Shown here: piece by piece, positions 1 through 64,000 of the stretch
Numbering within the stretch: position 1 is the stretch's first letter
Layout of the letters: every line of letters begins with the position of its first letter
Origin: an uncultured virus (IMG/VR IMGVR_UViG_3300031998_000018)
Taxonomy: Duplodnaviria > Heunggongvirae > Uroviricota > Caudoviricetes
IMG/VR virus record: IMGVR_UViG_3300031998_000018
Length of the DNA stretch: 64,000 bases
Direction: 5' to 3' (one strand)
Position numbers and translations under genes: made by a program
Notes under the pieces: generated by a model
The model's database searches: none
The model's input: the letters and a program-made list of their open reading frames with translations, nothing else
Told to the model about the DNA's origin: nothing

Positions 1-16
1 TTTCTAAAACGATCAT
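1..16 (-). CDS. Start of a gene running off the left edge (MIVLE...)
   Basis: ATG at 16 after a GAGAGG RBS and consensus promoter 45-73, same layout as other array units. Confidence 0.55.
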
Positions 17-130
17 TTTTATTGCCTCTCTTTCTTACGAGTATATTATATCACGATAGACCGATTTTGTCAACGAAAAAATTGTAAACAATTTATGAAC
101 GCGCCCGGGCCTTCGCCCTTGGCGGTCTGC

Positions 131-775
131 TCACCAGAGCAGACCGTCAATTTCGGGGTTTACCGACCGACAGAAGGCGAAAATTTTTGCTTCAATCAGC
201 ACATCTTCAAGTCCTGTGTGGCTCTCGACAAATTCGGTGTTGCCTGTGAGCCACCGATAAATCACCTCGGCAGTGTATCTTGGCGTGCCGTTCTTGCAGA
301 CAAAACCGTTTTTCTCGCAGAAGCCGCGGTAGTTCTCGCTGCCCTTGAGCACTTCGCGCGCCATTTTCAGCGTGTCAAGGATTTTTGTGCCGAAGGGGAA
401 GAAGTAGCGATACTTCGAGGAGGTCAGCAGACGCTGGGTGTAGTTAGTTGACTTGTAGTCAAACCGCGCGTTGTGGGCGACAACGTAGGTTATGCCGTAG
501 CGCGCCATTACATCACGCACCGCCTTGCGGATCGTCGAGTGACGTGCGAGCCTGCGAGTGCCGGCTTTTATGTCAGCCCAATACTGCGGGATTTTGTCGC
601 AAAAGTAGGCGGTTGACATCATCTCTGTATCGAGAAAAATGTCAGCGTTCACAAAGGAAGCCGTTTCGTAGACTTCGCCTTTGCAGTCGACGACGGCGTA
701 GCCGAGGTCGTAGTAAAAGGGGTCTTCGATTGTGTTGGCGGTTTCGGTGTCGAGCATCAGGAACAGTTCTGTCAT
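131..775 (-). CDS. DEDDh 3'-5' exonuclease (DnaQ-like)
   Basis: LDTET, AHNARFD and HTGLED Exo motifs; own promoter and RBS. Confidence 0.85.
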   Translation of the reverse strand: MTELFLMLDTETANTIEDPFYYDLGYAVVDCKGEVYETASFVNADIFLDTEMMSTAYFCDKIPQYWADIKAGTRRLARHSTIRKAVRDVMARYGITYVVAHNARFDYKSTNYTQRLLTSSKYRYFFPFGTKILDTLKMAREVLKGSENYRGFCEKNGFVCKNGTPRYTAEVIYRWLTGNTEFVESHTGLEDVLIEAKIFAFCRSVNPEIDGLLW

Positions 776-957
776 TAGGGGTTACCTCTCTTTCGTTTAC
801 GGCTATATTATACACCTGTTTTAGGAATTTGTCAACACTTTTTTATTCGTCAATTTCAACAAAAATAACTAAAACTTCCGGCTAGATCTTGTGCAAAATG
901 ACGGGCGCCCGGGCCGGCGCCTTTGTGCAAAATGCACAAAGGCTTCCGGCGGTTGGC

Positions 958-1302
958 TCAAAGGACGGCTTCGTAAGCCTTGACCGTCCCCTTGCCCTTG
1001 ACCTTGAGGTCAAGCGCCTTGAGCTTGCCTGCCTCGACAAGCTGCCGGCAGAGAGCCGACACCTTCTGCGTTGACACGCCGCAGGCGGAGGCAATCTCGG
1101 CGGCGGTCAGCGAGCCGACACCGATGGCGGCGACGATAGCGTCCTTGACACCCTCGTTGGCGAGCTGCGCCTTCGAAGGCGTGTTGCGCCTCTTGGCGTT
1201 GCGCGCGTCGAGCTTCTCAAGCTCGCTGGAGGCGAAGGCGACGACCTCGGCATTGTCGGCGAGGCTGGCGGAAACGGTGGACAGGAATTCGCGGTAAGTC
1301 AT
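958..1302 (-). CDS. Winged-helix DNA-binding protein (paralogue of 2834..3178)
   Basis: LTAAEIASACGVSTQKVSALCRQLVEAG HTH followed by a basic wing. Confidence 0.8.
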   Translation of the reverse strand: MTYREFLSTVSASLADNAEVVAFASSELEKLDARNAKRRNTPSKAQLANEGVKDAIVAAIGVGSLTAAEIASACGVSTQKVSALCRQLVEAGKLKALDLKVKGKGTVKAYEAVL

Positions 1303-1539
1303 AGTAGACCTCTTTCTCCCACACTCACGCAGTGGGCGCGTATGTTGGGCGGTTAGCGCCTCGGCGCTTCCTCTCCCCTCTTGACAAGAATATTATATCA
1401 CAGTTTTCAGAAAATGTCAACAACTTTTTCTGGAAAAATTACTTTCGTCGATCTGCACAAAAAGCCGGATCTCGCCGGAACCCAATTTGTGCAAAATGAC
1501 GGGCGCCCGGGCGTGGTTAGCCTCGGCTAACTCGCCCGC

Positions 1540-1569
1540 TAAAAAAGAGAGGGCTTGTGCCCTCCCTCT
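1540..1569 (-). terminator. Rho-independent terminator
   Basis: AGAGGGAGGGCACAAGCCCTCTC then T6, directly after the stop of 1571..1972. Confidence 0.75.
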
Positions 1570-1570
1570 G

Positions 1571-1972
1571 TCAACCGATGCCGTTTGACTTCAAACGGTA
1601 TTCAGTTGACGCCTTGGCTTCGTGTTCCGCCTTGGCTGCTGCCTTGGCTTCCCTCGCCGCCTTGTCGCGCGCTATTTTGCGCGCCTTGGCTTCTGCCGCT
1701 TCCTTCGCCTTTTCGGCTTTTTCGGCGACCTTTGCCTTGTATTCCTCGGCGACGCCGTAAGCGTCATACGGCTCACCGTCGCGTGAGCCAGTCGGCACTT
1801 TGAAGGTCAAGACGATAAACTCGTCGTTTCCCTCTTCGTCGACCACCGGCAGGGCGATCTCGTTGGAGTTGGTGAGCAGGACTTCGTCACCATTGGCGGT
1901 GAGACAGTCGGAGACGATGCGCATATACTGCGCGCGGAGAGCCTCGTGAAGGGCTTTCTTGGACTTGGGCAT
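1571..1972 (-). CDS. Hypothetical protein with Ala/Lys/Glu-rich C-terminal helix
   Basis: 133-aa ORF with own promoter, GGAGG RBS and terminator. Confidence 0.8.
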   Translation of the reverse strand: MPKSKKALHEALRAQYMRIVSDCLTANGDEVLLTNSNEIALPVVDEEGNDEFIVLTFKVPTGSRDGEPYDAYGVAEEYKAKVAEKAEKAKEAAEAKARKIARDKAAREAKAAAKAEHEAKASTEYRLKSNGIG

Positions 1973-2094
1973 TTGGATTACCTCCCTTTCGTTTACGGCT
2001 ATATTCTATCATAAATTATTGATTTTGTCAAGAAAAAAATTGTAAACAATTTGTGAATGGGATCCGGCCGGAATGTGAACTCGGCGCCCGGGCA

Positions 2095-2403
2095 TTAATC
2101 GGTAAATGTAATTGTTGACTATAATGCGAATTTTACTTGCTAGAGTAATTGAAGTGCTTCTGTTAAATATACTTCATCAGAAGGAAAGGTACAAGTTGAA
2201 AGAACGTGAGCAAGATCATTAATAAGATCATCAAGTGGAGTAATGGAATTAAATGGCTAATACTTGCGGCAGACGATGTGTCTATCATCTAGAAAGAGTT
2301 CAAGTGCATCACCCTCACGAATATGGAGTTTTTGTCTGATTTCTTTTGGGATAACAATACGTCCTAAATCATCTGTTTTGCGAACAAAGCCTGTGGTAGT
2401 CAT
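2095..2403 (-). CDS. abrB: AbrB/SpoVT-family transcription regulator (102 aa with TAG=Gln)
   Basis: MTTTGFVRKTDDLGRIVIPKEIRQKLHIREGDALELFLDDRHIVCRKY(Q)P matches the AbrB N-domain; GAGG RBS; 3 in-frame TAG; ends TAA; absent from ORF track. Confidence 0.88.
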
Positions 2404-2462
2404 TACATGTACCTCATATATTAAAATTTAATGGGAATGTGCCCGGGCACCCGTTTCGCCCT

Positions 2463-2675
2463 TTACATCAACAAAAAATGAATGTTGAGTGCCAGTAATG
2501 CCAACCCTGTGACCAATTCATTGACTTTATGGTCATAAAACCACGCACGAAATATCATAATTAGTGCATTAGATATACCAAACCATAGACCAAAATTGCC
2601 AAAAGCAATTACAAGTATGACATTAAGTAAGGTCAGAAAAGCGGATAAGTCGTTCCATTCCCATTTGATTTTCAT
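2463..2675 (-). CDS. Small membrane protein
   Basis: 70 aa, mostly hydrophobic; own promoter 2704-2732. Confidence 0.75.
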   Translation of the reverse strand: MKIKWEWNDLSAFLTLLNVILVIAFGNFGLWFGISNALIMIFRAWFYDHKVNELVTGLALLALNIHFLLM

Positions 2676-2806
2676 CTTAAATTCCCCTTTCTTTTACAAT
2701 TATATTATATCACAATTCTACTATTTTGTCAACACTTTAATTGTTAAAAAATTATGAACAACGTGCCCGGGCGCCGGTTAACCTTGGCTAACCGGCGCCC
2801 AAACAG

Positions 2807-2827
2807 AAAAGGGGATTGCTCCCCTTG
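2807..2827 (-). terminator. Rho-independent terminator
   Basis: AAGGGGA-GCAA-TCCCCTT hairpin with T tail after the stop of 2834..3178. Confidence 0.7.
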
Positions 2828-2833
2828 TCTGTG

Positions 2834-3178
2834 TCACTCCTGAACGGAGTAAGACTTGACGGAACCCTTGCCTTTCACCTTGATGTCGGTGACGGCGATC
2901 GAACCGCTCTCGACCATCTGTCTGCACAGTGCCGAGACTTTCTGCGTGGAGATGCCGAGGGCATTTGCGATCTCGCTCGCAACGGCGTTCTTGGCGTTGA
3001 GCAGGTAGGCGAGGATCTGTCCTTTGACTTCTTCGTTGGCTTTCTGCTCCTTGCTGAGTGTGTTTCTGCGCTTGTCGTTGCGAGCATCGAGTTTCTCGAT
3101 TTCGGCTTTGGCGAAAGCGTTGAGTTCGTCGTTGATGTCGGCGGCGAGGACTGAGTTGAGGAATTCGCGAGTGGTCAT
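2834..3178 (-). CDS. Winged-helix DNA-binding protein (paralogue of 958..1302)
   Basis: Shares MTxREFL, EKLDARNxKRRNT, STQKVSALCRQ and KVKGKG with 958..1302. Confidence 0.8.
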   Translation of the reverse strand: MTTREFLNSVLAADINDELNAFAKAEIEKLDARNDKRRNTLSKEQKANEEVKGQILAYLLNAKNAVASEIANALGISTQKVSALCRQMVESGSIAVTDIKVKGKGSVKSYSVQE

Positions 3179-3238
3179 AGTGTGTATTACCTTTCTGGTT
3201 TAGTCGGTTTTCCTTCCCTTGATTACGAGAATATTATA

Positions 3239-3388
3239 TCACATTTCTGTGAGTTTGTCAAGAGGTTTCTTGAATTTTTTTGAATTTTTTTCGAGTTTCT
3301 CACGTTTGGTCGGAGTCTTGCGCGTGTATGGAATGGGCGGTTTCCGGCGCGCCTTGCGTTCTTCGCGCTCTTTGTTTTTTTGCGTCAT
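3239..3388 (-). CDS. Small basic protein (49 aa)
   Basis: MTQKNKEREERKARRKPPIPYTRK...; GAGGAGG RBS after promoter 3416-3444. Confidence 0.6.
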   Translation of the reverse strand: MTQKNKEREERKARRKPPIPYTRKTPTKREKLEKNSKKFKKPLDKLTEM

Positions 3389-3540
3389 CTCTTGTTCCCT
3401 CCTCTTGACAAGAATATTATATCACAGTTTTGGGAAGAAGTCAACAGTTTTTTCTTCGTCATTTTCAACAAAAATAATCACAATTGAGTCGCCGGTTTTT
3501 GTGCAAAATGCCGGCGCCCGGGCGGACCTCCGCGTGGTCT

Positions 3541-3696
3541 TCAAAGACTCACACGGAGTTCGATTTTTAATTTTCGGCGTGCCTTGCGCCTACACTGCCT
3601 TTTCTGTTTTCCGGCATCTTTCCAATGAACAAGTGAACCGCAATTAAGATCGCGTGCGGTGTATTCTTTTACTGTTGCCTTTTTGAAGTAATCCAT
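3541..3696 (-). CDS. Small basic protein (51 aa)
   Basis: MDYFKKATVK... start after GAGAGG RBS and promoter 3724-3752. Confidence 0.7.
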   Translation of the reverse strand: MDYFKKATVKEYTARDLNCGSLVHWKDAGKQKRQCRRKARRKLKIELRVSL

Positions 3697-3931
3697 TAGT
3701 TTACCTCTCTTTCTTGTGACTACATTATACCACAAGATAAGCAATTTGTCAAGGGGTTTTTTTATTTTTTTTCGAGAAATCTTTATACCTTCTCTCGTGG
3801 AGTCGCGCGCCTCGTAAGTTCCTCGGCTTTTCTCTCCCCTTGACGAGTATATTATATCATAAATCGCTGGAAATGTCAATAGATCAAATTGTAAACATTT
3901 TATGAATGCGCCCGGGCGGCCGGTGCCGTCC

Positions 3932-4135
3932 TCAAAGGACAGCACCGTTTGCTACGACATACTCTCCGTCAATCCACTGCCAGAGAATTTCGCCAGTGAG
4001 ACCGTCAATGACGACCACTTCGTGCGCATCAAGACATTTGATGAACTGCTTGAACATGAGCCACATGTAATCTCTGTCGATTACGCAGTATTCGGACTTG
4101 GCTTCAAAGTGAGTAGAGACGCGGATTTCGAACAT
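3932..4135 (-). CDS. Hypothetical protein (67 aa)
   Basis: Own promoter 4166-4194 and GAGAGG RBS. Confidence 0.75.
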   Translation of the reverse strand: MFEIRVSTHFEAKSEYCVIDRDYMWLMFKQFIKCLDAHEVVVIDGLTGEILWQWIDGEYVVANGAVL

Positions 4136-4248
4136 TGTGTGTACCTCTCTTTCGTTTGCACTTATATTCTATCATATATTAAGTGATTTGTCAACAAGAA
4201 AATTGTAAATAAATTGTGAACAATTAGCGCCCGGGCCTCCTCGCCGCC

Positions 4249-4677
4249 TCAGACGGCGGCGAGAACCTTGAAGATTTTGTCAGGAGTGTAAGCACCCTCA
4301 CCCCATTCGTTGCGATTGTGTTCCTCGTCGTCGAACAGGATACCCTTGCCACAAGTGCTTTTCGGTGTGCCGTAGGCGACGATTTTGATTTCGTCCCAGC
4401 GCACGCTCGGCAGATGCTTCGCCAGCCATTCGCGCTTGACCTTCGCGACCGCTTCGCCGTATTCAGCGGAGCCGCTCTTTGAGAGCCACGAGATGATGCC
4501 GACCTTCGCGCCAGCGCGCTGTGCTTTGTGCAGGGCTTTCGCGAGCCTTGCCATATTGACGAGCGGGCGCGCCTCAGCGTAGGGTGCCGGATCTTCGGCT
4601 ATCAGTTTTGAAAGCCAATCGGCTACTCCGTAGAGATCCGCGATCGTGCCGTCCATATCGAAGAAAATCTGTTTCAT
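4249..4677 (-). CDS. HAD-family phosphatase, 5'(3')-deoxyribonucleotidase-like
   Basis: FFDMDGTIAD motif I and ILFDD motif IV; start reassigned downstream of promoter 4707-4735. Confidence 0.8.
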   Translation of the reverse strand: MKQIFFDMDGTIADLYGVADWLSKLIAEDPAPYAEARPLVNMARLAKALHKAQRAGAKVGIISWLSKSGSAEYGEAVAKVKREWLAKHLPSVRWDEIKIVAYGTPKSTCGKGILFDDEEHNRNEWGEGAYTPDKIFKVLAAV

Positions 4678-4796
4678 TGGTTCATTCCCCTTTCCTTTAC
4701 GGCTATATTCTATCACAAAATCGGCAGTTTGTCAACACTTTTTCGCCCGTGAATTGTAAACAATTTGTGAACTCGGCGCCCGGGCGCTCGCCGGAC

Positions 4797-4988
4797 TTAC
4801 CAAGTCCGACGACCTGTGCGCTGATACTCGCGCGACATTGCTTTATACATTTCGATACGCGCCTTGCGCGCGATTTTTTCGCGTCTGTTGCGCGCAATCG
4901 CGCTCACAACGAGATAACCGATATCGGCGAGAAAAGTCAAACCGACGACAAGACCGAAAAACGCGAGAACGACAATAATAAGTTCCAT
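4797..4988 (-). CDS. Small single-pass membrane protein (63 aa)
   Basis: Hydrophobic N-terminus MELIIVVLAFFGLVVG, basic tail; GAGG RBS; promoter 5022-5050. Confidence 0.7.
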   Translation of the reverse strand: MELIIVVLAFFGLVVGLTFLADIGYLVVSAIARNRREKIARKARIEMYKAMSREYQRTGRRTW

Positions 4989-5106
4989 AAGACAAACCTC
5001 TTTTCTTTTCTTTACAAGAATATTATACCACAATTTTATTAAAAAATCAATAAGAAAATGTAAATAGATTATGAACGGCTGGCGCCCGGGCGCTCGGCGC
5101 GAGGGC

Positions 5107-5514
5107 TCACGCCCTCTCGCCAAACCACTCGAGCATTCTCTTGCTTTCACTCAAAAGTTGGATTTTTTCGTGCCCGCCGTTCTTTTGGCTTTCTCTTGTC
5201 TTGCAACCGAACTCGGCGACAAACTCTGTCCACTCGGCTCTGTCCATTATGTAAGCCGTTCCAAAATCGGCGGTCACATAAGCATACCGATTGGCTCCGT
5301 CGAGGTCGAGGTAAGCCTGAAGGTCATACCCTTTGCAGACCGTTGCTTTCTGGCTCTTGATCTGGATGTCGAGGACGTCACCGCCAAGCGTGTGAGGCTT
5401 GTTGTCGGCTTTGGCGATTTCGCCTGTCAGCGTGAACCGCATCACCTGCTCGGCGTGCTGTCCGTTGTTCTTGTATATGCGCTCGATCGAGTTGTTCAGT
5501 TTGATGGTGGTCAT
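5107..5514 (-). CDS. Hypothetical protein, possible PD-(D/E)xK nuclease fold (paralogue of 5650..6045)
   Basis: GQHAEQ...GGDVLDIQIKS resembles an E...D...QxK motif. Confidence 0.6.
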   Translation of the reverse strand: MTTIKLNNSIERIYKNNGQHAEQVMRFTLTGEIAKADNKPHTLGGDVLDIQIKSQKATVCKGYDLQAYLDLDGANRYAYVTADFGTAYIMDRAEWTEFVAEFGCKTRESQKNGGHEKIQLLSESKRMLEWFGERA

Positions 5515-5649
5515 TGGTGTTACCTCCCTTTCGTCTACGACAATATTATATCATATCCCGAGTAATTTGTCAACACTTTTTTGAAAAATTTTTTATTTTT
5601 TTGAGAGGGCCGATCCTGGATCCGGCCGGGCCGCCCGGGCTGAGAGGGC

Positions 5650-6045
5650 TTAGGCTCTTGCGAGCCAGGCCCTCATTTTGTCGGTCTCGTGGCCGAGGCG
5701 GATCTTGACCGCTCCGCCGTTCTTGGCGCTGTCCCTCGTGGTGGTCCCGAAGGCCTTGACGAAGGCAGTGTACTCGGCTCTGCTCATCGCATAGGCGATG
5801 CCGTCCTCGGTCGCGTAGATGTAGGCGGTGCTGGCGTCCTTGTCGAGGTAGGCGTCGAGGTCGTCGCCCTTGCAGACCGTAGCGCGTGCGCTCTTGATCT
5901 GGTAGTTGAGGCAGTCAGCGCCGAGGTCGTAGCGGAGGTTATCAGCCTTGCTGACTTCGCCCGTAAGGGCGAAGCGGACGGACTGTTCGGCGTTCTGGCC
6001 GTGGTTGCGGTAGTTGTTGAGATATTCGAAACGGAAAGCGGTCAT
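5650..6045 (-). CDS. Hypothetical protein, possible PD-(D/E)xK nuclease fold (paralogue of 5107..5514)
   Basis: GQNAEQ...GADCLNYQIKS, ATVCKG, KNGG shared with neighbour; ATG 6045 after AGAGGAG. Confidence 0.6.
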   Translation of the reverse strand: MTAFRFEYLNNYRNHGQNAEQSVRFALTGEVSKADNLRYDLGADCLNYQIKSARATVCKGDDLDAYLDKDASTAYIYATEDGIAYAMSRAEYTAFVKAFGTTTRDSAKNGGAVKIRLGHETDKMRAWLARA

Positions 6046-6251
6046 CGGAAGCACTCCTCTCTTGTTCTTACGAGAATATTATACCACGGCTCGGGCAATT
6101 TGTCAACACTTTTTTGCAAAAAAGAAAAAAATTTTTTCGCGCCTGGGTGGGTCTAGGGGGTGGGTCAGGGCTCAGCATTTGCCGGCCCGGGGTAGGGTTT
6201 TGGGAAAATCGGAGGCCGAAGGCGCCCGAGGGCCGGGGCCTGGAAAATTAG

Positions 6252-6314
6252 TTCCACGAACTCAATTTTTCATTTCATGAACTCAATTTTTCATTCCACA
6301 AACCAATTTTTTCG
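6252..6314. repeat. Three tandem ~21-bp direct repeats
   Basis: ttccacgaactcaatttttca / tttcatgaactcaatttttca / ttccacaaaccaattttttcg. Confidence 0.8.
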
Positions 6315-6349
6315 TTCCCTCTCCCCATTCCACCTCCCATAACGAAAAT

Positions 6350-6378
6350 TTGATTTTTGGACGAAATTAGTGTATAAT
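6350..6378 (+). promoter_or_regulatory. sigmaA-type promoter heading the plus-strand operon
   Basis: TTGATT-17-TATAAT, then N5-TAGAAAA. Confidence 0.8.
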
Positions 6379-6431
6379 TAAGATAGAAAAATAAGGAGAA
6401 GGTGTGACTATGTACACCCTTAATATACCAT

Positions 6432-7784
6432 ATGCCTACTAACCGACTGCACTTAGATTTCTCCCTTACTTATCGAGACGAGCGCTCCGCTTTTCTCGAT
6501 ATTTATCTGAGACAACCTGAATTTACTTAGCGCCCACCTACACCAGAAGAGTGTGAGACGATGGCTAACTATCTCTTATGGGGAAAAGACCGTCAAACAG
6601 GATTAAACGCCAAACAGGATGGCTCTGTCCAACTTACCTCCAAGCATGGTGACTGGGACTCTGACTCCGATTCTAACTTAGAATCGCTCGACGCCCTCAT
6701 GGAGTCCCCCACCTTCAACGAAGCTTCCCTCATCGATATATCTGCGCCCGCCTACCACGTAAAGAAAGAGGTCTTCTCCCGTGACGAAGCACTGGCGCAA
6801 TGCCCGCCTGAATTCATACCGATGTACCGTGAACTATTCCGTTCGATCGACGAACTCGACCTCATGATCAACTACTACGATCTCTAGCACAACAAACGTA
6901 CCAAACCTCCTCGCGAACAGCTTCTTCGTAAATTCACCGAAGAAGAACAACGCATTTTCCAAGAGAAAGTCACCCATTGGAACCAATTCAAATACCTCAA
7001 ACAACGTCATCAACTTATCGAGCTCCGACGCTAGCAATATACCTTGCGCGACTCCTATACCCCTCAGTCACTTCCCTCGGGCTACCAGCCAATCACAATC
7101 GCGCCTCTCGACGCAGACTGGGACGTAGGTATCGAAGTCCTGCCTCTCGGCATTTTCAGCAAAAATACGGCCGCGCGCCTACTATATCAGGACTTCGACG
7201 CCCTGATCCCGCAGAACTTCAATGAAGAATCTCTCCGTCTTGTCTACAAAATCTTTTGGTAGAAATAGAACTATGTTCCGAGCACCCGCAATCGCTACAT
7301 CGATTTCCGCGAACTCGAACACGTCTATAACATATTTGCGCTTTATTATGAGTTGGACCTCCCAGAGGATAATGAGTCATTTACCGAGTCGAATATCAGC
7401 GGTTTAATGAATGCACTAAAGTATTATGTACGTATGGCTGATCTCAGTGAAGCCTAGCGCGAGATTCTTGACATGAAATTAGAGAAGAAGAAAAATAGCG
7501 ATATTGCTTATGACATAAATAAGAAATATGGCAAGGCATATACTGCTAATTATATCTCGACTATCTTTAGACAGAGGATTATACCGAAAATCAATGAAGC
7601 CGCGGAGTATCACGTAAAGATCATCGAGAATTTGTGTTTTCCAGAAGAGTTCAAGACGTGCTCTTGTTGTGGGAAGACCTTACTGCGTGACCCGATTAAC
7701 TTCACACGGAAAACACGTAGTAAAGATGGATTCACTGCTCGGTGCAAGAAATGCGAGAAGCTAGCGAGATCAAAAGGAGATTAA
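6432..7784 (+). CDS. Putative transcription factor with sigma70 region-4-like HTH and C-terminal Zn ribbon (450 aa, 6 TAG=Gln)
   Basis: Fragments 6561, 7044, 7473 share one frame broken only by TAG; LSEA(Q)REILDMK...SDIA HTH; CSCC...CKKC. Confidence 0.65.
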
Positions 7785-7790
7785 GACAAG

Positions 7791-8060
7791 ATGGAACACG
7801 ACAATAATCAAAAGAATATTACAAATGGGGAATAGTTCATTAAGCTGATGTTGAAGTTGAATGGGGACGAACTCTGCGCCCTGTCGAAAATTTTGGGCAT
7901 CCGCCTTCTCACGAACGAAATCGACCCCGAAACAAAACACGCCATCCCTAGAATGGCGGAAGACATCATTGATGACATTATTGTCCACTTCGGACAAATG
8001 GAGCGCAAGGACCGGCGCTGGTTGATTCGTTATCTCAAAAAGCAAACCAAAGGGAGATAA
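7791..8060 (+). CDS. Hypothetical protein (89 aa, 1 TAG)
   Basis: AAGGAG RBS, in frame with ORF 7848 through a TAG. Confidence 0.7.
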
Positions 8061-8065
8061 TCGCT

Positions 8066-9082
8066 ATGGCACTTGTACCAAAAATCCAACGTAAAACTAA
8101 ATTTGTCTCTAAGAAATGTTCGATTTGCGGCGGGATCTTTGGGCCTGAGAGCTATGCGCCGACCAAATCTCTCTTTTATCCTGATGGGGTAATCCCTGTA
8201 TGCAATGATTGTATCGATGGTATACTAGCGATGCAAGACGACTCCTGGACCATCGTAGACAAAGTTTGTCAGTTAGCTGATATTCCTTTTGTCCCGAAAG
8301 AGTGGGAGAGGTTGAGGGATATGGATGAGGCGAATGTATTTTATCGCTATGCTAATATTTTTTAGGGTTAGGAGTATGAAGGAATCGGATGGGGTGATTA
8401 CTATGCGGCCTTCCAAAATTTAAAGCAATCTGGAAATATTGAGGATGAGCTTCCTGGCCTTGCGGATGAAAAACGACGTAAGTTGAAGGAAAAATGGGGC
8501 GGTAATTACGATGACGATGCGCTAGGCTATCTCGAATAGTTATTTAATGGTTTGATGACTACTCAGAATGTCAATGGCGCATTGTAGATCGACCAGGCTT
8601 TGAAAATCTGTAAGATGTCTTACGAGATCGATTAGCGTATTGCGGCCGGAGATGATTTTGATAAATTACTTGGATCCTATGACAAGATGGTCAAGGCTGC
8701 TGAGTTTACTCCAAAGAATGTCAAAAACATTAATGACTTTGATACTTTCGGCGAAGCTACTCGATGGATGGAAAAGAGAGGCTGGCGCAATAAATTCTAT
8801 GACAGAGTCACTCGCGATATAGTCGATGAATCCATGAAGAACTTCTAGGCTTTCAACTAGAGGTTGTATACGAATGAGTCCGCAATTCCTGAGGAGATTG
8901 CGCGCCGCCTTGAGGCCCTCAAAACAACGGCTGAAATGGAGAATTACTACGAAACTGATACAGAGCATGACCTTGATGCTTTTGAGCAAGAAGGTTATGA
9001 GTAGTTGCTTCATGATACTGCGAATGAGGAATTCAAGGTTGACTTGGATGATGATTCAGATGAGGATGAAGACAATGGTTGA
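8066..9082 (+). CDS. Zn-finger protein upstream of TerL, candidate terminase small subunit (338 aa, TAG=Gln)
   Basis: CSIC...CNDC N-terminus; frame open to TGA 9080-9082 apart from TAGs; overlaps TerL start; function inferred from position. Confidence 0.6.
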
Positions 9083-10892
9083 TACTAGAAAGAATAAAAT
9101 ACTTACATAGCGCCGGACCGTGTTTGATAGTGATATGCTCGATCACGGATATCGCGACGGTATCGAAATAGAAAAGGGAGTCGTCCTCAATGAAGACTAC
9201 CTCGAAAAACATTATGAAGAGATTGGCAATATGCTGTCAATCTTTTCTGCATATCCAGACATTTTTCTTGATTTTATTACCCCTGCTGAATCCAATTTTG
9301 AATTATTTTTCTATCAAAGAATCACACTGCGCGCGATCATGCGTTATCGCGGTGTGTATATAACGGCGCCTCGTGCGTTCTCGAAGTCATTCATCACGAT
9401 CTTGGGGTTAATGCTTCAATGCATTTTTATTCCTGGCACCAAACGATTTATCTGCGCTCCTAACAAAAATCAGTCGGCGCAGATTGCGAAAGAAAAGATC
9501 GTTGAGATCTACGACCGTTGGCCGCTAATTCGTAAAGAAGTTATCGGGGGTGATATTTCGGATACGCCCGGTAATTTCGGTAAAGACTACGTCACCCTTA
9601 AGTTTCGTAATGGTTCACAGTTTGACGTTGTCGGCGCCCTTGACTCCCAACGTGGTGGTCGTAGGCATGGCGGCCTAATCGACGAGGTTCGTGACCATGA
9701 AGAAGAGCCAATCAACGAAATCGTTCTCCCTCTTATGAACGTTTCGCGCCGACTACCCGACAACACCGTTAACCCTAACGAACCTAACCAAGAAAGAATC
9801 TTCATGACATCTGCTGGCGTCAAGACTTCTTTCGCTTATGACCTACTGCTCGACATATTCGAAGACTCTATTATCCATCCCGAAGATTCTTTCTGTATGG
9901 GATGCGATTACAGAGTGCCGCTGATGCATGGACTGCTTGACCGCACCTACATCAATAAACTAAAGACCTCTCCTTCCTACTCCGAAGAAGCTTTCGCGCG
10001 CGAATATCTCTCTATCTGGTCCGGTTCTTCTGATGAGTCTTGGTATAACTTCGACAAGCTGTAGAAGTATAGAAAAATCAAGAATCCCGAAACGCACGCA
10101 AAATTTAGAGAGAGCGACTCATGTTTTTACTTATTATCAGTAGACGTAGGACGTATTCATGACCAAACGGTCGTGTGTGTCTATCGTGTCAATATTGACA
10201 AATCAGGTAAGCATTTTGTTACTCTTGTGAATTTAATCGTGCTAGCGCGCGAGGCTGCGACAAAGACATTTGTCTAGCAAGCGATTGACATCAAACGCTT
10301 AATTCGCGACTTCCATCCGCGCGAGGTTGTCATTGATACAAACGGTTTAGGTATAGGCCTGGCCGACGAGATGATTAAACCTCATTATGATGATTTAGGT
10401 GAGTTTTATCCGGCATATGCTTTTAAGAATGATGAAACCTATTACGCCATTCAACCTAAAGATGCGCCGAAGATTCTATATAGCCTTAAAGCTAATGGAC
10501 CTCTCAAATCCAAGATACATGGTAATGCTTATGCAAAGCTAAGTAGTGGAACAGTGCGCTTCCTTATCAAAGAACAAGAAGCTAAAACTGCGCTGATGGC
10601 CACTAAAACTGGTCAAAAAATGTCAGTATATAAACGAGTAGAACGTCTTATGCCGCATGAGATGACAACTAAATTATTTGAAGAAATGGCTAATTTGCGG
10701 CTAAAACGAACCGGGGTATCGACAGATATTGTTCTCGAACAAATCAATACCCGCTACCCAGACGATAAATATTCGTCATTCGTTTACGGACTCTGGCGCA
10801 TCAAAGAGATGGAAGAAGAGTATACTCAAAAACGTCGAAGACGTTTCGGAGCGACCGGAGATCACAAACGTTAGTTAGTCTTTTATAATTAA
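9075..10892 (+). CDS. terL: Terminase large subunit (605 aa, 4 TAG=Gln)
   Basis: APRAFSKS Walker A-like, GLIDE Walker B, SVDVG and VIDTNGLG nuclease motifs in one frame joined through TAGs. Confidence 0.92.
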
Positions 10893-10903
10893 GGAGGATA
10901 TAG

Positions 10904-12424
10904 ATGGCTGAATAGGAAAACCCAATGCACACTTTTGACCTATCTTCCTTTAAAAAAGCACAAGACAAAATGATCGCAACTAGCGACACCGCGTATAAGG
11001 GACGCTTCCCTGAACGGGAAAGATTCTGGCGCACTCGTAGTACGTTTACGCCTGAAGAAGTTGCGAACATTATTGAATCTGGGTCTTTAGTAGAGCAGCA
11101 ACGTCTGTCTCGTTACTACTATCATAAAAATGGATACTACAAGCATATTATTATCTACTATGCTACCTTATTGAAGTATATGGGTTTACTTATACCTAAT
11201 CCAGCAGCCGGTAAAAGTCTCTCCACCTCCCATATCTAGAAAAGGTATTTTAGTGCAATAGATCTTGTGGAATCTATGCAATTACCTGTGTGGTTAACGA
11301 ACTGCGCTCAACGGGCGCTAGTTGATGGATGCTACTATGGTGTAAGAGTAGATACTGACAAGAACACATTTGCTGTTCTCGATTTACCTGCTCAGTATTG
11401 TTGCTCTCGTTTTAAAGACGCATCTGGAAATGACTTAATTGAATTTGATTTGGGCTACTTTAACACCATCAGTATGCTCGAAGCAAGAGAAGCGGCACTA
11501 GAAGCTTTTCCAAAAGTCATTGTCAAAGCCTATCGTAAATGGATGCGCACCAAAGGGGACCTTAATTAGAAATGGTTTATTATTCCAAGTGATATTGGAG
11601 TATGTATTCCGATTTTTGATGGTCGTCCTTTATTCCTAAGTGTTATTCCTGCAACAATAGCATATGATGATGCCGTACAAAATCGTCAAGATAAAGAAGT
11701 AGAAGACATTCATAAGATTATCGTACAACAGATTCCTCATCTTACAGATGGGCGCTTACTGTTTGAGCCGGATGAAGCGGAAGAGATTCATGCTGGCGCC
11801 GTTGGTATGTTAAAAGGTGATAAAAATATCAGTGTTTTAACTACCTATGCAGATGTTGATTCTGTCACATCTAATACTTCCGACGATAATAGTGATAAAC
11901 TACTGACTCGTTTCGAGCAGAATATTTACTCCCAAGGCGGCGTTAGCGGGCAAATTTTTGCTTCCACCGGTAGCGGTACCTTGGAGACGTCTCTCGAACA
12001 TGACTTGGCGTTTATGATGTACTTTGCAAACAAAGCTTCGGTCTATGTTTCAAATGTTCTTAATGAGAAATTAGGGAATGCGAATATTACTTTTAAGTAT
12101 AAAATCATGCCCATTTCCCATTATAATACTTCTGAGTTTATTACAGATTCTTTCAAATTAGTTAGCTCTGGATACAGTGCATTATTACCTGCTTTAGCAT
12201 TCGGTATGTCTCAAAAAGACTTACCTAATATCAAAGATCTTGAAAATGATGTCCTCAAACTTAGTGAAAAACTTAAGCCACTTGAGACTTCTTATACTCA
12301 AGGCAATGAGAAAGGAACGACCGATAACCCGAAAGGCGGCCGCCCTGAATTGCAAAGCAACGAGAAAAGTGAAAAAACGATTATAAATGAAGAGTCGCAA
12401 AGCAGAACGGGAGGAGGTTCATAA
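10904..12424 (+). CDS. Portal protein (506 aa, 3 TAG=Gln)
   Basis: Position after TerL, size, AAGGAGG RBS, C-terminal GGRP; fragments joined by TAG. Confidence 0.8.
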
Positions 12425-12428
12425 TTAA

Positions 12429-13862
12429 ATGGAAAACAATCAAATTAATTTTGAATTACCTGTTACCGTTTATGGAAATTTAGAAAAGTATAATGATGTA
12501 ATTTCTAAGGGAAGATGCCGTATTTTCTATAAAGGCGCCAACCGAAATGGTACTTATATTACCGACGAATTTGCCGATAAATTACTGAGTACTATTGCTT
12601 ATGCGCCAGTTAAGGGCATTTTTGAAACTAGTGAAGATGATTATACAGATCATGGTGATAAACGAAGCGAAGGGCGCATTTATGGAATTGTTCCACAAGA
12701 TTACAACTTAACATGGGAGCCTCATACTGATGAGGACGGAATTGAGCGTATTTATGCTAATGTTGATGTCCTTATCTACACTGGGCTCTACTCAGAAGCC
12801 AACACCATTTTTGGTAAGTCGCAATCTATGGAGCTATATCGTAAGTCTATTAAGGGTGATTGGAAGATTATCGAAGGAAAACGTTATTACGTTTTTGAAG
12901 ATGCTTGCTTCCTTGGCCTGCAGGTACTTGGAGATCATGTGGAGCCTTGCTTCGAAGGCGCGGCCTTCTTCAGTTTATATCAGTCTTTATTAGACCAAGT
13001 CGAACAATTAGATAAATTACAAGACAATTTCCAGGATAACGGACAAGGAGGAAGTACTATGCCTAGTCTTACTTTTAAGCTGTCTGATAGTCAAAAATTC
13101 GAGGCTCTTTGGGATTTATTAAATCCTAATTGCAGCGTAGAAAACGATTATGCTATTGAGTATGTTGTTTGCAGTGTTTATGATGAATATGCCGTTGCCT
13201 ACAATCTTGTTGAAGGTATTTATGAGCGTGTTTATTACACCAAAGATGACGCTACAGACTCTGTAAGTATTGACAGAAAAGAGCGTTGCTACATTCTTGA
13301 CGTTAATGAAGACGAAAAGAAAGCTCTTGATGCACTCCATGCATTAAATGGTAGCACTTATGAGTTAGTTGATGAAAAATTCGCTCAAATTGATGAACTC
13401 AATGCGAAAATTTCTGAAAATGACACCAAAGTTGGAGAGTTAAATACAACTATTTCTACTTTAACAATGGAAAGAGACGAGGCTAACTCTCACATGGCTG
13501 AATTACAAAGCAAGTTTGATGAAGTTTCTGCACAATATGCTGAGGCTCAAATTGCTATTGGTAGTTTAACTACTGAGCGCGATTCCCTCGCCGCTTATAA
13601 AAAGACTATTGAGGATGAGGGCAAATTAGCTATTATTAAGGCTTATATCGATTCTGTTGACGCTGCAGTTATCGAGCAGTTTACTGCTGATATAGATAAT
13701 TACACTGCCGAAGAGCTTGATATGAAACTTACATACGAGCAAAAGAAAGCCCATCCTGAATTATTCGTCCAAACCCCTAAGCCTGCTTATTTTCCTAAGG
13801 ATGATGACGCATCCACAGGTGGCTTAGATGGAATTCTTGCCAAATATGAGCATAAAAAATAA
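12429..13862 (+). CDS. Prohead protease fused to coiled-coil scaffold
   Basis: GANRNG, QSMEL, GLQVLG..VEPCFEGA protease-like N-half; acidic coiled-coil C-half; between portal and capsid. Confidence 0.75.
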   Translation: MENNQINFELPVTVYGNLEKYNDVISKGRCRIFYKGANRNGTYITDEFADKLLSTIAYAPVKGIFETSEDDYTDHGDKRSEGRIYGIVPQDYNLTWEPHTDEDGIERIYANVDVLIYTGLYSEANTIFGKSQSMELYRKSIKGDWKIIEGKRYYVFEDACFLGLQVLGDHVEPCFEGAAFFSLYQSLLDQVEQLDKLQDNFQDNGQGGSTMPSLTFKLSDSQKFEALWDLLNPNCSVENDYAIEYVVCSVYDEYAVAYNLVEGIYERVYYTKDDATDSVSIDRKERCYILDVNEDEKKALDALHALNGSTYELVDEKFAQIDELNAKISENDTKVGELNTTISTLTMERDEANSHMAELQSKFDEVSAQYAEAQIAIGSLTTERDSLAAYKKTIEDEGKLAIIKAYIDSVDAAVIEQFTADIDNYTAEELDMKLTYEQKKAHPELFVQTPKPAYFPKDDDASTGGLDGILAKYEHKK

Positions 13863-13885
13863 TTAATAATTGGAGGATCATTATT

Positions 13886-14449
13886 ATGGCTGCTACACGT
13901 ATTGCCTGTGATGGATACGGCCAGCTTGAACTCAATCAAGTTGCCTTCCGTCGTGACGGTAGAATCGAAGCTCAGAGCAAGCTAAAAGCCTATGTTGCTT
14001 CTACTGCTGAAGATGGTTTCGATAAAGCGCATCCTGCTGAGAATGGCATGCTTCTCGTTTTCAACCCTACAAAGCGCGAAATCAGCAAGCCTGCCGCTGC
14101 TACCGATAAAGTTTTACTTAACTACACCACAGAGCACATGTATGATGAGAGAACTCCTGGTCTGAAGAACTTCTGCCTCGTTCCTGGCACATTCCTTCCT
14201 AGACTTGGATATCTTGCTACTGGTGACAAGTACACCACAAACTGTGTTTCTTATGACTCCGAGGACTATGATGATGAGGATGCTTTCTGGGATGCTGTTG
14301 CCGCTTGCGACGCCACTCCCCTTTATGCTTGCCCATGTGAAGATGGTTCTCACCTTGTTTCCGATTCTGCGACCAACGCTGTTGCTCAGGTCGTGAAGGG
14401 AGACACAATGCCGGACGGCCAAAAGGCCATCCAGTTTATCGCACTTTAA
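13886..14449 (+). CDS. Head decoration/minor capsid protein
   Basis: Immediately upstream of MCP; AENGML motif; TAG-free. Confidence 0.6.
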   Translation: MAATRIACDGYGQLELNQVAFRRDGRIEAQSKLKAYVASTAEDGFDKAHPAENGMLLVFNPTKREISKPAAATDKVLLNYTTEHMYDERTPGLKNFCLVPGTFLPRLGYLATGDKYTTNCVSYDSEDYDDEDAFWDAVAACDATPLYACPCEDGSHLVSDSATNAVAQVVKGDTMPDGQKAIQFIAL

Positions 14450-14468
14450 TTAAAGGAGGTACAAAGCA

Positions 14469-15542
14469 ATGACTATTAACGAATTAAGAGAATTAGCTCG
14501 TCATGCTGCTCATCGTACTGCTCCTGAAAACTACAGTGTTGTAAGTGTCGATAAAGCATTAGCTGACGGCTTCAAGGAAATTGCTGGTTCTATCAACGCT
14601 TTCATGAAGAACCGTTATGATATCTATGATATCATTATTGAAAACGCCGATGAAATTGTTCCTGCCCAGGTTATGGCGCAGTTCGGTCAGTTCGCTGAAG
14701 TCCGCAATGTTGCTCAGGGCGACAAAGTGCTCTTCAAGAGAGGACCTCTCGGCAAAGCTCGCGCTAAGAAGTTCCTGACTCAGGTCGGCCTTAGTGGCGT
14801 TTATGAGAGCTTCCGTCTCGACAAGGAAACCTTCACTGTTGGGATGAAGGCTATCGGCGGCGCCGTTTCCATCGACTTCGAAAGAATGCTCGATGGTGCT
14901 GAGACTCTCTCCGAGTTCATGGCCGTTCTTACCGAGGCTCAAGTTGATGGCATTTATGGCGAAATCCAGAACGCTCTTATGAGCGCTATGGCTAATATGC
15001 CTGCGGCCAACTATGTTTCTGGCGGCTACAGCGCTACAGCGCTTCAGGCTCTTGTTAACACAGTTAAGGCTTACGGCGGTGGTGCCACCATCTTCGCTTC
15101 TCCTGAGTTTGTTGCTGCTATGGGACCTGATGCTATCGTTCCTGCGATCGCTAATGCTGCCCAGGCTATCTACCCTCAGGATGATATTGATTCCATTCAC
15201 AACACAGGTCGCATTCGCATCTTCCGTGGAACTCCTATTGTTGAGTTAAGACAGTCCTTCGTAGACGAGAAGAATGAGCAGATTATGATTAATCCTCAGT
15301 TTGCTTACGTTCTTCCTACTGGCAACGACAAGATTGTCAAGATCGTCATGGAAGGCCAGACACAGATTTATGATGCTGTGAACCGTGACCAGTCCATCGA
15401 AGTTAACACCTATCGCAAGGTTGGCGTTGGCATTCTTGCCTACAACAACTGGGGTGTATATCAGAACACAGGTATCGACGACTCCAAGTGGTATGATTCT
15501 GGTGTCCTTGACATCGATGTTGACTTACATCAGAAACCTTAA
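14469..15542 (+). CDS. Major capsid protein
   Basis: 357 aa, strong RBS, biased codon usage, synteny, followed by terminator. Confidence 0.85.
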   Translation: MTINELRELARHAAHRTAPENYSVVSVDKALADGFKEIAGSINAFMKNRYDIYDIIIENADEIVPAQVMAQFGQFAEVRNVAQGDKVLFKRGPLGKARAKKFLTQVGLSGVYESFRLDKETFTVGMKAIGGAVSIDFERMLDGAETLSEFMAVLTEAQVDGIYGEIQNALMSAMANMPAANYVSGGYSATALQALVNTVKAYGGGATIFASPEFVAAMGPDAIVPAIANAAQAIYPQDDIDSIHNTGRIRIFRGTPIVELRQSFVDEKNEQIMINPQFAYVLPTGNDKIVKIVMEGQTQIYDAVNRDQSIEVNTYRKVGVGILAYNNWGVYQNTGIDDSKWYDSGVLDIDVDLHQKP

Positions 15543-15558
15543 GTCTCTGTGACACATT

Positions 15559-15590
15559 GAGGGGAGGGGTAAATCCCCTTCCCTCTTAAT
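15559..15590 (+). terminator. Hairpin terminator after MCP
   Basis: GAGGGGAGGGG-TAAAT-CCCCTTCCCTC. Confidence 0.7.
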
Positions 15591-15637
15591 TAATAATAAA
15601 TGCTCGTAGACGAGTGAGTTAAAGGAGAAAATTTAAT

Positions 15638-16111
15638 ATGGAAAACATGATTTATGTTTCTAGCGCGAGTGATCATACACTCGTTATGTTCATTCCCGAG
15701 ATGAATCTGTCCAAAACTTGGACTAAAAGAGGATAGAGATATCCATTTACCAGAGAACAGTTAATTCAGGCTTATTACAATCCTTCTGTTGAATATATGT
15801 TTAAACAGGGGCTACTTGTTACTGAAGATAAGGAATTTCTACAGGCTGTCGGTCTTATGGAAGAAGATGGCACTATGGAAGTTGTTAGCTTGACTCCAGA
15901 TTTACTTAATCGTATGATTAAGCTAATGCCGGTTGCTGATGTTAAGCAGCATGCGGCGAAGCTATCGCATACACAGTTAAATGAACTGGGCGAGTATGCA
16001 GTGGCGCATTATCAGGATCTCAAGCTAGATCGTATTGACTTATTAAGCAAATTAACTGGTAAAAATCTATTAAAGGCGATTGAGAATTACAAAGCAGCAC
16101 AGGAGGGATAA
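15638..16111 (+). CDS. Hypothetical head-associated protein (157 aa, TAG=Gln)
   Basis: AAGGAG RBS; in frame with ORF 15797. Confidence 0.7.
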
Positions 16112-16113
16112 TT

Positions 16114-16557
16114 ATGACCTCTTACGATACAATATATAAAGCTTTTCTAGCGCGCATCCTTGAAGATGAGTGGGAGAATTGGCTAATTGAAGAGGCTGAA
16201 CAGGATTGGAGAGAGATTCTGGAGGCGGCCTTGCCTTGGTTTAAATTTCCAAGAACGTCCCTGGACCATGACGAAAATGGCTTTAGTGGTGATCTTCGTC
16301 AATCTGAAATACAGATTATTGCTAATTATATGAAGTGCGAATGGCTTAATCGCTGCATTATGACTTGGGAGAATGTCAAGCCTCTATATGTGGAGAGAGA
16401 CTTCTCGCAAGCTAACTTAATTGATAAACTCACTAAGATGCTTGAAGCAGAAAGAAAGAACGCATTAGCATTAGAGAGTGTTTATTATCGCTCGCGCGAG
16501 GGTAAGCCTTTTGACTTCACTAGATTAGCAACACGAGCGGAAAATGCCCTTAAGTGA
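16114..16557 (+). CDS. Putative head-tail connector protein
   Basis: Synteny, 147 aa, helical. Confidence 0.55.
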   Translation: MTSYDTIYKAFLARILEDEWENWLIEEAEQDWREILEAALPWFKFPRTSLDHDENGFSGDLRQSEIQIIANYMKCEWLNRCIMTWENVKPLYVERDFSQANLIDKLTKMLEAERKNALALESVYYRSREGKPFDFTRLATRAENALK

Positions 16558-16795
16558 AGAATATCGAAACAAATTAAAGAATAGACTTTTTGGGTTATTG
16601 TGCGAATGCGAGAAAGGGCGCGAATGGCGCAAATACCTTGATGCCATTCTCATTGAGTTATATGGCTTTGATGAGGTTAATAAGACTGCGGCCTACTATC
16701 ATTTAGTACATAACCTGAGTTCATGTCGGTATCTTGCCTATGAGTTTTTCCGTAGTACAATCTTTGATTGTATGAGTTTGGTGGATAAGATATGA
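16544..16795 (+). CDS. Hypothetical protein (83 aa)
   Basis: Overlap-coupled ORF in neck module. Confidence 0.65.
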   Translation: MPLSEEYRNKLKNRLFGLLCECEKGREWRKYLDAILIELYGFDEVNKTAAYYHLVHNLSSCRYLAYEFFRSTIFDCMSLVDKI

Positions 16796-17523
16796 GCTAC
16801 TATGATGAAGTTTATTTAAAGCGATTAAATCGCTATGGTCTAGATTATCAATCGCGCCTTCAGGGACAGCGCGAGCGTAATTTTGAGAATTATTTACTAA
16901 AAACACCTTTTAGAATTGATTTTTAGTATGATGATAAATTATAGCCTGCTAGTTTAGAGAGATCTAAACAAGACTATTCAGAAACACAAGCTTATCTTTT
17001 AACGAGAACTAGTTTAGATATACCAAATGGGACCATTTTGGAAATTATTACACAAGATGGTGCGAAGCAACCATGGATGATATGGTGGCTTGAACATATT
17101 GCATCAAGTGGATATAATAAATATATGGTTCTGAAGATGACGCATACACTAACGTGGACTGTAGCCGGTCAAACTTATGTTCAATGGGGCTATTTCCGTG
17201 GTCCTGGTACAACCAAGATCCGTGATTCAATTAAGTCTTATATGGGCGAATCAGTTTGGGCGGAGAATGATAATCTTTATATGTTTATTACTCCATATCA
17301 TAAAGAACTCTATAAAGAGCTGTATTTTACAGCTATTGAAGCAAATACTAAATCAGCTTTTATTACCACTGATATTGATATTACCTCAACAAAAGGCGTC
17401 GCTTATGTCTCGGTTGATCCAACATTATTACGCGATGAAAGCGCGCCGCCTACATAGGGTGAAAACGATAATAGTGAAGACTTTTATTGGCTAACCGGAG
17501 GTGAGACAAATGGCAGTCCGTAA
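16792..17523 (+). CDS. Putative head-closure/neck protein (243 aa, TAG=Gln)
   Basis: ATGA overlap with the previous gene; frame open to TAA 17521-17523 apart from TAGs. Confidence 0.6.
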
Positions 17524-18001
17524 TTGTATAGAGATTGGAGAGAATTTACAGAAGATTATGGTTCGTTTATTAGCAAATGATGATTTAGTGAAGTTATTAT
17601 TCTATAATGATGCTGATCCATTTAGTCATGCAGCGCTAACAGACGAAGAAAAGCGTACATTGGTCTTTAATAAATTGATTAGAATTGTACCGAAAGTTAC
17701 TCCGCATGAAACTAGTCAAAGCGTTATATCTATTCGTATTGTTAATGGTATTAAAACTAGTAACAATAATGAGTTCCGTAATATTCGGTTAAGTATTGAA
17801 GTATTTGTTCCGTGGGATTAGTGGTTATATAAAAGCACTAATTTGCGCCCGTTCGCGATTTTAGGATTAATTCAAGAATCACTCGAGGGGAAGACTATAA
17901 ATGGCTTAGGCAAGATTACTGGTGGGAATTTTACATTAAATTTCCTTACTGATGAAGTTGCTTGCTATGAAGCTACTTATGACATCATAACTTATGATTG
18001 A
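17510..18001 (+). CDS. Putative tail completion/terminator protein (163 aa, 1 TAG)
   Basis: GGAGG RBS; VFVPWD(Q)W...LRPFAI; synteny. Confidence 0.55.
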
Positions 18002-18767
18002 TCCTCTTACCTTTTTGGGTTTACCTTTGGAGTTTAGGTCTATTTGTAAGATCTATCCTCCAAAGGTAAAAGATATTATTTCTAATCCTAAAGCGATGCA
18101 GTTGTTTAAGTTGCTTACTTACTCGCAAGAAGATATTGAAGACTTATTACAACAAGATCAAAAAGATGCACACGGCGCCCCAGATAAAAAAATACCGACC
18201 CCTCTTGAATTTATATTGATTAATTCATATAAAAATAAAGAGTTTAGTCAATTAATTGAAGAAGCATTTCAATTATTTATACACGAACCCATTACTTTGG
18301 TATATGAGAGTAAACTGATATTAATTGGAGATGTACAAAATCTTGCTACCATTACTGATATAAAAACGTTTAGGTATTTATCTGAAGATACATTTTTTGA
18401 ATTTCAAAACCTAATACGAGAATCAATGGGCGCAGAACTTGCATCTATACCCGATCCCAATGAAAACGCAATTGTCAAGCGTGTTAAGGCCGCCGGTCGG
18501 CGCCGTAAGCGTCTTGCTGCAAAAAGTAAAAAAGGAATTTCACTTACTACGAGTTTGGGAGCAATTTGTTGTATGGGGATAGGATTAACTCCACTTAATA
18601 TTGGAGAGATAAGTTATGCTTCTATTGATGTCATTATGACTTTATATCAATAGAAGGAAAAATATCAAACTGATATAGACAGTTTGATGGCTGGGGCGGA
18701 TCCTAAAAAAGTTCACCCAAAATATTGGATTAGAGAAAAATCTGATTTTAGTGACATTAAAATCTAA
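17994..18767 (+). CDS. Hypothetical tail-module protein (257 aa, 1 TAG)
   Basis: Frame continues past TAG 18651-18653 to TAA just before the tail tube RBS. Confidence 0.65.
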
Positions 18768-18782
18768 GGAGGATTTAACGTT

Positions 18783-19436
18783 ATGGCTACTACTAGAGTA
18801 ACCCCTTATGGCCTTAAGGAAGTTGCCGATGTTTACTTTTTCCCTGTTGGCACCACTATTACAATTAGTTCTGCTGTAACTTCTGCGTCAAGTGGCTATG
18901 TGGCTCCTTATATTGCTGCATCCGCTACTGCCGAGTTCATCTTCGATACCCTCAAGGTTTCGAACATTGAAGTTTCCGCTGAAGATACTTCTGCTACTGG
19001 TGGTCAGGGCAATCCTGAGCTGATTAGCTGGAGCTATGGTAAGGAAATCACCTTCACAATGGAAGATGCTGTTTTCTCGCTTTCTACTATCGACCTCATG
19101 TTTGGTGCCCATGGTTCTGGAAGTGGTGTTGCTGATAAGAGCGATACAAGTATTGTTGTTGATGCCGATACATTCCCATCCAACTATCACATTGTTGGTT
19201 CTACATATATCCGCAACAAAGACACTGGTGTCGACGCGCCATTCATCTTTGAAATTCCGAATGCGAAGATTAATGTTGGTGGTACATTAACAATGGAAGC
19301 CGATGGCGATCCTACTACATTCGAAATGACAATTAAGGCTCTGAAGTCTGCTGACAAGTCCCTCGTTAAGTTCCATCGTATTGACGCTGGGGCCTCGAGT
19401 TCTCACGAGTCTTCAAATACCCAAACAACTACCTAA
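18783..19436 (+). CDS. Major tail tube protein
   Basis: AAGGAGG RBS, TAG-free, beta-rich, ATGGQGNPELISW loop, followed by terminator. Confidence 0.75.
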   Translation: MATTRVTPYGLKEVADVYFFPVGTTITISSAVTSASSGYVAPYIAASATAEFIFDTLKVSNIEVSAEDTSATGGQGNPELISWSYGKEITFTMEDAVFSLSTIDLMFGAHGSGSGVADKSDTSIVVDADTFPSNYHIVGSTYIRNKDTGVDAPFIFEIPNAKINVGGTLTMEADGDPTTFEMTIKALKSADKSLVKFHRIDAGASSSHESSNTQTTT

Positions 19437-19450
19437 TTGGATACGCTATG

Positions 19451-19483
19451 AAAGGGGGAGGATGGTAACATCCTCCTTCTTTT
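19451..19483 (+). terminator. Rho-independent terminator
   Basis: GGAGGATG-GTAA-CATCCTCC stem then T run. Confidence 0.75.
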
Positions 19484-19497
19484 GATGGAGGATAGAA

Positions 19498-20277
19498 ATG
19501 GATGAATTCGGACTGAAAGAATTGTACGAAGTCACCATCAGAACTACTTACCCAATAGAGGTAAGTGGGAGAACTCTTGCAAGTGGAGAAGTCATTGCGG
19601 CCTTCGACAAGATTTAGATTGCTAATATTTAGGAAGTCAAAAATAGTGTCGCGGCTCGTGGTGGCTGGGATAACCGAGGATTAGTGTATTGGGATTCTAC
19701 GCGTGAAGTGCGCATTAGCTTTACGCAGGGGATCTTTTCTAAATCTCAATTAACATTAATGACTGCGGCAAAACTGGTTTAGTCTGTTAATGAACCGATC
19801 ATTCTGACTAAGCGCGAATGCGTTGAATCAGACGAAGATAAGGTAATTACATTAGCAAATGAAGCAGTTTCTCCAATCTTTGTATATGAGGTTTCTACTG
19901 GTGAAAAATTGACTTATACAGTAGTAGATAGTAAGCATTTAGCAATAAATACGGCTTTTACTGATTGCATAGTTGATTATTCATATCAATATATCAAGAA
20001 ATTTAAACAGTTGATAATTGGGCAAGCGCTTACCACAGGATTCCTTACCTTCACGGGTAAAACGAGAGTAAAGGACGATATAACTGGACAAACTCATACT
20101 GGTATTTTCTATGTACCAAAGTTGAAACTAACGTCTGATTTATCTATGCGCTTAGGGGAGAATGCGTAGCCTCAAATCGGAAGATTTGATGCGCTTGCTA
20201 TACCAACAGGAGACAGAAGGAATACAGAGGTAATGCGCCTGACCCTTCTGGAAGATGATATAGATAGTGACATGTGA
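19498..20277 (+). CDS. Second tail-tube-like protein (259 aa, TAG=Gln)
   Basis: FGLKELYEV, FDKI(Q)IANI, ARGGWDNRGLVYW parallel YGLKEVADV, FDTLKVSNI, ATGGQGNPELISW of 18783..19436. Confidence 0.65.
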
Positions 20278-20281
20278 TAAG

Positions 20282-20320
20282 ATCGGCATTAGTTTCAAGA
20301 GAAACTAATGCTGATTTTTA
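20282..20320 (+). terminator. Hairpin/terminator before tape measure gene
   Basis: ATCGGCATTAGTTTC...GAAACTAATGCTGAT then TTTT. Confidence 0.6.
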
Positions 20321-20341
20321 TTACATAAGGAGGGAAAGTAA

Positions 20342-23300
20342 ATGGCAAAGGAATTTACTTATAAGTTAAATATTGATGCTGAAACCAATGCATTAACTAA
20401 TAAACTGAAGAGTATTAGTACTTTATTAGCAAATTTAGGACAGTCTGGACAAGAGCCTCAAATTCAAAAAATACTCACGCAAGTTACTGCTAAATTAGAT
20501 GATCTTAAATTAAAAGCAAGTACTCCTATTAGAACTGCTAGCGCTTTTGCGCCAATGGAAAAGGATGTCGCTAAACTTAATTAGTTATTTGCCACCTTAG
20601 GGACTGAAATTAGTAAAGTCGCATCTCAAGATGGTTTAAAGAAACTATCTATTTTGCCGCCAGATGCAGTAAAAAGAGTTACTAATGCCGCTAAAGGATT
20701 TGAAGCTTATGACGCCGCAGTTAAGCGTGCCAATGAAAATTCCAAAGAATATAATAATACTCTAAAGATCTTAAATGAGCGCCAAGAAGCTTTAAAATCA
20801 AATTAGATTTAGATTGCGGGATTACAGGATGCACAAGGTGACAATCTCAAAAAACGTGCATAGTTAGAACAAGAAATTGCTACTGCAAGAGCAAATAATG
20901 ATTAGGAGACACTGCAGAGGGCTTAGCAAGAATTAAAGTCTTTAGAAAGTATTTATAATAGACAATAGAGTAGTATTGATCAATTAACTGCATCATAGAC
21001 ACGTTTAAAGACTTAGTTAGAAGAAGCCCAAAACGCTTTTAAGAAAGCAGAAAAGGCTTAGGATGCGAGCAAAACATAGCAGTTAACAGTAGCTTTTTAG
21101 TAGTTAATTATTGCCATGCGTGATGCAGGCATTGCATTTGATGGTTTACGAACTAATGCCGACGGCACTTTATCTCGTACTGCAGGTAATATTGCTGAAT
21201 TACGAGCACGTGTTGAAGAATTAACTAAAACCGTAACAATTGAAGCAGATGCGGCTTATAGTAAAATAATCACTGAGACTAACGCTACAGCTGATGCTAC
21301 TAATAATGTAACTGCAGCTTTACAACGTGAAACCGTTGCATTTCAAGAATAGAATGAGGCCGCTAGTGAAGTTGATGGCTTAGTAAGCCGTATTAAATAG
21401 TTTACTGGTTTAACTGGTGCTGCGTTTATGATGCGTCGTGCATTACAGAGCGCTCTTAATACAATTAAAGAGCTCGATGCATAGATGACTGAAATGGCTG
21501 TTGTTACAGATCTCGGTATTGGAGATTATTGGAAACAACTTACTGCGCATACAGAACGTGCTAATGCGCTTGGTATGGCCATTAAAGACGTCTATGAAGC
21601 AGAAACACTTTATTACTAGCAAGGTTTAAAAGCTGCTGAAGTTACTGCATTATCTACTTCGACCTTAAAAATGGCTCGTATTGCAGGACTTAGCGCAGAA
21701 GATGCTACTAATAAAATGACTGCGGCACTTCGTGGTTTTAATATGGAAATTAATGAAACAAATGGTGACCGCATTGCTGATGTTTATTCTAAACTTGCGG
21801 CTATTACGGCATCGGATGTTGAAGAAATTTCTACTGCTATGACTAAGACTGCATCAATCGCTTCGAGTGCAGGTATGGAGTTTGAAACTACTGCGGCTTT
21901 CTTATCACAGATTATTGAAACAACACGTGAGTCTGCAGAGACTGCTGGTACCGCTTTAAAGACCGTTATAGCCCGTTTCCAAGAATTAAAGAAATCACCC
22001 GATGAAATTGGCGAAGTTGATGGTGAGATTATTGATGCTAATAAAATTGAAACTGCTTTAAGAACGGTTGGCGTCGCTCTTCGTGATACTAGTGGTCAGT
22101 TCCGTGCATTAGACGATGTCTTTCTTGACCTTGCAGCTAAGTGGGATTCACTTGACATGAATACATAGCGTTATATTGCTACTATTGCTGCTGGTTCTAG
22201 ATAGCAATCACGTTTTGTTGCTATGATGAGTGATTATGCTCGTACATAGGAGTTAGTGAGTGCTGCTAATACTGCAGCTGGCGCTAGTAACGAATAGTTT
22301 GCAAAGACTTTAGATTCATTATAGAGTAAACTCGCTGCATTAAAGAATGCTTGGGATACATTTACTATGGGTTTAGCTAATAATGAATTTATTAAAGCTG
22401 CTGTTGATGCTTTGACTAAAATGCTTAATTTATTAAATCAAATTACAAAAGGCTTTGGTCCATGGAGTAGCAGTGCTTTAAAAATTGGATTAGTAACTAG
22501 TGCCTTAATTGCTGGAAATAAAGCTTTAAAAATCTTTATGGCTACAATGCGTTCATCTAATGCTAGTTTAACTACTTTTCAAAAGACAGGACGCGGATTA
22601 AAAGCTATATTTGCTTCATGGCGACAAAGTTTTTAGACTTTACGTAAATTTATTTTTGGAAAACAAGACGTAGAAGCTATATTACAGTATCGAAATGCTG
22701 TATAGGCTACAGCTGATGCAACAGCTAAAGCCGAAGCAGCAAGTGCAAAAGCTAATAGTACTATTATAGCTGGAACGAGTGCAGCGACTACTTACCAAAA
22801 AGAGGCTGAGCTTGCTACAAAAGGAGTGACGATAGCTAAAGAACAGGAAACTATAGCTGAAGAGAAGTTAGTTGCTGCATTTAGTTTGGATACTGCTCAA
22901 TAGGCAATTTATAATCAATTACGTGAAAAAGGCCTTGAGGCTGATGCTGCAGCGACTATAGCTAAATTAGGTTTAACTGAAGCGGAGTGGGCTAAATTAC
23001 CAGCAGATACAAAGAATCTTTTAATGCAAGAAGCTTTGAATAAATCTACTTTAAAAGGCACTATAGCCACTTTAGGATTACGTGCTGCGATTTTGTTAGA
23101 AAAAATTGGTTTAGGTGGCTTATTAGGCGTAAAATCTACTAGTATTGCATTAACTAAAGCATAGACTACTGCTAATTATAGCTTATGGGCTTCATTGTGG
23201 CCAATTTTAGTCATTATGTTAGCTATTGGCGCAGCAGTTGCTGCTATTTGGGGTGTAGTAAAAATATTTTAGGCACTCAAAGCAGAATCTCCAGCTGGGC

Positions 23301-26300
23301 AGTTAGATGCAGTAACTAAAGCGTTAGCAGAAACAACAACACGCGCAGAAGATGCTAAAGAAGCTTATAATGATTTAAAAGATACATTAACTTCTTTAGA
23401 TGATTAGTATAAAGCTATAGAAGATTTAACACAGGGCACCCGTGAATGGCAAGAGGCTTTATTGTCTGTTAATGCTACAGTTTTAGCTTTACTTGATAAA
23501 TATCCATAGTTAGCTCAATATGTAACATCTACTAATGGTATTTTACAATTAAGTGAGAAGGGTACGGATGCATTATTACAAACATAGCTTGAATCCATGC
23601 AAGGAGCCTAGGCGGCAGTAGCCGTTATGTAGCAACAAAAAAATGCCGCAGTAGCTAATTATCGTTATTCATAGTTGTCTGATAAGGCTACTGCAAGTCG
23701 AGAAGGGTTAACTACTGCACTTGGTGCAACAGCAGGTACTCTTATAGGAAATATCCCTTTCTTAAATATTGGAATAGGCCTTGCTTAGTTATATTCATAG
23801 AAAGGAAGCGCAAAAGGGTGGCGCGATTGGGCGCTTTCTGTTTTTGCAGGTCCAATTTTGGGTGCTGGTGTAGGTATTTCAGCAGGATTAGAGGGGCATG
23901 AGGCTTCTCGTGAAAAAGGCCGCGATATAACTAGTAGATTTGCTCAAGAATTGGCAGCAGGTAAATTTAGTAATGAAGAGGAGATACGTGCATGGCTGAA
24001 AGAGCAAGGCATGTCTCGTTCTAGTATTACTAATTGGATTAAACAGATTGGTGATATTAGTGGTAAATCTGCACAAGAATTAGCCGAGTATGGACAAGAG
24101 TTGCTTAAATTAGAGGCTGCAAATAAAGCATATTCTCAAAGTATTATTAATAATGCTATAGGGATGCTATCTAATGGACATTATACTAATGAAGAATTAT
24201 AGTAGATGCAGAATATTGGCACCAATTTAATGGATAAAATTATAGAAGAAATGAATACTTCTATTGGTTCCAAAAATCTTAAGAAAGATTTAGATTATTT
24301 ATCATATTGGGAAGCTATTTATGGACAAGGCGAAGTTGAAATCACTAGGAAGGGTGCAGTTAAAGTTCGTAATGATGAAGGCAAATTTGTTGAAAAAGTA
24401 AATGCTGATGTTGCCAAAACAGAATACGCTGCCGCTGAAGCTGCCAAAGAGATGGCTAAACGTTTACAAGAATTACCAGCAGCACTAGATCAAGTAAGTA
24501 GTAGTTTACGTGGTGTTAAACAAAATGCTAGTGAAGCAGAAACAGCCTTGAAACATGCCTTTGGTAATGATTAGGGCATGGATTTGGTTCGTGAAGATTT
24601 AAAGCTTTTAACAGAATCTTATCGTGATGCAATGTGGGAGAATAATGCAGAACTAAGAGCGATTTATGGTGATTCTGAAGAAGGTTATGCATTATTTGTT
24701 GCGGATATTACTGAACGTCGTAAATTAGCGAATTAGGCCTTTAGAGATAATGCGACAGCTTTGCGGCAAATGGGATTAAAAGGTTTCCAATTTGATTCTA
24801 GTTTAACTGCCGGAGCCGAAAAGGGGTTAGTAGAACATTTAGCTTAGGTTGCTGCAATATCTGGTGCTGAGAGCGCCCGAGCATACGGAGACAAATTAAA
24901 TACACTATTAGATTCTGTTACAGAAAAAGAGCGGAATGCTTTAGTCTCTTAGTTAAATGCTATTAACTGGCATGATGCAGATGCTTTAGAGAAGCTTCCA
25001 GGCATTTTGCATGAACTATAGATTAACATACCAAATGATACATTAAATGAATTTATTGACGATACCAAGGAAGCAGCCCAAGCTTTACATAATGTTGACT
25101 TTAGTGCATTAAATGAATAGTTAACTGATTTAAATCGTTTACTTTATGACATTGCTACTAATACTTAGGGGCGTATTTTTGAAGAAGATACTTATGAGCA
25201 ATTAATTAAGTTAGCACCTGAATTAGCTAGTAACTTTACTAAAAATAAAGAAGGTAAATATATTTTTCAGGGTGGTGAATTATCAGACATTAAGGCAGCA
25301 ACAGCTTATACTGAAGACCGTATCCTCGAAGGAATGTCTACTATTCAAGGGTAGATTAATGCTGCTAAGATATTAGATGACATTATTGGTAATGGCGAAT
25401 CGCATTTTGAGTCCTCAACTTGGTTAGGTAAATTATTAGGTGCTGAAGGTAATCTTAAGGCGTTTAATAGATCCGATAAGTGGACTTCAGAGGAATAGAA
25501 GAGCTTTATACAAGAATTCTTGGATGTGGCTAATGCTTCGAATTTATCTATTTAGGGTGTTTCTGACCATTTAAGTAATAATACAACAGTAGATACTCTA
25601 ACGGATGATGTAATTAAGACTATAATAGAAGACTTAAAGAACTATTTTGGATAGAGCCAAACACTTAAAGAACAATTCCCTGAAGCCATCATGGCTGCTG
25701 TTACTGATTCTTTAAAAGATAACCCATATTTTAATAGTTATACTAATGATTTAATGCAATCTATGGAAACACGCTATACAGATGCTACAGATTTAGAGAT
25801 TGCTTAGTACAGAATACGTCGTGCTTCAACCATTGGTTAGGCAATTGATATTGGAATCGCTGAAACTGATTCGCGCGCGGTATTACAGTTAAATCAACGA
25901 TTAATTGAATTAGAAAATGCTGGTCAAACTGGTACTGAACAATATCGTGCATATGCAAAAGTTATGAATGAGTTTATGCGTACTTTAGGTGGAAAGTCTT
26001 CGTTTTAGACTATGTATCAAGGTATGCAAGAAAACGTGAAAGCTACTGCAGAGTTATTAGAAACATATTAGAAAACCACAGATGAACAAGAGAAGATGTA
26101 TTTAGTATCTCAAATGATGCGTGAATTTGATATTCAGACTACTGAAGAAAATTATGAAAAAATTGCAGGTTATACTGAAGCATATTTATCAGGTGAGGAA
26201 TAGGGGTTTAAGAATATTGCTAATATGGCTGGAGTTGCTGCAGGCATTATATATGAGGGTGAAGAATAGTTATATGACTTTATGAATTATAAGCTCTTTG

Positions 26301-28435
26301 ATTCTATGAATGCAACTATGCAAAAATTTGCCACGGCCATGTTGGATGCACGTTACGCTTATATTAATGCTGAAGGTGAATTTATTTGGGGCTGGAATGT
26401 GCTTAATGATTTAGCTGAAGAGGCTTATGATCGTGCGAAAGCATGGGAGAACCCTTATGATTGGCTATGGAATGCTAATTAGCGCGTTAATGCCACTTTA
26501 CGCGAACGCAACGATTTAGAGCGTGCATATTAGTTAATGCTTGAAGACAATGGGTCGACTGTTGATAAAATTGCTAAAAATTTATCTGATCAAGTAACTT
26601 TACTTCAGAAACAGGCTAGCTATGAAAAAGGTATTTATGATAGCGCAAAAGATGAATTAACTCGTATGCTTTCTAAAGATGAGCTTGGTAAAATAGGTTT
26701 ACCGCCAGAATTATATAGCTTAATTCAAGGTAATATTGCTATCGGGTCATATGGATAGGTTACAGTTAATAAAGATGCTTTATATGCGGCAGGATATACT
26801 AATGAAGTTGGTGATGTAATTGGTACCATCATTGACAAAGTAGACTCTTTATCAGATACCATGGCTTCTGCTTATGAAACCAATCAGGAAATTGAAGATA
26901 GATTGCGCGAAATTCAAAAAACTGGTAAAGAGCAATATGATAGCTTAGTTGATCGTGTTACTGAGGCCTTGCGTTAGTAGTATTAGCGTCAAATAGATAC
27001 CTTAAATGACGTTCATGATGCCATTACTGATGCTGCTAATAGTTTGGTTGATAAATTACAAGAAAAAATTGATGATGATCGTGCAGCGCGTGAAGATGCT
27101 AAAAAGATTGAATCTTTATAGGATAAATAGGCGGCTATTGCGTATCTTCAGGCTAGTGGTGGTAGTGCATTAGAGATTATTTAGGCACAAAAAGCATTAG
27201 AGGATGAAACTGAAGCATATCAAGATAGCTTAGTTGATAAGTCTATTCAAGAGATGTCCCGTGCAAATGAGTAGGCAGCAGATCAGCGGCAAGAGTAGAT
27301 TGATATTGCTTAGGCTCAATTTGATTGGTGGTCTGAAAATGATGCCATACATGATGCCGAGACCGCGGTAAATGATTCATTAGAAAAAATAGCTAGTGGT
27401 TTAGCTCCAGATTAGACGGGTATTGCCACTTTATTAGCAGAAGAAGAAAAAGTTAAAACTAAAACTTAGGAAGGTATTACTGATTGGTATAAGAGTTTAA
27501 ATGCTGATTCTAATTTAGCTGCGATTCATACTGGTTTAGTTGGCGACACTAATTCAGTTAATGCCACTATTAGCGGTTTATCTCAGGCTTTAGATAGCGC
27601 TTTAACAAATGAGCAATCGGGTATTATAGCATTAAATCAAGCAATGAAAGAAGATTTGCACAAGTTACATGTTAATACTGGTAATGCTTTAACTGATGAT
27701 AATCATTTTAAAATTACTAATACAGAATTTTAGGGGAAAGTAGATGCATTAGTAACCGCATTAAATGCTATTGCTCAAAAGTATGTAGGTGCAGATTTTG
27801 CTGAAGGTCAAAAGGTTGGTGAAGATCGTGGAAACGGCACAACTAACGGCGGTATTGATAAACTAGAGCCATAGATTAGTATAGCAGAAGCCTAGGATAG
27901 AGGTATATATTTAGAAGAAGGTAGCTTAATAAGTGCTGGCGAAACTTCTAAGGAGCTATATGTAGATTCATCTACATTAGCAAAACGGCTGTATGTAGGT
28001 GATGATGATTATTATTACGAAGCTGCAAAGAATGTATTTTATAAATATGCAGATATGATTTGGGATCCAATTTATGGCTTATATCGTATTCCAGCAGATA
28101 CCGCTTAGTGGAGCATACCCCGTTTTGCTACTGGTGGTCTTGCGGACTTTGCTGGTCCTGCTTGGCTTGATGGTACTGCTTCTGCTCCAGAGTTGGTTCT
28201 TAATGCCACAGATACTGCTAATTTCATTACCCTCAAAGATATTCTTGCCGAAATTATGCGCGGTACCCAAGATCGTTCTAATTCCGACATCGGCAATAAC
28301 TACTACAACATCGACGTCCACGTCGAATCTATTGATTCTGATTACGACGTTGATCAGGCGGCCGAGCGCATTAAAGAACTTATCGAAGCCGACGCCATGT
28401 ATCGTAATGTAACCGCAGTTCCACAAACTCGTTAA
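20342..28435 (+). CDS. Tape measure protein (~2697 aa, many TAG=Gln)
   Basis: ORF fragments 20342, 21116, 21671, 22367, 23858, 24206, 26282, 26537, 28193 share one frame; YY(Q)QG, TRESAETAGTALKT, AGSR(Q)QSRF and C-terminal FATGG motifs; frame spot-checked, not read codon by codon. Confidence 0.85.
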
Positions 28436-28491
28436 TCTAAAAATACAGAGCAAACCTAACGCATTTTTACTTATTAATAGTGGAAAAGGAT

Positions 28492-28521
28492 GTACCCACT
28501 GTGATTCGTCACAGTGGGTAC
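28492..28521 (+). promoter_or_regulatory. Perfect 13-bp hairpin with TTCG loop upstream of Dit
   Basis: GTACCCACTGTGA-TTCG-TCACAGTGGGTAC. Confidence 0.6.
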
Positions 28522-28547
28522 TTTATGAACTAGTGGGGTGAAGGAGT

Positions 28548-29681
28548 ATGGAAACAAAGGGCCACCATGGATCCTTTTTAGGGTTTACATACAATGGAAT
28601 ACATTCATCTGCACTGGGAATTACGCATGTTAGTACTAGTAACCGATATACAGATGCTATTATACCCGTAACAAAAGATACTACCGCTAGTATCTAGGGA
28701 ATTGATGGCATGGTATATTGGGGTACTATATATACTAAGCGGACATTCACAGTGTCTTTTGCTTTTGATGGAGTTTCGGAGGAAAACCTCAAAAAGCTAA
28801 GGAATTTCTTGGATGGTAAGTATATTCGAGATCTAATTTTCGATGAACGACCATATAAGATTTATTCGGCAAAGATCACTGGCACTACGTTAGCAAAATA
28901 TATCGCATTTGATGACAATGGCGCAAACATATATAAAGGTGAAGGCTCTATTACTTTTACTTGTTATTTCCCTTATGCTCGAAGCCGTTATGCTTGGTAG
29001 GAAGATTATACGATTGCTAATATTCCTGAATGGTCAGACAATGCAGATACTTCACTTGCTCAATGCGGGAATATTTATTACGATTTTGAAGTCGAATAGG
29101 ACGCAGTAGGCGCCCTGTCGAATTTGACTACCATGGGGTTTGAGTGGGTATCGCCAACATCTCTTATTATTGATATGACAGATACTACTGCTTATGGTAT
29201 TACAATGAATGGTGGTATTATTCCGCGTGATGCTGAAGTTGGTAACACTTATGTTAACTATGACGATTGGATTGAATCTAGTCACATACCAAGTCGCGCT
29301 GATTATGGTACTTATGACGATGCCACACAAAGTATCACTTTATTTAATGCTGGTGATGTAGCAATGCCGACACAATGGCGTTTCCGTGTATCTGATACAC
29401 CACAAACTATTACTTTTATTTGTGATGGGGAGACTAAATTAGTTCTATCAAATGTGCGGCAGTCACATATTGTTAGTCCCACAGGGGCTGGTGCAGATGC
29501 ATATATTATTATTGATATGCCTCGCGCCACTATTTAGGGATATGATTAGTATTAGCGCCCGACTGGTCGACTATATCATGAATATATTACCGAAGGCAAT
29601 TTCTTTGGTATTCCGCTTGGCGCTCACAGTATTGAGGTTCCCAAACCTCTTGAAATAAAGTTTAATTATTTATATTTATAA
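28548..29681 (+). CDS. Distal tail protein (Dit)-like (377 aa, TAG=Gln)
   Basis: GFTYNGIHSS N-terminus, LIFDERPYK, FTCYFPYA; directly after TMP. Confidence 0.75.
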
Positions 29682-29691
29682 GGAGGCAGAT

Positions 29692-32600
29692 ATGAGTGTA
29701 CTAAATAAACCATACGAGTTGTCTATTTGGGAAGATGTCGTGGTCAACAACGTTGTTACTGAATAGAAGCTATGTATTATTGGCTCTCATACTATGGTTT
29801 CATAGTCGCGTGCATTATAGCCTAAGTTGGTTCCAAATATTAATGGGACTAATACTTTTTCTTTTATGATTTATTATCGTTTTAAAGATACGGTTACCGG
29901 AGAAGAAGTAGATAATCCTTTTGCTCAATATCTGACCAATGAGCGCAAATTAAAGCTACATTATGGCGATAAGTGGTATGATTTTATTATTAAGAATATT
30001 AAGATTGACTCAAATAAGCATTCTTATGATATTACGGCTACTGATCAATATATTAATGAGTTATCTAAAAATGGTTTCAATCTAACATTTGATGCATAGT
30101 TAAGGAATAATTTAGGAACTATTTAGTATTTAGCGCAAGAGGCGCTTGAAGAGACAGATTGGATTGTACCTGATGTATTAGATGTAGATCCTAATGATGC
30201 ATCGCGAGTTTCAGAATTTATTGCTGATCGTTAGAAAGAATCATTAGTGAATTTAACTATTACAGGATCGGTTAACGCTTATCCAATTATAGATGATGAT
30301 CCAACAGGTAATGTAATACTTGGAACACCAGTAACATTTACAAACGGAAATGTACTTGGTTTTTATTCTTGTTGCAAGTCTGCTAATCCTTTCTTCTCAT
30401 TCATTTACGTACCTGATCTCGCTACTCTTGAAAGAGATGACGAGCGCGTGATTAAAACTAAAAATTGTCAGTATATCATATTAAATACTACATATCAAGC
30501 CGCGCTACCTAGATACGGGATTTAGTTGCCCACTAATTTTGAGTTAACAGATCTCTAGCCTGCAATTAATAACACTTATCGTGGTGCGAGATATGTATAT
30601 GCGCCATTGGTTAAGTTTAATACAACTTTATAGAAATATGTAACTGAATATACAAAAAATGGACAACGTGGTTATGGTTTTACAGATACTACATACGAGG
30701 CGCCCAATTTTATACAAAACTGGGTAACTAATCCAAATAGCTTTACATCAACTGCTGGTTGGGATACTGCGACATTAGCTGGTGTTGCTGGCAATCGTGG
30801 TAAAGTAAAGACTGAAGCAATCCGTAATGATGATAGTTCTGGTACCACATTGATTGAGGACTTAAAAAACGGAGTAATTTCTGGCCATACATATGAGGCA
30901 TTGCTCAAATTTTATGATAATTCTAGTGCTGTTGCAGTAAATACCGGTTTTTATGATAGCCGTACTGCTATTTAGGCTTTGGAGAATGGTACTCCATATA
31001 TTATCCGTATCCGCAGTTCGAATAATAATGTACGCATACGTGTTGGGCAATATACTTATGATAGTGTAAATCATATTTATACCATTGGCGCCAATGATCC
31101 ACATACTTTTTTAGATACTAATGACTCAATTGCAACCACTACAAGTGGTGAATATAAATAGTTTGTTGTTAAAGTTAAAAATGCTACATTAACTCCTAAT
31201 GAGTTTATGAAACAATATGGCGGAAAAGTTGTTATTATTATCAGTGGTATTACTAATAATTATTCATTATTTGATTTTTAGATTTATGAAGGCATTTAGA
31301 AGGCTAATGGCAATTGGATGACGCCAGAAGACTAGGCGACTGCTGCAGTAATTGTAAATACATCATACATCTATGATGCCGATACCATTGACGATGCTAC
31401 TGTTAATCAAACGCGTAAGGATTTTAATTATATCTGGAAAGATACTAGAGAACCTATTACTGATGGTTGGCAAGCTATATATTCTTTTGAAAAGCGTCGT
31501 GGTCTCACAATTAAAGAGTCAAATTATTATAATATAATTCAAGTTTTATGTGAGAACTTTGAGTGCTGGGCAGAATATTATGTCGAGCATGATAACTATG
31601 GTAATATCTTATCAAAATAGTTATATTTCCATAATTACACAGGCGATTATAATTATGCCGGCTTCCGTTATGGTGTAAACCTTAAATCTATTACTCGTAC
31701 TGACGATTCTAAGCAAATTGTCAGTAAGCTTATTGTCAAATAGAATAGTAATGAATTTGGCGAGCATGGTTTCTGTACTATTGCTCGGGCGCCTTCTAAT
31801 GAAACTGGTGAAACTTATATTTATAATATTGATTATTATATTAATCAAGGTTTGTTAGCGGCCGCCGATTGGAATACTATTGTTTATGATTTGGCTGGAG
31901 CGCAAGGTAAGGATTTAGATCCTACTGCAACCACGACTAATAGTAATGGTTACTATGTTCGTCTTGCTGCGATTAATGAATAGATTACTTATTATAATGA
32001 AGGGTTAATTAATCGTTCAGTGGCTCTATCTAAAGCTAAAGCAGAATAGACAGTAGCTTCTAATGGTTTAATTAGTGCACAAGATAATCTTAATAAAGCC
32101 GCAAATTCCTTCTAGTTAATGTTTGGAGTCGAGTATACGCATGCCAATTTGGCTAATTAGGGTATGCTAGAGGCAAATCCTAATTATCTTGTTAAATGCG
32201 CCGAAGCGCAAATGCAAGTGCAAGAATATACTGCACGCGCTCAATAGGCTACTACATATTATGAGACATTAAAGACAGAATATGAAACGATTGAAGAGAA
32301 TTTTAAGACTTGGTGCGAATACAAAAAGGAATTAAATCGCGCCTTCTATGCTAAATTCTATCGTTATATTCAAGAAGGCACTTGGATTAGTGAAGATTAT
32401 TATGATGACGAGCTTTATTATTTAGATGCTACTTCAGTACTTTATAATTCTTCAGTTCCAAAAGCTACTTACAATATTTCGGTACTTGAACTTAGTCAGT
32501 TAATTGGTTATGAAGATTTTACTTTTGGATTAGGCGACCGTACTTATGTTGAAGACCCAGAGTTCTTTGGTTATGATGACAATGGCGCACCAATTCGTGA

Positions 32601-35037
32601 GTAGATAGTCTTAACTGAAATTACATATAATCTTGACTCTCCAGATAAGAATAGCATTAAAGTTCAAAACTATAAATCTCAATTCCAAGACCTCTTTAAA
32701 CGCATTACCGCTACAGTGCAATCCGTACAATACTCTACCGGTTCTTATGACAAGGCGGCCGACCTTGCTAATGCTAATGATGACCAAAAGAGTGCATTTT
32801 TACAAGGTGGGTTAAATGATGCTAGTACAGTACTTCAAAATCTTGCTAATTAGACAGTTAGACTTGATGAAGAAGGATTAACAATTACCGATGGTGGAGA
32901 AGTTAATCGTATACTGCGCGCAGTCAGCGGCGGCATATTACTGAGCAATGATGGTGGAAACACTTGGGAACTTGGTATTACTGCTAGCGGTATTAATGCT
33001 AAAACAATTAATAGCGGTGTATTAAATACTGGCGAAGTTAATATAATGTATGGCGATGAGCCTACATTCCGGTGGGATGCTTATGGTTTAACTGCTTATG
33101 ACTTTAATTTAAATAGCCCAACTGCACCAATTTTTACTTCAGGTGTAAGGTTTGATAGATTAGGTATTTATGGGTTTAAATTAAATAGCGGTGATGTTGC
33201 TGATTTCCATCCAACTGATATAGTTGATTGGGATATTGTTCAAGACCCTGACACTGAGGAATATCGACTAGTCACCAAGGTTGATGATGCAACTCATATA
33301 TATATACGTTCACGTTCTATTTTTGAATTGACTAAAGAAGGATTATATTTGAATCCTAGTTAGATGACTCAAAAGCACTATAGAGATATAGATGGAGAAT
33401 ATGGTACCTTAAGTTCGCCTGTGGCACATAAAACAATTGCTACAATTGGACGTGCGAATGATTTACTATTTAATAGTTGGGACAGTGGTTATTATCCTTA
33501 TTATGATAGTACCAATAGTAATATTGATGATCAATTTGTACAAGTAATTGGTATTGGACAAATAGACGACGATACTGGTAAATATCGTTTCGCGGTGTAT
33601 GATGATGGTACAGTATGTGCTACACAAGCACGCATTGCAGGCCGTATTGTCGCTCAAACTGGTTCTATCGGCGGTTGGACTATTGGGTCAGACTTGCATG
33701 CAGGTAGCGGCTCTTCTTATGTAGCATTAAGTACAAGTGGAATTTGGGCAGGTAATAATAGTATGGGATCTGCACCATTCCGCGTAACGAATACTGGAGC
33801 CTTAACTGCGACTGATGCTACAATTACTGGTACAATTACTGCAACAAGTGGTACTATTGGTGGCTGGACAATTGATAAAACTAATAATAATATTCCTTAT
33901 TTATGCAGTGCATCATCCAGTTCAATGCGTATGTATTTAGCTGGAGGTGCTTCATGGACAATTGCCAATGGTAGCCCTATTTATACAAATGTAGGAAGTA
34001 AAACTAATTTATGTATTCGTGTTGGTGAGAATAATACCGCTACTTTTGGTGTCGGAGTCGATGGAGCAATATATGCTACATTAGGTAATATCGCTGGGTG
34101 GAATATCTCTACTACTCGATTATCTTACGGCACCTTAGGTAGTAGTGGGGGTATAGGTTTAATTCCTCAAGGTACAACAGTTGGTTCAGTAAGTGATGTA
34201 GTATTTACAGCAGGCGCTAATTTTAAAGTTACCAAAACTGGCATATTATATGCTACTGCTGCCCACATTACAGGTGAAATTACTGCTACTAGTGGCACCA
34301 TTGGTAATGTTCATATTGGAACACCATCATCGGGTGGTACAGTCGGCTTATATAGTGTTGACGCCAATATGGCTAATACTTGTGGACAAGGCGTGTCTTC
34401 ATCTTCGTTTTATTTAGGATCTAATGGTTTATCTTTTGATTTAGGATCTACAGATTCTGATAATTATCATGGTTATACTAGTATTATGCGGCCCGCGATG
34501 GTTATGCTATATGGTAATGGTGGTTCGGAAAGTTCTTAGCAAAATATTTTGATATATATGTCACAAAGAGGCTTTGACTTTTATAGACATACTAGTTAGT
34601 TTAGAGATTTATCGAATTTATCATCAGCAACACTAGTGGGACAAATTGTAAATAATTACTCTGCTGGATATATGCAACTAAAAGGTACGTGGCATAGTGA
34701 CAGTACTATTATTAATGATTCTGATTATAATGTTAAACATGATATTGAAGCATTAGATGCGCGCTATATTACCTTATTTGATAATTTAATACCTAAGCGA
34801 TTTAAGTATAATAATGGTACTAGTAACCGTTATCATACTGGTTTTATAGCACAAGAAGTATATAATGCCGCATTGTCTGCTGGTTTAACATCTCAAGAAG
34901 TAGGTGCTATTTGTATCAGTGCACAAAATACTGAACAAGAGTCTTGGGGATTACGTTATGAAGAACTTATCAGCATATTAACCGCCAAAATTAAATCTCT
35001 TGAAGAACGTATCAGAATTTTGGAGAGTAAAATTTGA
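29692..35037 (+). CDS. Tail tip/fibre protein with C-terminal peptidase S74 chaperone (1781 aa, TAG=Gln)
   Basis: Fragments 29827-34636 share one frame; GxIGGWxI repeats; SDYNVKHDI...GFIAQEV...LRYEELI chaperone motif. Confidence 0.8.
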
Positions 35038-35062
35038 TTTTTCTCTAAAAATGCAGTATAAT
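35034..35062 (+). promoter_or_regulatory. sigmaA-type promoter
   Basis: TTGATT-17-TATAAT-N5-TAGAAA. Confidence 0.75.
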
Positions 35063-35094
35063 TATTATAGAAATCAAAATAAGGAGGATTAGTG

Positions 35095-35469
35095 ATGAAA
35101 CTATCCGAAACGATTAATTTTGTCCCCTTTTACGACAAAATTAAAACACAGCCGATGTCGGTGACAGCTGCTTACAAGCTGGCCAAGATTTATCAACAAG
35201 CAAAGAATGACGAGTCTTTCTATCAGGAAAAGCTTCGTGAAATTCTCTTTAAATACGGCGAACTCGATGAGAATGGCAACCTTATCCCCGTCGATGATGG
35301 TAAGGGTATCAAACTCAAAGATGATGCTCAGGCAGATTGTCTTGCAGCCATTAAGGAGCTTGAGGAAATCGAGAGCGAGCTGAAGTTTGATCCGCTTGAT
35401 ATCGGTATTCTGGACAAGATCGAAGTCGCGCCGAGTGATCTCGAGAGTGTCATGAGCTTCTTCGCTTAA
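35095..35469 (+). CDS. Hypothetical protein, possible tail fibre assembly factor
   Basis: AAGGAGG RBS, TAG-free, own promoter and terminator; function is a guess from position. Confidence 0.6.
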   Translation: MKLSETINFVPFYDKIKTQPMSVTAAYKLAKIYQQAKNDESFYQEKLREILFKYGELDENGNLIPVDDGKGIKLKDDAQADCLAAIKELEEIESELKFDPLDIGILDKIEVAPSDLESVMSFFA

Positions 35470-35483
35470 TACCACATAATAAA

Positions 35484-35517
35484 GACGGTAAGTAGCAATA
35501 CTTACCGTTCTTTTTTT
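35484..35517 (+). terminator. Rho-independent terminator
   Basis: ACGGTAAGTA-GCAA-TACTTACCGT then T run. Confidence 0.85.
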
Positions 35518-35633
35518 ACCAATTTTTGGAAGCGCTGGTATAAACTCCCATTATTGTTGAATTTTACGCGGTAAGTAACTTATGTTTTTACTTCATAGTA
35601 GAGAGGGAGGAAATACAACTAAGGAGTTTAATT

Positions 35634-36056
35634 ATGGCTAATTATCAGTATCCATATGCTAATTCATTAAATTCATTTTAGTAGATTTAGCAAATGTTTC
35701 CTCAACCGCAAGGAAGCGTGTATTCAATTAATTCTCCATTAGAAATAGGTAATGTGCCTATTGGGAGTACTGGGTTATCTGTGGCACTATGTTTAAATGA
35801 AGGATTAATGTATATTAAGTCATTTTAGAATAGTAGCCCAGTAATTATGACTTACCATATCTCTCCACATAATGTGGATTAGAAACCGACGTAGACTGCG
35901 CCCGACGCCTCCGTATAGACGCCCGCGGTCGTTACGTCAGATGAAATTACTACTAAATTAAAATAGCTTGATGCAATTCAAGAAAGGCTAGCAAAAATTG
36001 AAAGTAGTTTAAATCGTTCAGGAGGAAAATTCGATGAATTACTACAATCAAAATAA
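35634..36056 (+). CDS. Hypothetical protein (140 aa, 8 TAG=Gln)
   Basis: AAGGAG RBS; MANYQYPY...F(Q)(Q)I(Q)QMFPQPQG; ends TAA. Confidence 0.75.
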
Positions 36057-36255
36057 TCCATTAATGCAACAAATTTTCGGCAGGGCGCAATCTACGCCTA
36101 ATACTGCACCTAATATGTCTCTTGAACAACTCTACTCTGTTACTTCCACGCTTAATAAACAAGCTTGGTCGCAACTTGTTTCATAGGCTCGTGCTAAAGG
36201 GATCTCCGATCAAGATATCCAAGCTGGCCTTAATATTTTACTTCAACATCGATAA
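36034..36255 (+). CDS. Hypothetical Gln/Asn-rich helical protein (73 aa, 1 TAG)
   Basis: GGAGG RBS; MNYYNQNNPLMQQ...LVS(Q)ARAKGIS. Confidence 0.7.
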
Positions 36256-36307
36256 TACTTTACAAGTGGCCACGCGTAAAGAAAAAATATTATTGGAGGA
36301 CAATACA

Positions 36308-38041
36308 ATGTCTGATGGATTATCTGCTGCTGATGTCATGGCGATGACGAAAGAAAGTGATGGTATGAATGCTATCTGGAATAACCCTGAACAAATTTAT
36401 TAATTTCTTAAATTTTTCCAAATTTATATATACACAGTTATATAATTCTACTTATATATAGAACAAAGATAAAGGAGAATAATTATGACTGGTATTTATA
36501 AAATTACTTGTTTAGTAAATCATAAAATCTATATTGGATAGAGCGTCCGTTTACAAAATCGTTTAAGTGCCCATCAACGTGAATTAAAACAAGGCATTCA
36601 TTTTAATGTAGAATTGCAAAAAGACTTTAATTTATATGGCGTGGATAATTTTACTTTTGAAATTATTGAATAGTGTCCCGCCACTAAATTAGATGACCGT
36701 GAACGATTTTATATTAAATTATTAAATGCACAAGATACAAAATATGGATATAATTTAACCGAGGGCGGATGTGAATATCGCGGTACGAACAACCCAATGT
36801 ATGGAAAAAGTGGTAAATTATCACCAAGATTTATAGATATAATTTATCAATTAGATACTTCGGGCGCGGTACTAGCAGAATTTGAAAGTGCCAATTTAGC
36901 GGCGAAAGCTGTTAATGGATAGGCAGGGCATATTAATGATTGTTTACAGACTTGGAAACAACATTCTGCTTCTCCAGTTGGCGCATCACATCCAGAACGA
37001 CTCACGCATAAAGGCTACCAATGGATATTTAAAAAGGATTATGAAATACTAAAGCAAAATGGTTATGATTTTAGTAAAAAACGTACTAAAAAATCATTGA
37101 CCATCCAAGATTTAATAGATAAAGGGGCCTTAAGTAGCAATACTTAAGTGGTACTTTGTGAACTGCTGGAAACTCTCTTTGGAGATAATCAGCAACTAAG
37201 CCTATATAATAGGAAAGCTCAACGACTATCCTGATACTACAAATCCAGAAAAAGAAAAAGAGTAGTTAAGCTATGAAATTTAGCAATAGGAGTACGGCCC
37301 AAGAGGGTGGGTGAAAATCCCTTAAATGGAAGCGCAAAGCATCTCAATGAGATGAAGATATAGTCTGATCTTTATGGCAACATAAAGAGGAATAATGGAT
37401 TCGATTATTCCGCAACATTAATGTTTATCTACTTTGTTTGGATGGCACTGTTTAGTGGAGGATTTGGCGGCCTCTTTGGAGGTAATAACGCCGCTACTTA
37501 GGGTGCCCTTACTCGTGCAGAACTTTATGATGGGCTTGGACGCCAAGATTTATTTGCCAATCAAGAAGCTATTCAATCTGAACTAAGCTCTTTTGAACGC
37601 GATGCCGCCAACAAATGGGGCGACATTCGTTACGACAACTTACAGAATATTTACGGATTACAGAGTGCCATGACTGGTGGTTTCTATACCGTTAATAGTA
37701 ACCTTAAAGATGGCCAGTTTGCCCAACAGCAGGGCGCGTGCTCTATTAATCGTAATATTGACGATGTCAAGGCTGAAGCATATAAGAACACTTGTGAGAT
37801 TACTACTGCTATTCACGCTGAGGGTGAAGCGACTCGTGCTCTTATTACTGAAAACACAATTCAGGCACTTCGCGATAAGCTTGAAGATAAAGATCGTGAA
37901 TTACTCGCGGCTAATTTCCAGATTTCGCAAGGTGCGCAGAATGCTTACCTTATTGATGCAATTAGACCCGTGGCTCGTCCCGCTTATATTACTGCTAGTC
38001 CCTATACTAGCAATATGTGCGGTTGCGGTTGTAACCTGTAA
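36308..38041 (+). CDS. Intron-split membrane/coiled-coil protein (exons 36308-36388 and 37424-38041; 232 aa)
   Basis: Splicing gives ...AIWNNP|FIYFVWMALFSGGFGG...AT(Q)GALTRAEL..., in frame with ORF 37670; ends CGCGCNL. Confidence 0.85.
36389..37423 (+). ncRNA. Group I self-splicing intron (IA-like)
   Basis: 5' exon ends in U, intron ends in G; IGS TAGATAAAGGGG 37116-37127; P3 CTTTGTG/CGCAAAG; P4 TGCTG/CAGCA; P7 GACTA 37224 / AAGATA-TAGTC 37361; P8 and P9 hairpins. Confidence 0.92.
36485..37147 (+). CDS. Intron-encoded GIY-YIG homing endonuclease (220 aa, 3 TAG=Gln)
   Basis: MTGIYKITCLVNHKIYIG(Q)S; GYNLTEGG; NPMYGK (NUMOD3-like); C-terminal NUMOD1-like segment. Confidence 0.92.
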
Positions 38042-38082
38042 ATTAGCTACCTCAGAGTACATACTCGTATCGGAGGTAAATT

Positions 38083-38499
38083 ATGATTTATTCTTATAAT
38101 ACTAAAGAACAAACTGTTGCTACAGATAGTGAAGTTACTTATGCAGTTGATGCTATTAAAACTGGAACCACAGTAACACATGCTCCAGGGACAGGAACAT
38201 TTGTACTTAATAAATCGGGTTATTATTATGTGACAGTAACTGCTGTTGGCTCAGCAAGTGCCACTGGTACAGATCTTGTTACTTTGACTCTATATAATGG
38301 TACTAATCCATTACCTGGTGCTATTGCTTCTGAAACTAGTACAGCTACAACTGATGTAGTAACTTTAGTGATTAATACTATTATTCCTGTTCGTCCATCG
38401 TGTTGTGCAGTTGACAACACAGTAAACTTAATAGTCGTTAATACTGGAGTAGAAGCAGTCTACACTAATACCACAATAACAATCACTAAACTGTCGTGA
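38083..38499 (+). CDS. Thr-rich beta-sandwich protein (possibly BclA C-terminal-like)
   Basis: 138 aa, all-beta pattern, FVLNKSGYYYVTV; GGAGG RBS. Confidence 0.6.
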   Translation: MIYSYNTKEQTVATDSEVTYAVDAIKTGTTVTHAPGTGTFVLNKSGYYYVTVTAVGSASATGTDLVTLTLYNGTNPLPGAIASETSTATTDVVTLVINTIIPVRPSCCAVDNTVNLIVVNTGVEAVYTNTTITITKLS

Positions 38500-38509
38500 G
38501 GTGATTGGC

Positions 38510-38794
38510 ATGCTTGTATACAAAGCGCTATACCGTAAAATGATGGATGCTCTTAAAGATGCTGGAATGTGGCTTGATTGGGCAGATCAGTTAAAGACCG
38601 ATAACCCGGAGATCGCGAAGTATTTATGCGATTCTGCCAAAGAGAGGCTCGAAAATGATTTCCCTGTGACTCATTAGCACTTTAAGCGTCTTTGTACCAA
38701 TGATAAAAATGAAGGTCATTGCTTAAATGACATGGTTGAAGAACATATAATGGATTGGTATGAAGGCATGATTAATCGCATTAAACGGTGGTAA
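38510..38794 (+). CDS. Small helical protein (94 aa, 1 TAG)
   Basis: GAGGTG RBS; ends TAA before terminator. Confidence 0.7.
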
Positions 38795-38802
38795 TAAAAT
38801 TA

Positions 38803-38826
38803 GAGAGAGGACTTCGGTCCTCTCTC
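38803..38826. terminator. Terminator between convergent operons
   Basis: GAGAGAGGAC-TTCG-GTCCTCTCTC. Confidence 0.8.
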
Positions 38827-38831
38827 GTTAT

Positions 38832-39569
38832 TTATGTCTCCCAATTTTCGACTGATGTATTTTTGTTGATTATTTTAGTGAGATAATGACCAATGCCAAT
38901 AGCATCAGATTCATCATCGCTTACGCTGATGTCATACCATTCTTTGACTAGAAGCTACATACTACGCTTGCGGTCGGCCCGTGCAGTACCTTTTACTCCA
39001 CAAGCATGGCGCCAAGTATTAGTTGGACAGACAGTATACTAGATCTTGCTAGTGTAGCAAGTTTCCATTAATATACCTTGAAGGCGCGCAAGTGTTTGGA
39101 ATACCGTTACACCCATTTTGCGCCCGCTGCCTTCGTCTTGATACTAGATACCCTCAAGTCCGATATAGTCTGGCTTCCAGTTATTGATCATGGATAAAAG
39201 CCATGATTTAATTAAAGAGCATCGCGCTATTTCATCATCTAGTTCGGTATGAAAGGTGCCATATTTGACGAGATTACCATTGTCAAAAATGGCATATCCT
39301 GTTGTGTGGCTTGCCTAGTCAAGTGCTAGTACGCGATATATGCCTACTGGCTTAGGGAGTATCTCTCCATCTTGTTTAGCGAGGTCATTACGTGCGCAAG
39401 TAGGACATTCAAGTTTATTCCGCATTTTCTTCCACGGTGCATATACTCGATGCCCCTCGGGACATTCAAATACCATTTCTGTTTCAAGATTAGTATATTT
39501 ATCAGATATTAAAACCCATCCCTCTGCATTAACTATCTCTTGAATTTCTGATAATTTGATTTTACTCAT
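38832..39569 (-). CDS. ruvC: RuvC-like Holliday junction resolvase with N-terminal Zn ribbon (245 aa, 4 TAG=Gln)
   Basis: VLALD(Q)ASHTTGYAIF, IGLEGI(Q), LARLQG, DDESDAIGIG; CPEGH...CPTC. Confidence 0.85.
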
Positions 39570-40519
39570 TTAAGGCCAGTAGACCCAAACCCACCGCCGC
39601 GATTTTCACCAAGTAGATCAACCGAGTCAACCTCAATCCAAGCTACTTTGGGGACTTCGCTTAGCACTAACTGCGCGAATTTCTCTCCTTTCCCAATGGT
39701 ATAAGGGGAACCAAATTCGATATGCCCAAACATGATCGGGTCGTTTTCCTGCCAAGTAGTAGGTACTTTGATACCACGAATAGGAGGATCGACATTTTCG
39801 ATGATGACGGCTAATTCGTCACGATATCCAGCATCAATCGTGCCGGGAGTATTGGCTATACGTAATTTTGTTTTTAGGCAGCGCCCACTCTTTGGACGAA
39901 CTTGAAGTTCATATCCAAGAGGAATAGCGACTTTGATGCCAAGTGGAACAAGTTTAGTTTCACCGGGATTAATGGTGATTTCTTCTGTGGCAAAGACGTC
40001 CATACCTGCATCAGAGGGATGTGCATAAGCAGGCATTTTGGCATCTGGACGGCAGTATTCAATGGGGATATTGATGGTCTTCTTTGCGATACCATCTATA
40101 TTGGCGATTGAGTTATATGTAATACCGATAATGCGTTTAAGGAAGTCACGCTTTGGAGCAGTAAGCTGAGCCGCAGTTTGGGCATCAATTAGATCGCAAA
40201 GTGCGAAGTATTCTTCTTCGATATCTTCGACATGGCGCCCAGCCGCGTTCATAGCCTGAACAAGCAGCATCTGCTGATTGATATTGTTGTAACTCTTTTC
40301 GAGTTCATCGAGACAGGCTGGCGCGACAAGAGCGAACTGTTCATCAGGAAGGCTTAGAAGTGCTCCAATTTCTTCCATATCTTCAGCACCAAGCGGAGTA
40401 TCATTGATTTCCTTCAGCATATCCTTGAACTCTTTGGAGTTCTTTTCATCAGCTTCAATCAGTGACAGACCTAGATGGCGCCCTGCCGTACGAGCTTGTG
40501 ATGGCGTAAGAATTGCCAT
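39566..40519 (-). CDS. dut: dUTPase with long N-terminal extension
   Basis: AGMD, RPKSG, GTIDAGYR, KFAQL, RGGGFGSTG motifs. Confidence 0.92.
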   Translation of the reverse strand: MAILTPSQARTAGRHLGLSLIEADEKNSKEFKDMLKEINDTPLGAEDMEEIGALLSLPDEQFALVAPACLDELEKSYNNINQQMLLVQAMNAAGRHVEDIEEEYFALCDLIDAQTAAQLTAPKRDFLKRIIGITYNSIANIDGIAKKTINIPIEYCRPDAKMPAYAHPSDAGMDVFATEEITINPGETKLVPLGIKVAIPLGYELQVRPKSGRCLKTKLRIANTPGTIDAGYRDELAVIIENVDPPIRGIKVPTTWQENDPIMFGHIEFGSPYTIGKGEKFAQLVLSEVPKVAWIEVDSVDLLGENRGGGFGSTGLK

Positions 40520-40740
40520 TATTCATCGTCCTCCCAGACTTTGTTATATTCGGCTACACACTTGCAGATCCAAGCCTCGGCAACGACTTCACCTTTCTTG
40601 GTTTTGGTCTTATAGGTATAGCCTGCGGCAGCGACTGTATAGTGGTTCTGCGCCGCATTAACACGGAATGCTTCGATGTATTCTTTTGCTTCTTCTTCAC
40701 TATATGCGCGAGCTTCGGTGGTTATTTTCAGAGTCTTCAT
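40519..40740 (-). CDS. Hypothetical protein (73 aa)
   Basis: Overlap-coupled ORF with GGAG RBS. Confidence 0.7.
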   Translation of the reverse strand: MKTLKITTEARAYSEEEAKEYIEAFRVNAAQNHYTVAAAGYTYKTKTKKGEVVAEAWICKCVAEYNKVWEDDE

Positions 40741-41060
40741 TTTTCGTCTCCTATCGTAATTGTACCTGTAAGATCATTTAATGAAGTAAATTTAGTATGT
40801 GTAGCAGTAATAGTAGAATTTGGGCCTGTAGTAAGGGTAGATGTATTATCTGAACAAGTAATATACGGCTCAATATTAGTAGTAGAATACCAATATGGTG
40901 TATAAGGATATGAAATTGTTATTGGGCGGCCTGCGGCGTAACCCTGATCATATCCTTTGGCACGACCTTCTTCGTATACTTCATCAAGCAGTTTTTCTAA
41001 CTGCTATTTGGTAAATTCAATCTTATTATCCTTATTAGGATAAAATACACGAACTTTCAT
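40737..41060 (-). CDS. Hypothetical protein (107 aa, 1 TAG)
   Basis: AAGGAG RBS after promoter 41103-41131; MKVRVFYPN...FTK(Q)QLEKLLDEVY. Confidence 0.7.
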
Positions 41061-41102
41061 AATATAACTCCTTGAATAGATTTCTCTCTATTTTCTAAAT
41101 AT

Positions 41103-41131
41103 ATTATATCAGAAAATAGAGAGAAAGTCAA
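41103..41131 (-). promoter_or_regulatory. sigmaA-type promoter
   Basis: TTGACT-17-TATAAT-N5-TAGAAAA. Confidence 0.75.
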
Positions 41132-41133
41132 AT

Positions 41134-42414
41134 TTAAACCGATTTTTTCCTCAAAATGAGATTTAGTAACACTCCAAGTACCATTGCAAGTGAAACACCA
41201 GCAAAGGACTGATGGAAGAGCCACAGGCCGCCAACTCCAACCGTTAAAATAACACTAACCACAATCAGATTTTTATTATCTTCGAGATCGGCTTTGCTAT
41301 TAATAAGAGTCTTAAGACCACTAGCCGCAATGAAACCATAAAGGATCATAGCGCAGCCACCGAATACGCAAGCTGGAATTGAATTAATGAATATTTGTAC
41401 TGGTTCTGCAAATGCAAGGATGCCAATGATGCCAGCAGCGAGAGACACAACTCTAACTGATGCAACTTTGGAGAAGCCAGTTGTAGCGATTGACTCACCA
41501 TAAGAGGTATTTGGTAAGCCACAGACACATGTACCAAGGAAGGAGGCGGCGCCATCACCAAGAAGTGTACGGTGAAGGCCTGGCTCTTTTGTGAGATCGA
41601 CCCCGATAATGTTTGAGAGGACCCGATGATCTGAGTAATGCTCCAGTAGTGCACATACAGCGACGGGGATAAATAAGAGACAAACCTGGCCAACTGTTCC
41701 CCATGTGAGCGAAGCAAAATCCCAATGCATGAAGCTAAAGTCGGGGATCCGGAAAAGACTCATGTTGGAGAATGCGCTGAAGTCGATTAGTGGCGCGGCT
41801 CCTGTCACCGTCAGGAGGGCGGCTAAGCCATATCCTCCGAGAAGACCAAGCAGGAAAGGAATTGTCTTTAAGAAGCCTTTGAAGTAATGTGAACTTAGCG
41901 CGACGATAATCATTGTAAAGATCGCAACCAGAATAGCCACATTACTATGCTCTCCATTAATAGCAGTATAGGTCGGTAAGAAACCTGCCAAATTGAGGCC
42001 AATAACCATCGTGATGGGACCAACGATGATAGGCGGGAAGATTTTGTTAATTGCTGCAATACCACGGAATTTTACCACCATTGAGAAAATTGCATAAATT
42101 GCGACGATAACCGCGCCGCCTATCGCAACGGCGAGGTAATTCTGACCACTTTCACCGATGGCAAGGGCGCCTATAACAGCCGAGACTGTCGCACCACAAC
42201 TCGATATAAACATCGGGCTGCGGAATTTTGTGATTACCTGATACAGTAATGTACCTAAGCAAGCACCGATAAGACATGCATCTACGGGAGTGCCGCAGAT
42301 ATTCGCAATAAGAACGGTGGCTACGAAAACAGCAAGAACTTGCTGTAACGCATACAGAAGCCACTCGCACAGTTTCTTCGGTGCTTCTGTTACACCATAA
42401 ATCATTTTAGACAT
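41134..42414 (-). CDS. NCS2-family uracil/xanthine permease (UraA-like)
   Basis: ALQQVLA, FPPIIVG, LHRTLLGDG, PNTSYGES signature; many TM segments. Confidence 0.9.
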   Translation of the reverse strand: MSKMIYGVTEAPKKLCEWLLYALQQVLAVFVATVLIANICGTPVDACLIGACLGTLLYQVITKFRSPMFISSCGATVSAVIGALAIGESGQNYLAVAIGGAVIVAIYAIFSMVVKFRGIAAINKIFPPIIVGPITMVIGLNLAGFLPTYTAINGEHSNVAILVAIFTMIIVALSSHYFKGFLKTIPFLLGLLGGYGLAALLTVTGAAPLIDFSAFSNMSLFRIPDFSFMHWDFASLTWGTVGQVCLLFIPVAVCALLEHYSDHRVLSNIIGVDLTKEPGLHRTLLGDGAASFLGTCVCGLPNTSYGESIATTGFSKVASVRVVSLAAGIIGILAFAEPVQIFINSIPACVFGGCAMILYGFIAASGLKTLINSKADLEDNKNLIVVSVILTVGVGGLWLFHQSFAGVSLAMVLGVLLNLILRKKSV

Positions 42415-42991
42415 TGTAATTCTCCGTATCTAAATCCACCTTGCGGCCTGCCGAATGAATATTCGTTTTGCCAAGAGGCTGTTTTGTATATTTCCAATTA
42501 GCGATTGCAGCGATTGCATCCTCAATATTATCTACGAGAATACCACCCTGTTTTAGGAGGCCCGTAACATAGAGGTTGTGATAGGAATACTGTTGCTCAC
42601 CGGGTTCGGCGGCGCCACCAGCATCCTTTGCAGCACTATGGGTGATATGGCACTGACGATTGTCTGTGCAGATACCAACCATAAATTTGTTATCACCGCG
42701 TGCGATCTTCTCATGGAACTTGCCGATTTCTGCGGCCGTCCCTGCGGGGATTACATCTCCATCGATGCACGCAATAAGAACATCGGTTTTATCGAGTCTT
42801 GCATTATCGCCATTGGCAATAGCTTGTGATCCGGCGAATTTCTTTTTTCCTTCTACTCCATTAATTTCTGTATTCTCGACAGGACTGTATAGATCCATAT
42901 CGGGAAAAGCTTTACGTAGTTTTGCGGCCCATTCGGTGTTCCTCAGCAAATCACCGTATGTGAAGATTGGACCTGCAAGGTAAGCTGTCAT
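42407..42991 (-). CDS. Nucleoside 2-deoxyribosyltransferase-family protein
   Basis: YLAGPIF, YSP, GTAAEIG, NLYVTG. Confidence 0.85.
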   Translation of the reverse strand: MTAYLAGPIFTYGDLLRNTEWAAKLRKAFPDMDLYSPVENTEINGVEGKKKFAGSQAIANGDNARLDKTDVLIACIDGDVIPAGTAAEIGKFHEKIARGDNKFMVGICTDNRQCHITHSAAKDAGGAAEPGEQQYSYHNLYVTGLLKQGGILVDNIEDAIAAIANWKYTKQPLGKTNIHSAGRKVDLDTENYNV

Positions 42992-43482
42992 ACTCCTGTT
43001 CCCTCCATATATATAATATCTTTATTAAGGAACTGCGCCCATTCTATTTCTGCTTTGGTCGAAGCTCCAATATAACCTGATTTATTGATGACGTAGATTG
43101 CATCAGACATGGCAATTTTCTGTTTATGAATGTCATCAAGTTGTGTCTTAATAACTGGATTATCGGCTTCAATGTCACCAAAGTGACCAAATACGCCAAC
43201 GGATAAGACAATCCATCCCTTAAGGGTAAGTTCTTTTGCTGCTTTGAGGAATTCATCTTTGAAACGAGTGCTGCCGCAGAGAGTGATAATTGGATAGTCA
43301 GTTACTTTATAGAAGCGGCCGCAATCGCAAGAAGAAGATGGCGCATCGCGAAATTTCTTACAAGGGCATTTCGTGTCGGGTGTGTGCTCTAATTCGCAGC
43401 AACAATATCCATCATTGTCTTCGATAGCGCGAGTGATGGCGCGATAATCATCATCATTCGGATTGTGTTTGATTTCGTACAT
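42988..43482 (-). CDS. Cys-rich (ferredoxin-thioredoxin reductase-like) domain fused to NDT-like domain
   Basis: GYCCC...KCPCK...CDCGRF then ITLCGSTRF...HKQKI..SDAIYV...GYIGAST..EI. Confidence 0.6.
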   Translation of the reverse strand: MYEIKHNPNDDDYRAITRAIEDNDGYCCCELEHTPDTKCPCKKFRDAPSSSCDCGRFYKVTDYPIITLCGSTRFKDEFLKAAKELTLKGWIVLSVGVFGHFGDIEADNPVIKTQLDDIHKQKIAMSDAIYVINKSGYIGASTKAEIEWAQFLNKDIIYMEGTGV

Positions 43483-44005
43483 TAGTACCTACCTGCTTTG
43501 CATATTGATTTGAAGAGCTAAGTGATATTCCTAATACTTCATCATAATGTGGTTCATCATTCATAATGAAACGACCAAATTTTATGATAATATTAGGATA
43601 TCGAAGAATATAGGAATAAAGATTTTTAAGGGTAGATGCCTCAGACTCTCCAAGATAGGAGCCAGATTCTAGTTCTTCCTCTGTATAACCTGTATAAATG
43701 ACAATATCGTCATTGCAGTCATAGGTTTCGCGCAGACAGGTGATAAATGATATAAGATCTAACATTGAGTCAAATGGCTCTAATCCAGATAAAACAATCG
43801 CTTCAGTTATGGGATTATGGAGATAGCGTTGAATAATTTGTTCCTTCTCTATCTCAATATCTGGCTCATGTACTAATTCTGAGTTTTGGCAGATCTTACA
43901 TTGGTTGAGATCATCGCACTTAAAGGTACAACTTGGAAAAGCAATATACATAGAAGGCTTTTTGTAGTCATTGAAGCATTCATCAATAATGCCCTTAATT
44001 TTCAT
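43454..44005 (-). CDS. nrdG: Anaerobic RNR activating enzyme
   Basis: CTFKC...CQN, SGLEP, IYTGY, SSNQ; adjacent to nrdD. Confidence 0.85.
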   Translation of the reverse strand: MKIKGIIDECFNDYKKPSMYIAFPSCTFKCDDLNQCKICQNSELVHEPDIEIEKEQIIQRYLHNPITEAIVLSGLEPFDSMLDLISFITCLRETYDCNDDIVIYTGYTEEELESGSYLGESEASTLKNLYSYILRYPNIIIKFGRFIMNDEPHYDEVLGISLSSSNQYAKQVGTNVRNQTQSE

Positions 44006-45917
44006 TTACATTCTCCCATTCACGCATCAGATATTCGTCTTTACGAGGCCTGGACCAGGTCTTGATTGGCGTATAGAAGCCAACAATACGAGTATATTCT
44101 GTAGCGACAGGCCCGCCGCAAACTGGACAAATCTTGCCATAGAAGGCATGATTGTGACTGCATACTTGGATCTTGGTGTTAAAAGCAAAGTAAGTTAAGC
44201 CTTGATCAGCTATGTATTCAGTCATCTTCCAAGCTGTTTCAAAGTTGTTAAATGGCGCTTCAATATTGATGTGCGCTATTGACCCGCCATTGCAGTAAGA
44301 GTCGAAGAGACTTGCGATACGAATACGCTCTTGGATTGTGGTTTTTATGCCGAGAGGAATAAACTGATTACCATAGAGAGGCAGGTCATCAACAACTGTA
44401 TCTGGGAAGAGATACATATCAGCCTTCTGCATCTTAGCGGCCGCTTGCTCACCGGGGATCTGCTCACAGTTGATCTTGTAGTCCTTATCAAGAGCAAACT
44501 GATCTTTGGTGCGATGAATAACCTCGAAAATCTTCTTACCAAAGGCGTCGGCTTGGGAAGTATAGAAGGTATTTCCAAATTCATCTTTACGGATGTATCC
44601 GAAAGTCTTCATTGTTTCGTAGATACCGATGAACCCTACAGTATTATATAGATGCTCAAAATCGACCAGCCCCTTGCTGAAGTTGGGGAGTAGTCCCTTC
44701 TCAACATTGCGCTCGATGATGTGACGCACCACATCAAGAACCTTGCAGTCAAGTTCAACAAGATCTTTGAGTGCTATGAGATAACCTTTTTCATCCTTGG
44801 GATGTTCAAGAGCAAGGCGTGCAAGGTTAACGGTAGAAACCTTAACAGAGCCAACTTTGAGGGCGGTTCCACCGATACTGTTGAAATAGCCGAGGTCGTC
44901 AATATTAGACTTAAGCCTGCAGCAGTTACTCAGTGAGGTCACACTGTCATCAATAAAGAGATTGGAGTCATTCCACTTCATGTTATGACGGACGCCCCAC
45001 TCTGCGAAATCTGGATCAACAAACTTACCATTCTGACGAAGCAAAGATATCGTCAGTACCGGAAAGGTAAACATATTGTGGCTACGGATGTCAGACACCA
45101 CATCCATAAATGTCTTTTGGAATGTTTTAATACCATCGAGTTCATCAATCATAAATGTACCGTCTGGGAACTCAGCGCCACCAAAGAGGGCTTCGAGGTA
45201 AGGTTCATCAAAGACGCTCACGTTAGTGAAAGCGCTCTGCATACCATCGCGCACATATGGTTGATTGACTGCATAAATAAAACGCTGAATCTGCTGACGA
45301 GCATAGTAGTCATCGCTCTTTGTGGCATAGCCATTCGCGCAGTCTTTTTTCCAGAAGTAATACATATATGGAATTAGGTTGGGTAATCCGACGGCGCCCG
45401 AGCTTCGATTTGAAGCAAAGCTAATGAATTCTTTTACGAAGTCGACAAATGTGGACAAGTGCTTTGGCGGCTCCGCATTAAAGTTATTTAAGAAGTAAAG
45501 TCCCTTTTCTGCGAGGTCTTTAAGGTCATAAGCAAAACAATAATGAACGAATGTTGAGGTATCAGCATCGTGCATATAGAGGGCCTTTGTCCATTCTTTA
45601 TTAAGCCATTCATTAGCAGTTTTAAAGCCATATTTCTTGTTTAATTCGTAATAAATCTTGTTATATGCGAGAAGTTTACGATGTGCTTTGGGCATCTCAT
45701 TCATGAGAGTGCGCATATCTTTGCTTCCGACATTGGCATTACCATCAACAGAAGCGTCTGCAACAGTTTCCGCATCAATAAAATTATTGATAAAGTCGGT
45801 GAAACTTAACTGTTCTTCGCCAAATCCATTTAACTGCGCGAACTCCTCACCATAAGACTCAAACATCTTGTTGTATTGAGTGGTAAAATTCTTGGCTAAT
45901 TTAATATTGATATTCAC
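43995..45917 (-). CDS. nrdD: Anaerobic ribonucleoside-triphosphate reductase (class III)
   Basis: FTFPV, SNCCRL, glycyl-radical loop TRIVGFY, CSHNH...CPVCG; GTG start overlapping upstream stop. Confidence 0.93.
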   Translation of the reverse strand: MNINIKLAKNFTTQYNKMFESYGEEFAQLNGFGEEQLSFTDFINNFIDAETVADASVDGNANVGSKDMRTLMNEMPKAHRKLLAYNKIYYELNKKYGFKTANEWLNKEWTKALYMHDADTSTFVHYCFAYDLKDLAEKGLYFLNNFNAEPPKHLSTFVDFVKEFISFASNRSSGAVGLPNLIPYMYYFWKKDCANGYATKSDDYYARQQIQRFIYAVNQPYVRDGMQSAFTNVSVFDEPYLEALFGGAEFPDGTFMIDELDGIKTFQKTFMDVVSDIRSHNMFTFPVLTISLLRQNGKFVDPDFAEWGVRHNMKWNDSNLFIDDSVTSLSNCCRLKSNIDDLGYFNSIGGTALKVGSVKVSTVNLARLALEHPKDEKGYLIALKDLVELDCKVLDVVRHIIERNVEKGLLPNFSKGLVDFEHLYNTVGFIGIYETMKTFGYIRKDEFGNTFYTSQADAFGKKIFEVIHRTKDQFALDKDYKINCEQIPGEQAAAKMQKADMYLFPDTVVDDLPLYGNQFIPLGIKTTIQERIRIASLFDSYCNGGSIAHINIEAPFNNFETAWKMTEYIADQGLTYFAFNTKIQVCSHNHAFYGKICPVCGGPVATEYTRIVGFYTPIKTWSRPRKDEYLMREWENVNEN

Positions 45918-46132
45918 TTCACGCCCTCCCAAGAATTAATCCAATCATTACATTCCTTAACATCGGAATAGCGCACGCCGTCAACTTCAAGTGTTGGGAT
46001 AGTGGTCAAACCAATCTGAATCATGTATTCAGTGTCAGTATTCACTTCGTAGGGAATACCCTTTTTATCGAGTTTCATGGCAATCACTTTACACTTTGGA
46101 CAGGTTGCGCCCTTGTATAAGATGACTTTCAC
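45914..46132 (-). CDS. Glutaredoxin/NrdH-like redoxin
   Basis: CPKC and TIPTL motifs. Confidence 0.85.
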   Translation of the reverse strand: MKVILYKGATCPKCKVIAMKLDKKGIPYEVNTDTEYMIQIGLTTIPTLEVDGVRYSDVKECNDWINSWEGVK

Positions 46133-46347
46133 TTATCGCTTTCCTCCTTCCCACAGACCGCGCAGTAACCGTCTTCCCAGACGTGCTTACATTTACTGCG
46201 ATATGCTTCAATTTCCTTACGCAGTCTTACTGTTTCAGGATTAAGTATGAAGATATCGGGCTGCACACTTAACATTAATTTTTCCTCGAGGTCATGGATA
46301 GTCGTATAAGTTTCTTTTTGCTCGAGTGTAAATTCATCAAACTTCAT
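46129..46347 (-). CDS. Small Zn-binding protein
   Basis: CKH...CAVCG; GGAGG RBS. Confidence 0.7.
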   Translation of the reverse strand: MKFDEFTLEQKETYTTIHDLEEKLMLSVQPDIFILNPETVRLRKEIEAYRSKCKHVWEDGYCAVCGKEESDK

Positions 46348-47479
46348 TGAGTTTTCCTCCTAATTTGCTAGCTGAACATTCATAAAACATTTTGAATAGT
46401 TCATAATGATTTTCTTGCACAAAGGCAAAAATATCTCTAATTTGAGTACGAGTAAAGCATTTTCCTTGATAATACCATTCAGGTTCATCGCTTGTTGCTT
46501 TTGCAAAATCATACAGGGTATCAGTAGGGATCTTTTTGAGATAACTTGCTAACCCTATGCTGTTTAGGCTATTATGATAAAAATTAAAGAGCTACAAAAC
46601 CTATTCCCATCTTGGATCCGTGAAAAAGCCTTCATCATAATTAAGTGTAAAAAATACCCTATAACTTCGTGAAATTATGACTTGCTTAAAAATTAGAGGT
46701 AATAAATCTTTGATAAAATGGTTCTCGTCGTATCGTGACGAGGTTATGTGATAATCAATGGACGAGAAGACCGCGCGCTCTCTGCATATGCCTATCCATT
46801 CACTAAATGCGGCCGGATCAATCACGCCTTCATATTTCAGTCCGAAGAAAGTGCTGTTGGTTTTAAAGGCGCTCCACTTGAGAAGATCTTCACCATTATC
46901 AATCTGGACAGGAAATTTCATGCCTAATCGCGTTGCCCATCCATCAGTTCGCGCCCGGCGCATAATGCGTATAATTTCTTCATAGCCGCCTTCAATCTCA
47001 TTGAGGTTGTAGTCATGGATAATAAGGTTGCGCGCTTGTTTGAGATTATGAAACTAGCGACCGTAGTCAGACCAAACAGTTTTGCCGTCGAGGGAGAGGC
47101 GCATATGTTCGGCTGTTGTTAGATTGTTCCAGATTTTATTGCGGTGGGCATCGCCTTGGATGAATTGATGCATCTTACGATAAAGAGTAGTATCAGGTTT
47201 CATCTTTTCGATGTCAAGTGGAAGTGCCTTATACTTGTTGTTAGAGAAGGCTAGCCCACCATATTCAACATTGGGTTCAGTTAATAAGTTTAAGGGATAA
47301 ATCCCATCTTCATAGTCTTTGCGATAGATAAACTTCTCATGGCGCTCAGGCGTGAAGCTCGGGCAGAATACCACAAGTTGATTATGTCGTTTGTAGTATG
47401 CCGAGAGCTTCATCGCCTCAAGATTAAACGGAACAAGGAGATATGTGGATAAGTCAGCATCCATAATCCCGACACTCAT
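46337..47479 (-). CDS. Hypothetical protein (380 aa, 3 TAG=Gln)
   Basis: ORFs 47054 and 46601 join through TAG; ends TGA overlapping next start. Confidence 0.7.
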
Positions 47480-50400
47480 TCTTCATCGCCTCTAGTTCTT
47501 GTAGTAATTGCGCCATTATCAAAGATTTCATCAATTAGTTCTACACGATGATATGGGGTACTTTTATATTTCTTGGCTATGAAGTCACTATCTTCTCTTA
47601 TACCTGTAACAATGATTTTATTACCACGCGAGAACGCTGACTTCTCAATAACATGCTTCTTTCCATCAGCACCACGCTCACTAATCTGCTTGTCATACTG
47701 TTGGAAGACACCACCATAGATCTTTACAGTGACCACTCCGTCTGTTGTTAACAAGGAGATCGTCTTTTTTGCTTTGTCTCTATCTAGAACAGTTCCCGCA
47801 ATTCGATAAAGTTTGAAGATTGGGATTAACTTACCTTTGATGGGATAATATCTTTCCACTCGCGGGATCTCAGGGATATCCTCAAAATTCGAGAACTCAT
47901 ATACCTCATTATCAACCACCGCTAATTCATGTTCATGGATGTAACATGAGATGCTATCCATTTCCCATTTACTTACTGACCCAAGACAATATTTATTCCA
48001 TACATCTTCAGTCAGTTGTGCGTTTACTTTCTTTAAGAGGTCGGGCGCATTCTTCTGTACAAATGGACGGATAATATCCATATGATGCTGATAAATTTTA
48101 TCCCAATCTGCTTGCCTTATTTGAAAACCGCTCTCAGTATCATCACAAGCAACACACAAATCAACATTAAAGCGATTACTATAGAAATCAAAAGCGATGT
48201 TATCAAGCCCATAATATACAGTTCCTTTTTTCATTTTCTTGATATACTTGTTGAAGTTATATACTCTTCTCACCAAATCATATTCATCTGGGATCAGTCC
48301 AAAATCAATCAACATCTTCATATTCTGCAATGTGATCCTCTTTTTCACATCACTAATCATATCAACATATTGATGCATGACATTTACTCGATCACCAAAT
48401 GCGTCGAAGGCGCCCGACTTGATGAGATTGATCATCTGTGGCTTATTGACTTTTACTTTGTTGAGGAAGTCAATGATTCCACTATACGGTCTATTATCGA
48501 TGATACTTCTGACGAGGTCCGCACCGATTCTTGTAATGCCGCTGAGTCCATACCGAATAGTGTTGGTTTCAATATCTGGGGAGAATGTATAGTTAGATTC
48601 GTTAATATCCGGCGCCGAGATTTTGACCCCCGCTGAAGCAATCTTTCCAATCGCGGACGCAATCTTACCATAGTTAGTTGCTTTAATTTTTTTCTTTTTC
48701 TTGCCGCTTTCTGTGACGACAATCGTGGCCGGATATCCACTCGCGCCGTCATCTTCATCATAACTCGAGACTTCAACATCTTCATCTTCGTCGAACTCTT
48801 CCATTTCCTCATAATAGGGTTCTTCCGTTTTTGTTTCCTCAATAGCTTCTTCATCTATCTCCTCTTCATCATTTCCACCTGCATCGCTTATTAGACAGGC
48901 GCAGTTCCAAAACATGATCGGATACTTATATGCGAGATTCATCTCCTGAAGCGCAATCAAACTATATGCCAATGTATGCGCACGACAGAATGAATATCCA
49001 CGCTGAACTTTTAATAAGATGTCCCACACATAATGCGCCAGCACCATGTCGCATCCTTTTTCTTTTGCATTTTTATAGTAGAACTCTTCACATTCTTCAA
49101 AGAGTTTACCCTGCTTCTTCGCAATCGCTTTACGACATTTATCTGCGAATGACAGATCATTGCCGCCGAGACGTTCATCCTGTAAGAGAGACATCAGACC
49201 CTCCTGAGACTCACATACTCCATTTGTGATTGCATTATTATGACTGAGCCATTCACGATCCTCTTCTTTGAGGCCATAACGGATCATTTCATCATACCAC
49301 TCTTCAATGTTACGACGATACCGCGCCCACATATCGAGTGGCTGCTCCGCGCCCGGTTCACTCGCCATCAGACGAATGACTGAGTTAAGAACCGCAAGTT
49401 CATCAACAGACTGCGGCTTTGCTAACGCAATACCGTTGATACCCGACTGCTTCTCCATCTGGAACAGAGAGTTAATCTGATGATTGAGAACCATATCCCA
49501 CATCTTAGGATCGTTGCGCTCGAGGTTATATATACCAACGATTGAGTTATATGTTTCGCGCAGAGTCGACTTGCGCTCTGCATATCCATAATCGCATAAT
49601 AGATCAATACAATTATGGATCTTATCCATTGCTTCGACCGATAATAAGTCAATCTTAATTAACGATGCATCCTCACAATCATGAAGTTCAAATGCTGTAC
49701 ATATCGTACCATCCGGCGCCCTCATCAATCCAGTTGACTCTGTGAACGGTTCATCGACGAAGATAACACCACCTGCATGAATGCCGCTGCCGCAGATCAA
49801 TCCTTCGATACCGTGCGCGACTTCCCATAATTCAGGGTAGTTCTCTGTCATTTCATAGACAAACTGCTTAATCGGAGGCCACTCGTGCTCTTCATCTCCA
49901 TACATACATTGATCGAGACTACGCAACTGACCACGATCTGCCGGGATTAAACTCGCTATATATTGTGCTATATCTACATCTATATTTAGACCGCGCGCCG
50001 CCGTCAAAACTGCTGACTTGGACTTTTCTGTACGGAAGGTCGCTACATTTGCTACACGATCTTCACCATAGACATTGCGTAGATGCTGAAGAACCTGCGC
50101 CCGTTTGCCACCTTCGATGTCTGTATCAATATCAAGAACTGACTCGCGCTTCGGGTTCAAGAAACGCCAAGGGAATGTTTTTGTCGTCTCGCGCAGCGTA
50201 TTCATCTGAATGATGTCAAGACAATAGAGTAATAAGAAACCACCACCTGAACCACGCGCCGGACCTACGATTGTTCCTGCTTCCCAACATTCATCAATAT
50301 TTTTCTGAAGGTTTAAGAAGTATGCCGACCAACGCGCTTTGTTGACTTCAGATGACTCCCAAGTTCTCTGCAAGTTATCTTCAAGCGCTGCATATGCCTC

Positions 50401-51468
50401 ATCATTTTGAAGATCGGGGTGGCGCTTAATGCCATCAATAACGGCATTTACCAAATATTTATCACTTTTATATTCGGAGTTTAAGAACTTTTCCAGAGTG
50501 GGCATACGTTTAAACCATTCGGGATACTCTGTATAATATGACAGCACATCGCGCCAAAGTAGTTCTGGTATCTTCAATGACTTTTGCAGAGAAAAATCTA
50601 CACATTTTTCTGCAATCTCCTGAATCGTATCATAGGCCGCGCGCACGATCTCAAGATCCTCAAAACTATAAGACATATACGACTCAAGTTCTTTTGTATC
50701 CATAAGATAAGTTGTTGCATAAAACTCATCAACCTCTCGATCGCCATTCTGCGCATTGAGATATGCTTTATGGATCTCTCTGTCTTCTCTTTTGAGATAG
50801 TGACTATCGGTTGTGATGATATACTTAATTCCCGTAGACTGCGCGAACTCATAAATTTTACGATTGACTTTGATCTGTTCCTTATTTTTGCTTGGCTGCA
50901 TCTCCAGATAGAAGTCGTCTTTACCAAAGATACCTTGCATCTGACTTAGCCAGCGCCCGAGGATCTCATCACTTGTCCCACGCAAAATCTGTGTACCAAG
51001 CGCGCCACCCAAACAAGCCGTGCTTCCAATGACATGACCAGGGTTCGCGCTGACTATGTCGATCAGATCCTGATAATATGTTGGAACACGACGCATACCC
51101 CGTGCCATATAACTTCTCTTCCAAGCACGGGTTGATATTTCCATTATTTGCTTTGCGCCTATTAAGTCTTTTGCGATGAGAATGAAGTGATAATACTTAT
51201 CTTTTTCTGTATCATAATTTGTCGAGTTAAGACCATTACGAACCAGATAAATCTCATTACCTCTTAAGACCTTAATATTCGGATGCTTTTTCGCTTCTTT
51301 TTCTATCTTCATCCAGCCACTAATCGTTTCGTGATCAGTGAACGCTACAACCGAATGACCTAATTCTTCTGCTCTTTTAATTAGGCCATCGATCTTGATG
51401 ATACAGTCGCGTAGACGAAGATTTGAATACTCTGTATGATTATGGAGTGAACCACAATAATTCATCAT
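47476..51468 (-). CDS. dnaE: DNA polymerase III alpha subunit
   Basis: PHP (HNHTEYS, FTDH, TTDSHY), GPARGSGGG, LDIDTD, GIHAGG, KIDLL. Confidence 0.95.
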   Translation of the reverse strand: MMNYCGSLHNHTEYSNLRLRDCIIKIDGLIKRAEELGHSVVAFTDHETISGWMKIEKEAKKHPNIKVLRGNEIYLVRNGLNSTNYDTEKDKYYHFILIAKDLIGAKQIMEISTRAWKRSYMARGMRRVPTYYQDLIDIVSANPGHVIGSTACLGGALGTQILRGTSDEILGRWLSQMQGIFGKDDFYLEMQPSKNKEQIKVNRKIYEFAQSTGIKYIITTDSHYLKREDREIHKAYLNAQNGDREVDEFYATTYLMDTKELESYMSYSFEDLEIVRAAYDTIQEIAEKCVDFSLQKSLKIPELLWRDVLSYYTEYPEWFKRMPTLEKFLNSEYKSDKYLVNAVIDGIKRHPDLQNDEAYAALEDNLQRTWESSEVNKARWSAYFLNLQKNIDECWEAGTIVGPARGSGGGFLLLYCLDIIQMNTLRETTKTFPWRFLNPKRESVLDIDTDIEGGKRAQVLQHLRNVYGEDRVANVATFRTEKSKSAVLTAARGLNIDVDIAQYIASLIPADRGQLRSLDQCMYGDEEHEWPPIKQFVYEMTENYPELWEVAHGIEGLICGSGIHAGGVIFVDEPFTESTGLMRAPDGTICTAFELHDCEDASLIKIDLLSVEAMDKIHNCIDLLCDYGYAERKSTLRETYNSIVGIYNLERNDPKMWDMVLNHQINSLFQMEKQSGINGIALAKPQSVDELAVLNSVIRLMASEPGAEQPLDMWARYRRNIEEWYDEMIRYGLKEEDREWLSHNNAITNGVCESQEGLMSLLQDERLGGNDLSFADKCRKAIAKKQGKLFEECEEFYYKNAKEKGCDMVLAHYVWDILLKVQRGYSFCRAHTLAYSLIALQEMNLAYKYPIMFWNCACLISDAGGNDEEEIDEEAIEETKTEEPYYEEMEEFDEDEDVEVSSYDEDDGASGYPATIVVTESGKKKKKIKATNYGKIASAIGKIASAGVKISAPDINESNYTFSPDIETNTIRYGLSGITRIGADLVRSIIDNRPYSGIIDFLNKVKVNKPQMINLIKSGAFDAFGDRVNVMHQYVDMISDVKKRITLQNMKMLIDFGLIPDEYDLVRRVYNFNKYIKKMKKGTVYYGLDNIAFDFYSNRFNVDLCVACDDTESGFQIRQADWDKIYQHHMDIIRPFVQKNAPDLLKKVNAQLTEDVWNKYCLGSVSKWEMDSISCYIHEHELAVVDNEVYEFSNFEDIPEIPRVERYYPIKGKLIPIFKLYRIAGTVLDRDKAKKTISLLTTDGVVTVKIYGGVFQQYDKQISERGADGKKHVIEKSAFSRGNKIIVTGIREDSDFIAKKYKSTPYHRVELIDEIFDNGAITTRTRGDEE

Positions 51469-51497
51469 TCTACCCCTTTTTATCTTTTTCTATATAT

Positions 51498-51526
51498 ATT
51501 ATACTACATTTTCCTATAAAAATCAA
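51498..51526 (-). promoter_or_regulatory. sigmaA-type promoter for dnaE operon
   Basis: TTGATT-17-TATAAT-N5-TAGAAAA. Confidence 0.75.
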
Positions 51527-51679
51527 ATTATAATCCACGACTTATCATTTTCTGATTTGTCGTGGATCATATTTTTATTCTTTTATGTGTTCAACAGTAA
51601 GAATTCTTGATTTGCCATCTCGTACCAAGCAGATGTTAAAGGCTGCTGATTAATTTTTATAGAATCGTTCATAGCTATC

Positions 51680-51859
51680 TTATTTTTTAATTAAATCAAT
51701 CGAAACTATCTTGTACTCACAATCAACGCCAAGCCCGTACCATTCTTTACACTTTTGTAGCGCGAGGTCTTGCGAGGCGGCGACGATTTGACATGACTGA
51801 GTGCGCCACTGTCCTTTGGACATCTCATCTTTATATTGGAATATGATTTTGAATGTCAT
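51680..51859 (-). CDS. Hypothetical protein (59 aa)
   Basis: ATGA overlap with upstream stop; MTFKIIFQYKDEMSKGQWRTQ... Confidence 0.65.
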   Translation of the reverse strand: MTFKIIFQYKDEMSKGQWRTQSCQIVAASQDLALQKCKEWYGLGVDCEYKIVSIDLIKK

Positions 51860-52563
51860 GATAAATTACTCCATTGTTCAGCCATTGCTTCCGCAAATCC
51901 TGGGAAGGTTTGACTGCGTATTCTACTTCGTTCAGATTCAGACAAGCTAGATGCCTTAGCAAACCAGGTGGGGAGAGAGCGACCGCTAGCATAGACGGTG
52001 CGTTTTTCGGGTGTAACTTCATTTGTCTTTTTGAGGAGAGGCAGTCCTTTAAGCCATAGACAAGTTCTCTTCTCAAATGAATCTCCGAACCAATAAGGCT
52101 GGATGATTTGATCGGGTTTACGATAGGAGGTAGACATTACTCCTATGGGGTTCTCAACTGCTATATGGTCACAATTAGCATTGATGAAGGACATAAAGAA
52201 CTTTTTGGCTTCCTCGCGAAGTTTTAAGCGCTCGCGTGCTTTGTCACCGTATTTCTCTACATTAAACCACCGATTACCGGTGACCGTAAGGTAAGTGCAA
52301 GGTGGGTGAGCGATGATTAAGTCCCATTTAGGTACGAAATGATATTGTTCATCCATTGTTTTAAATAAAATTCCTGGATTGGCTACTGGTGCATCGGGAC
52401 AAGTATCATAAGGATTTAAAATACCAAGCACATCTTGTTTAATGTGCCATTCGGGATGCCCACCACTCGGGTCAATTATATCACATGAATACGCCTCATG
52501 GCCGCGCGCTCTGAAAGCAGAGCAAACACGTTGAGACTCTTCACAAGCTACTAATACAAACAT
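51856..52563 (-). CDS. DNA cytosine-5 methyltransferase-like protein
   Basis: VLVACEES, SCDI, WDLIIAHPPC, AVENP, RSQTFPG. Confidence 0.75.
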   Translation of the reverse strand: MFVLVACEESQRVCSAFRARGHEAYSCDIIDPSGGHPEWHIKQDVLGILNPYDTCPDAPVANPGILFKTMDEQYHFVPKWDLIIAHPPCTYLTVTGNRWFNVEKYGDKARERLKLREEAKKFFMSFINANCDHIAVENPIGVMSTSYRKPDQIIQPYWFGDSFEKRTCLWLKGLPLLKKTNEVTPEKRTVYASGRSLPTWFAKASSLSESERSRIRSQTFPGFAEAMAEQWSNLS

Positions 52564-52580
52564 GGCTTTCTCTTCCTTTT

Positions 52581-52778
52581 TTATTCATCATCTGTAATAG
52601 CAAGTATTGCACATGTTATCCAACTTATTTCAAGAAATGTGACTATGCCGAGTACTATTCCATATACTATTCCCCAGCCAAGTGCAAAAGACAATGCACA
52701 TAAAACAGGGTTCGCCATAAAGCATAATGCCATAAGTAAGGCTATGATAATTCTAACTGGAAAACACACTTTACTCAT
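52581..52778 (-). CDS. Small membrane protein
   Basis: Hydrophobic 65 aa (MSKVCFPVRII...). Confidence 0.6.
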   Translation of the reverse strand: MSKVCFPVRIIIALLMALCFMANPVLCALSFALGWGIVYGIVLGIVTFLEISWITCAILAITDDE

Positions 52779-52792
52779 TGGTGCATTTCTTC

Positions 52793-54568
52793 TCAAAAAT
52801 CTAATGGATTATATTCTGTGATGTCATAATCATCAATGAAGATCTGCGGCGTTATATTACCCATCCAGTTATTGAGATTAGGACGCCCAACAACCTCCAA
52901 GATTACTGTTTTCTTATACTGCGCTAGCTCTTCAATGAGATCTTTTGCATGGAACTTCATATAGGCAACTCCATTACATTCGATCTTAAGCGTATCTTTA
53001 TTCGTGCCCATTACACGAATATCCGAAGGCGCTACCATAATATGCTTGACATGGATCATAGGTTCAGGATTTGACTGGCCCCAAATTCCGCCCATCTCAC
53101 TTAGATCAATAATTAAATCGCGTAGATCCTGCGCAGTAGATGATCTTTCGAAGTTGACATCATAACAATTCTCACCGAAATCAACATCTTTGAGTGCCTT
53201 ATTCGCATATTCATGGAAGGCGCGCAAATTACGATCGGGAATCGACACACCAAATGCATTAGCATGTCCTTGAGCATATTCAAAGTATCCACTCTCGGTC
53301 AAGAATGCTTTGAAGTCGCGTAAATCACTCTTATTTAAGCCGCGGGCGCTACCACGATCAAATCCTTCGGCGTTAAGTCTTGCTACAATAGTGGGCTTCT
53401 TATACTTTGCAGAGAGCTGCATAGCAATTAACCCGTTTAATTCTGAAGGGAACTTGTCATCATCTTCAAGCCGGACAAAGAGGATCTTGTTTTCAAGTAA
53501 GTCATACTTGAAGATCTTCGCTTCCAAACGGAGGACGGCATCGTCCTTCATCTTGTTCTGATGCGTCTTGGCATTCGTACACACACGTGCTGCCTCGATT
53601 CCGGCCGCGCAGAGAGTACCCTTCGCGCCGCGTTTGTTGCATGGCACCATTTGGGAGCCATCAATAAATGCCTAGAAGAGAAGATCCTTTTCCTCCATTG
53701 TGCCGACACGGATGAGCGCATTGACCATTGGGACGACATAGAAGGCAACGGAAATAGGATTAGTCTTAGCGAGAATATCCTGCCATGAAGGAGCCATTGT
53801 GCCAGTTATGGAGTAGGCCGCCTTCTCAAGTAGACAGCGGAAGAATTCATTCTTGATGTTGCGCAGACCTTGATAGATAATATATCTATTTTCTAAATCA
53901 ATAACCGAACCCATATCACCAATGATGCCCCAAGCCGCGAGGTCGAGATAATCATCTGCCCAATGCTGATTGAGCTTCTCATCGAGGAACCGGCAAAACT
54001 GATATACGACGCCAGCGCCCGTCAGTTCTTTATTCCGATATTTAGGGGACAACTGGTTATTGACGACTACTGCATTATCACTAAGTGCGACATCTGTTAA
54101 GTGATGGTCGAGGATCAGGCATGGAATATTAATACCATCTAGCATATCATGATAGTGAGCATCATTACTTGATGAGTCAGGTAGTATGATTAGATCATAA
54201 TGCACATCTTCATTCAGTAAGCGGTCGATATGATCCTGGAGGCCATGCTGTTTGCCCTCATGGAGCCAGTAATCAATCTGGCAATGACAGTTAACCTGCT
54301 TTGTATATTGATACATAATTGTTGCAGATGTAAATCCATCGCAGTCACTATCTACAATAATAAGGACTCTGGAATATGGAGGCTGATCATTCATCACAAT
54401 CCGGAGATACATCACGGCCGCCATCCCAATATTCTTCAAATCATGGGGAGACTGTACGAAATCAGCGCGCGGCTCCATGAATGCCTATACGTCGGCGACC
54501 CCGCGCGCCTTCAACAGATTTTCTGCGTAGTTGCTACGGAAGTTTTCATTTACTAAATTACATTTCAT
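52793..54568 (-). CDS. recJ: RecJ-like ssDNA exonuclease, DHH family (591 aa, 2 TAG=Gln)
   Basis: DSDCDG, ILDHH, GAGV, GSARG, GHANAFG; ORFs 53672 and 52793 joined by TAG; ATGA-coupled start. Confidence 0.9.
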
Positions 54569-54918
54569 ACCTCTTCCTCTTTCTTATAAAAATTGTTATA
54601 ATCAAACCATTTATCGCTAATTATATTTCCTATTTTCTTAATAGTGCTACCCCATCCGTCTACTTCTACACGAACATATTTTCCAACCATTTCATTAAAA
54701 CGGTCCACTCCAACTACATCCATAATACGCATTATTTCTTCAATGCCCTTCGGGGTGCCTTCAAAAGTTTTACTATCTAGATATCCATAACCTAAAACGT
54801 ATCCTCCAAAAACACATCCCCAACCTCGACCTTCAAGTACAAGTTCGAGTGTTAAAACTCCATGATCTGCCATAGACAAATCCGCTTTGGTAATTTTTGC
54901 ATTTTGAATTTCTTTCAT
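54565..54918 (-). CDS. Hypothetical protein (117 aa)
   Basis: Overlap-coupled ORF. Confidence 0.75.
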   Translation of the reverse strand: MKEIQNAKITKADLSMADHGVLTLELVLEGRGWGCVFGGYVLGYGYLDSKTFEGTPKGIEEIMRIMDVVGVDRFNEMVGKYVRVEVDGWGSTIKKIGNIISDKWFDYNNFYKKEEEV

Positions 54919-55955
54919 TGTACGAACACTCTACTTTCTATCAATTTATCGAAGATTTCTTTACCGCGATCGGAAGGCGAATCTTTCATATTTGTTAGCC
55001 CTGCTCTATCATATACAAATGAAAAAGTACAATACTGATTATATTTCGAACAAAGTTTATACAACTTATCAAAATATTTCGTCTCTCCAGGCAATTCTTC
55101 TCTATCAAAACAGATAATTATTTCTCTTGGAGAACACATTTTTAGTAATAAATTTAATTGATACTTATTAAACTGACTGCCGCAGACAGCCACTGTATTG
55201 TTGACGCCAAAGCTCGCGCATTGTAAGACAAACTTCTCTGCTTCTCCTACGTATACATATCCGGTTTTTTTAATTGTTTCTTTATTCTCAAATAACCCAT
55301 AAAGATTCATTCCCAAGGGATGACTGTAACATTTTCCTTCGATCCAGACAGGCGCATATTTTCCATATTGCTCAATATCGTTCTCATTAAGAGCGCGGCC
55401 ACGAATTCCCACGAGTGCCCCGTCCCGCGCCCCACGGTGAGGTATAATAATTTTATTTTGGGAGATGGAGAATAAGATGTTGAATCTGTCCATAGCTGAC
55501 TGAGAAATCCCGTCCGATAGCCATTCTGGCGGGTATTTCTTAATAAAGCATCCTAAAGCTCCTATGGGGTAGGAAGGAAGAACAATGTTTTTCCGATTGA
55601 CATAATTATTTCTTTGACTCCTATACTGTGGGACTACAATGCCTTCAGGTTGCTTTTCACCGACAATCACACGATAAATGTCGCTATACCAGTTATATTC
55701 AATTCCCTGAGCTTCGTAATAATGTTTGAGAAATGTGAAGATACTCAATGCGCCACATTCAGTGTAACACATAAAGATTTTATTATTTTTATAGAAATAT
55801 AATTTCTTTGATGCATCTTCTGATTTGTGGTTATGACAATATGTAGGCATTAATAAATAACTGCCTTTATCCTCATAAGGAATATCTAATTTCTCTAAAA
55901 TTGACTGGACATGTTCGATTGTTAGGTTATCAATAATTTCCTGATAATCAATCAT
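54915..55955 (-). CDS. dnaG: DNA primase (DnaG-like)
   Basis: Zn-binding CH...CYTEC, IIIPH...GIRGR, LYGL, GEAEK, CFD Toprim. Confidence 0.8.
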   Translation of the reverse strand: MIDYQEIIDNLTIEHVQSILEKLDIPYEDKGSYLLMPTYCHNHKSEDASKKLYFYKNNKIFMCYTECGALSIFTFLKHYYEAQGIEYNWYSDIYRVIVGEKQPEGIVVPQYRSQRNNYVNRKNIVLPSYPIGALGCFIKKYPPEWLSDGISQSAMDRFNILFSISQNKIIIPHRGARDGALVGIRGRALNENDIEQYGKYAPVWIEGKCYSHPLGMNLYGLFENKETIKKTGYVYVGEAEKFVLQCASFGVNNTVAVCGSQFNKYQLNLLLKMCSPREIIICFDREELPGETKYFDKLYKLCSKYNQYCTFSFVYDRAGLTNMKDSPSDRGKEIFDKLIESRVFVQ

Positions 55956-57523
55956 TCTTTATCCTTTCCATTAAGATAATCCAGATATAATTGTTCTTCT
56001 GCTTCTGTCTCCCAATCAATCGTGTACCCACTATCAAACATTCCTTCAATCAGATTGAACTGCGAGTCTGTTACAAATAAATCCGTCAATCTCAAATTAC
56101 CTGTATCAAAGTGACTCCACACTCTAACCTGTGTCCATCTACCCGATCTAACTTTGAAGACATCGAATACTATATTCGGCGCGATACCACCACAGGCAGG
56201 AATGATTGCATTACTTAAGAACTCTAATTCTTCTTTCGTCGGTCGGGCGCCAATAATTCCATTATCTGCTTTATTGATCGTTGAACGACCGCCCGCCAAT
56301 GTTGCTTCATTTCTTATTGTTGAGTTATCATCGACTTTCGCATTGACCTGAGTTGATGTGAACACACTTATACCTTGTTCAACCGCAAGATCTTTCAATG
56401 CTGTCGCCATTAATAACAATGCTTCATCATTACGAAGATTGCTGCCACGAAACTCCTCTAACAAATTCGGAGATACAAATACATAATCAAAGAACACATA
56501 TTGCGCGCCAGTTGTGATAACCTTCTCGCGCACTGCTAATTTGAGCTGTTCCACATCTGGATCTGGGATACGCATCAACTCAAAATTTTGCTTATAATGA
56601 TGGATCATCTCTTGTGCTTGACTAACACGATATCTTTCTTCTGTTGTGAGACGACCAAATCTCAAATTTGAGTCCTCAATTCCAGTTAGATACGCAACAA
56701 CCATACGAAGAATCTGCTCTGGAGTCTGCTCTGTCATAATAAACAACACAGGTTCATTATGTCCATTCTTTACCCATTTATCTTCTTTCAGATCATATCT
56801 AAATGGATAAGCTAACTTACATGCATCTGCCACTGCTAATCTCGTCTTACCTATACCTGATGCTAATGACCTAATTGTTAACGCACCTAACTCCGCGCCG
56901 TTAATAATTTCGGAGATAATCGTTCCATTGATTGATTTGCCTATATTATTAACCTTACCAAAGTTATTGATGATGTCATCAATCGTGTCAGCGGCCGACC
57001 ATGATTCTATATTATGATCCTGAACATAAGTTTTCTCTAAACTGAGAACCTTCTTTTTAATTACATTTAGAATATCCTCAACTTCCAGAGATTCGAACTT
57101 CGCATTAACATCAATTGCAGCAGGATTAGTAAGATTTTCAATATAAAATTCATCTGTATTTACTCCTTGCTTGCGCAGAGATGTTAAAAGATTAAACTTC
57201 TTTAATTTCTTATAATAATAAGGGAAACTTTTTTCATCACTTAGCGCGATTGCATCTTGAAGATACTCAATTCCATTTGTCTTAACAAATAGATTTTTCG
57301 CGCTTTCGTTTGTATTGAGATAATTCTCAATATCTATCGGGTTAATTAATGTTACACCGCTACGATAAAGACTATCTATTGCGATATAAATATATTTCTC
57401 AAATCGTGTTTCAAAATCATTCGGAGATAGTTGATACTTATCTGACTGACTTAAGAACTGCGGATGCTTCATTAATGAACCAAATATCTGCAATACCGCA
57501 TTCTTATCCGTCATCTGTATCAT
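55952..57523 (-). CDS. dnaB: Replicative DNA helicase (DnaB-like)
   Basis: SGIGKT Walker A, FFDY, STQVN, NKAD, KVRSG. Confidence 0.85.
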   Translation of the reverse strand: MIQMTDKNAVLQIFGSLMKHPQFLSQSDKYQLSPNDFETRFEKYIYIAIDSLYRSGVTLINPIDIENYLNTNESAKNLFVKTNGIEYLQDAIALSDEKSFPYYYKKLKKFNLLTSLRKQGVNTDEFYIENLTNPAAIDVNAKFESLEVEDILNVIKKKVLSLEKTYVQDHNIESWSAADTIDDIINNFGKVNNIGKSINGTIISEIINGAELGALTIRSLASGIGKTRLAVADACKLAYPFRYDLKEDKWVKNGHNEPVLFIMTEQTPEQILRMVVAYLTGIEDSNLRFGRLTTEERYRVSQAQEMIHHYKQNFELMRIPDPDVEQLKLAVREKVITTGAQYVFFDYVFVSPNLLEEFRGSNLRNDEALLLMATALKDLAVEQGISVFTSTQVNAKVDDNSTIRNEATLAGGRSTINKADNGIIGARPTKEELEFLSNAIIPACGGIAPNIVFDVFKVRSGRWTQVRVWSHFDTGNLRLTDLFVTDSQFNLIEGMFDSGYTIDWETEAEEQLYLDYLNGKDKE

Positions 57524-58064
57524 CTCCTATATCGTCTAAACTATACTTTATGCGTGATGTGTTACGACGATTAGTGTCTTTAATAGAGACAGTTGGACGA
57601 TTAAGCCGCGCCGTCATTTGCTTTACGATATCCTCTAATGTTCCCTTGCGTTTCATTTCCAGATTAGACCAGTACTGCGCACTCTCATTATAAATGTTGC
57701 TAACAATACCAATTCCTCCTTTTGCAAGTTCTGCATTACCATGTTGGACTTCATAAAAATAAATTACTGCAAAATATATACCTTTGGGAGTGTACTTTTT
57801 TGTTAGATAATTTCTCCATTGACTATGAACTTTTGCCCAATCAATTCCTGGCATCTTGAGATCGCGCCATAGATAATCTTTAAGAAGATCGAACCAGTCT
57901 TGCTCTTCACGATCTACTGTGATTGCACGATCACTCTTGCGCGCTATCCAATCTTTATAACAGCTTGGATGATAATACCAGTTTGTACTTGGCATCATCC
58001 AATCTTGAGAAGAGTCTATATCTATTGCTTGTTTGCATACTCGACAATGAACAATATGAGCCAT
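57504..58064 (-). CDS. Zn-finger protein upstream of helicase
   Basis: CRVC...HPSC; AAGGAG RBS. Confidence 0.7.
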   Translation of the reverse strand: MAHIVHCRVCKQAIDIDSSQDWMMPSTNWYYHPSCYKDWIARKSDRAITVDREEQDWFDLLKDYLWRDLKMPGIDWAKVHSQWRNYLTKKYTPKGIYFAVIYFYEVQHGNAELAKGGIGIVSNIYNESAQYWSNLEMKRKGTLEDIVKQMTARLNRPTVSIKDTNRRNTSRIKYSLDDIGDDTDDG

Positions 58065-58094
58065 AAATCTTCTCCTTTCTAATTTTCTATAAAT

Positions 58095-58123
58095 ATTATA
58101 TCATAATTTTGTAGAAAAATCAA
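58095..58123 (-). promoter_or_regulatory. sigmaA-type promoter
   Basis: TTGATT-17-TATAAT-N5-TAGAAAA. Confidence 0.75.
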
Positions 58124-58305
58124 TTTACTAAATATGTATCTTCCATTAAGTCTTTTATACTAAGGCAATCGCGCAATTTATAAGGCAAACGAACTAATGG
58201 GATATGATTATCTAAAGCATACTAATTCTTTATTTGATCATGCAAACCTAATTTAGATTCAGATACCACTATCTCATTATGACCGATTTCATTAATAACA
58301 CTCAT
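58120..58305 (-). pseudogene. Probable internally deleted endonuclease remnant (61 aa, 1 TAG)
   Basis: HDQIKN(Q)YALDNHIPLVRLPY resembles the C-terminus of DUF559/Vsr-like phage endonucleases; catalytic core absent. Confidence 0.5.
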
Positions 58306-58385
58306 AAAAATATCTCCTATTTGTTGATTCTATATAAGTAGAAAAACAAATAGGAGAATATAATATTTTCAGTTATAGCTACGGA

Positions 58386-59366
58386 TCATTTAGTTAAATC
58401 TTTCATATCTGTGACCACTAGGAACAAAAGGTCAACCTGATCTTCGGTAATTTCTGAGATTTTCATCGGATGTCCGAATATCATTTCTACTCTCTTCATT
58501 ATGCGCTTTGCCATCTCTTCATTGGGTTCTTCACCCGACATGACTAGCTTGTTCCATAATTCCTGAGCCTCGACGCGGAGTGCATTATAGTCTAACTGTT
58601 CTTCTGTAGGAGCTTCCGTTTTCTCTACAATGACTGCTCCATCGAGCTTTGCGCTTCGATCAATAGCATCGCCTATAGCATCTACAAGTTCCTGATATCC
58701 GAATTTAATCTTAGGCGCAAGATACTTATATCGGCTACCTGCGACGACTCTTGGAGTCTGTCTTGTGTAGAGGTATCTTTCGGAATTACCTTCGGCATCC
58801 CATTCGATCGCAATATAGCCGATTACGTCGACTAATCTGTTGCAGATCTCGTAGCAACGCTTATTCAGCGCCGGACTGTAGAACTCTACATCATTATCAT
58901 CTATTTTTTCTTTGCGGATCTCTTGGTGCGCAATCAGAATTAAACCATAACCAAGCATGGTTATTTTTCTGAGACAGGCCTCGAACTCGCCTTTTACCTG
59001 TGCATAGCCACCACCCCATGGGATGTCAGCAATTCTTTGCACACTATTCTGCGCACATACAAACTGTTCACACAGATCATAAGCGATACTTACTGTATCA
59101 ATAGTGACTGTATCGAACTTTTCCTTCGCGGCCGGCTGTTCAAGCTGGCGCAGAAGTAGTTTGAAATCAGACCACTTTTGAATAGGCTGGGCATAAATAC
59201 CATCAATGGCATTGTATCCCATTTCAAAAGCGCAAAGAAGGTTTTTCTTAAACTTGGCGGCGAAGGAGGTTTTACCCACCTTCGGCGCGCCATAAACTAG
59301 GACATACTTGCCTTTCAAATCACGAGAGATTGTAGTAGGCTGAAGATTGAGAATATCAATCGCCAT
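58386..59366 (-). CDS. AAA ATPase, Sak4-like ssDNA annealing protein
   Basis: YGAPKVGKT, VTIDT, LIAH, VDVIGY; next to SSB. Confidence 0.8.
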   Translation of the reverse strand: MAIDILNLQPTTISRDLKGKYVLVYGAPKVGKTSFAAKFKKNLLCAFEMGYNAIDGIYAQPIQKWSDFKLLLRQLEQPAAKEKFDTVTIDTVSIAYDLCEQFVCAQNSVQRIADIPWGGGYAQVKGEFEACLRKITMLGYGLILIAHQEIRKEKIDDNDVEFYSPALNKRCYEICNRLVDVIGYIAIEWDAEGNSERYLYTRQTPRVVAGSRYKYLAPKIKFGYQELVDAIGDAIDRSAKLDGAVIVEKTEAPTEEQLDYNALRVEAQELWNKLVMSGEEPNEEMAKRIMKRVEMIFGHPMKISEITEDQVDLLFLVVTDMKDLTK

Positions 59367-59383
59367 AGTTACACCTCTTTAGA

Positions 59384-60289
59384 TTAGAAACCGAAGTTGA
59401 ACTTACTTCCTGCAGCAGGTGCTGCTTTCGCTGTAGTTCCCTTCGAAGCGCCCTTCTCTTTCAGAGCGGCAAGGCGTTCCTTCCTTTCTGCAAGAGCAGC
59501 GGTTACATCGTTCGGATCAAGCGCGAACTCTCCATCGAGAGGACTTGAAGAACCTCCAGTCAGGATCAGCTCACTGACACTGATTGTGCGGACTTCCTCG
59601 GTAGGCTCACCAAAGTCGACTTCGACCTTGCGGACTTCCGATCTCGATGTGAAGTTGAGCTTACCAGTGGCCTTAACTGTGTCGCCTTCGTTCCAGTAGT
59701 TGGACACTCCGTCGATCACACCAGGATTGATGGCGAAGAACGGAACTACGTCGATCTTGCCGCCGTACTGAGGCACCATACCGATGATCTTGTACTTGTT
59801 GGTTTCGACACCGTCTTTATCGGTCTCATATCCCTTGTTGCCAACCATGAACACGATCGAGAAGGTCGCGCAAGGCTTGCATTCATCTTTCTTTACCTTA
59901 GAGATAAAGGAAGCAGTGATACGAGGGAAGGAGATCAGATTGCCGTTCTGACCATAGTACTCATTCATCTGGATCTGACCACGAGTGATACGGATGCGAT
60001 CCGCATGATCGATATCAGAAGCCGCGATACTGACATATTCCTTCATCACACGACTGATGGATTCATATGCAGGGTTTGGCGCGCCAGCATTGGTAAGCTT
60101 GCTTGCGAACATATGTACAGGGATCTCCAGGTCAGTGGAGACACCATTAATGTCCTGAGTTACACGGACTTTGATAGAGCCGCCAATGGACTCCATCGTA
60201 GTACCATTTTTATTAAAAGTTTTTGTCTGAAGATCTATTTCGCTGAGGATACCCTCTATCTTAACGATGTTTTCTTTTGTCTGTAGCAT
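59384..60289 (-). CDS. Single-stranded DNA-binding protein (OB-fold)
   Basis: Beta-rich, aromatic C-terminus (FNFGF), adjacent to Sak4-like ATPase. Confidence 0.6.
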   Translation of the reverse strand: MLQTKENIVKIEGILSEIDLQTKTFNKNGTTMESIGGSIKVRVTQDINGVSTDLEIPVHMFASKLTNAGAPNPAYESISRVMKEYVSIAASDIDHADRIRITRGQIQMNEYYGQNGNLISFPRITASFISKVKKDECKPCATFSIVFMVGNKGYETDKDGVETNKYKIIGMVPQYGGKIDVVPFFAINPGVIDGVSNYWNEGDTVKATGKLNFTSRSEVRKVEVDFGEPTEEVRTISVSELILTGGSSSPLDGEFALDPNDVTAALAERKERLAALKEKGASKGTTAKAAPAAGSKFNFGF

Positions 60290-60336
60290 GTTTATTCCTC
60301 TTAAGTTTGTGTTATATGTGTGTTTGTGTTTCGGGC

Positions 60337-60363
60337 AAAAGAGGGCGGAATTATACCGCCCTC
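60337..60363 (-). terminator. Rho-independent terminator
   Basis: GAGGGCGG...CCGCCCTC then TTTT. Confidence 0.7.
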
Positions 60364-60378
60364 ATATACATAGGGGGA

Positions 60379-60630
60379 TTATTCCTCGTCGGAAGGAACA
60401 AAAGCAGCGCCTTCGGGAGTAAGAACCGCGTAGGTGATATCCTTCGCATCTTCTCCGTCGCCAGCAACCTTCTCGCGGGTAACAAGACCTTTCTTGCTAA
60501 GGTCAGTAACGTTAGCGTTGATGGAGCGAGGGGCTCTGTCGAGAGCGTTGCAAAGTTCGTCGATGGTAACCTTGCCTCCGTTCTCCTTGATGTAATCAAA
60601 AACGACCTGGGACTTTTCGGTAAGTTTCAT
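60379..60630 (-). CDS. Winged-helix DNA-binding protein (83 aa)
   Basis: VTIDELCNALDRAPRSINANVTDLSKKGLV...LTPEG; AAGGAG RBS. Confidence 0.75.
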   Translation of the reverse strand: MKLTEKSQVVFDYIKENGGKVTIDELCNALDRAPRSINANVTDLSKKGLVTREKVAGDGEDAKDITYAVLTPEGAAFVPSDEE

Positions 60631-60702
60631 TGTGTTTCTCCTTGTGTTAAACATTGAATTGAATTTATTGAATAAAGGCGGTCACCTTTATTTTCTATAT
60701 AT

Positions 60703-60731
60703 ATTATATCAGAAATTTGTGATTAAGACAA
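60703..60731 (-). promoter_or_regulatory. sigmaA-type promoter
   Basis: TTGTCT-17-TATAAT-N5-TAGAAAA. Confidence 0.65.
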
Positions 60732-60749
60732 ATTTCACATGATCGAATT

Positions 60750-63101
60750 TCAATATTTTAAAATTCGAGTCACGTTATCTATGGCGTTAAGTTTCATAGA
60801 TTTATTACCTAATGCGCCTTTGCCAAAGATCGGAATATCATTAGTAGTAAGTTTGATGCAAGAACGAGTAGAAGCAATCAGAATATCAGAGTCGGTTGTG
60901 AGTGGCAGGAAGTCCGCCATCCAGTCACCTGCGTTCAGTTTCTGGAGTTTTGCGCCTTTAGTGTTCTTGCCTTGAGTTACGAACTCATTAGCGGCTGTTT
61001 TCTTGAAGAGACCAGCGCCGGATATTGAGGCGATGAATGTAGTGTCGGTGGGGATGATATGCGCAGCGACTACGTGGTCACCTTCGTTGAGTTTGATTGC
61101 GTGAACCCCTTGCGCGACACGACCTATCGCGCGAACATCGGAGGTTGTCACCATCAGGAAGTTGCCTGCTTCAGTAAGGATACCGATACGATCATCATTA
61201 GTGAAGAGGACATCAATGATTGAGTCACCTTCTGTTAGATTAATTGCGCGCAGACCGATGCTACGGTTTGTGTTATATTCAGAGATCTCTGACTTCTTCA
61301 TAATGCCGTTCTTCGTGATAAAGATAATGTATTTCTCTGCCGGCTTCTTGGAGTTGGCAGTCATCGCGCAGACTGTCTCCCATTCTTTGAGTGGAAAGTA
61401 GTTAAAGAGTGAGGACTTTTCACCAAGCGGTAAAGAGTGGGCCGCGCAGTGGTAGACGTTTCCGGCGGAAGTGAAGAAGAGAAGCTCTTCATTGGACTCA
61501 ACTGAACGGGAGTCAATTACATACTCTTTTGCATCAAGTTTGAGTTTGTTGCCTACGCCGCCACGCTTCTGGGTGTAGAGGGTAGAGGTTTCGGTAACAA
61601 TGACACTATTCTGATTGGTGAGGTTGATTTGGAGACGTTTAATCTCAATTGGTTCCTCAGACTCTGCAGTCAAATTGAGGATCTTTGTGCGGCGAGCATC
61701 ACCATATTTATTTGCAACAGAGCGCCAGCCCTCTTTGAGCTCGTTATTGAACAATTCTTCACTATCAAGAATTGTATGAATTCTGACAGCTTCTTTTTCG
61801 AGGTCAGCTTTTTCATTTTCGAGTTTCTTAACTTCGAGGTGTGCTAAACGACTTAGCTTCATATCAAGCACAGCCTTAGCCTGGTCTTCATCAAGCAGGA
61901 ACTTGGATTGAAGTGCCGTACTGGCAGCAGCAGTCGACGTACTTGCTTTAATTGTCTGCACGACTTCTTCAATAGAGGCCATACAGATTAACAGACCATC
62001 TATAATGTGAATACGCTTCTCAATCTTACGGAGATCAAACTCAAAGCCTCTGTAATAAACCTTTTTTTCGTGCGCGATATGAGCTTCGAGCATTTCTTTC
62101 CAAGTGAAGACTTTCGGATAACGCCCTTGATCGAGCATTGTGAAGTTGATACCATAGTAATATTGAAGCGAAGTATTCTTATATAAGTGCTTTAATACCT
62201 TATCAGGATTCGCTTTTTTGGTGAGATAAATTTTGATTAAAGGCGATGAACCCGTGAGGTCATTGAAGCGTTCAACACCGGGGTTATCTTCGCTTTCGAT
62301 AATCTCCTCAAGTTCGGCGCAGATTGTATTGGTATAGACGCTATATGGGATTTCAGTAACTACAAAACAGCGCTCTTTGCTGTCGAAATCGACAACACTC
62401 CTCAACTTGCAAGCAAAGCCCTGCCCATTCTTCATTGATTGCTTGACTTCATCTTCATTGTATAACACTGCGCCCGTCGCGAAGTCTGGCGCGCAATAGA
62501 TGTCCTCAAATGAACAGTCAGGATGGTCAATAAGATAAATCAGCGCATTATTCAGTTCTTTGATGTTATATTGAGGAATGGAACACGCCATGCCGATACC
62601 GATACCAGTTGAACCATTCACGATATTGTAGAAGCCTTTTGAGGGAAGAACAGATGGATACTGTTCAGTTTCGGAGTAGTTATCGCGCCATTCCACAATG
62701 GTATCTTTATCTATATCCTCAAAGAGGTTAGCAGATATCTTAGAGAGGCGAGCCTCCGTGTAACGAGGCGCCGCCCAGTTGCCTGATGCAATGAGAGTAC
62801 CGCCATTGCCCTTGATAGTAACGAGTGGATACCGCATAGCAAATGGCTGACCCGCGCGCATTATAATTCCTTCACAAGAGGAGTCACCATGGATGTAGAA
62901 GTGCTTAAGAGCTTCACCGATAGAGGCCATGGTCTTCTGATATGGCTTGTCGGCAGTATACTTATACTTATCCATGCAGTAAAGTATCTGTCTCGCAGAT
63001 GGTTTCAATCCATCACGCACATCAACGAGCGCGCGCGATTGTAAGACACTCCCTGCATATTGAGTCATTGCTTCACTGATTACATTTTTAAGGTTGCTCA
63101 T
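60750..63101 (-). CDS. gyrA: DNA gyrase subunit A
   Basis: DVRDGLKP, HGDSS, catalytic AAPRYTE, GyrA-box-like QKRGGVG, beta-pinwheel repeats. Confidence 0.9.
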   Translation of the reverse strand: MSNLKNVISEAMTQYAGSVLQSRALVDVRDGLKPSARQILYCMDKYKYTADKPYQKTMASIGEALKHFYIHGDSSCEGIIMRAGQPFAMRYPLVTIKGNGGTLIASGNWAAPRYTEARLSKISANLFEDIDKDTIVEWRDNYSETEQYPSVLPSKGFYNIVNGSTGIGIGMACSIPQYNIKELNNALIYLIDHPDCSFEDIYCAPDFATGAVLYNEDEVKQSMKNGQGFACKLRSVVDFDSKERCFVVTEIPYSVYTNTICAELEEIIESEDNPGVERFNDLTGSSPLIKIYLTKKANPDKVLKHLYKNTSLQYYYGINFTMLDQGRYPKVFTWKEMLEAHIAHEKKVYYRGFEFDLRKIEKRIHIIDGLLICMASIEEVVQTIKASTSTAAASTALQSKFLLDEDQAKAVLDMKLSRLAHLEVKKLENEKADLEKEAVRIHTILDSEELFNNELKEGWRSVANKYGDARRTKILNLTAESEEPIEIKRLQINLTNQNSVIVTETSTLYTQKRGGVGNKLKLDAKEYVIDSRSVESNEELLFFTSAGNVYHCAAHSLPLGEKSSLFNYFPLKEWETVCAMTANSKKPAEKYIIFITKNGIMKKSEISEYNTNRSIGLRAINLTEGDSIIDVLFTNDDRIGILTEAGNFLMVTTSDVRAIGRVAQGVHAIKLNEGDHVVAAHIIPTDTTFIASISGAGLFKKTAANEFVTQGKNTKGAKLQKLNAGDWMADFLPLTTDSDILIASTRSCIKLTTNDIPIFGKGALGNKSMKLNAIDNVTRILKY

Positions 63102-63104
63102 TTA

Positions 63105-64000
63105 TTACTCCTTTATTTGTGAAAAGTCGACATTCTCAAATATGAATTCTCTGCGCGGTTCGACTTCCTCGCCCATTAAGTCATAAAGTAGATCAATGGC
63201 ATTTTCGTTCCACTCCATCACATCCATACGCTGATATTCAGGAGTAAACATTGACTTGCGCGCCTGATCTGGCTCAAGTGAACCAAGACCTTTGTTGCGC
63301 TGCACTTCACCCTTGATTTTGCCTTTTACTTTGTTGAACTCTTCATCAGTAAAGTAGTAGGACTCAGTCTTACTACTAGTCACGATGTAGAGAGGTGAAC
63401 GAAGCCAGCAGAGCCTTCCTTCACGAATGAAGTCGGGCGCGAGATACTGCAGAGCAGCCATAATCAGTAAGCCAATATGATAACCATCTGAGTCAGCATC
63501 TGTACAGATTGCGAGACGACCATAACGAAGGTTCTTTGCATTATATTTGCCAGGAACAATATTCATCGCACTCAGTAGAAGTTTGATTTCTTCATTATTG
63601 AAGATCTTTTCTTCAGGATTAGATAAACAGTTAATGATCTTACCACGAATAGCCATGATGCCATACTTGGTATAATCACGACCTTGCGCCAGACCACCAA
63701 GCGCGCTATCACCCTCGGCAATTAGTAGGGTAGACCCTTCACCGAGAAACTCAGCATCCTTCAGTTTATCAGATGAAAAGACTTTCTTCTTCTGATTCTT
63801 CTCTACTTCGCGCGCAGCATCAAGGACTTGGCGCCGTGCCTTTTCGGCGGCTGCTTCGGCTTTAGCGATTTTCTTAAGCATCTCCACGATAGTATCAAAC
63901 TCCGAGGAGTACTTAGTCTTCATTACTTTCAGAGCATCAGAAAATGCATTCGAAGCCAAAGTCCGCAGACTAGCGTTATTAATTTTGGATTTAGTTTGGT
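63105..64000 (-). CDS. gyrB: DNA gyrase/type II topoisomerase subunit B (5' part outside window)
   Basis: EGDSA, IRGKIIN, TDADSDG, RNKGLG Toprim motifs. Confidence 0.9.
   Translation of the reverse strand, partial: QTKSKINNASLRTLASNAFSDALKVMKTKYSSEFDTIVEMLKKIAKAEAAAEKARRQVLDAAREVEKNQKKKVFSSDKLKDAEFLGEGSTLLIAEGDSALGGLAQGRDYTKYGIMAIRGKIINCLSNPEEKIFNNEEIKLLLSAMNIVPGKYNAKNLRYGRLAICTDADSDGYHIGLLIMAALQYLAPDFIREGRLCWLRSPLYIVTSSKTESYYFTDEEFNKVKGKIKGEVQRNKGLGSLEPDQARKSMFTPEYQRMDVMEWNENAIDLLYDLMGEEVEPRREFIFENVDFSQIKE

Follow-up and report, generated by a model that had tools for sequence, protein, structure and literature searches.

A palindromic octamer as a possible seam between promoter-gene cassettes in an uncultured phage and its relatives

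As described by Arbiol et al. (2010, PMC2839356) and Comeau et al. (2014, PMC4122927), promoter-early stem-loop (PeSL) cassettes of T4-type phages are marked by a repeated intergenic motif in which a stem-loop accompanies a strong early promoter of host type and AT-rich sequence upstream. In these accounts, PeSL motifs provide about 100 bp of sequence that is loosely conserved, recombination is proposed in the AT-rich part, and mini-circles are demonstrated by experiment (PMC2839356; PMC4122927). Of known systems, these cassettes are the closest in kind to the array described here.

Integrons combine IntI with attC sites, which are imperfect inverted repeats of 57-141 bp that fold as single strands, and their cassettes share one promoter. 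In the host-takeover module of the Bacillus phage SPO1, some two dozen small early genes are spread over many short operons with strong sigma-A promoters. It lies in the terminal redundancy, and expression later switches to phage sigma factors. We know of no conserved palindromic boundary element in SPO1, nor of cassette exchange at one. HIP1 (GCGATCGC) of cyanobacteria is an 8-bp GC-rich palindrome with many exact copies under selection and no established mechanism; it occurs genome-wide and also inside genes.

The window is the whole 64-kb stretch of phage DNA that was analysed. It contains 12 exact copies of the octamer GCCCGGGC, all within 103-5640, and none in the other 58 kb, which bears out the count in an earlier note on this DNA. 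The expected number in 64 kb is 0.29 (sd 0.50), and none of 100 dinucleotide shuffles reaches 12. All 12 copies are intergenic, among 13 small minus-strand genes called in the window; the copy at 2086-2093 comes directly past a stop only with the three TAG codons of the AbrB-like gene read through. In transcription order, the copies are:

5633-5640, no strand: copy 1, after gene 5650-6045
5084-5091, no strand: copy 2, after gene 5107-5514
4778-4785, no strand: copy 3, after gene 4797-4988; the joint from 4785 to 3525 in a contig of run X9 has its first side here
4229-4236, no strand: copy 4, after the HAD/NT5C gene
3910-3917, no strand: copy 5, after gene 3932-4135
3516-3523, no strand: copy 6, after gene 3541-3696; the X9 joint has its second side here (3525)
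2765-2772, no strand: copy 7, at the border of GC-rich and AT-rich cassettes
2441-2448, no strand: copy 8, followed by a ribosome-binding site and the AbrB-like gene; no other copy lacks a promoter after it
2086-2093, no strand: copy 9, 1 base past the TAA at which the AbrB-like frame stops if TAG is a residue
1505-1512, no strand: copy 10, preceded by a hairpin with T6 (about 1569-1541) and GTTAG-N6-CTAAC (1516-1531)
907-914, no strand: copy 11, after gene 958-1302
103-110, no strand: copy 12, after the exonuclease gene; promoter 73-45 comes next

On its 5' side, copy 7 has a hairpin that resembles a terminator and whose tail is T-rich (2826-2809), together with an inverted repeat, GTTAG-N6-TTAAC, at 2777-2792. 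A near-consensus promoter lies about 30-90 nt downstream of 11 of the 12 copies, in agreement with the unit order first proposed (octamer, TTGACA-17-TATAAT, small gene). The 14 minus-strand promoters of the array match 10-12 of 12 consensus positions with a 17-nt spacer, and nine are perfect. They are given from -35 start to -10 end:

45-6106, minus strand: span of 14 sigma-A-type promoters, consensus TTGACA-17-TATAAT
6106-6078, 5573-5545, 5050-5022, 4735-4707, 4194-4166, minus strand: promoters
3879-3851, 3752-3724, 3444-3416, 3261-3233, 2732-2704, minus strand: promoters
2031-2003, 1420-1392, 835-807, 73-45, minus strand: promoters

Three of these (6106, 3752, 3261) have no octamer ahead. 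In total, 27 promoter-like sites were counted, compared with 5.4 +/- 1.7 in shuffles. As had been noticed, the array extends beyond position 1, with a promoter at 73-45 and an ATG at 15. In each unit, a host sigma-A-type consensus promoter, with an A/T-rich motif ahead of it, and a ribosome-binding site serve one or two small genes, and a hairpin closes the 3' end. The octamer is positioned between this closing hairpin and the promoter module of the following unit. This layout supports the view of the units as self-contained promoter-gene cassettes. Their genes are:

5650-6045, minus strand: head-of-array gene, 131 aa, of an unnamed family whose predicted fold is PD-(D/E)XK-like
5107-5514, minus strand: paralogue of 5650-6045, 135 aa, 53% identity
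4797-4988, minus strand: 63-aa protein, hydrophobic at the N-terminus, without a family match
4249-4677, minus strand: HAD-type 5'(3')-deoxyribonucleotidase-like, 142 aa (PF06941, E 1.9e-6; phrog_2643, E 8e-11)
3932-4135, minus strand: 67-aa gene, no family match
3541-3696, minus strand: 51-aa basic protein with a relative in G003
3239-3388, minus strand: 49-aa basic ORF, putatively coding, overlapping the next promoter; relatives in G002 and G005
2834-3178, minus strand: winged-helix (MarR-like) gene, 114 aa, sub-threshold MarR_2/HTH_24 matches
2463-2675, minus strand: 70-aa membrane-like protein in the AT-rich cassette, GC 0.35
2095-2403, minus strand: AbrB/MazE-like gene (PF04014, E 1.3e-11)
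1571-1972, minus strand: 133-aa gene with a relative in G004
958-1302, minus strand: second winged-helix gene, 61% identical to 2834-3178
131-775, minus strand: DnaQ-like exonuclease, 214 aa (phrog_20187, E 3.6e-36)

The exonuclease is the most widespread array gene among relatives. The AbrB/MazE-like product has 48 aa in the standard code and 102 aa with its three TAG codons as residues, and it aligns with a relative for 20 residues beyond the first TAG. Two gene families occur twice, as had been observed: the head-of-array gene and its paralogue, and the winged-helix pair. The sharp compositional difference between adjacent units is also confirmed. The AT-rich genes 2463-2675 and 2257-2403 have GC of 0.35 and 0.40 and GC3 of 0.38 and 0.33, whereas their neighbours have GC of 0.55-0.64 and GC3 of 0.71-0.83; across the cassette borders, GC3 jumps from 0.75 to 0.38, 0.33, and 0.71. 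Elsewhere, the window carries a sigma-factor-like gene (6432-7784) and general recombination genes of Sak4-like (58386-59366), RuvC-like (38832-39569), and RecJ-like (52793-54568) type.

The layout of variable hairpin, octamer, and promoter recurs in more than 207 IMG/VR stretches among the matches listed in a pattern scan for octamer plus promoter. GCCCGGGC is present in 36 of 44 further whole records, with a maximum of 51 copies. The complete relative G003 (181 kb) has all 18 of its copies inside 16 kb of a mid-genome array, and G002 has all 16 inside 8.5 kb; a reversed control motif occurs 0-1 times in these two. Within the spans of five arrays, there are 58 exact and 5 one-mismatch copies. 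The flanks carry nearly no information in 342 oriented units except for non-A at -1 and non-T at +8. More exactly, the motif is a 10-bp palindrome, Y-GCCCGGGC-R. A predicted hairpin ends at most 7 nt 5' of the octamer in 274 of these units, the 55 nt upstream have a mean folding energy of -15.2 versus -8.9 kcal/mol when shuffled, and no T-tract is found 3' of the octamer. The two half-sites of GTTAG-N6-CTAAC lie directly before or after the octamer in 58 of the 342 units, with starts at two fixed places (36 in the -20 bin, 23 in the +10 bin). No description of the GCCCGGGC motif was found in the papers searched.

Exonuclease, HAD, winged-helix, AbrB-like, and other families vary in order and copy number among five arrays. 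Within single genomes, a repeated intergenic module starts exactly at the octamer. Some relatives have the same cassette layout entirely without the octamer, which is therefore not required for it; there, a T-tract takes its place after the hairpin of the exonuclease gene. Across relatives, this 3' hairpin keeps its pairing while its sequence differs.

In alignments between related phages, homology breakpoints concentrate at the octamer; they also cluster, though less sharply, at the promoter. Among 161 endpoints, 24 lie at most 5 nt from an octamer (2.0% at random) and 26 inside a promoter (7.5% at random). A second set of 153 endpoints, from loci picked by protein homology and not by motif, gives 18 at the octamer (2.2%) and 24 at the promoter (7.3%). 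The counts in these sets are not independent, as the same event repeats in related contigs, and they are affected by the tendency of local alignments to snap onto a shared octamer within a few bases. Breakpoints at the octamer had been proposed from the window, and both sets agree with this proposal. The majority of endpoints inside arrays (111/161 and 111/153) are at neither site, and many of these reflect plain divergence inside genes.

Some individual junctions are clean. Loci L135 and L209 share an 843-nt unit at 94.3% identity that runs exactly from octamer to octamer, with unrelated DNA outside, and L139 and L161 differ by a 947-bp indel between GCCCGGGT and GCCCGGGC with no other common flank. 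The best protein identities of compared relatives to the window are 64% and 63%. For the window itself, contigs of its relatives aligned at 88% likeness provide one joint and one unambiguous break: an X9 contig joins 4785 to 3525, both octamer edges, and the likeness of an X8 contig ends at 5642, 2 nt off an octamer. Two further breaks are ambiguous in position (2775 or 3413; 5078 or 4110), as the ends of reverse-laid contigs are indistinguishable. Assemblers work with words longer than an 8-bp repeat, which argues that the octamer joints are not assembly chimeras.

The favoured reading, with a probability of roughly 55%, is that 1-6110 is the early region of a lytic siphophage, recovered in a metagenome of the cattle gut, and that GCCCGGGC is a seam for the exchange of units between relatives. 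The region probably functions in host takeover, and the hosts are probably Clostridia; the phage reads TAG as a residue in late genes. This reading draws on the unit anatomy, the strict octamer with unconserved flanks, the single array per genome, the shuffled order, and the breakpoint concentration. Units would be exchanged during mixed infection through the general recombination genes of the phage (Sak4-like annealing protein, RecJ-like exonuclease, and RuvC-like resolvase) rather than by an integron-type recombinase. The invariant palindrome may be maintained through recognition by a putative dimeric DNA-binding or DNA-cutting protein. Points against this reading are the many endpoints at neither site, the octamer-free relatives of the same layout, and the shortness of 8-10 bases as a substrate for homologous recombination, which calls for an additional factor. 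The working mode would be akin to that of PeSL cassettes, with a much sharper, sequence-defined joint.

A less likely alternative is that GCCCGGGC is primarily a regulatory DNA site, where a dimeric phage or host protein acts as insulator, roadblock, or early shut-off and where junctions fall only because no other sequence is common to all boundaries. A strict palindrome with unconserved flanks and far more exact than one-mismatch copies is typical of a protein site. The placement of GTTAG-N6-CTAAC on either side is symmetric on DNA, irrespective of transcription direction, and the G002 array ends in two octamers 8 nt apart with no promoter after them. However, the distance from octamer to -35 ranges from 10 to 98 nt, which is odd for an operator, and the candidates yield no binder: ParB_N is absent from the five records searched, the window's methyltransferase is missing from complete G003, and the winged-helix family also occurs in octamer-free relatives. 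Regulation alone also leaves the shared octamer-to-octamer unit unexplained. Regulation at the octamer is compatible with exchange at it.

It is unlikely that a dedicated site-specific system, integron-like or of a cut-and-rejoin type, excises and inserts cassettes with a recombinase or nuclease acting on GCCCGGGC. Junctions exactly at an invariant 8-bp site with no other common flank fit such a system, and the small PD-(D/E)XK-like family that heads many arrays offers a lead, not a finding. Its gene has no octamer upstream in 12 of 20 loci, and the full-length family occurs in 21 of 36 octamer-bearing and 0 of 8 octamer-free records, a co-occurrence counted with kinship ignored. However, this family has no match in the complete genome G031, which carries 30 octamers, G003, G017, G035, and G036 have weak partial matches only, and a weaker related family also occurs in octamer-poor loci. 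The fold scores are modest, the best (Z 5.8) being under the tool's reliability level, and Foldseek returned nothing at E <= 0.001. Searches for tyrosine and serine recombinases gave none in complete G003, in four partial records, or, as previously stated, among the annotated genes of the window, and the promoters are also junction hot spots, which fits general recombination.

A role at the RNA level only, as terminator part, processing site, or stabilising stem at the 3' end of early transcripts, is very unlikely: the upstream hairpins, the kept pairing of the exonuclease-gene hairpin, and the T-tract after it in octamer-free relatives suit this role, but a terminator stem alone, weighed in the earlier note, is unlikely because no T-tract follows the octamer and two window units have separate, canonical hairpin-plus-T terminators upstream of it, while the window shows no enrichment of terminator-like sites (12 versus 8.6 +/- 2.6 in shuffles), an RNA signal needs no perfect palindrome, the companion inverted repeat is found on either side, and the AT-rich cassette is bordered by octamers that have no hairpin.

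Of the original proposal, then, the cassette units and the exchange seams at the octamer are supported, and the likeness to an integron is not. Both have co-oriented single-gene cassettes, a repeated recombination-associated site, and content that varies among relatives. In contrast to integrons, the array has a promoter in every cassette, a second junction hot spot at that promoter, same-layout relatives without the octamer, and an 8-10 bp palindrome that is not an attC-type folded site; a tyrosine recombinase was also not found in the records searched. SPO1 is similar in its small early genes under sigma-A promoters, alongside the sigma-factor-like gene of the window, but its module is in the terminal redundancy whereas the array of G003 is mid-genome. 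HIP1 is likewise an 8-bp GC-rich palindrome in many exact copies, whereas GCCCGGGC is restricted to unit boundaries in one array.

PeSL cassettes, as described, share with the array a host-type early promoter, AT-rich upstream sequence, and stem-loop in repeated intergenic motifs, concentration in a plastic region whose genes are small and mostly unknown, motifs that bound insertions, deletions, and replacements between related phages, and a promoter and terminator in each unit. They belong to T4-like myoviruses, whereas the phage here is a TAG-recoded siphophage with probable Clostridia hosts, and their mini-circles have been demonstrated by experiment, whereas the exchange of units here is proposed from sequence comparisons. 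The PeSL stem-loop overlaps or lies within the promoter, while here it forms the 3' end of the upstream gene. Unlike the loosely conserved PeSL motif, the joint here is a GC palindrome of 8-10 bp that does not vary and lies upstream of the promoter, with breakpoints peaking on the octamer.

The octamer GCCCGGGC is an 8-bp palindrome that occurs 12 times in the window, where 0.29 copies are expected, and none of 100 dinucleotide-preserving shuffles attains 12. All copies lie within 103-5640, in an array of 13 small genes called by reading frame and ribosome-binding site on the minus strand and transcribed from about 6045 to 131. All 12 octamers are intergenic among these 13 called genes. A consensus scan finds 27 promoter-like sites in the window versus 5.4 +/- 1.7 in shuffles. 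Fourteen minus-strand promoters match 10-12 of the 12 consensus positions with a 17-nt spacer; among them are nine perfect copies of TTGACA-17-TATAAT. A near-consensus promoter follows 11 of the 12 octamers, and no octamer precedes three of the promoters (6106, which is the array head, 3752, and 3261). For six of the 13 genes, neither of two libraries gives a family match at E <= 0.01.

Features of the array and of the rest of the window
15, running off the window end (-): start of a fourteenth array gene
1303-1390 (-) and 3753-3850 (-): long transcribed leaders, rich in G and A
1516-1531: inverted repeat GTTAG-N6-CTAAC
2777-2792: the same inverted repeat, one base changed
2095-2403 (-): AbrB/MazE-like gene of an AT-rich cassette, three in-frame TAG codons
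2257-2675: AT-rich pair of genes
2441-2448: octamer followed by a ribosome-binding site alone
5107-5514 (-): paralogue of the head-of-array gene
5650-6045 (-): head-of-array gene
6240-6300 (-): GAAATGAAAAATTGAGTTC-like sequence as two direct repeats, one mismatch
6432-7784: sigma-factor-like gene, divergent from the array
6432-47479: TAG-dependent late and structural genes, e.g., 20342-28435 and 29692-35037
36485-37147 (+): free-standing GIY-YIG homing-endonuclease-like gene

The octamer array is confirmed as an observation. The earlier note had counted 12 intergenic copies and noticed none in the other 58 kb, and the recount agrees. Of its typical unit of octamer, upstream motif, promoter, ribosome-binding site, and gene, the promoter is present behind 11 of the 12 octamers but not behind 2441-2448. 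The conserved upstream motif it placed between octamer and promoter is present in two types, both A/T-rich and ahead of the -35. The sharp shift in composition between adjacent units is also borne out, with GC3 of 0.33-0.38 in the AT-rich pair versus 0.71-0.83 in neighboring genes, as are the two gene families present twice, whose copies are 53% and 61% identical. The array does continue past position 1, as the gene starting at 15 runs off the window.

Several features of the array stand beside this layout. The GC content of several array genes is 0.53-0.64, compared with about 0.36-0.45 for the phage (window 1-6110 versus 6111-64000), and this excess suggests that the high-GC genes are cassettes gained from phages of higher-GC hosts. 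The two G/A-rich leaders start with GTCAAG(A/G)GG(A/G)GAG immediately after the -10, and the leader at 3850-3753 is followed by a second promoter and not by a gene. Leaders of this kind are also present in related loci. The window's leaders have no match in Rfam and are possibly a small RNA or regulatory leader. An Rfam scan of window 1-6600 yields a single sub-threshold match, to naRNA4 (24 bits versus a gathering score of 59.5). In the gap that separates the array head from the divergent sigma-factor-like gene are the direct repeats at 6240-6300 and a GC-rich stretch with one-mismatch octamer variants at 6185 and 6232.

The octamer is widespread among relatives. A pattern scan of IMG/VR for the octamer with TTTACAAT gave mostly single matches whose relevance is unclear; a stricter octamer-then-promoter pattern matches more than 207 stretches, many with 4-12 matches apiece. 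The matching records are 60-240 kb, and several are TAG-recoded. In the complete, terminally repeated 181-kb record G003, all 18 octamers lie at 91.9-108.2 kb, and in a second record, G002, all 16 lie inside 8.5 kb; a reversed control motif occurs 0-1 times in the same genome counts. The octamer is present in 36 of 44 further whole records, with a maximum of 51 copies. A role of the array in terminal redundancy or DNA entry is ruled out by its position at 92-108 kb of 181 kb in G003, a genome with direct terminal repeats.

In a set of 342 non-identical oriented units, the flanks show essentially no conservation apart from the adjoining bases, where A is avoided on the left side and T on the right side, which extends the motif to a 10-bp palindrome. 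Within five arrays there are 58 exact octamers versus 5 with one mismatch, and this ratio points to selection on every position. The distance from octamer to -35 ranges from 10 to 98 nt. The second motif, GTTAG-N6-CTAAC, occurs in 58 of the 342 units and in two fixed places, immediately before or immediately after the octamer; it occurs twice in the window. Because this arrangement is symmetric on DNA and independent of the direction of transcription, it points to recognition of double-stranded DNA and not of RNA.

Some lineages depart from the common pattern. G039, the IMG/VR record behind the shorter locus L423, has no GCCCGGGC and instead contains the swapped-half palindrome CGGGCCCG in 12 copies, of which 11 fall in a 26-kb stretch (92.7-118.5 kb). 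L423 itself has four copies versus 0.44 expected; two are at a boundary beside GTTAG-N6-CTAAC, and of these one also has a 3' hairpin and promoter. CGGGCCCG is possibly a lineage-specific variant of the joint. In another lineage (L376, about 7540-7600 and also about 10490-10510), a long palindrome centered on TTCCCGGGAA replaces the octamer after the exonuclease gene. Promoters face outward on both sides of the octamer at 5 of 542 sites (L130-L209 and the G008/G036 arrays), and some arrays mix units of both orientations, which a palindromic joint would allow.

Gene order varies around the octamer. Five arrays contain the same gene families in different order and copy number, and within genomes a repeated intergenic module starts exactly at the octamer. 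Endpoints of homology were collected from related, non-identical contigs by megablast (>=85% identity, alignments >=300 nt), with ends near locus ends excluded and same-context repeats counted once. Endpoints inside arrays lie within 5 nt of an octamer in 24 of 161 cases versus 2.0% of random positions, a count in which endpoints are not independent events and alignments snap onto a common octamer within a few bases. A further 26 are in a promoter (7.5% of random positions) and 111 are elsewhere. A second set of loci, chosen by protein homology with the motif ignored, gives 18 of 153 at the octamer (2.2% random), 24 in the promoter (7.3% random), and 111 at other positions. Most endpoints represent ordinary divergence inside genes. 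The expectation that breakpoints fall at the octamer is upheld for a fraction far above random in both sets, but not for the 111 of 161 and 111 of 153 that are at neither octamer nor promoter.

Two individual cases are clean. Locus L161 differs from L139 by a 947-bp insertion bordered by GCCCGGGT and GCCCGGGC, with borders that are otherwise dissimilar. L135 and L209 share an 843-nt unit of 94.3% identity that runs from one octamer to the next, and the outer sequence is unrelated on both sides. Together with the excess of endpoints, these cases support the proposal that cassettes are gained, lost, or exchanged at the octamer. Contigs of the window's own relatives, from the sequencing runs X8 and X9, were compared at 88% likeness. 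An X9 contig fuses 4785, the final base of an octamer, directly to 3525, two bases past another octamer, and an X8 contig loses likeness at 5642, two bases off an octamer. A further pair of X8 contigs has its end or break at either 2775 or 3413 in one and either 5078 or 4110 in the other; both are ambiguous, because the ends of reverse-oriented contigs are indistinguishable. The window itself contributes one joint and one unambiguous break to gain and loss bounded by the motif, and the remainder comes from relatives. An assembly artefact is ruled out for the octamer joints, as 8 bp is below the assembler word size; promoter repeats of about 40 nt might cause chimeras, which concerns the promoter class of endpoints and not the octamer class.

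The earlier note named, as an alternative that would undo its reading, a motif that is only a terminator or processing stem. In 274 of the 342 units, a hairpin is predicted whose end is at most 7 nt upstream of the octamer, and the folding energy there is -15.2 versus -8.9 kcal/mol in shuffled sequence. These hairpins, which may act as terminators or attenuators, are located outside the promoter, and most have no T-tract. No T-tract was found after the octamer, the window has no enrichment of terminator-like sites (12 versus 8.6 +/- 2.6 in shuffles), and two window units have a separate hairpin and T-run (2826-2809 and about 1569-1541) upstream of the inverted repeat and octamer. These results argue against the octamer being simply the terminator.

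Loci selected solely by homology to the exonuclease gene allow its 3' side to be compared across lineages. A hairpin spans the exonuclease stop codon, and its pairing is kept while its sequence differs among relatives. In octamer-free lineages, TTTT comes after this hairpin and leads straight into the promoter, whereas in octamer-bearing lineages only a few bases separate the hairpin from the octamer. Of 80 loci, 74 extend 120 nt beyond the stop; in these 74, the orthologous place contains an exact octamer in 21, a one-mismatch octamer in 19, and nothing in 34. Whole relatives also exist with the same promoter cassettes and zero octamers; therefore, the octamer is an add-on of certain lineages and is not required for the layout.

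Several candidates were considered for the protein that would read the palindrome. The Noc site has a CCCGGG core. A phage-encoded ParB/Noc-type protein is ruled out, as ParB_N (PF02195) is found in none of five records; such a protein may instead be encoded by the host. The window's methyltransferase is ruled out because it is missing from the complete G003, and the winged-helix cassette proteins because they also occur in octamer-free relatives.

The head-of-array protein and its paralogue form one unnamed family with an invariant D44 and K51, and the position two before K51 is Q or S and not the D/E of the D...(D/E)xK active-site motif. The structure model has a pLDDT of 92.5. In an all-against-all structure search (VIA), the best 13 neighbors are all PD-(D/E)XK nucleases, including NhoI, HhaI, I-Ssp6803I, HinP1I, PvuII, MspI, and Hjc, with Z scores of 3.4-5.8 that are below the reliable level of the tool. 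A language-model search (ESM Atlas) places 6 of 30 neighbors in PDDEXK_16 clusters. Foldseek against the PDB returns nothing at E <= 0.001, a profile search of PDB sequences returns one match at E 0.2, Pfam returns no significant match, and tblastn against GenBank phages returns no match.

This family opens the possibility of a dedicated, integrase-free exchange system, in which a small PD-(D/E)XK-type protein, here the head-of-array protein and its paralogue, would recognize or cut the joint and the cassettes of co-infecting phages would be rejoined at identical ends. We consider this very improbable. The gene occupies the first place in the array, and no octamer is present upstream of it in 12 of 20 loci. 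Full-length members are found in 21 of 36 octamer-bearing versus 0 of 8 octamer-free records, uncorrected for relatedness. A strict link is opposed by the complete record G031, which has 30 octamers and no family match, and by G003, G017, G035, and G036, which have weak partial matches only; these are to a related family, which octamer-poor loci contain as well. The protein may be a conserved early nuclease and no more. If the dedicated system were real, it would be a nuclease-driven, restriction-like counterpart of the integron in lytic phages, and the G039 lineage that uses CGGGCCCG would carry a reader of altered specificity.

The window encodes a terminase, portal, Pol III alpha-type polymerase, DnaB-like helicase, primase, topoisomerase II, NrdD, and the sigma-factor-like protein. 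Its general recombination genes specify a Sak4-like annealing protein, a RecJ-like exonuclease, and a RuvC-like resolvase, and the GIY-YIG gene is located among the tail and lysis-region genes. Beyond the array, the window makes sense only with TAG as a residue. The tape-measure protein (2697 residues) then contains 72 in-frame TAG codons, and a tail protein of 1781 residues contains 26. The replication genes and most array genes have no in-frame TAG, and a tRNA search of the window finds none, suppressor tRNAs included. The AbrB/MazE-like gene has an alignment to a relative that extends 20 residues beyond its first TAG, and with TAG read through its frame ends at a TAA stop one base ahead of the octamer at 2093; it is therefore a recoded gene within an otherwise standard-code early array.

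The DNA of the window is matched at 99% of sampled words in two runs (one bovine gut metagenome sample). GenBank phage records contain no near match, and a distant search returns two short matches only, one of 134 nt at 70% to phAss-1 and the other of 67 nt to a record with no annotation. The sole named relative is phAss-1, a human-gut code-15 phage; it is distant and has only 2 octamers in its 136 kb. Its authors predict Clostridia as hosts, and neither "promoter" nor "palindrom" occurs in the available part of their text (PMC10607447). The nearest record, G001, stops at window position 6985, short of the array, and has no octamer. Relatives sought by protein have best identities of 64% and 63%.

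The sequence comparisons support a cassette reading, in which the region would be a set of PeSL-like (promoter-early stem-loop) regulatory cassettes. With a strong early promoter and a 3' hairpin in each unit, recombinants joined at the unit borders would all be viable and expressed. The annealing, exonuclease, and resolvase genes of the phage itself are the likely machinery. A dimeric protein probably recognizes the octamer, since a stretch of 8-10 bp is very short for recombination of this kind and conservation extends to every position.

Early or host-takeover regions are the site of the fastest-changing genes of phages, including anti-defense and host-control genes. To our knowledge, their turnover is known in molecular detail for T4-type phages only. 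No description of the motif was found in literature outside subscription journals on the octamer and phages, PeSL cassettes, the SPO1 host-takeover module, or recoded rumen phages. A large group of gut and rumen phages would share a common, sequence-specific, and sharply defined seam for single-gene exchange. In practice, the octamer would offer a simple rule for dividing such arrays into exchangeable units, a means of tracing gene flow among phages of hosts with unlike base composition (GC3 0.33-0.83 in one array), and a testable question about the reader of an invariant 8-bp palindrome. Should a dedicated nuclease or binder be found, this would be a new kind of cassette system and would provide ready-made strong-promoter cassettes for Clostridia.

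The array was likened in the earlier note to an integron, and integron-type recombination is not supported. An integron has an IntI-type tyrosine recombinase beside its array; here, PF00589 is found in none of five records (complete G003 and four partial), with a positive control in 14 of 14 known genomes, and PF00239 (serine recombinase) is likewise absent from all five. The earlier note proposed to look for a recombinase in the rest of the genome; these five records yield none, and the statement that no recombinase is visible in the window stands for its 39 proteins. The attC site is an imperfect inverted repeat, whereas the joint here is an exact 8-bp palindrome with unconserved flanks. Integron cassettes are promoterless and read from one common promoter, whereas 11 of 12 units have their own, and the promoters are themselves hot spots for endpoints.

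The closest known system is the PeSL regulatory cassettes of T4-type phages, which serve as the model for reading the region (PMC2839356). Both pair early promoters of host sigma-70/sigma-A consensus with an AT-rich upstream region, seen here as 14 promoters and A/T-rich motifs. Both occupy a plastic region of small, mostly unknown genes, seen here in the unmatched genes and the varying order over five arrays. In both, gain, loss, and replacement are bounded by motifs, here mainly in relatives. The PeSL motif also includes a stable stem-loop that acts as a terminator or attenuator, a part that the predicted hairpins may play here, and PeSL cassettes are known as excised mini-circles, each with a single chimeric motif. 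Unlike PeSL cassettes, this array has an invariant GC palindrome at its borders, and the palindrome is where exchange peaks.
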